37,668 nt of DNA from Jimgerdemannia flammicorona (Eukaryota). Shown here piece after piece: positions 1 through 37,668 of this stretch. The notes under the pieces are model-generated. The model did no database searches. It was not told the DNA's origin and saw nothing but the letters and a program-made list of their open reading frames with translations. The position numbers and the translations under genes are program-made. Every line of letters starts with the position of its first letter. Within the stretch, counting starts at the first letter, position 1. The stretch covers positions 1 to 37,668 of the forward strand of contig RBNJ01000184.1 of NCBI GenBank assembly GCA_003990765.1, read 5' to 3'.

Positions 1-260
1 CCGCAAAGCTCACCCTGCCAGACCCTTGACCTCCAGCTCCACCCCCTCTTCCACTGCGGCCCCCCGCCAGTAGGCCCCTCATACTTCCCCCCAGGCCAGG
101 GCCTCTCCCCACTTGCTGCCATTCAAATGCTCCAGGGCCACCCTGCCCAGTATGCACCTCTGGATGCTCGTTGGTCGCCATGATACTAGTAGCTTTTCTC
201 CAGAAACTGTGTCAAAAGTGTTGCCAAAGGGTTGTGTAACCTGAATGTTACCAGAGAAAG
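1..260 (-). mobile_element. 5' end of L1/Tx1-like LINE (5' UTR and start of ORF1), continues off the window edge
   Basis: Homologous to 6400-6660 (ctgaatgttaccagagaaag 241-260 vs ctgaatattaccagagaaag 6640-6659) and to the reverse complement of 11295-11550. ATG at 181-179 opens a Gly-rich frame (MATNEHPEVHTGQGGPGAFEWQQVGRG...) that stays open to base 1. Retains CpGs, so it is a less mutated copy. Confidence 0.75.
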
Positions 261-492
261 ATGTGTCTTTACTTATATCATTATCAGCTTTTAAATAAAC
301 TAAAAAGTTCTGAACAACTAAATTAATAATATAAGCCAGATAGTATATATATATTATATTAGTTAATAGTTGAGGCTAGTATAATTGAACTCTGTCTCAA
401 TTGTTTGAAAAAATATAGTATTGTTGAATGTATTATCTATTATTATAGCTAATATCTAGAGTAAAAAATCAATAATTTAAATATAAGATAAC

Positions 493-640
493 TTTTTTTC
501 AAAAACCCAACCTTTTCAAAAACCTAACCTTTTTTGAAAATCTAACCATTTTCAAAAACCTTTTTTGAAAACTTGACCTTTTTCAAAAACTTAACCTTTT
601 TCAAAAATCTGACTTTTTTAAAATATAATCTTTTTAAAAG
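493..640. repeat. Imperfect ~18-bp tandem array (TTTTCAAAAACCTAACC-like, about 8 units)
   Basis: Repeated ttttcaaaaac/tttttgaaaa units separated by ctaacc/ttgacc. Confidence 0.8.
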
Positions 641-689
641 ACTTATTCTCTATATATTATCATACAGTAGTCGCTGAGTCCTTCAAATA

Positions 690-1310
690 TACCAGATTTT
701 CTTCAAGATATATCTCTTAGATTAACTTAAGTTTGTTATAAGCAAGTTCTTATTAGAGTGCCTTTCCAAGGTCTTATAGTCCTCAAACTTCTTATCTTTA
801 ACTGTCTTGTTATCTCTTAGATTGCTTACAAGGAAGTGTATATAAGTGAACTGGAACTGACTTTATTTCAGAGAAAATAAGAGAAGTATTTATACAAAAT
901 ATAATTCAATAGTTGCTAAGATATAAAGCTAAATATAAATTCCAATAACTAAAATAAAATGCCAGGACAGGAAAAACTGCTAAGTTCCAGAGTTGGCACT
1001 AATGGTTGTATAGGTTCAGGATGCTGGTATAATTCAGTATCACATCAGAATACCAGTGCTGGCATTATTCAGTGTTACATCAAAATGCCAGTGCTGGTAT
1101 TATTCAGTATAACTAAGGGACTTAGAGCAGAATGTTCAAGACCATGGGGCTTCATCATCAGAGGTCAGGATGTCTTCAAAGGAGATGAGGTCTGTGAATT
1201 TGTCATCATTATGTAGGTCATGCAAGATGACATCATTGCTGATGACATCATTATGTTTGGCAGTAGGGAAATCAGAGGCTCTCCAATCTATGAGGTTCTC
1301 TTCTACAAAA
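690..1310 (-). repeat. Probable 3' LTR of the Gypsy relic (boundaries uncertain)
   Basis: Non-coding region downstream of the element's ORFs. Minus strand has TATAAATA (888-895) followed by AATAAA (~863-868). No second LTR is available to confirm. Confidence 0.4.
1022..1113. repeat. 35-bp tandem repeat, ~2.6 copies
   Basis: tgctggtataattcagtatcacatcagaataccag / tgctggcattattcagtgttacatcaaaatgccag / tgctggtattattcagtataac. Confidence 0.85.
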
Positions 1311-1499
1311 TAGGGGACAAATGTAGGATCTGGGGGATCTAACCTGGATGCTTGAGCCTTGGAATACTGAAATCAATCCTTGCAGGAATTGGTCTGGGTT
1401 GTCCTGAAGGATGGGATACTAGAAGTCTTCAACTTCATCACTATTGAGGGTTATAGTGGACTGGGCTTCTATAGCCACCCTGGCTTCTAGTGCATTGAT

Positions 1500-1920
1500 A
1501 TGGTGGGATGACAGATCTCTGAAATCTGAGACTCTAATATACTCTAAGTTGGGGATCAATTATGATATATATCTGAAGATCTGATGGATCTTCTTAGCTG
1601 TCCTTGCTTTGTGTATATCTATGGAAGTGGCATCTTGTAGCTCTTGAGGGCTGGCCTGTGGAAACTCCCAGCAGAGGAGGTTTTCTATTTCATACTCTTA
1701 CCATATTTGGAGGCATTTAGTAGCAATGGTGATCCTTGTTTCCATTTTATAGCAGTAGAGGATATAGTGATAAGAGTCACCAGTATCCAGGTTAATACTA
1801 GGAGTCCTTCTTGAGCAGGTCCTCATGGCTCTTCTGATGTCTTGGAATATCCTCTCTTTGACTGAGATATCTTAGTAGTTTCTTGATCTTGAGGTTTGGT
1901 GAGCAGCAGGCATTTTGTTT
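1500..1920 (-). pseudogene. Relic extra ORF downstream of Gypsy integrase, unknown function
   Basis: A minus frame of ~140 codons broken only by three TAA (plausibly ex-CAA): KERIFQDIRRAMRTC...ARTAKKIHQIFRYIS*LIPNLEYIRVSDFRDLS. Confidence 0.5.
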
Positions 1921-2599
1921 GTAGTAAGTCTTTGAGCTATTTTGAGATTTGGTGGGTCTTGTTGATTGCTGCTACTGTGGTTCCTTGATCCTTCTTTTAT
2001 ATTCCTCAAGATACTTGTACTGTGGTCACAATGACTTACAGTTAGTTATCATTGCTCATCTCATATGCCATATGATCTTCTTGTGCTCCAATCTGGTGGC
2101 TTGTAAGGAAAGGTTATCTCCTGTATTGATGTCATCATTCTGGGGTCACTGTTACATCTTCCTTCTGAATAAGGATCTTCTTGAGTATTCTTATTCATTG
2201 ATCTAGTCCTGAAAAATTTGCTGATCCCATAACCTCTAGCAAGGGGTTGAAAAGTGGTATTTATAGGCTGGTGTCTTTCTTTTATATTTTGGTATAATGG
2301 TGAAAGGTTGCTCTCTTTATATAGAGTAAGGGCCTGATTCTGATCTTGACCAATCAGTTGATGGTTCGAACTCCTCTGGTTTCAAAAGTCTCATAGATAA
2401 GTAGTTGCTGGTACCATATCTCTTAGAGAATGGTCTAGACAGATAGCCTGTTGGTTATGGGACATGCTGTTATAATTCGTGGACTAGAACCTTATGAGTA
2501 GTCATCATATTTTGCTTCTCTTATATAGGTTTATGATACTTCTTGAGTCTGTTCCTATATACTGTGGTAGGCAGTATGGTCTCTGAGATTTTTCTAAGT

Positions 2600-3560
2600 C
2601 AGAAGGTAGTTTCCTTAATATCTTACACATAGAAGGATCCTTCTCATTTGGGCTCCAGTTTTCACAACCATGAGGCTTCTACCATATTTTGATACAGTAG
2701 GACCTTTTCTCTGATTCAGATGGGTTCTAGGGTCTTGTGATTCTTTTCCACATTCTTCCTTATCAGTACTTATGACTTGATGATGTAATCTTCAGCCTTC
2801 TTTCTGATTTGGTGTAGTCTTCAGATTTCTGCATCAACCCATCTCTAAGTTAAGTCTAGATTTATAGCTGAGGTTCTATCAGAATCTTCTTCTCTAAAGA
2901 GTAGTTCCCTTGGGGTGAAGTGTGTGCTCCGTAACCATATGTCTTGTAGGATAGAGAGAGTGGTTGGGAGATAATTATCCCAATTCTTATATGTCTCTAA
3001 GATCTTTGCCAGAATGTTCTTGAGGGTCTTGTTAGTTCTCTCTGTCTGTCCATTTCCTTGAGGGTGGTACATGGTGGTCTTGATGTGCTGGATCTTGTAT
3101 TTCTGATATATTATCTCATGGAATTCATTGACAAATTCTGTGCCACAGTCTGTTGTGATTTGCTTCAGTATCTTGTAGTAGCAGATGATTTCTCGATATA
3201 GGAAGTCAGCTATAGAGAGGGTATTGGCTTCTTATAATGCTCCTGCTTCTATCCATTTGGTAAAGAGGTCTATAATAACTATAATATAACAGTTTTCTGA
3301 TAGTATTACTGGTAGTGGTCTAATGATATCTATTACAATATAGTGGAAGAGGATAGGCTCAATTCTTAATAACCTGGGTACCTGGTCTTGCTGATCTTGT
3401 TTCTGTTTTTTGGTACTTGTCACACCCTTTGACAAATTGGTATAGATCTTCTTCCATCTTGGGCCACTACATAGTTTTTCTTGCTTTATCATATATGTTG
3501 ATTCCTCCTATGTGTCCTTGCTCATGTACTTCCTTCATTACTTGATACTTCTTGTATTCA
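2600..3560 (-). pseudogene. Retroelement integrase (HHCC + DDE core), disrupted
   Basis: ORF fragments 3232-3492 (IVIDIIRPLP...YIIVIIDLFTKWIEA) and 2845-3072 (YHPQGNGQTERTNKTLKNIL). Confidence 0.9.
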
Positions 3561-3869
3561 GATATCACTAGCTTTCCTCCTTTTCTGAGTATAGTATTAT
3601 CTAGTTCAAACTGTTTCCAAGTCTGGTTAATAATGATAATTGTCTAGGGTTTGAGGTAGTTGGGCATCTTCTGCTACCCAAGGTAGCTGATTAATCCATA
3701 GTATAACTCCTTATTCATATTGAATAGTCTTGATGAGGGTATTTCAGGGTGTCCTTGAGAGTGCATCAGTATTGGTGTTGGTTCTTCCTGAGTGGTGCTT
3801 GACAGTACAGTTATACTCTTGCAGCCTGTAGATCTATCTGGCATATATTCCTTTAGGGTGGACATTTAG

Positions 3870-4175
3870 ATTAATTATTGCCCTAGCTTTATAAAGTCAC
3901 TGATTGCTAATAAGGATATCATAGTTAGTAGTATTAGTTATGATCATATCTACTGGAATGATTGCTCCTCTAAACTTAATAAGAACATTCTGGATCTTTC
4001 CTAAAGGTGTAGCTCTTATACTATCTGCTATAATAAATACCAATTTAATTGCTTCTTCAACCTCTCAACCTAGACAGTACTGCTTTCTTGCTAAGGAGAT
4101 ATTCTCTTGCTCTAGTATCAATGATGGCCTTGAAGATTCTATCTTCAATCTGACAGATTGCATAGGCAGAGATCT
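3870..4175 (-). pseudogene. Retroelement aspartic protease, disrupted
   Basis: CQIEDRIFKAIIDTRA (DTGA motif with G>A change) and C-terminal LISNQ*LYKARAIINL. Confidence 0.75.
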
Positions 4176-5089
4176 TGTGATTGTCTTTATTTTCTTTTTT
4201 AGAATCTTTTTGAATATTATTGATCTCAGTTATCTTCTAACCTTACTTCTTAGTTATCTTGGCAAGTCTATATCTCATTTGCTATCTAAATATAGAGATT
4301 TCTACTAGCTGACCAAAAGTTGTATTAATTTTTTATTGACTGAGATCCTTGAAGATATTATACTTGAAGGTCTTAGTTTTGCAAAACTTCTTCTTCTTTT
4401 CTCCTTTACTGGCTGAAGTAGTTCTTTAAATAATATCTTAAATAGCCTGTTCTAGTTTCATATCTTAATCTATTTCTTTAGCTTGACTTTCTGTAGCAGT
4501 CTCTATCTATTTTTCTATAGGGTCTTCTTGAGTCTCCCTGGTGGTCTCTTGTAGGATTACTTGTAGACATCCTTCTTAACAGTCTCAGTAAGGTAGGCTT
4601 TCCATTCTTCTTCATCTAATTCTTCAATCTCCTCAAAGGTAATAGTGTTTGTCTGTTTCTTATTTTAAGTAGCATTACTTGGCTAGACCTTATACTTGGT
4701 TTCACTTATATATTTATATGAGTAGTAGTCTTCTTCTCTACAGATGTAGCAGGTACCACTTTTCTTATCTGAGGTAGCAGCAAACTTCTAGACTAGGTAG
4801 TAGTCTCTTTCTCTAATTTTCTTTACCACATCTTCTAGATGGGCAGTTATTTTAGCAAACTTCTTAGCAAGTTTCTCTATAGGATCACTATCTCTACTGC
4901 TCAGTAGCTCTTGGCTGAGGTGTGTTTTGATTGATCACTATGATAGGAATCACACTAGTTGTCTTAAGTACTTCAATTCTAACTCTAGTGACTCTTTCCA
5001 TTATATAGTCTTATAGATGTCTGGCTATCCAGTATTGCTGGGTATAGGTGACCTTCTATAGCAGATTCAAGACTACTAGTGATGAGTGG

Positions 5090-6660
5090 ACAACTACTTC
5101 TCTTTATCTACAGCCTCCTCAACTCTTTTGACCACCTCCTTCACCTCCTCTGCCTGCTCTTCCATAGTATTCCATCTTACTGACTCATCCTAATTCTCCT
5201 CTAGTATATTCTGCAGTTCCTTCTCACCCATAGCCCTATCTGGTACTTTTTACTGAGAATGCTTCCCCTTGACCACCTCTATAACTTCCATGACTATACT
5301 CAACCCAGTACTACCTTCTGCTCTCTAGAGCATCTCTGGAGTCACTCTCTTCTCCCTCATCTAGGCACTTGCTCACAAACCAGCATCTTCAGCTATAGTC
5401 TCTCCCACCATTTCTTCTTCCAACTTCACCAATAGCTCCTTCTGAATCTGCCTCTTATATATCTGCTCCCAGGCTGCTCAATCTAATCTCACTCTCTTGC
5501 TATTGATAATCTCTATAACTATCTTAGCCTCATATTCCTTCCAGGCCAATCTCTTCCTCTTCACAGCTTTAGCCAGATCTTCTAATATCTCTAAAAAGTC
5601 CTCTTCTTCTTCCAGCATTCCCTTCACTTATGAGATCTTGTATTTCACAGGGCTCCACTTAAGAACTACTGGTCAGTTTCTTGTCTTCCCTATATTCTCC
5701 TTACCTGCCAGTCACATCCTGATATCTACATCTCTAGTCTTGAGTTCAGTATCCTCTTAGACCCTAAACCCAATATCCACAATCTCTCTATACTTCTTGA
5801 TGATCTCCATAATCAACCCCCTGACCATTTTCTTTAATATGGTTAGTATATCCAGTATTATCAACTATACTACTCAAGGATTCCAGTATAAGCACCATGC
5901 TATAGGAATTGCCACCCCTCCCACCATTACTTCTTTCTCCATCACTTCTAACAGTACCTCCTCTTGCTTGAAGCCAACCTCCACCCCTTCTTGTCCCTTC
6001 AAAAACTTCACTAAAGCAACCCCCTTTATCTCCTGAGCTAGATGCCCCAGAATCATTCTTACTATAACCACTAAGCCTCAGAAGCATAATGTGATAGTGA
6101 ATTCAGACCATGATTTCTTGAATAATAGTGCTACCACCAGTCCCATCACACTATCTACTAGGTCCCCAGACCTCATGCCTATCCTCTATCCAGATCTATC
6201 ATCAACTATCATATCTGGATTTTTTTTTCAGATTAACAGTCCTCCTACCATCAGTAGTCCCACTCTTCTCAGTCACTACTCCTCAACTATGCTGCCCTTA
6301 TCTCTATGGACCACTCTCTTAGAATCTATAGCCCTTGCTATCTCCTTGCCCTTCTTTAGCCAGCCCTCTAGCCCAGTTATCATCTCTCTTTATCTTATCT
6401 GTGAAGCTCATCCTTCTAGTTCTCTATCCTCCAACACTACACTCTTCTCTTCTATGGCCTCCTGTCAGCAAGCCCCTCATACTTCCCCCCAAGTCATAGC
6501 TCTACCCCATATGCTACCAGTTGAATATACTAGGGTCATTCTGTTTAGCATATATCTTAGAATACTCAATAGTCACTATATTATTAGTATCTTTTCTCCA
6601 AAAATAATATCTTAAGAGTTGCTTGAAGTTTATATAATCTGAATATTACCAGAGAAAGGC
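5090..6660 (-). mobile_element. LINE fragment: 5' UTR and 5' part of ORF1, 3'-truncated
   Basis: Colinear with the reverse complement of 11295-12040 plus 14895-15710. ORF 5874-6071 VALVKFLKGQEGVEVGFKQEEVLLEV. No poly-A at the 5090 junction. Confidence 0.8.
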
Positions 6661-7255
6661 CTGTATCTTGTAATTTGCCTCTATTGAACCAGTATATTAC
6701 AATATCTATATTATTAGACTGATCTTATAATATCTTTAATATAGTATATATTAAAAGTTCTTTTTACTAGCTACTAATTAGAACTTATAATCTTTATTAT
6801 ATAAATTTATAGAAATATAAGTTAAAGAAGTGTTTTTATTAATAATATATCTATAAGTTATATATATTTATATATTACTAATAAGTAGTATAGTAATTAA
6901 TAATATAGATAAATAATATATATACTTATATTGAGTTATTATCTTAATAAATTATTTATCTAAATTTAATAATTTTTAGCTCAATGAATTTATTATATAA
7001 ACTTAATATAATCAAATTTGTTAAATTTAAATATATTTTTATTAAGAAATTATATTTAAAGTTTTTTTTTTTTTAAAAAAAAATTAAATGAATCAAACCT
7101 CTATTCAATTATTTGAGAGTATTAGTTAGATCACACCATCAGTAACTTGGTTCAAAATCAGAGTATGATTTCATATTATATTTAAATATAAATCTTATAA
7201 TTAATATTTTTAAACTAGAATATATATCACAACCTAACGCATTTATGACAATTCT

Positions 7256-7269
7256 GTGACGTCACCAAT
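7256..7269 (+). promoter_or_regulatory. Candidate CRE/ATF site (GTGACGTCAC) overlapping a CCAAT box, ~70 bp upstream of the ATG
   Basis: Perfect 10-bp palindrome at 7256-7265 and CCAAT at 7265-7269. The CpG is retained at the edge of an otherwise CpG-poor flank. Confidence 0.45.
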
Positions 7270-7332
7270 CAACACAAACAGTCCCCATCACTACTTTTTG
7301 CTTCCCTCACTCCTTCTTTCCACCTCACCACA

Positions 7333-9270
7333 ATGAACACCCTACCCTTCGAGCTCCTTGCCGAAATATTCGCTTATGTTGGGACATTTGCTCCGGCTTT
7401 CTCAAAGACGTGCTCGCAGTTCTACCGCGTCTCCAAGGACGCCACAGCCACCGCTGATCACCTCCTCGTACGATACTCTCGCCTGTTCGCCATCGGCGCC
7501 AGCATCAAGAAACACCCCCACCTGCTTACCCCCGCCGTCACGAATGCACTCTTTGGCAAAGGCGCAGTGATGCCCAGGCACCTAACTCAGAAGACGTGGG
7601 TTTTCTTCCGCCTGCCATCTCTCGAGGCAAGCACCATAGTGCTGAGAAAGGCACGTGAACTCTACGGAATTCTGAGCGTCCTCAATGACGATAAGGCCAT
7701 ATTCCGGCAACTTTCTATTGATTATATTTTTTGCCAGAAACGCAACGCCGTCAGCCAGGTTTCGAGGATCGTCTTTGAGGTCGAGAAATTTATCGAAAAC
7801 ACAAGGTATTGCCCGTTGTATTGCCAAGACTCTTTCGCCGCTGAAATATACTTCATCGTCCAAAACTACCCCCGAGCCCTCGGCGTCTACGAGGGCGCCG
7901 GCCTTGACCTCCACATCCTCTGCAACATCCCTCGCTTCCTCTACGACTTCCTTCACGTCGGCTGGCAAAATCGTCCGCCAACTTCGGGACCTGCCGAGCT
8001 CCTCACCCTCTTCATACAGCACAACCTCCTCGTTATCAGCCCGCGCCACTTCTCCGACCTAGTCCATCTCCTCTCCTCCTGCCAAGCAGTCGACGCCCTG
8101 GCTCCGCTCCACTCGCACCTCCGCTTCAACGTCAAGCCCGTTCTCCTCGAGGCCGCGCTGGATATGGTCCGCATGCTCCCGGCCCGCGGGCATGAGATCA
8201 TAGACATGGCTCTCTGGCTCTGTAAACTCTTTGAGGTACCGGCCGCTAATATCGGCGTCATCATGCAGAAGATCTATGGCATTCCTGACACCTCATTTAC
8301 AGCATCGCCCGAGTTCGTCGGCTCGTTTGCCAGCCCACTCGATCGCGTCGTGTGCGATTGGGCACTCGGGTACGGGTTCGGGTTCGGGTTGGGGTTCGGG
8401 TTGATGGTTGAGGACGCCTTCGAAGTCTGCTTTGATCATGTCGTCATTACACTTGCGGGAAAGGGGTGTACCAAGACTCGGTTTAGCGATCTCGCGCTGT
8501 TCGATCATGCGATGGTGTATTTTGATCGGTTTATCAATGCCGGGGTGCCCGTGACGGAAAGGCATGTGAGGTGGCTGGCGCATAGTACATTGGAGGAGGT
8601 CGTCTTGGCGTTTGTTAAGGCCGTGGAGAGACGAAACGGCATGGGAGTTTTGGAGGAAAAGACGGAAGAGAGAGAGAAGAGGCAAATAGACCTAATGGAC
8701 GAAGGCCCGAAGTTGAAGAAGATGAGGGCGGAAGCAGAGATGGAGACAGAGGTGGAGACAGAGGAGGAGACAAAGATGAAGATGGAGACGAAGACGAAGA
8801 CGAAGGTCAAAAAAAAAACAAAGAGGAAGAAAATCAATCCTCCCTCCCCTCGGAGCCTCAAACCCTCGCTCCACCCTGCGCATGCCGTTCCTGACTTCGC
8901 GGTGGACCCTGCGCGCCAAGCGCTGTGCCGCGTTTTACTCAGGCTACGGACAGATCACGCGCTAGCAATGAAACGGTATGCCAATTGGACACATGAATAC
9001 GCGGACGTTGCCCCGCCGGAGTCGACGAAGAGCTTGTTCCAGGGATTGTTGGAGCGATATCTGGGGATTTCAATTAAGGATGAGATGACGGGCAAGTTGA
9101 GGAGAGCGACGGTCAGGGTGGGGGTGAGGCAGGGGGGAAATCAAGAGGTCAAGCAGATAGTGAACGAGTTTGGAAGGTTGAGCGTTGATGAGCGCGAAGG
9201 CGGGAGGGTGCAGGAGAGGAGTGGGGTCGAGGCTTGGACGAAGAAGAGGAGGATGGTGGAGAGATGTTAA
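7333..9270 (+). CDS. Intronless 645-aa protein with N-terminal F-box-like motif, acidic/basic low-complexity tract and putative NLS
   Basis: Only long intact ORF; GC- and CpG-rich; good start context (acaATG). MNTLPFELLAEIFAYV...SKTCSQFYRVSKD fits the F-box pattern LPxELLxEIF...C..F. KKKTKRKK at ~8810-8832. Confidence 0.9.
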   Translation: MNTLPFELLAEIFAYVGTFAPAFSKTCSQFYRVSKDATATADHLLVRYSRLFAIGASIKKHPHLLTPAVTNALFGKGAVMPRHLTQKTWVFFRLPSLEASTIVLRKARELYGILSVLNDDKAIFRQLSIDYIFCQKRNAVSQVSRIVFEVEKFIENTRYCPLYCQDSFAAEIYFIVQNYPRALGVYEGAGLDLHILCNIPRFLYDFLHVGWQNRPPTSGPAELLTLFIQHNLLVISPRHFSDLVHLLSSCQAVDALAPLHSHLRFNVKPVLLEAALDMVRMLPARGHEIIDMALWLCKLFEVPAANIGVIMQKIYGIPDTSFTASPEFVGSFASPLDRVVCDWALGYGFGFGLGFGLMVEDAFEVCFDHVVITLAGKGCTKTRFSDLALFDHAMVYFDRFINAGVPVTERHVRWLAHSTLEEVVLAFVKAVERRNGMGVLEEKTEEREKRQIDLMDEGPKLKKMRAEAEMETEVETEEETKMKMETKTKTKVKKKTKRKKINPPSPRSLKPSLHPAHAVPDFAVDPARQALCRVLLRLRTDHALAMKRYANWTHEYADVAPPESTKSLFQGLLERYLGISIKDEMTGKLRRATVRVGVRQGGNQEVKQIVNEFGRLSVDEREGGRVQERSGVEAWTKKRRMVERC

Positions 9271-9513
9271 GTGTGCCGAGGGACTTGTCCTTCATCAAAA
9301 ACACTAGGATGAAGGACGTTTGAAGTCGTGGATGAGCTGTATCTGCTATGGGTCGCATTCTGTGATATAGGATTCTTGTGATTCTGAATTCTTTTATATC
9401 TTGTGAGGGTTTGGAGAAGAAAAAATCAATAGATAGGAGGAACATAGCTTGAACTCTTTTCAGACAGAAAGGTGGATCTGGTGGAAGGTATTTTTAACAT
9501 CATTCTTTCTGTT

Positions 9514-9538
9514 TATATATATATATATATATATATAT
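9514..9538. repeat. (TA)n microsatellite
   Basis: Uninterrupted TA run. Confidence 0.9.
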
Positions 9539-12042
9539 TTTGTTTTATAGACCCAAAGTTCTGTAGATTTTATTGGAAGAAAACCTAGATTATATAGGTC
9601 AAAACTCTTCTCCATCACTCTTTAAATATTATACCTTTATTAAATCTAAGTTAGCTATTGTCTAGTAACTCAACTATATTAGATACAGTAGGGCAAAGTT
9701 GTCTATATCTTATTTTATAAACTATGTTCTTTCTATCACTAAGGAGTAATAAATATATACTTTAGATATATATCTGAAATTCCAATATATATATAAGACT
9801 ATATCTGAGCCAATTTGTATAGTCTCTACTGTCCTAAAGAGAGTAATAGGTAAAAAAAAAAACTCTCTTCAAAGTATAAAATAGTGAGTAAGACTTAGTT
9901 CTCTCTAATGAGATAAGTAGAGAACTTATACATATATAAGGTAAGAGGAGACTCCTAATACCCTACTACTCAAGTCTGCAAATCTCAATTATATTACTAT
10001 ATTAGCTCTTGATTCCAGTTAAATATAGTTAAGATGTCTAATCTAGATAGTCTTGGACCCTCTAACTATCTTCAATAACTGGGACTTAATTCTATGAATT
10101 GTCAAAAGCAATTAAGAGTGATACCTACCACCTAACTACCCTGCACCAATCAGAAGGCCCCATCAATATAGTATCTATCTCAGCTCTGATGATCACCCCT
10201 AGTTTAGCACTCTACTGATCTACCATAATCACTCTTCCTCTTATCTGTAATGGCCATCTCCTCTCTCATCCCAACTCTACCTAAAAAGCAGTTACCTATA
10301 CTAGAACCATACTTACCAGAAAGCTTGTCAAAGCTCAGAGGGCCCCACTACAGACACTAGAGATCTGTAGGTAATCTATACTAGTACTTAATATTTAAGA
10401 TCAGCCAACTCTATATATAGCCTATAATATATCAGATGATATCTTATTGATAATGGCAAAAGAAAGAAAGTACTATATAAAAATGAATATACTTTAGATA
10501 TAGTCAAAGATATCAGAAACTATAAAAAAGTAGAGAAGATACTGATCTGATACTAATAAAGAGATAACTTATTACTATTCTCTCTTTCACTATATCCTTA
10601 TAGATATAATAAACTAACCTAAGATAGAGAGAGTAATAATAGAGGAAAGGAGACTCAAAAGATTACTTACCAAATCTTATAATCAGTAAGATAGCAGAGA
10701 AAGGTGCCTTCTTTCTATCTATATATATATATAGTATTTATTTTATTATTTAAATTTTCAAAGTATTTTTCTTCTGTTTCTATAGTATAGATTTCTTTGG
10801 TTTAGTTTTTTTTAGCTCTTTTTATATTATCTTCAATAATATATTATATATATATAAGAGAAGAGGTTTATTATTTAAACTTATATATATATATTAGTAT
10901 TTTTGCAATATTATTTCTTATATAAAGATATAAGAAACAGTGAGTATTTTATTTAATAATTATTACTAAGGAGTAATTTTGATTATAATTATAATAGTTT
11001 AAATAAATATTAAATTAAGAGATAATATACAATATAATATAGTAGATATTTAACTTAAAAAGTATATTAGATTTATTTATCTAAAATTTTTAATCTTCTT
11101 GACTCAGTAGAATTAGTTATAAAAAATAAAGTAAGTTAGAAAGATATATCTATTTATAGGCTACTTAGTTTTTTTTAAAAAACTATTTTAATTTAAGATT
11201 TATTTACTTTAAAAACTAAAGTTATTTATATAAGTTTACTAGCTATTGTGATGAGTAAATATTATAGTATAGCTAGATGATATATAAAATATCTAATATT
11301 ATTCAGATTATATAAACTTCTGACAATACTTTTAATATTTTTTTTAGAGAAAAAGTAATAGTAATATAGTAATTAATGAGTAATCTGAGAAGTATACTAG
11401 ACAGAACAGCTCTAGTATATTTGACTGATAGTATATAGAGAGGAGTTATAGCTTGAGAGAGAGTCTGTTAGACTCTCTCTCTAATAGATAAGAGGATGAA
11501 AGAGGTGGAGCTGATAGATAGAGGATTGAGAGAGTAAGTTTTGCTAATAAGGTCAAGATAGGACATTTATTAATAAGATTAGAGAGTTGGCTATAGAGAG
11601 ATAAGAAGAAGGAGGAGGCTGCAGGGTCTGATAGAGTGGTCCAAGGTAGTAGTGATGGTAGGGCTGGAGGAGTAGAGGCTGGGGAGAGTAGAACTACTAA
11701 TGGAAAGGAAACTACTAATCTGAAAAAAAATTCAGATATAATAGCTAATAGTGAATTCAGATAAAGGGGAGGTATGAGGTTCAGAGACTTGGCTGATAAT
11801 ATAATAGGTCTGGTGGCAGTACTATTACTCAAGAAATTAGTGTCTGAATTTACTATTATACTATATTTCTAGGGCTTAGTAGTTATAATAAAAATAGTTC
11901 AGAGACTTCTGTCTTAGAGATAAAGAGAGCAGTCTTAGTGAAGTTCTTAAAAGAACTGAAAGAGATAGAGGTAGACTTTGAGGAGGAGAACTTGATATTA
12001 AGAGTATTGAAGAAAGAGATAGTAGTGAGAGAGATAGTGATC

Positions 12043-14892
12043 TTTTTTTTTTTTTTAGTCTTAAGGATTTTTACTTTATTATCAAAATACTAATACAAAT
12101 GAACCCCCTCACCTAATCCCACTCAGAACCTCTCTCTCCCCCTCACCATTCTCAAAACACTGCTGACCCCTCAGCTACCCCAATTCTCTCCCCACTTTTC
12201 CTACAGTTTGTCTATACTAATTGTCTCTAATATCTCCCACCAGTACCCCCACTCCTCTACCACCTAGTCAATATATCTGTCACCAGCCACTCTTATCTAG
12301 CCACTCTCACCCCCAAAGGCAACCATTGACCCTCCTTAAATACATATAGCAAATGTCCTGCAAGCTCAACCTAAATTGCCAACACCCATTCTAATATCAA
12401 TCACTCATCTCCCAACTCCCCCACCAATCTCCTCCAGAGGTCACCCTACCTCTCACCCACCCCCAACTCTAGTGGGTGCCCCCCCAGTTATATCTTAATC
12501 TCTCTCCAAAAGTCATCTATTATCTTATACTCTCCTAACCAATGTTTAGGTATCTGTATCACCCACCCCTCTTTCCTGCCTGATATTCAGATACTCCTTA
12601 TACTCCTGGGTATCTCTTCTACTAAGTGACCTGTCTGGTAGTTTAACATAACATTATGCTATAGAAATCTCTATCATACTACCCAGAACTTAGGTGGGAT
12701 CCATCTTACTATCTGCTTGCCCTACTACTAAATACTGTTCCAGTCTTACACCTCTCCAATCTCCACCCCCTGCCATGCCTCAGGCCATGATCTCTTCTAT
12801 ATTTCCAAAGGTACTCTATACTATCCTCTAAGCTAAAGTCATCCACCAGTACTCTATCCAACAGAAGGCAGTCTCACCTCTATATCTGGGGTCCCCATTT
12901 CTCCTCCCCCTCATCACTCTACTATTGGAGACTAATATAGTATATCTTATTAGTCACCTTTCACCAGAATCTCCTATAATATATCCTCTGACTCCTCTCT
13001 AATACCACCAGGGATAGAAGATCCCAGTCACATCCCAGGGAGAAAACCAGGCCTCTCATACCCTCTGCATGAGAGGAACCCACTCTCTACCTCTCAACTT
13101 GATTGCTTGCTTCAGTCACCACACTCTCAAGTAGTAAAGATGCTTGGAAAAATTCACCAGACCTAGGTCTCTCCAGTCTACTGATCAGGTCAATACCTTC
13201 CAACCAATCTGACTCCATTGCTCTGCCCATATCCAGGTTCTGGTCATCTTCAACAATCACTTGACCACTTATATTAGAAAGTCTAAGTAATATTCTAGAT
13301 ACTATAGCTTAGGCAACTAGTAAATATTCAACACTGTCACCCTTCCTGCCAGAGATATATAGCGACCACCCCACTCTAAGAGAGTACTTCTCCACTCTAC
13401 CAACTGCTGCTCTCACTATCTATATAGTAATAAAGAACCATATACTAAAAAGTAGATCTCCAGATAGTGCACAGCCTCTATCACAAGGACAATTGTTCCA
13501 ATGACATCCCCACCTACTATCCCTTCTCCCAATACTAAGATCTCACAGTTGAGCTTGGTACCCAAGTACCCCTCATACTACTCTACTGTATCTTTCAGTA
13601 CTGCAATATTCTCAACTGACTCCAGCCCAACTACTATATTATCAGCAAAGACCCCCACTTTTTAATTAATCCCCAGAATGTCCAACCCTCCCACCTTATG
13701 TCATATTCTATCTAAAAGAGGCTCCAGAGATCATGCATACAAAATCAGTAACAGTGAATCCCTCTGTAGCACTTCTCTGCCAAAAGAGAATGAAACCTCT
13801 CTATACCTATTCACTATAATTACTGTCTGACTCTTTTCCAGCAGACCAACCAAGACCTACCAGACTCCAGAGGGGACCCCAATGTGCTTTAGTACTCCTT
13901 CCAACCACACTCACTAGACTCTGTTATAGGCCTTCTCTTGGTTCAAGAAAACCAGCTGTCTATCTACTCTATCAGTATAGGCTCTCTTGATGACACCATG
14001 TACCCAGGCTATCCTATCTAGTGCACCCAAATGAATCGAATCAATTTGAATTGAATCGAATTGAGGGTCATTTGAATCAAATCAAATTGGGGATTTTTCA
14101 ATTCGAATTGAGGGTCTGATTCAAAACCTATTTTTAGAAATGCAATAACTCGACGAATACATGTCCAAATTCAATGATCTTTAGCATGTTAGATTTCCCT
14201 ATATGAGGAATCTAACAAGCTAAATATCATTGAATTTAGATGTATATTAGTCGAGCTATTTAATTTCTAAAAATAGAGTTCAAATCAGACCTTAAATTGA
14301 ATTAGACCTCAATTGGAATTGATTCAAATTGAATTGGGCCTCAATTCAATTCAAAGTTTTCGAATTAAATCGAATTTGGGTCCAATTCAATTCAATTTGA
14401 TTTATTGAGAGCACTAGTCCTATCTCTAATCAGAACCTGTTGAGCCACTCTCTATAGCCTAGTCACTAGGATCTTTATGACCAGTTTGCAGTCCATATCT
14501 AAAAGTATGATCAGCCTCCAGTTCTTCCACTCCTCCTTCCTCCTCTTATTCTTAAACAGCAGAGCTACAAGATCCAAGCTCTGCCCCCCAATCTATATTC
14601 CTGAGCCTATCACTTTATCATACATTGCTACCATTTCCTCTAGAATCAACTTAACTTCTACCATCTTCTTCTAAAAATCCCACTATAAGCCATCCTCCCC
14701 TGGTACTATCCCAGAGCTCATTATCATCAGAACCTACTGAATCTCTTTCTCTTAGACAGTAGTACCAAGGTCACTTAAGTCCACTGCCAGATCAGAGTAC
14801 TATTCCTCTAAGTGCCTGTCAATGTCCATTACCCCCACCCCTCCATCCTCCTTACTCCATAGATGTCCCTACTGTCTGCTCAACTGATCTAG
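12043..14892 (-). mobile_element. 5'-truncated LINE (RT to 3' end with poly-A) inserted antisense into ORF1 of the host LINE
   Basis: Poly-T at 12043-12056. Degenerate TSD gagagatagtgatct (~12029-12043) / ggagagtagtgatct (14894-14908). Minus-strand RT motifs KVGVFADNIVV (~13630-13665) and LQRDSL (= QGDPL, ~13755-13770). Confidence 0.85.
14019..14416. mobile_element. 398-bp non-autonomous hAT foldback element (MITE)
   Basis: Ends TAGTGCACCCAA...TTGAGAGCACTA; 8-bp TSD atcctatc (14011-14018) / gtcctatc (14417-14424); GAAT(C/T) subterminal repeats; whole element is an imperfect palindrome centred near 14200. Confidence 0.9.
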
Positions 14893-17889
14893 AGGAGAGT
14901 AGTGATCTCTATAGCTAGGTGCTAGTACTGAGACCTCTGGGTGATTTAGCTGATAGTAGTAAATATATCTATAGTGAAGAAAGAGGTGGCCAAAGGACTA
15001 ATTGTTAATATCATCAAGGAGTATAAAAATATAGTAGATATTGGATTCAGAGTCTGAGAAGATATAGAGTTTAGAATATAGAATGTAAATATTAGAGTAA
15101 GACTGTTGGATAAGAAGAATACTGGAAAAGAAAGAGATTGGCTAGTAGTACTTAAGTAGAGCCTAATAGAGTACAAGGTCTTGAGGGTGAAGGAGATACC
15201 AGAGGAGGAGGAGGATCTGCTATAGATATTAGAGAATTTGACTAGTACTATTGAGAGGAGAAGGTTGGCCTGAAAGAAGTTTGAGGCTAAGATGGTAGTG
15301 GAGATTATGAATAGTAAGATAGTGTGACTGGATTGGGCTACCTGAAAGAGGTCTCAAGAGAGGCAGCATCAGAAAGATCTGTTGGCAAATTTGGGAGAGA
15401 GTACTGAGGGAGAGAATATCACTAAGAGAGTTGGATTGAGAGTGAGTATCTGGGCAGAGGAGAATAGAGTGGCTCAGAAGACAACCTTGGAGAATAATGA
15501 GAACTTAGGGCAGAGTACAGTAGCTGAAGATAAGGTGATAGTAGAGGGGACCCAAGTTCAGTATAGAGTATCTATAGAGATAATGAGTTGTAGGATGTAC
15601 TGGAAGAGGATTGAGATGAGTCAGTGAGGACAAATACTGATAGCAGTCAGAGAGTTGAGGGGCAGAAGGTGGTCCTGAGAGTAGATAGGCTATTGAAGAT
15701 AAGATATAGTTGTAGAAGGTACTGATGAATATTACAGCTAATGAATTAGGTGAGATGGATTTTCATGTTATTAGTAAGAGATATTGGAGTAATATCTTAT
15801 GAGGAGAAGAAGTGATATGAAAGCTTCAGAATTAGTTAATAGTGACCCTACTAGAGGCAGAAGAGTATAAGGTAGATGACTACAGAGAAGTAATTCTCAT
15901 AGTGATTGTGAATAATTATACAATCTATCTATAGAGCTCTAGGAAGCAATTGACAAAGTGGCAGATAGTGTGTGAGAAGTATAGATCTTCTATAGAAGTG
16001 TAGAATAGTGAGGATTATTGAGAGATTCTGAAGGTACTGAATATTCAGCAGGGGGAGGTAGATGAGATTGAGACAGAGATAAATCTAGATATAGTGAGTA
16101 ATATAGTGAGCATAGAATTATAGAGTGGGGAATCCAACTTCAAACATTATTCAAACATTATTCAACATAAACAGTATAACTAGAAGCTTCTCTTTGAATA
16201 TCAATAGATAGAAGAGTACAGTGAGATATTGGAATATTTTCTGCTAGCTGAGAGAGCTAGATATTGATCTGTTCTTGCTACATAATATAAGATATAATGA
16301 GAACTTGGATATGCTGAACTAAATGAAGGAATGGGGGGAGGGGTGGCCATGTGGAGAGGTAGAGTAGTGTGGGGAGTATGGAAGAAGCCTGGCTGAAGCC
16401 CTTTAACTATTGGGTTATATTACTACCCAGTAGTAAGAAGAGTATGCTTGGAGTGGATAAGAGGACTATAAGATATAGGTACTATAGTAGAGATAGAGAT
16501 AGACTGTTTGGTTAAGAACTTTAACATAGTTCATGATAGGCAGTTGGATAGGACAGATGGAGAGAGAAGGATGGCTGATAGGAGCAGAAGAATAAAAGAC
16601 TGAAAGGAGGTCAAAAGTCTGAGCTCTCTGGTAGATACAGAGTGACTTGGGTAGAGAGATCACAGAGTCTATACTCACTGGGTAGCTGGACTGGGCTTGA
16701 GGATTAACTAGATCTTAACTGCTGAGTACTGGAGAGGAGATGTCTGGAAATCTTTAGAGATAGTTTGGTACTCATAGTTAGATTATTGGAGTCTTCTAGA
16801 TTATAGAAGGTTTGGAAGAAATAGAGAGGGACTTAGATATTAGTATCTGAATACTTCATTACTGGAGAAGCCCTCTTTGTAGAATGCATAGATAGAGAAC
16901 ATTAGCATCAGTATCCTTAGTTGGAGGGAGAAAGAGCTAGAGATAGGAGATTGTTAGAGATAGTTGAAATTGGATACTCAATAGTTTTGAGAAGAGGAAG
17001 AGAGGGCAAGGAGTGCTCAGAGGAGGAGTTGATTATGATGGGCTTTCTGATAGTTAGAGAAGTTATTGATGATATGGGCTGAATTGCTGAAGAACATAGA
17101 GAGGAGAGATTGGAGGGTTCAGTGGATCTGACTTGAGGTAAAGAAACTAAAGAGACTACTGAGACAGGAAGAGGACTTATAAGTGAAGAGTATGATAGCC
17201 TAGTTGCAGGAGCAGAGCTTGGAAGAGGGGAAGAGGTCTACAAAGTTTCTGTTAAGACTTCTCAGACAAGAAGAGTGAGGCAGTAGTGAAAAGGAGTATT
17301 GGATGAGATAAGAGAGATAGTGGTGAGGACTCAGGAGATCTTGGGCCAGTTGAGTGTATAGTGGAGAGACAATTGTAGAGTGAGGAGGAGAGTAGGAAGA
17401 ATGTACTGGACATTGAATAATATCTGAAGAACTGATACTCAGACTCAGTGGAGGACTTGGGTGAACTCAGAGTATTAGTTAAAAGAGAGGAGATCTGTCA
17501 GATATTGGTAATAATAAGTCTTGAAATGGTCCCCAGGGAGGATGGCTTACCTTGAGATTTCTAGAAGAGAATAGTAGACAATCAAGTTGGTTTTGAAGAA
17601 GATGATATACATAGATATATGATGAAGTTATTGACTCAGGGGCTTAAATTGGGAGACAGTACCTAGGTCTTATAGCTCTATTGTATAAGAATAAGAGGAG
17701 AAGAGAGAAGTAAAAGAACTGGAGGCTGATCATACTTCTGAATATAGATCACAAGTTAGTTATGAAGATATTGGTGGCTAGACTATAGAGAGTGACTCAG
17801 TAGATATTGGGAGAGGAGCAGTGAGGCTTCATTAGTAGCTATCTGATAAGGAATAAGATAGTATGGATATATGGTGTCTAGTGCTCCAA

Positions 17890-18220
17890 ATGAGTAAATT
17901 TGAATCAAATCTGGATTCAATTCATCACATGATGGTTTGATCCAAATCTCAAATCTGAAGCAATTTGAATCAACTCAGATTAATCTAAATCACTTCATCT
18001 AAACTACTCAATCTGAACTACTCAATCTGAATCATTCAATCTGAATCACTCAATTCAAATCACTTAATCCAAATCACTCAATCTGAATCATCCAATTCAA
18101 ATCCTCCAATTTGAATTCTCCAATTCAAATTCTTCAATCCAAATCCTCATCTGAATTCTTCTACTGAATCCTTTAATCTGAATCCTCCAATCTGAATCCT
18201 CTAATCTAAATCCTCCACAT
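17890..18220 (+). repeat. Subterminal ~14-bp tandem repeats (ATCTGAATCACTCA-like) of hAT copy A
   Basis: Many aatctgaatc/aatccaaatc units; counterpart at 30510-30800. Confidence 0.85.
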
Positions 18221-18273
18221 GACTCATATGTCAGAGATATCTATATATACAATATATATATATATAAACATAC

Positions 18274-20822
18274 CTATCAACAGATTAGTCTTCAACAGTT
18301 TACAGTACCAATGATGCTTCAAGTCAAATATCCCTAATAGTTCTATACCTTCCATATAATCCTCACTCCAAAATCTGGCAATATTGTACTAAAATGAGAG
18401 ATGATATTATTTGTAACTATTGCAGGTAAAAATATTTTAAAAAAAAAAAGATACACCTATGATATAACTGATACTTTGTTTGATATATATATGATACTAT
18501 TTCATCTACCCCTATAAACTGCACAACTAGAAGTTCAAAATGCTTAGTAGTTCAACTTTAAACATATATTGATACATAAAAGACAAGTACTCTGACAAAA
18601 TCAAAAAGAACACAGAGATGAATAAAATCAATATCTAAGCTATAGCAGATATTTATCTGATTGCCTGACCATTTCTATACCAATAACTTCATTTAATCAA
18701 AAATATTTAATTATACTCTTCAGCAGAATTTTGAAATCAGCTCATTTGTTGGATTATGTATACAGACCAACCATTCATAACTATCGAGAGTAATCAATTG
18801 CATAGTATTTTTGGCCTCCTCAAGCATGATTTATATTTGCTAAATGCCAATACTATTTGCAAAGATGTCCTGAAGGCCTATAGAAAGAGTATAACAATCT
18901 CTGCCAGATACTTCAGGTAAAATAAGAGTAGCACCATGACCTTTGCAAGCTGAATTATATATATATATTTATAAAGAGCTTACCAATTTAATCTCACATT
19001 CAATAAGTAGAATTTGGTAGACAAAATTTCATTTATAATTGACACATGAATATCTCTCAATGCAATTTCATTTCTGGGCATTACCAGTTATTGGATTGAT
19101 CTTGATTGATAGCTTAAATCTCTCACCCTTGACTTCATCAAACTTACTGGCCCTCATTCTGGAGAAAACATCACAGATACTTTTATTCATTGTATTTGAG
19201 AGCTTGGGATCACAACTAAGATAAAAAAGGAGGGCTTGTCATCAAGTTGGCATTTTGAGAGAAGTCCTAAAACAAAACAGATTTTATTGATTATTTATTT
19301 TTGCATAAATTTGTCAACTGAATATTTCAAGTATAGATTTTGACCATTATAATGGACAATACTACAAACAACTCAACATTTTTCCAAGTTTTAGCAAGTA
19401 GCCTTAAATAGAAAAATATGGCCTTTAGTATAGAAAGCTACTATGTATGATGCTAGGCCTACATACTGAACCTCACTGTTCAATACAAATTGGTTGTGTC
19501 AGTCTGATTGTCCCTACAATGATGAGACAAATTCACTATATAGTGTAGGATAATCAGTTTAGCCTCAAAAGAGCTGATATTGGACATCTGTATGTATTGG
19601 AACTCAACATTTGCAATGATCCAGCACATGCTGGAGTTTACTATAGTATGTATCCTTTTTTTCAGTTGGCTGAAGCAACTTGTTTTGGATGATTGAAGTT
19701 TTTTTTTTTTTTTTTTTTTTTAAAAAAAAAACAAAACAAAAAAAGCCAATAGATTCAATAGTTGCTGCTGATAAGAAAATGTAGAGCAAGACTATAGGTA
19801 AAAGTGAGTGGAACATACTTAGAGATATTGTCAGAGATTTAGAAGTAAGTAGTGATTGCTCTGACTCTATACTTATTTTGTCTATCTCTATATAATATAA
19901 TACCTTACTATATAACTGCCAGTGCTTTGATAATTGTATGAAAGATATAGTCAAACAAATGACCCTAAGCTCTGCAATACTAGTATATAACCTTTTGATT
20001 AACTGACTAAAGGATAAGCTTAAGGACAGACTAGAGGATTGCAGTAATTTATAATTAAGCCTGAATCAGAGAGATGCTGTAGAGGTTGCTCTAAGTAAGC
20101 TCAGAAAATACTACTCTAAAACAGATATCACCATATACTCAATCAGTATAGGTATACCAGCATGTAGCTATTGCCTCTTCTAAAATAGAGAAATCTCAAT
20201 AAAACTTGCTCTCTTTCTCTAAACAGTACTAGACCCATGCTTAAAGCTATAATACTATAAAAATCAGAGCTGAGAGCAGTACTATATTGAGGAAATCAAG
20301 CAGGCCATAATTGAAATATACTAGAAAAACTATATACTGCTATAAGGTTCTGACTAAAGTCTAGACAAATATACTGAGAGATCTCTCCTATTCCACATTT
20401 ACTTCAACAGAAAGAGAAAAAGGGAGCCATCAGTAGAAGAGCTACTGTCAATAGATGAACTTACCATTTATCTTACCAGTAACTATATATTTCTGCTGGA
20501 GGGCATAGAGGTACTCAACTGGTAGAAGATAGGTTATTAGGTAGGCAGTTAGTTGTATTGGACTAATTTAATCTACCAACCTAACCACTAATCTAACCAC
20601 TACTCTACCTACTAGGGTGTGTGACCACAGCTATATCAAACAGACTTCTCCAGCCTATGTGGTATAGCTTAAGACTATCTGGTAATTTCAGCCATCAGTA
20701 CTCCCATCAAGTGAGTGTTCTCAGATGGGGTAGATCTCATTGCCCCTAAGAGGTGTATACTGAATACTGAGACAATCCAGATATATATGTATCTGAAATC
20801 TTGATGGGACATGGGCTACTAA
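18274..20822 (+). pseudogene. hAT transposase with introns (copy A), disrupted
   Basis: BED relic SKIWQYC...IICNYC; IDT*ISLNAISFLGIT; IIMDNTTNN; C*AYILNL; C-terminal DYLVISAISTPIK*VFS...LKS*W. Confidence 0.9.
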
Positions 20823-20924
20823 AATTCAGCAGGTTCTAGGGTTTATAGATAATTGGCCTTATAGATTATTTAATACTTTTTAAAATAAAAAGGAAAAAAA
20901 AAAAACCTAAGGACTTAGCCTAGA

Positions 20925-21410
20925 GTTTGCAGCCCAAGTAGAGCAGTAGTCAGCAGGGTTGGTGGCAGTGGAGGGAGTATGCAAAATTTGTGGCCCTCCA
21001 CCAGTAGCAAAGAGCAGCCCCATACTATGTACCTGGGTCAGTGGGTAGGATTAGTAGAGGGAGTATACAGAATTTGCAGCTCCCCACTAGCAGCAAGAGA
21101 CAGCTCTAAGCCACAAGTATCCAGAGTAGAGGGGGTTGATGGAGGGGACAGAGTAGACAGAGGGAGCATGCAAAATTTGCAGCCCTCTACTAGCAGCATG
21201 GAGCACCTCCAAGCAGCCTATACTCAGACCAGAGGGTCAGCAGAGTTGGCAGAGAGAGTACACAAAATTTGCAGTCCTCTGCCAGTAGCAAAGAGGTAAC
21301 CCCAAGTTACCAAGGAATCCAAGTCTAGGTCAGAGGGTGCTTCTGGTGGTCAGAGGGTACTTCTGGCAATCAAAGAGTGCTTCTAGTGGTCAGAGAGTGC
21401 TTCTGGTAGT
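20925..21410. repeat. Internal GC-rich tandem repeats of hAT copy A (core GCAAAATTTGCAGCCCTC..CAGCAGCAAG..GCAGCCCCAAG; then ~21-bp GGTCAGAGGGTGCTTCTGG units)
   Basis: Four to five recurrences of the long core and ~4 short units; counterpart at 27240-27730. Confidence 0.85.
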
Positions 21411-21651
21411 TGAAGTCTACTACAGATTTGGACCCTATCACTAGTTTGGGTCTCATGGGCACTCTGGTTCTGCACTGTAGTACTATATTGGCAGCACTAC
21501 AAGAGTAGAGTCAAGGGGCTAGTAGGACCCAGCATAATGGTTATACTAGTGCTACAGAAAAAAGCACCTGGCTGCCAGCCCAACCCCCCAAAAAAGACTG
21601 CCCAACCTGTATAAAATAACTGCTGAACTCTTACAAAAGATTGTCTAACCC

Positions 21652-23627
21652 TCACAAAAACTGCTCCATCTGCTAGTTCTAGGCCTTGATGAGCCTGTTA
21701 TCTATTGTGAGTATGACAACTATTATATCCAAGCTCTCCTCAAAGGTGACAGTACCATGGTAGTCATGTGGTTAGAATAGAATGACTATATTGGCTATAA
21801 ATAGAACCCTAAAACTATAGGTGAGATTGTACCAGACTTCACCACTGTCCTTCTAAGTTGGGCCCCTCCTTTTTGGAATATAAAATATTACTGGGATGAC
21901 ATTGTTGTCTGTATATATGGGCAGAGAAACATTATGCCCAATATATTCTGATGTGATCCAAGCATATGGTTAAGTGAACCCTTGGCTCAGAACTTCATAC
22001 TATCAGGCAGTGCTAGAGGATACCTGTCCTTCATTAAGTCTCAGAAGTCCTAGCTTAGAAATCTATCCAAAATAGATGGCATCCAGTCAGTTCTTTTCAT
22101 ATATAGGAAGCAGAAACCCCAGGCTGCATCCAAAAAAGCAGAGCTCCTCACCTCATATGGCATGCTAAATTGCATCAAAAATATATGTACAGCTGTATCA
22201 AGATCACTACCAAGCTGGCCTGCCATATACTCTACCAACCTACTCAAAAAAACCCCAGATCATAGCTGCTATCACTATATAGGCCATATTGTGCTTATAT
22301 ACAGTTTTCTCTTTGATGATACTTTTAAAGTTCCAATAGAAGTACAGAATCTTGTGTATCTCTAGAATTATATCAAAAAGAGTATATCAGTAAGAGATTA
22401 ATTACCTGGGGAGGAAATAAAATAAAAAAAAAGAGAGATGAGTATAGGGGATTTCAGAACTTCAGAACTCCAGAATCCACTCTTTGTCAATATTGTGATA
22501 TATCCAATTCCTATCCAAACTCCCCCTTCTTGCTTTTTTTGCCTCCTCTTTTCTACTACCTAGTATTTGATACAATTCTTACAAACCTCATTGATATAGT
22601 AGTGAAGCTCATTACTGTAGAGATTCCTCATCACTATTGTAACCACCTCTCTATGATTATTAATAATGATATAATTCTCTTTGTTATTGAATACTTCTGC
22701 TGGCCAATGGACCCCTTGATTGAGAATGATTGGCTCCAATTCAAATATAGACCCCCAAGCCTTGATAGTGATACTGGTACTGCTCATACTAAACATTTTG
22801 CCCTTAAACTTCTCTATTTGATCAGATGCCAGATATAGTCAAACTTGAGTAACTTTGAATTCTCTCTTTCAATAGAACTGAGCCCTGATCTGAAGAGCTG
22901 AGTTGTGTGTGGACAGATTGCATACAAATGAGTTGTATGTAGATATTGTGTGAGAGTTTTTAGGAGAGACCACATAAAAATGAAGTTAAATAAAACACAG
23001 AGATGGGTATTTTCAGAAAAGAGTATATGTGAGTAAGTTATATATCAACAAGTTGCATACCAATGAGTTGCATAAGATTGCTCATGAAGGCTTACTTCTG
23101 TTCCTTTTGAGATCTCTGCTATATGATACATTGACTTAACAGCTTAGCCACCAAAGGTATATTCTACAATATCCTCCAGCCTTTCTTCATCTTGACCAGA
23201 TATTACAAATAAAGTCAGCAGATCTTGCCATAAAGCTATAAACCCTAAGAAAAGCATGATGTGAATTAGGTCATGCTGAGAGAATTTAAAACAAGTAATG
23301 AGCTGTAGACTTTAAGAAGAGTATAAGATGAATTGAGTTATGTTGGGGAAATTTAAATAAGTAGCAGCAGAAAAGAGCAACCTATATCTACTATCAGCTG
23401 CTCCAAAAGGCTACTGTATATATAGCTATGAGGTCTATGAATTCCAAGATCCAAAGGGCCACCATGAGTTATTGCTGGAATTCTCCCTCATCTCTACTAT
23501 TGCCATTACCATCACCACTACTACTACTCTCAATGAGCAGCTTATATACTGCCCATATGAGAAAGAATCTAACATTGTCAACAGAGAGTATGTTTTCACC
23601 TTGAATACTCTCTCTTTTGACAATTAT
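21652..23627 (-). pseudogene. hAT cargo gene (copy A): multi-exon, C-terminal 2OG-Fe(II) dioxygenase-like domain, disrupted
   Basis: Colinear homolog of 24878-26969. Reads SLPI(Y)TDNN...WYNLTYSF...PHDYHGTVT, with the HxD His codon changed CAT>TAT (~21913-21915). Confidence 0.75.
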
Positions 23628-24449
23628 TGCAGGAGTAGACTGACCAATGTACAATTAAGGACTGCTGTTTTGTTTGCTTATAATATAGTAGAAAAGAAAA
23701 AGAATAAAGAAAAAGAACAAAGAAAGAACAAAAGAAGAGAAGAAATAAAAGAAAGGGTGATATCACCAAAGTGTAGCAGGAAAGAAAAACAGAACAAAAG
23801 AAAGGGTGATATTACTAAAGATTTTATATAATCAATCCAGATCAATTCAAATCAATCCAGATCAGATCATGAGACCAATCTGAGTTGATTTGAATCCATC
23901 ACATGATGAATCTGATCTGAATCTTATCTGAATAAATTGCATCCATTTAGAGCACTAATAGTGTTATTAAAGAAGTATATATATATTATAGAGGTAGATA
24001 ATCATCTAGTATTTCTGGACCAGGAGAAGGCTTATAATAAGTCTGGTGAGTATAGCTGGAGAGAGTACTGAAATATATTGGAATTCCTCTAAAACTTTGA
24101 TAGTCTTTAGTCAGTCTATTGGAGAAGAGTCAGGTAAATAGACATAGAGAGGTTTTATTTCTCTTGGGCAGAGGAGTACTACAAGGGGATCTGCTATTAC
24201 TGATTCTTTATACCCTCTCCTTAGAGCCTCTACTGGATAGGATTCAGTGCAAGATAGGGAAGTTGAATATTCTTAGTATAAATTGGAAGATAGAGACTTT
24301 ACTAATGATATAGTAGTTGGACTGGACTCAGTAGAGGATATGATAGTACTGAAGAGAGCTGTAAAATAGTATAAAGAGTACTCAGATACTAAGCTTAACT
24401 AGTATAAGTATGAGACTATAGTGTTAGATAGAGGGATAGTGCTCCAAAC

Positions 24450-24650
24450 GGATAGAGTTGATCCGGATGAGATTTGATTCAGATTCGTCATGTGATAGAT
24501 TTGAATCAACTCAGATTGGTCTCGTAATCTGATCCAGATTGATCCATCTAGATTGATCCATCCAGATTGATCCAGATTGGTCCATCCAGATTGGTCCATC
24601 CAGATTGGTCCATCCAGATTGATCTATCTGGATTGATCCATCTGGATTGA
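24450..24650. repeat. Subterminal 10-15-bp repeats (GATTGGTCCATCCA/GATTGATCCA) of hAT copy B
   Basis: Tandem gattgatccatcca units; a shorter array lies at 23830-23945 in copy A. Confidence 0.85.
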
Positions 24651-24877
24651 AATCTTTGGTGACATCACCCTTTCTTTTATTTATTTCGCTCTTGTTTTTT
24701 TTTCCTGCCACACTTTGGTGACATCACCCTTTCCTTTTGCTCCCTCTCTTCTTTTGTTCTTTTCTTTATTCTTTTTCTTTGTTCTTTTTCTTTGTTCTTT
24801 CCTGCCACATCATGAGCAAACAAAACAGCAGCCCTTAATTCATATGTTGGTCCAGTCTACTCATTTTTCACTCTGCA

Positions 24878-26969
24878 ATGATCATCAAAAGAGGGAGTAT
24901 TTGAGGTGGAAATATACTCTCTGCTGACAATGTTAGATTCTTTCTCATATAGACAGCACATAAGCTGCTCATTGAGAGCCAAAGAGGTGATGGTAGTGGC
25001 AGTGGTGATGGCGATAGTGATGGCAGGGATGAGGGAGAATTCCGGCAACAACTCACAGCAGCCCTTCAGACCTCGGAATTCACAGACCTCACAGCTATAT
25101 ATGTGGCAGCCTTTTTGTAGTAGCCAATAGTAGATGTAGGTTGTTTACTCAGCCACCACTTGTTTACTTGTATTTATTTAAACTTCCCCAGTATGACTCA
25201 ATTTACCTCATGCTTTTCTTAGGGTCCACAGCTCTATGGCAAGATCTGCCAACTTTATTTGCAACATCTGGTCAAGATGAAGAAAGGCTGGTGGACATTG
25301 TAGGATATACCTTTGGTGGCTGAGCTGTTGAGTCAATGCATCACGTGGTGGAGATCTCAAAAGGAACAGAAGCAAGCCTTTGTGAGCAATCTTGTATAAC
25401 TCGTGCAACTTGTCAGCATGCAACTCGTCAGTGTGCAACTCGTCAGCATGCAGCTCACTCACTCACTCACTCACACTCTTTTTCTGAAATACCCATCTCT
25501 GTGTTTTATTTAATTTCATTTTTACATGGTCTCCTCCTAAAAAACACCCACACCTGCATGCAACCTGCCTACATATAACCCGCTATATACAACCTGCCTG
25601 CTGTAACCCACCTGCACACAACCCGCCCATAACCCACCTGCACACAACCCGCCCACATGCAACCTGCCCACACGCAACTCATCTGCATGCAACCCATCTG
25701 CACGCAACCCATCCATATACTTATCTTGGTCCCTCAGATCAGGGCTCAGTTCCATTGGAAAGGAGAGTTCAAAGTTACCCAAGTTCAACTATGTCCAGCA
25801 TCTGATCAAATAGAGAAATTCGAGGGCAAGATGTTCAGCATGAGCAGTACCAGCATCATCATCAAGGTTTGGGGGTCTATATTTGAATCAGAGCCAATCA
25901 CACTTGACCAAGGGGTCCATTGGCCAGCAGGAGTAACCAACAATAAAGAGAACCATATCTTTATTAACAAATACGAAGAGGTGGTTGTGATGGTGGTAAG
26001 GAACCTTTACGGTGACAAGCTTCGCCACCACATTAATGAGATTTACAAGGATTGTATCAAATATCAGGTGGCAGGAAAGAGGGGACAAAAAAAGCAAGGA
26101 GGGGGGGTTTGGACAGGAATTGAGTATACTGCAACACTGGTGAAGAGTGGGTTCTGGAGTTCCAAAATCTCCTGCACTCATCTCTCTTTTTTTTTAACCC
26201 CTCCCCAGATAAATCACACTCTTTGCCGACATACTCTTTTTGATACAATTCCAGAGATACACAAGATTCTGTACCTCTACCAGAACTTTAGAAGTGCTGT
26301 CGAAGAGCAAACTGCATGTGAGCACGACACGGCCTGTGTAGCAATGGCGGCTATGATCTGGGGTTCTTTGAGCAGATTGGTAGAGCATACGGCAGGCCAG
26401 CTTGGTGGTGATCTCAGCGCGGCTGTACGTACATTCTTGGTGCAATTTAGTGTGCCATATGAGGTGAGGAGCTCCACTTTTTCAGAGTGCTGCAGCCCGG
26501 GGGGTTTTTGCCCCCCCGCATGCAAAAAGGACTGACTGGTTGCCATCTGTTTCAGCAGGTTTCCAAGCCAGGGCTTTTGGGGCTGGACCAAGGGCAGGCA
26601 TCCACCAGCACAGCCTAGCAGTATGAGGTTCTGGGCCAAGGGTTCACCCAACTGTATGCTTGCATCACATCAGGATATGACAGGCACAACCTTTCTCTGC
26701 CTATACATATAGACAATAATGTCACCCTGGTAATGTTTTATATCCCGGAAAGGAAGGGCCCAACCTTGGAGGATAGTGGCAGAGTCTGGTATGACCTCAC
26801 CTATGGTTTCGGGGTCCTGTTTACAGCCAACACAGCTGTTCTATTCCAACCACATGACTACCATGGCACCATCACCTAGGAGGAGAGCTTGGATATAATA
26901 GTTGTTGTACTCACAATGGATGATAGGCTCATTAAGGCCTGGGACTGGCAGGTGGAGCAGTTTTTGTGA
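24878..26969 (+). pseudogene. hAT cargo gene (copy B): predicted 5 exons, ~500 aa, C-terminal TET/JBP-like 2OG-Fe(II) dioxygenase domain; several premature stops
   Basis: Predicted exons 24878-25135, 25223-25393, 25738-~26130, ~26209-26463, 26556-26969. Introns 1, 2 and 4 have GT..AG ends and join in phase 0; the intron 3 donor is unresolved. Exon 5: ITSGYDRHNLSLPIHIDNNVTLVMFYIP...GRVWYDLTYGFGVLFTANTAVLFQPHDYHGTIT (HxD 26706-26714, distal His 26862-26864). Confidence 0.75.
25395..25715 (+). repeat. ~15-bp tandem repeats (GCAACCCGCCTGCAC-like) inside predicted intron 2 of the cargo gene
   Basis: Arrays at 25395-25455 and 25548-25715; markedly fewer units in copy A (~22895-22950). Confidence 0.8.
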
Positions 26970-27239
26970 GGGTTAGGCAATCTTTCGCAAGGGTTAGGCA
27001 GCCATTTTGTGCAGATTAGGCAGCTATTTTATACAGATTGGGCAGTCTTATGTGGGCCAGGTGCCTCTTATGTAGTACTAGCTTAGCCATTATACAGGGC
27101 CCTACCAGCCCCTCGGCCCTACTCTGTAGTGCCACTGGTACAGCACTGTGGTGCAGGGCTGGGGTGCCCGTGGGACCTGAACTGGTGACTTCGACCACCG
27201 GAAACGCCCTCCAACCACCAGAAGCTCCCTCCACCCTGG

Positions 27240-27730
27240 ACTTCTTGGTGGCTTGGGGCTGCCCCTATGCTGCTGGCAGAGGGCTGCAAATTTTGTGTGC
27301 TCCCTCCGCCTGCCCTGTCCATCCCAGACACTTGCGGCTTGGGGCTACCCCTTGCTACCAGCGGAGGGCTGCAAATTTTGTGTGCTCCCTCTGCCAACTC
27401 TGCACCTGCCAACCTGCCAACCGACCCTGCCCACTGACCTGGGCACTGACAGCTTGGGGCTGCCCCTCGCTGCTAGTGGAGGGCCACAAATTTTGCATGC
27501 TCCCTCCACCTACTCCCCCAACCTGGACACTTGCAGCTTGGGGCTGCCCCTTGCTGCCAGTGGAGGGCTGCAAATTTTGTGCACTCTCTCCACCAACCCA
27601 CCAACCCACTCACTGACCTGGGCACTGGCAGCTTGGGGCTGCCCCTTGCTGCTGGCTGAGGACTGCAAATATTGTATGCTCCCTTTGCCACTGCCACCAA
27701 CTCCACCCCACTTGGGCCACAAACTCCAGG
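27240..27730. repeat. Internal GC-rich ~80-120-bp tandem repeats of hAT copy B
   Basis: Five recurrences of gcttggggctgcccc..gctgc..g.ggagggctgcaaattttg. Confidence 0.9.
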
Positions 27731-27838
27731 CCAAGTCCTTAGGTTTTTTTTTCCTTTTTTATTATTTTGAAAGGTATTAATTTGAAAGATATTAAATATT
27801 CCACAAGGCCAACCAACTTATCTGCGACCTGCTGAATT

Positions 27839-30409
27839 TTAGCAGCCCGAGCCCCACTAAGACTTCAGACACATATATGCCTGGATTGTCTCAGCATTCA
27901 GTGCACACCTCTTTGGAGCAACGAGATCCACCCCACCTGAGAACACCCACTCGACAGGAGTGCTGGAGGCAGGAATCGCCAGGTAGTCCCGAAACATACC
28001 ATACAGACTGGGGAAGTTCGTTTAATGCAGCTGTATGCCCTGGTGGATAGAGTGGTGGTTAGATTAGTAGGTTAAATTGGCCCAACACCCACTTGACAAT
28101 GCCCATCTGACAACCCACCTTCCACCAGTTGGGTACCTCCATGCCCTCCAGCAGGATCATACAGTTGCTGGCAAGGTAAATGGTGAGTTCATCTATTGAC
28201 AGCAGCTCTTCCACTGACAGCTCTCTCTTCCTCTTTCTGCTGAAGTAAATGTGGGACAGGAGGGAACCCTCAGCATATTCATCCAGACTTTGGCCAGAAC
28301 CTTGCAGTAGTGTGTAGTTTTTCCGGTACACTTCAATTATGGCCTGCTTGGTTCTCTCAATGAAGTGCTGCTCCCAGTCCTAATCTTTATGGTATTGTAG
28401 CTTTAAGCATAGGTCTAGCACTGTTCAAAGAAAAGGAGAGTTTTTGTGGGGTTTCCTCTGTTTTGGAAGGGGCAACAGCCATATGCCGATATCAACACAC
28501 CTGTACTGATTGAGTATATGGCGGTATCTGTTTGGAAGTAGTATTTCCTGAGCTTACTTAGAGCAACCTCCATGGCATCTCTCTGATCCGGGCTTAACCA
28601 TAAATCACTGCAACCCTCCAGCCTGTCCTCAAGCTTGTCCTCTAGCTGGTCAATCAGAAGATTGTATACTGGTATCACAGAGCTTATTGTCGGGGTCATT
28701 TGTTTGACTATATCCTTCGTACAATTGTCAAAATACTGGCAGTTATATATGGTGAGGTGTTGCATTATATAGAGGCAGACAAAATGAGTGTAGAGCCAGA
28801 GCAACCACCACTTACTTCCAAAACTCTGACAACATTCCTAAGTATATCCCACTCACTTTCACCTAGAGCCTCAGCCCATATTTCCTTGTCAGCAGCCATT
28901 GTTGAATCTATTGGCTTTTTTTTTTTTTTTTTTTTTTAAAAATAAATCTTCTATCATCCAAAATAGTTGCTTCAGCTGACCAAAGAAAAAAAGGATGCAT
29001 ACCACAGCAAACTCTAGCATGTGCTGGATCATTGCAAATATTGAGTTCCAACACATATAGATATCCAATATAAGCTCTTTTGGGGCTAAACTGATTGCCC
29101 TACACTGCACAGTAAATTTGTCTCATCATTGTGGGGACGATCGGACTGACACAACCAGTTTATGCAGCTTGGAAATTATACTCAGGGCCCCTCCTCTCTT
29201 GGATGTTTTGTCTACATGCATAAGATAGTCCTGAATAGTGAGGTTCAGTACATGGGCCTGGCATCGCACATAGCAGCTTTCTACACTGAAGGCCATGTTT
29301 TCCTGTTTGAGGCTGGCTGCTAAAGCTTGGAAAAATGTTGAGTTATTTGTGACATTGTCCATTATAATGGCCAAAATCTATACTTGAAATATTTGGTTGG
29401 CGAATTATGTGAAAATAAATAACCAACAAAATCTGTTCTATATAAGGACCTCTCTCAAAACACTGACCTGATAGCAAGCCCCCCTTTTTTTACCTTGGTT
29501 GTGATCCCAAGCTCCTGGATACAACTAATAAAAGTATCTGCGATGTTGTCTCCAGAATGAGGGCCAGCAAGTTTGACAAAGTCAAGAGTGAGAGATTTAA
29601 GCTGCCAATCAAGATCAATCTAATTACCAGTAATGCCCAGAAATGAAATTGCATTGGGGGATGTCCATGTGTTGATCATAATGAAATTTTGCCTACTGAA
29701 TTCTGCTTATTAAATGTAAGGTTAAATTGGTGAGCTCTTTTATATAATTCAGCTTGCAAAGATCATGGTGCTGCCCTTATTTTATCTGAAGTGTCTGGTA
29801 GAGATTGTCATGCTCCTTCCTATAGGCCTCCAGGACATCTTTATGAATAGTATCAGCACTTGGCAAATATAAATCATGCTTGAGGAGACCAAAGATGCTA
29901 TACAATTGATTACTCTCAATGGTTGTGAATGGCTGGTCTGTGCACACAATCCAGCAAATGAGCCAATTTCGAAATTCTGCCAAAGAGTATGGCTAAATAT
30001 TTTTGATTAAATGGCATTGTTGGTATAGAAATGGTTGGGCAATCAGATAAACATACCCACTACAGCTTGGATGTCGATTTTATTTGTCTCTGTGTTTTTT
30101 TTGATTTTGTCAGAGTGCTTGTCTTTTATATGTCAATTCATGTTCGAGATCATACCACCAAGCATTTTGAACTTCTGGCTGGTGCAGTTTATAGGGTTGG
30201 ATAAAATAATATCATGTGTGTGTCAAACAAGTCAATAGGTGCATCTTAATTTTTTACCTGCAATAATTACAAATAACATCATCTCCTATCTTAGCACAAT
30301 GTTGCCAGATTTCAGAGCGAGAATTGCGTGGAAGGTGTGGAACTATCAGGGATGTTTGACTTGAAGCATCATCAATACTGTGAACTGTTGAAGACTGATC
30401 TGTCGACAT
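27839..30409 (-). pseudogene. hAT transposase with introns (copy B): BED finger, DDE core, hATC dimerization domain; disrupted
   Basis: MSTDQSS...SEIWQHC...VICNYC; FRNWLICWIVCTDQPFTTIES; NTWTSPNAISFLGIT; IIMDNVTNN; VRCQAHVLNL; FPSLYGMFRDYLAIPASSTPVEWVFSGG...CLKS*W. Confidence 0.93.
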
Positions 30410-30509
30410 GTGTGTTTGTGTGTTTACATGTGTATGTGTGTATATGTGTGTATATTATGTATACATATATGTGTAATGTGTTGTGGACATGTCCAGCATA
30501 TGAGTCATG

Positions 30510-30800
30510 TGGAGGATTTGGATTGGAGGATTCAGTTGAAGGATTTAGATGAGGATTCAAATTGGAGGATTCAGATTGAGTGATTCAGATTGAGTGATTC
30601 AGATTGAGTAATTCAGATTGAGTGATTTGGATTGAGTAATTTGGATTGGGGTGGTTCAGATGGATGATTCAGATGGGGCAATTTGGATGGGGTGATTTGG
30701 ATTAATCTGAGTTGATTTGGATGGCTTCAGATTTGAGATTCAGATCAAACTGTCATGTGACGAATTGAATCCAGATTTGATTCAAATTGACTTATTCAGA
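30510..30800 (-). repeat. Subterminal ~14-bp repeats at the transposase-proximal end of hAT copy B
   Basis: gattcagattgagt units. Confidence 0.85.
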
Positions 30801-32739
30801 GCACTATAGAGGGATAATAGGTGATAATGTGATTGGAACAGTTGTCCTGACAGAAGAGGTAGTGTATTATTTGAGAAGCTACTTCTCAGTATATAGTTCT
30901 CTATTACCTAGAAGATAGTGAGAGTAGTGACTGGTAGAGTGAGAGAATATGCTCTTAGAGTAGGGAGGCTAGTATGTATATCTTACTGATAGAAAGGGTA
31001 ATAGTGTTGAATATATATTGGCTATTAAAGTTATAGTATCTAGAATATTACTTGGACTTTTTGATATAGGTGGTCAAGAGATTATTGAAGATGACCAGAA
31101 TCTGGATATAGGCTGGACAGTAGAGTTAGATTGATTGAAAGATATTGATATTGCCAGTAGACCAGGGGGGGCTGAGTCTGGTAGACTTTACCAAGTATCT
31201 ATACTACTTACAGATATAGTGGCTAAAGTGAGCTAGTAAGCTGAGAGATCATGAGTGAGTACCTCTAATGTAGTGAGTATAGAAGGTATAGTTCTCTTCC
31301 TATGATATATCTAGTGACTTGCTTTCTTTAGTAGTATTAGAGAGGAGCCAAAAGATGTGCTTTAGGAAATTCTGGTGAGGAGTAATTGATGGAGCTCATC
31401 ATATTGACCTCTATTGACAGAGTGATAAGGGAGAGATAGACTGGAGACCTCAGATATAGAGGTGAAACTGTCTTTTACTAGAGAGTATACTAGTGGATAA
31501 CTTTAGTTTGGAGAATAGTATGGAGTATCTTCAAGAGTATGGAAGAGATTTGTAGCTGGAGACTTGGTAGGGGATAGAGATTGGTAAAGAGTGGGACTGA
31601 AATAGTATTTGATCATAGAGCAAGCTAGTGGTATAGTGGATTCCTCTTAAGTTTTAGATAGCATGATGGAGGCTTCTATAGTATAATGTGATGTTGAATT
31701 TTCAGTCAGAATATCTGATGAAAGGGAATATCTCAGAGTGTGAGAAGTGTTTTAATATTGAGTAAGAAGAGGGAATAGTATAGACCTCTAAGTATTAGCT
31801 AAGAGAGTATGAAGTAATGAAAGACTTCCAGAGAGTAATTGAGGGTCAAATAGGGGTATATACTTCTAAGCTAGTAGTAGATGGAAGGTGGAGTGATCTC
31901 TGAAGGAGATTGGTGAGAGAGGTTGATAATGAGTAGTTAACTATTAGGTGGACTTTGACTATTTGAGTTGAACTTACCAGATATTGGCTATATATATTTG
32001 AGGATAGCTAGTGGTTGGTGCTTGAGATATAGATTGTAAGATAGAAATAGTTAATGCTGAAGCTTTTGAATAGTTGATGGTGGGGTGGAGTCCTAGAGGG
32101 GGGCTCTGGTAGAGACTTGTAAAGAAGATTTAAAGACAGAGTGAGGGGAGAATTAGTGTAGCAAGAGAGATGGTGACATTCTGGAGAGATAAAGAGAAGA
32201 GAAAGCTCCTTATAGGATTGGGTGAGGGGTTTGTTTATCTGTATTAGTATAAGTATATCATAGACTAGTTGGTAATAAAGTAGAAGTCTAAGTAACTATA
32301 AAAATATATATATATATATATATATAATATCTAGTATAGTTACTCTTATGGTTGTTATTATATACTACTTATATATTATATAAATAGTCTAATATACAAA
32401 ATTAGGACAAATTCTATTCTTATTAGAAATACTTATACTACTTAAGTACTTATATCTAATATATATATCTATACTTAATAGAAATATCTATTCTCTAAAG
32501 AAATATCTTTTTAAATTAGCATTATTGCACATTCTCTAATTATTTAGATAGTAACCAGATAACAACCATACTTATATAAATACTCCAGAGATTTAAGTGA
32601 ATAAACCTCAGTCTAAAAAGTTCAAAAAATAAAAGTTAATTATCTAGTATACTTAGGAGAAGAATACTAAGCTATTGCTGAGAAGTTATAAGCTATTTTT
32701 TTCCACTCTAGTCTACTTTCTGATATAAAAAAGATCTGA

Positions 32740-33020
32740 TTTTGATATACTTACCAGACTAAGCCAGAAGAGAAATCTATTATATTTTAGTATACTTGTC
32801 AGACTAAGTTAAAAGAACTTGAGAAATCTGCTATATTTTTTATATGCTTATCAGATTAAACCTGAAGAGAAGTTTACTTTATTTTGACTAAAGTCAGTCA
32901 GTCAGATATATCTTTATAGTAAACTTATTCATACAAATGAAGCAGTCAACTGATGTAACTTTGCCAAAAAAAAGTCTGTCAATTTTGGTCTACTTACTAG
33001 ATTAAGTCTGAATTTAAGAA
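32740..33020 (+). repeat. Degenerate ~45-50-bp tandem repeat (TACTTACCAGACTAAGCCAGAAGAGAAATCT-like)
   Basis: Recurrences near 32748, 32793, 32845 and 32991. Confidence 0.55.
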
Positions 33021-33594
33021 CTTTGCTATTTATTAGATAATATCTAAAGAACTGTATACTTAAGAAAATCTGCCAAACTTGCTATATTATATATGTAATA
33101 TCTATATTTAATAATTTGTACTATCTAGAGAAATCTACTAAATTCATTATATTATATCAAACTCACTTATTAAGAAAGTTTTCAGAATTATCTATATTAT
33201 ATAAATAAGAGAAATTATATCTATTTTTAAGAAAACTCTGAATATTTTATTACTTATTGATAAAGTAACTAGGGGTTCAAGCCAATCTATATAGCTATCT
33301 CAATCTTATAATTTATCTCTATTAAGTCAGCATATTATATTTGGGGGCTTAACTAGAAAGATTTTCAATCTATATAACTTTTTAGCTTATAAGAACCCAA
33401 TAGCTAAACTGGATATATTTGATACAGTACTAATCTCAGCTATTATAAAAGAATGAATCATCAGTAATATTTGGATAGGAGGAGAAATAATTATCTCAAG
33501 ACTAGTCAACTATCCAGTATTAAAAGGATCTTAATCAGAAGCTAGTATAGTACAGAATTCTCAACCAGCCTTAGCCCAATCATTAAGAGTATAT

Positions 33595-36500
33595 GCTCTC
33601 AAAGATTCCATACTATCCTCTAAACTGAAATTATCCACTGATATACTCTCCAATAGAAGACAGTCTCACCTTTATATCCAGGGTCCCCAGTTCTCCTTCC
33701 CCTCATTACCTCACTACTAGAGACCAATTTATCAAGTACTGTCAATTACTCTCTACCAGAATCTCCTATAGTATATCTTCTAGCTCTCCTTTAGTATCAC
33801 CAGAGAGAGTAAGTCACCAGATATACCATGAGGAGAGAACTGTACCTTCTATACTCTCTGTATAAGGAGTATCTACTTTTAACCTCTCAACTTACTAGCT
33901 CACTTTAGCCACCATACTCTTAAGTAGTATAGATGCTTGGTAAAGTCCACCAGATCTAGCTCTCTCTAATCTACTAGCAATATCATCATCTTCCATCCAA
34001 TCTGACTCTACTGCTCCACCTAAATCTACATTCTAGTCATCTTCAATAGTCTCTTGACTATCTATATTAGGAAGTCTAAGTAATACTCTAGATATTACAA
34101 CTTAGATAGTCAATATATATTTAACACTATCACTCTTCTAGCCAGAGAGATATATCAGCTACCTTATTTCAGAAGAGTACTGCCTCACTCAATCAGCTAC
34201 TACTCCTACTATTTCTGAGACAATAGGGAACTATATACTGAAAAGTAGATCTCTAGATATCAGACCATCTCTTCTGTTGGGGCAACTGTTCCAATCACAT
34301 CTCCTCCTACTATTTCTTTATCTAATACCAGAGTCTTATACTTATACCAGTTAAGCTTAGTATCTAAGCACCTCTCATACTATTCCACTATACCTTTCTG
34401 TACTGCCACATTCTCCACAGAGCTCAGCTCTACTACTATATTATCAGCAAAGGCACCCACCTTCTAGTTTACTCTCAGAATATTCAACCTCCCCACTCTA
34501 TATCTAATTCTGTCCAACAAAGGCTCCAGAGAGAGAGCATAAAGGATTAGTGATAGTGGGTCTCTCTGCAGCACTTCTCTGCTCAGGGGAAAAGACTCTC
34601 CCCTATATTCATTCACTATAATAGCTGTCTGACTCCTCTTCAACAAACTGATCAAAGATTGTCTAAACCCTTGGAAGATCTCTATATATTTCAGCACTCT
34701 CTCTAGCCACACTCACTGGACTCTATCATAGACCTCTTGGTCCAGAAATACTAGCCAACCATCTACTTCAGTAGTACATACTCTTTAAATAATATTGTAG
34801 ATCCATACTGTCTCATCTCTTATCAAATAACCCCCAACAAAGTCTCTCTGCTCTGCCCCCAATACTTGCTGAGCCACTCCTTACAATCTAGTCATCAAAA
34901 TCTTTGTAACCAACTTGTGATCTATATTCAGAAGCATGATCAGCCTCTAGTTCTTCCAATTCTCTCTTTTTTTCTAATTCTTATACAACAGAGCTACAAG
35001 ACCCAAGTGCTGCCTCCCAATCTAGGTCTCTGAGCCAATAATCTCATCATATATTTACATCATCTCCTTCAAAGCCACCTTCACCCCTACAATCCTCTTC
35101 TAGAAATTCCAAGGTAAACTATTCTCTTCTGGGATTATTCCAATACTCATCATCACTAATACCCTACAGATTTCCTCTCCTTAAACAGATACTCTAAGTT
35201 CACCTAAGCCCTCTGCTGAGTCTAGATATCAATCTATCAGATGGTATTCAATATCCAGTATATTCTCTCTCTCCTCCTTCTCACTTCTCAATTACTTTTA
35301 TTAGAAACTCAATTAGTCTAAGATCTCTGGAGTTCTGATCACTATCTCTTCTATCTCATCCAATACTCCTTTCCACTGCTGTCTTACTCTCCTTGTCTAA
35401 AGCAGACTTGATAAAAACTTCATAGATCTCTCCCCCTCCTCCAAGCCCTGCCACCTCAGCCAGATTACTATACTCTTGATCTGCAATTCCTCCTCCTGCC
35501 TAAGCAGCTCCTTCAGTTCTTCTACCTTCAGCTAAATATACTGAACCCTCCAATCTCTCTCCTCTCTATCATTTAGTAATTCCACTCACTTCTTCAATAG
35601 CTTCTCTAACCTCTGGGAAGCCCACCTTAAATAACTCCTCCTCTGAATACCCCTCCCCCTTCTTGCCTCTCTCCAGAACTACTAGATATCCAATTTCAAA
35701 TACTGCTAATAATCCTCAATCTCCAGCCCCTACACTCTCTAGCTAAAAATCCTGAAGCTAATGTCTACTACCCATACATCCCACAAAGAGAGTTCTTTTA
35801 GCAATGAAGTATTCAGATGCTAATGTCCAGACTCCTTCCTACTTCCTCTGAATCTTCTACAGTTTAGCAAACTCTAGTAATCTGATCATAAGTACCAAAC
35901 TGTCTCTAAAGAACTTCAGACATCTGCTCCCCAGTACTCAGCAGTCAAGATCCAGTCAATTCTTGAACTCAGCCCTACTATCTAGTGAGTATAGACCTTG
36001 TGTTCTCTCTACCCAAGATACCTATCATCTATCAGTAAGCCCAGTCTCTCAATCTCCTCCCAGTCTTCTATCTCTTTACTCCTACCAAACATCTCTCTCT
36101 CTCTATTAGTCCTGTCCAACTGTCCATCCTGTATTATATTAAAGTTGCTACCCAGATAGTTAATTCCTTCTGCTATCATTGTATCTATATCTTATAGTCC
36201 TCTTATCTACTCTAAGTGCTCCCTCCTCTCTACTGAGCAATACATAACCTAATAGTCAAGGGGCTCTAGCCTAGCTACCTCCACACTCTCCACACTACCC
36301 TGACTCCCTAATGTCCAATATTCTAATGTCTCTCTTGCTCTTTCTAATTAGAATACCCACCCAACTCTACTATATAGCTATTTCTCTCTATTCTCTTATT
36401 CAGTCTAGTATATCAAAGTTTACATTATATTCTATATCCTATAGTAAGAACAAATCTGCATCCAGCCCCTTTAATTAGCTGAAAATATTCTGACACCTCA

Positions 36501-37657
36501 CCTCACCCTATAGTCTATTGATATTCAAGAAGAAGATTCTAGTTATACTATTTATATTAAATAATGTTTAGAGAATAAACATCTACTCTACAATTCCATA
36601 CTCACTATATTACTAGCAACATCCAGATTTCTCTTTGCCTCAAGCTCATCTGTCTCTTCTTGCTGAGTATTCAGTACTTCCAAGATCTCCTAATAGTTCT
36701 CACCATCCACTACTTCTATATTAGACTGATACTTCTTGCACACTATCTGCTACTTTGTCAATCTCTTCCTAGAGCCCCACAGATATGATATACATACATT
36801 TACACTCACCAGAAGTACTGTTATCTATCTCATACTCCCCTACTTCTAGCAGGTCTGCTATTAGCTCATCTTCAAGCTTTTGTACCATCTCTTCATCTTA
36901 TAAGATCTCACCCCAGTGTCTCCCACTAATTATATAAAAATCAATCTCACCTAACTTATCTGCTACAACATTCATCAGTATCTTCTATAGTCATCTCTTA
37001 TCTCCAATAGTCTCATCAATACTAAGGACCATCTCCTGCCCTCCAATTCCCTGACTTCTCTCAGTATTCATTCTCACTAACTTATCTCAGACCTCCTCTA
37101 GTATATCCTGCAGCTCATTGAGTCCCCCCCCTCCTGTGGATATATTATACTATACTTGAGTCTTCTCTATTATCACCTCATTCTCAGCTACTATACTCTG
37201 CCTGGAGCCCCAGAGCTACTATAGGAGCCACTCTCTTCTCCTCTGTCCAAGTACTAGTCCTCAATCTAACTCCTTTAGCAGTATTCTCCCTCACCACCCT
37301 CCTGCTCAGATTTACCAATAAATCTTTCTGATACTGTCTTCCTTGTACTCTCTCTCAGACCATCTAATCTAGTTGCACTCTCTTGCTATTCACAATCTCT
37401 ACTACTATCTTAGCCTCAAACTCCTTCCAGGCCAGTTATCTCTTCTTTACTACTCTAGCCAAGTCTTTCAATACCTTTAGCAAGTCCTCTTTCTCCTCAG
37501 ACATCCTCTTTACTCTTAAGACCTTATACTCTACTGATCCTTACTTGAGTACTACTGATCAATTCCTTTTTTTCCCAATATTCTCCTTGCCTGAGCTTTA
37601 CTCTAATATCTATATTCCTAGTTCTGAACTTTACACCTTTCTAGACTCAGAACCCAA
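33595..37657 (-). mobile_element. LINE copy (part of ORF1, endonuclease, RT), 3'-truncated and interrupted at the window end
   Basis: ORF 34464-34712 (WLERVLKY...LQRDPLSLILYALSLEPLLDRI), KVGAFADNIVV (~34435-34465); colinear with the other LINE copies; no poly-A near 33595. Confidence 0.88.
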
Positions 37658-37668
37658 TTTTTTTTTTT
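37658..37668 (-). mobile_element. Possible poly-A tail of a further retroposon inserted in LINE ORF1
   Basis: An abrupt T run replaces the LINE sequence that continues in other copies (cf. 5765-5790); cut off by the window edge. Confidence 0.4.

Follow-up and report, generated by a model that had tools for sequence, protein, structure and literature searches.

The window analysed here, a stretch of 37,668 nucleotides, holds two copies of one transposon, each with a second gene beside its transposase. The question raised by this locus is what that passenger gene encoded and what its product would have done for the element. A sequence-only reading had described two hAT copies with TIRs and, opposite the transposase in each, a multi-exon gene for a TET/JBP-like 2OG-Fe(II) dioxygenase. 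The structural part of this description was confirmed. One element of approximately 6.1-6.4 kb is present as two inverted copies (inverted-repeat pairs I2-I25 within the window), and blastn aligned copy A with copy B in 20 segments of 71.6-88.8% identity. The coordinates of both copies and of their parts are given in Table 1.

Table 1. Features of the two hAT copies and of the passenger gene in the window.
Feature	Position	Strand	Remarks
hAT element copy B	24437..30806	passenger gene +, transposase -	6370 bp; less decayed copy
Left TSD copy B	24429..24436		TAGAGGGA; identical to right TSD
Right TSD copy B	30807..30814		TAGAGGGA
Left TIR copy B	24437..24450	+	begins TAGTGCTCCAAA
Right TIR copy B	30793..30806	-	inverted partner of left TIR
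Left subterminal array	24532..24650	.	14-bp repeats, 8.8 copies, core CAGATTGA
Right subterminal array	30529..30674	.	14-bp repeats, 10.6 copies, core CAGATTGA
Putative exon 1	24878..25102	+	75 codons, ATG at 24878; model only
Putative exon 2	25192..25299	+	36 codons; model only
Exon 3	25738..26139	+	134 codons, stop-free in copy B
Exon 4	26209..26463	+	85 codons, stop-free in copy B; helix-rich
Exon 5	26556..26969	+	137 codons + TGA; HxD 26706-26714, distal His 26862-26864, Arg 26925-26927
Tandem repeats	27263..27705	.	~84-115 bp units (families D4, D5), between the convergent genes
Decayed hAT transposase region, copy B	27857..30400	-
hAT element copy A	17879..23957	-	6079 bp; inverted relative to copy B, heavily hypermutated
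TSDs copy A	17871-17878 and 23958-23965		ATGGTGTC / ATAGTGTT
Copy A exon 5	21655-22065	-
Copy A exon 3	22488-22889	-

Copy B is flanked by a perfect 8-bp TSD, read directly from its flanks. The TSD pair of copy A is identical at 6 of 8 bases, both differences being transitions, and 8 bp is the sole register that gives matching flanks in both copies. The left TIR and the reverse-complemented right TIR agree at 10 of their first 12 bases, the two mismatches again being transitions; the TIR of the element reads TAGTGCTC[CT].AA. The subterminal 14-bp arrays are probably binding sites of the transposase. Since the TSDs differ between the copies, these represent two separate insertions, and a segmental inverted duplication was rejected on the same ground. 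The passenger is convergent to the transposase and occupies the same place within both copies; found at one site in two copies with different TSDs, the gene was carried before both insertions.

The superfamily of the element was identified with Pfam. PF05699 (Dimer_Tnp_hAT) was detected on the minus strand at 27857-28021 (E 8.8e-12, 45.1 bits against a cutoff of 21.4) and recovered in a read-through frame (E 1.2e-10). Three read-through frames of the decayed transposase, in which a DDE or RNase-H-like core was looked for, gave no Pfam match beyond this dimerisation domain. Copy A, like copy B, has TIRs and a hAT dimerisation domain. By its dimerisation domain, 8-bp TSD and short TIRs, the element belongs to the hAT superfamily.

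The exons of the passenger had been said to join in frame at GT..AG sites, and the model predicted here, with five exons, phase-0 introns only and approximately 467 codons, fits that proposal. The introns at 26140-26208 (GTGAAG..CCCCAG, 69 nt) and 26464-26555 (GTGAGG..TTTCAG, 92 nt) join the flanking frames in phase 0. The former, intron 3, is the least certain of the introns: the residues at its start look like coding sequence when set against the metagenome protein P0001 and PE-type proteins (both described below), and it may be partly coding. The upstream introns used in the model, 25103..25191 and 25300..25737, are both phase 0, and each was chosen from several frame-compatible GT..AG pairs (11 between exons 1 and 2, and 10 between exons 2 and 3). 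Two stops are found in exon 1 of copy B, a TGA at 24902 (CAA in copy A) and a TAG at 24950 (TGG in copy A). The interval 25223-25380, which overlaps exon 2 only at 25223-25299, displayed no gap events and 87% identity between the copies. A search of sequencing runs listed no RNA run and returned a single run, from a soil metagenome, that contained a small fraction of the words.

Exon 5 contains the motif layout on which the dioxygenase proposal was built. The HxD is H51-I-D53 in copy B (alignment A1), and the distal His is H103 within HGT (26862-26870), exactly 52 residues past H51 as originally described. The expected conservation of HxD and distal His across copies holds for D53 and H103, the Asp codon being GAC in both, but not for H51, which is a Tyr in copy A by a C>T change (CAT to TAT). 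R124 is the same in copies A and B, and by eye it falls on the Arg of the C-terminal ..R[LV] motif of the PE type, as far as the available PE-type sequences go; it probably binds 2-oxoglutarate. The 2OG-binding Arg, which the sequence-only reading had given as not visible, is probably present.

PE-type TET/JBP-like dioxygenases are passengers of fungal DNA transposons in Pezizales and Agaricales (Kojima 2025, PMC12730594). In the accessible parts of that paper, their stated hallmark is HxE replacing HxD, and they reach TET homologues only at an HHpred E of 1.4, while they match the structures of CMD1, NgTET and CcTET at E < 1e-5. The passenger was compared with the eight PE-type sequences of Table S1 of that paper by eye, and not by computation. 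In this comparison, eight collinear blocks in conserved order span approximately 300 residues, from an N-terminal strand to RL[IV]K. In order, these are N-x-IF, VV.RN, NEI..K.C, an A..W helix, the Y.R before the metal-binding His, F.[IT].ER, YG...N T.V.[FW]Q[PT]...HGT and the C-terminal RL[IV]K. Against the PE-type protein of Helitron-1_TuBo, 10 of 33 residues were identical in one gapless block, as counted by hand. The His-to-His spacing is 52 in the passenger and 51 in the two PE-type proteins counted (TuBo and MoIm), and the HGT at the distal His is common to both. The passenger differs from these PE-type sequences in its carboxylate, which is Asp (HxD) and not Glu (HxE), and in having approximately four more residues from the Y.R motif to the metal-binding His.

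A profile match to TET/JBP or related families had been named as a check on the proposal and was not obtained. Searches of Pfam, NCBIfam, PHROGs and PDB sequences gave no credible match for any exon, and PF12851 (Tet_JBP) was without a Pfam match for exon 5 at E up to 10 and for the read-through frames at E up to 0.1. WD40 rows in the PDB search (Tako8, coatomer) were rejected, their scores being sums of weak repeat matches within 30 residues. Ordinary sequence profiles miss both the passenger and the PE type; since the PE type itself evades them, as described in the accessible text of PMC12730594, this outcome is expected of a PE-type relative.

The ESM Atlas, queried with the 86-aa core of exon 5, gave a lead to the enzyme class. 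The ten best family-bearing matches share a family or clan, and among the six matches listed all five that carry a family carry PF13640 (2OG-FeII_Oxy_3), not Tet_JBP. The top score was 0.90 and the recognition 2669 against a reference mark of 2300, scored as a lead only, with 135 of 256 features in common where same-family matches usually have at least 170. No usable match was returned with exons 3-4 as query. Based on this feature lead and on the PE-type alignment by eye, assignment to the 2OG-Fe(II) dioxygenases is plausible. The dioxygenase proposal is partly supported; its TET/JBP-like label is favoured by the PE-type alignment.

Our preferred reading, to which we assign a probability of roughly 60%, is that the two copies are relics of an autonomous, canonical hAT with an 8-bp TSD, whose five-exon passenger most likely encoded a fungal transposon-borne TET/JBP-like Fe(II)/2-oxoglutarate dioxygenase, closest to the PE type but with HxD. 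The dioxygenase-like domain would have its N-terminal portion in exon 3 and its iron ligands, H51, D53 and H103, in exon 5. If the enzyme acted like CcTET and other transposon-borne TETs, its substrate would be 5-methylcytosine in the DNA of the element, and oxidation of this base would counter methylation-based silencing and the ensuing C-to-T hypermutation.

We consider it rather unlikely that the passenger was captured from a host and encodes a 2OG-Fe(II) dioxygenase from a different subfamily, prolyl-hydroxylase-like or PF13640-like, with a protein or a small molecule as substrate in place of DNA bases. The family pointed to by the ESM Atlas and the missing Tet_JBP match would suit such an origin, as would a carboxylate that is Asp, as in most 2OG oxygenases, and not the Glu of the PE type. 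Yet PF13640 is without a Pfam match to the passenger too. Small phage oxygenases of PF13640 form the nearest ESM-feature clusters to the 86-aa core, but these matches are proteins of approximately 112 aa, comparable in size to the query, and are without the long N-terminal region that exons 3-4 encode in the passenger. The blocks seen by eye in the available PE-type sequences include those N-terminal exons, which are missing from the minimal PF13640 domain.

Structure prediction bears on a further alternative. AlphaFold2 models of exon 5 (2-row alignment, mean pLDDT 35.7) and of exons 3-4 (4-row alignment, mean pLDDT 38.5) were unusable, and a complex prediction of exons 3-4 with the exon-5 core scored 0.00, which gives no verdict and is not evidence either way. 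That the passenger is a real accessory protein of the transposon but no dioxygenase, with a coincidental HxD...H and an over-read PE-type resemblance, appears improbable to us. An HxD with a later His is a pattern of low information, the PE-type alignment was made by eye, and the DSBH is supported by no profile or fold computation. Against this, every listed family-bearing ESM row is a 2OG-Fe(II) oxygenase with the recognition above its mark, the low-confidence exon-5 model consists of beta-strands throughout, and in its His-to-His spacing and several flanking motifs the passenger agrees with the PE-type sequences at hand.

Both the preferred reading and these two alternatives presuppose a gene, and the passenger is indeed one: it is coding, and related proteins exist elsewhere. 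In a library of 1,835,955,588 proteins searched with exons 3-4, two matched at E <= 0.001. These are metagenome protein fragments, P0001 matching exon 3 (128 aa, 35% identity, E 2.5e-18) and P0002 matching exon 4 (55 aa, 51% identity, E 5.1e-7). Word-indexed protein searches with exons 3-4 (longer and near lengths) and exon 5 (longer lengths) gave no match within length windows that exclude 464-526 aa, the modelled protein being of approximately 467 aa. Scans with alignments A1 and A3 over metagenome contigs, viral contigs and prokaryote genomes gave no confirmed relative.

The comparison of the copies points the same way. In the proposed frame copy B has no stop in exon 3 and two in exon 5, against 4-9 in the wrong frames, and it retains a 300-codon open frame at approximately 20% divergence between the copies. 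The synonymous fraction of the differences between copies A and B is 0.34-0.38 in frame and 0.10-0.24 off frame (Fisher odds ratio 2.4, p 3e-4), and the differences are distributed 50/38/76 over the codon positions (chi-square p 0.001). Gap events between the copies are absent from the tested intervals of exons 2, 3 and 5, while exon 4 has two, each intron interval 2-5 and the intergenic stretch 14; the totals are 2 over four exon intervals versus 10 over three intron intervals. A reading without any second gene, in which transposon-internal DNA has ORF fragments and splice sites by chance, is very improbable given the P0001 match in so large a library, the open frame kept despite divergence, the frame-specific synonymous excess and the distribution of gaps, even though the exon joins are predicted from sequence alone, the upstream exons are modelled and both copies contain stop codons.

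The sequence-only reading knew of no hAT carrier of such a gene, and this no longer holds: 20 TET-carrying hAT7 families have been reported in Puccinia (Kojima, Dec 2025, PMC12730594). These and the present element are both of the hAT superfamily with a TET/JBP-like gene beside the transposase, but, in what is accessible of that paper, they differ in several respects. The TSD of hAT7 is 7 bp, whereas the present element has 8 bp and falls outside the hAT7 definition; the hAT7 termini are of CAACGG/CAGCGA type, here TAGTGCTC; and the TET of three hAT7 families precedes the transposase on the same strand, while the passenger and the transposase converge here. The hAT7 TET is of PU type with the motifs GG.MW.IGWRK, PH.D..D and Y.HCT, which are absent by eye from the passenger; its corresponding positions read GGGVWTGIEY, PIHIDNN and YHGT. 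Placement in the PU type was rejected on this comparison with the PU sequences available in PMC12730594.

Also described are TET/JBP genes associated with KDZ and Plavaka elements in basidiomycetes, including CcTET of Coprinopsis (refs 21, 37-39, via the accessible text of PMC12730594). These share the concept of a 5mC oxidase that is borne by a DNA transposon and probably counters silencing, but the transposase superfamily differs from hAT. AG-type motifs, as given in the parts of PMC12730594 at hand, were not seen by eye in the passenger. CcTET has been tested biochemically according to the same source, whereas the passenger is known here from its sequence. None of five four-residue words of the passenger was present in the readable supplement text of PMC12730594, so that the passenger is not close to any TET listed in that text.

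As the concept of a TET-carrying hAT is already in print, the advance made here is incremental; relative to the accessible parts of PMC12730594, new are the 8-bp TSD, the PE-like protein with HxD and the absence of the element from the visible parts of the dataset. Only tentatively do we suggest a place for the passenger beside the PE type, as its sister: a fourth lineage, so far unclassified, of transposon-borne TET/JBP-like dioxygenases. This lineage would have kept the ancestral HxD, and a canonical 8-bp-TSD hAT would have captured it independently in a group of fungi that the published survey, as far as it is visible, does not include.

Both copies are dead through C-to-T hypermutation, and the sequence-only reading was right that each is broken. 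When exons 3 and 5 of copies A and B are aligned, stop codons fall in 12 codon columns; a C>T or G>A change in a sense codon accounts for 10 of these, and the columns at 26766 and 26877 require a transversion. The two stops in exon 5 of copy B are at 26616 and 26877. In copy A all 45 scorable CpG cytosines are converted, and approximately one third of the CpA and CpC cytosines as well. The earlier description of the repeats as CpG-eroded therefore leaves out the heavy loss of CpA and CpC cytosines.

Among candidates for a counter-defence by which fungal transposons resist DNA methylation and C-to-T hypermutation, the TET-like enzymes that they carry stand out most clearly, and we know of no transposon-encoded PU- or PE-type protein that has undergone bench testing. 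The combination of a canonical hAT and an HxD-bearing, PE-like protein would be a new pairing of carrier and enzyme, and would support repeated passage of TET-like genes between transposon superfamilies. The decay of copy A would then illustrate the outcome when the counter-defence loses. Finally, and equally tentatively, two CRE-like TGACGTCA palindromes, centred on a CpG, may lie in the promoter of the passenger; in that case methylation of the element would in turn affect expression of the demethylase.

The window was transposon-rich eukaryotic DNA with a GC content of 38.5% and a CpG observed/expected ratio of 0.18. Repeat finding and blastn (20 segments, 71.6-88.8% identity) revealed one element in two inverted copies, A and B, the latter less decayed, with their passenger-gene ends pointing toward each other. 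Copy B is flanked by a perfect 8-bp target duplication, TAGAGGGA, and the flanks of copy A, ATGGTGTC and ATAGTGTT, are identical in 6 of 8 positions, both mismatches being transitions. Since the target duplications differ between the copies, two separate transposition events took place, and the element had its full content before both. In the decayed frames, the only transposase domain detected was PF05699, which is the hAT dimerisation domain (45.1 bits, cutoff 21.4; E 8.8e-12), and arrays of a 14-bp subterminal repeat with the core CAGATTGA were found at both element ends. The termini, the 8-bp target site duplication (TSD), PF05699 and the subterminal arrays identify the element as a canonical hAT. 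In the stretch that separates its convergent passenger and transposase genes, each copy has 4-5 tandem units of about 84-115 bp. Inside each unit is a GC-rich core that resembles a palindrome, around CAAATTTTG; the units may serve both genes as a terminator or form an array of binding sites.

Coordinates of the hAT copies, the passenger gene model and other features
Feature	Position	Strand	Description
Copy A	17879-23957		termini same as copy B, inspected directly
Copy B	24437-30806		start TAGTGCTCCAAA; end = complement TAGTGCTCTGAA; termini inspected directly
PF05699	27857-28021	-	hAT dimerisation domain
Exon 1	24878-25102	+	75 codons
Intron 1	25103-25191	+	89 nt
Exon 2	25192-25299	+	36 codons
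Intron 2	25300-25737	+	438 nt
Exon 3	25738-26139	+	134 codons
Intron 3	26140-26208	+	69 nt
Exon 4	26209-26463	+	85 codons
Intron 4	26464-26555	+	92 nt
Exon 5	26556-26966, then TGA	+	137 codons
Palindrome-like sites, copy B	24658-24669; 24717-24728		GGTGACATCACC
Palindrome-like site, copy A	23767	-	GGTGATATCACC
C/A-rich expansions, copy B	25404-25713		in putative intron 2
In-frame reading	26140-26175		start of putative intron 3
Tandem repeats, copy B	27263-27705		
Tandem repeats, copy A	20960-21295		
Intact ORF	7333-9270	+	645 codons from first ATG
RT-like fragment	23966-24428		spacer between hAT copies
Inverted part of RT-like fragment	34309-34452		74% identity
Inverted repeat pair	30977-31524; 33607-34154		548 nt, 76% complementary
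Dsl1_C-like match	2845-3231	-	sub-threshold

The passenger, convergent with the transposase gene, was read from plus-strand frames of copy B, which can be joined by GT..AG introns, all in phase 0, into a model of about 467 codons. Good donor and polypyrimidine-AG signals are present at introns 3 and 4; the two upstream junctions were picked from 11 and 10 pairs that fit the frame and stand as a model only. With its TIRs, TSDs, PF05699, phase-0 introns and HxD...H arrangement, the hAT was confirmed to carry a second, multi-exon gene, as the sequence-only reading had proposed. Copy B contains four in-frame stops (24902, 24950, 26616 and 26877) and copy A many more. The claim that stops arose by C>T or G>A changes was checked on the 12 codon columns of exons 3 and 5 with a stop; it held for 10 and failed at columns 26766 and 26877, where a transversion is needed. 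In putative intron 2, C/A-rich repeats of 15-29 bp are expanded in copy B alone, and copy A lacks about 160 bp in the corresponding region. GGTGACATCACC occurs twice, at a distance of about 150-220 bp upstream of the ATG of the passenger; it and its copy A counterpart, GGTGATATCACC, are one or two transitions from GGTGACGTCACC, a palindrome of the CRE/bZIP type (TGACGTCA) that has a CpG at its centre. These sites may represent a methylation-sensitive promoter element.

With about 20% of sites differing between the copies, copy B still keeps an open frame of 300 codons over exons 3-4. Among codons that differ, the synonymous fraction was 0.34 in exon 3 and 0.38 in exon 5, compared to 0.10-0.24 in wrong frames; pooled, 48 of 133 such codons were synonymous in the proposed frame and 48 of 255 in the wrong ones (odds ratio 2.4, Fisher p 3e-4). 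Differences at codon positions 1, 2 and 3 numbered 50, 38 and 76 (chi-square p 0.001), a skew that is partly compositional, with 32%, 33% and 44% of mutable C/G sites differing at the respective positions. Gap events between the copies were absent from the intervals for exons 2, 3 and 5 (the exon 2 interval, 25223-25380, overlapping the final exon 2 only partially), and numbered 2 in exon 4, 2-5 per intron interval and 14 in the intergenic stretch. An autonomous-type hAT is shown to have taken the passenger through at least two insertions, with the gene under some coding constraint. A HMMER scan of exons 3-4 against 1,835,955,588 representative proteins gave two matches at E <= 0.001: P0001 (128 aa, 35% identity, E 2.5e-18), spanning exon 3, and P0002 (55 aa, 51% identity, E 5.1e-7), spanning exon 4. 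Each is a singleton cluster without a name, derived from a short metagenome contig. Given these matches, the family exists elsewhere in undecayed form, with very sparse coverage in protein databases.

Exon 5 encodes H51-I-D53 and, 52 residues after the first His, H103 in an HGT motif. D53, H103 and R124 are identical in the two copies, and H51 has become Tyr in copy A by a C>T change. No exon or read-through frame had a Pfam match, PHROGs and NCBIfam gave nothing credible for the passenger, and a profile search of PDB sequences found no match; WD40 rows in the single-sequence PDB search were spurious repeat sums. AlphaFold2 models were unusable (mean pLDDT 35.7 for exon 5 with a 2-row alignment and 38.5 for exons 3-4 with a 4-row alignment). 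For an 86-residue core, the ten best family-bearing ESM Atlas matches were reported with a common family or clan; among the six rows listed, PF13640 was on five and the sixth had no common family (top score 0.90, 135 of 256 features common, recognition 2669). This is the only computed pointer to a family and, by the tool's guidance, no more than a lead.

In the accessible parts of Kojima (Biology 2025, PMC12730594), TET/JBP genes are described inside complete DNA transposons in 11 lineages of rusts, Agaricomycetes and Pezizales, among them 20 Puccinia hAT families with a PU-type TET, named hAT7 for their 7-bp TSDs. The sequence-only reading knew of no hAT carrier; such carriers, and the general idea with them, are already in print there. 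A full-text literature search for fungal hAT elements with a JBP-type dioxygenase returned nothing closer. The PE type, defined in Pezizales and Agaricales, is divergent according to the same parts of that source: with HHpred, its match to the TET homologue CMD1 is no better than E 1.4, while structure predictions hit CMD1, NgTET and CcTET with E < 1e-5.

Membership of the PU type was rejected by eye, the motifs GG.MW.IGWRK, PH.D..D and Y.HCT being absent from the passenger. Against the eight PE-type sequences seen in that article, the passenger lined up block by block, by eye and without scores: NHIFI with NYIFV, VVVMVVRN with IVAMVYRN or LVAVVIRN, INEIYKDC with VNEIIIKEC, AAMIWGS with FALFWNM, GYDR with NY[AS]R directly before the metal-binding His, FYIPER with FWTTER, YG... 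followed by N T. V. F Q P ... H G T with YG... followed by N T. V. W Q [PT] ... H G T, and C-terminal RLIKA with RLVKL. One gapless block of 33 residues shares 10 identities, counted by eye, with Helitron-1_TuBo, and P0001 shows the same N-terminal blocks by eye. The 2OG-binding Arg that had seemed to be missing is probably R124, which by eye aligns with the Arg that the six PE sequences with a sufficiently long listed domain have in their C-terminal ..R[LV] motif. The His-to-His spacing is 52 in the passenger and 51 in the two PE sequences counted. However, the PE hallmark is HxE whereas the passenger has HxD (GAC in both copies), and its first His is preceded by about four additional residues. 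Five four-residue passenger words were absent from the readable supplement text, and none of the consensus sequences shown in that supplement begins with the TIR of our element. Because of the HxD, the extra residues and the lack of a word or TIR match, we file the passenger as PE-like, not as a PE-type member. The start of putative intron 3 reads in frame as ..VKSGFW.., which is similar to ..SPGKFF.. at the end of P0001 and to the FDW motif of the PE-type proteins seen; the real donor site may be at another position, or this intron may have been gained recently.

The TET/JBP-like dioxygenase that had been proposed is partly supported: motif layout, the ESM lead and the by-eye likeness to the available PE sequences speak for it, and the lack of a family from the four databases speaks against it. 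The product would belong to the TET/JBP-like Fe(II)/2OG dioxygenases of fungi and may have oxidised 5mC on the element and relieved its silencing. New here is the canonical 8-bp-TSD hAT with a PE-like passenger having HxD.

In the passenger region, 411 of the 465 substitutions between the copies were transitions. Counting cytosines only where the 3′ neighbour was identical in both copies, conversion in copy A was 100% in CpG (45/45), similar in CpA (37%, 313/842) and CpC (31%, 138/439), and far lower in CpT (8%, 51/665). The corresponding figures for copy B were 1/1, 10.6% (63/592), 9.9% (33/334) and 3.9% (25/639). The CpG observed/expected ratio was 0.005 in copy A and 0.22 in copy B. The decay is repeat-directed C-to-T hypermutation, broader than CpG decay. 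As summarised in PMC12730594, Neurospora RIP is CpA-dominated and a TCG pattern is reported for rusts, whereas copies A and B differ from both by their high CpC rate; the discussion there proposes that a transposon-borne 5mC oxidase counters C-to-T hypermutation. The hypermutation context may help to place the host.

The window holds at least one intact GC-rich gene that likely belongs to the host. A single-exon ORF in its most GC-rich part (0.44-0.56 GC) begins with an F-box-like LPFELLAEIF, which Pfam F-box matches only at E 0.1, and is likely a host gene spared the hypermutation of repeats. A weak Pfam match to the retrograde transport protein Dsl1_C scored 22.2 bits (E 1.3e-4), below the cutoff of 30, and may be a host gene fragment. 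A reverse-transcriptase-like fragment (..FLDQEKAYNKS..) lies between the hAT copies and partly recurs inverted, so that the copies sit within older retroelement debris. The inverted repeat pair, with 2082 nt between its arms, is probably another decayed element.
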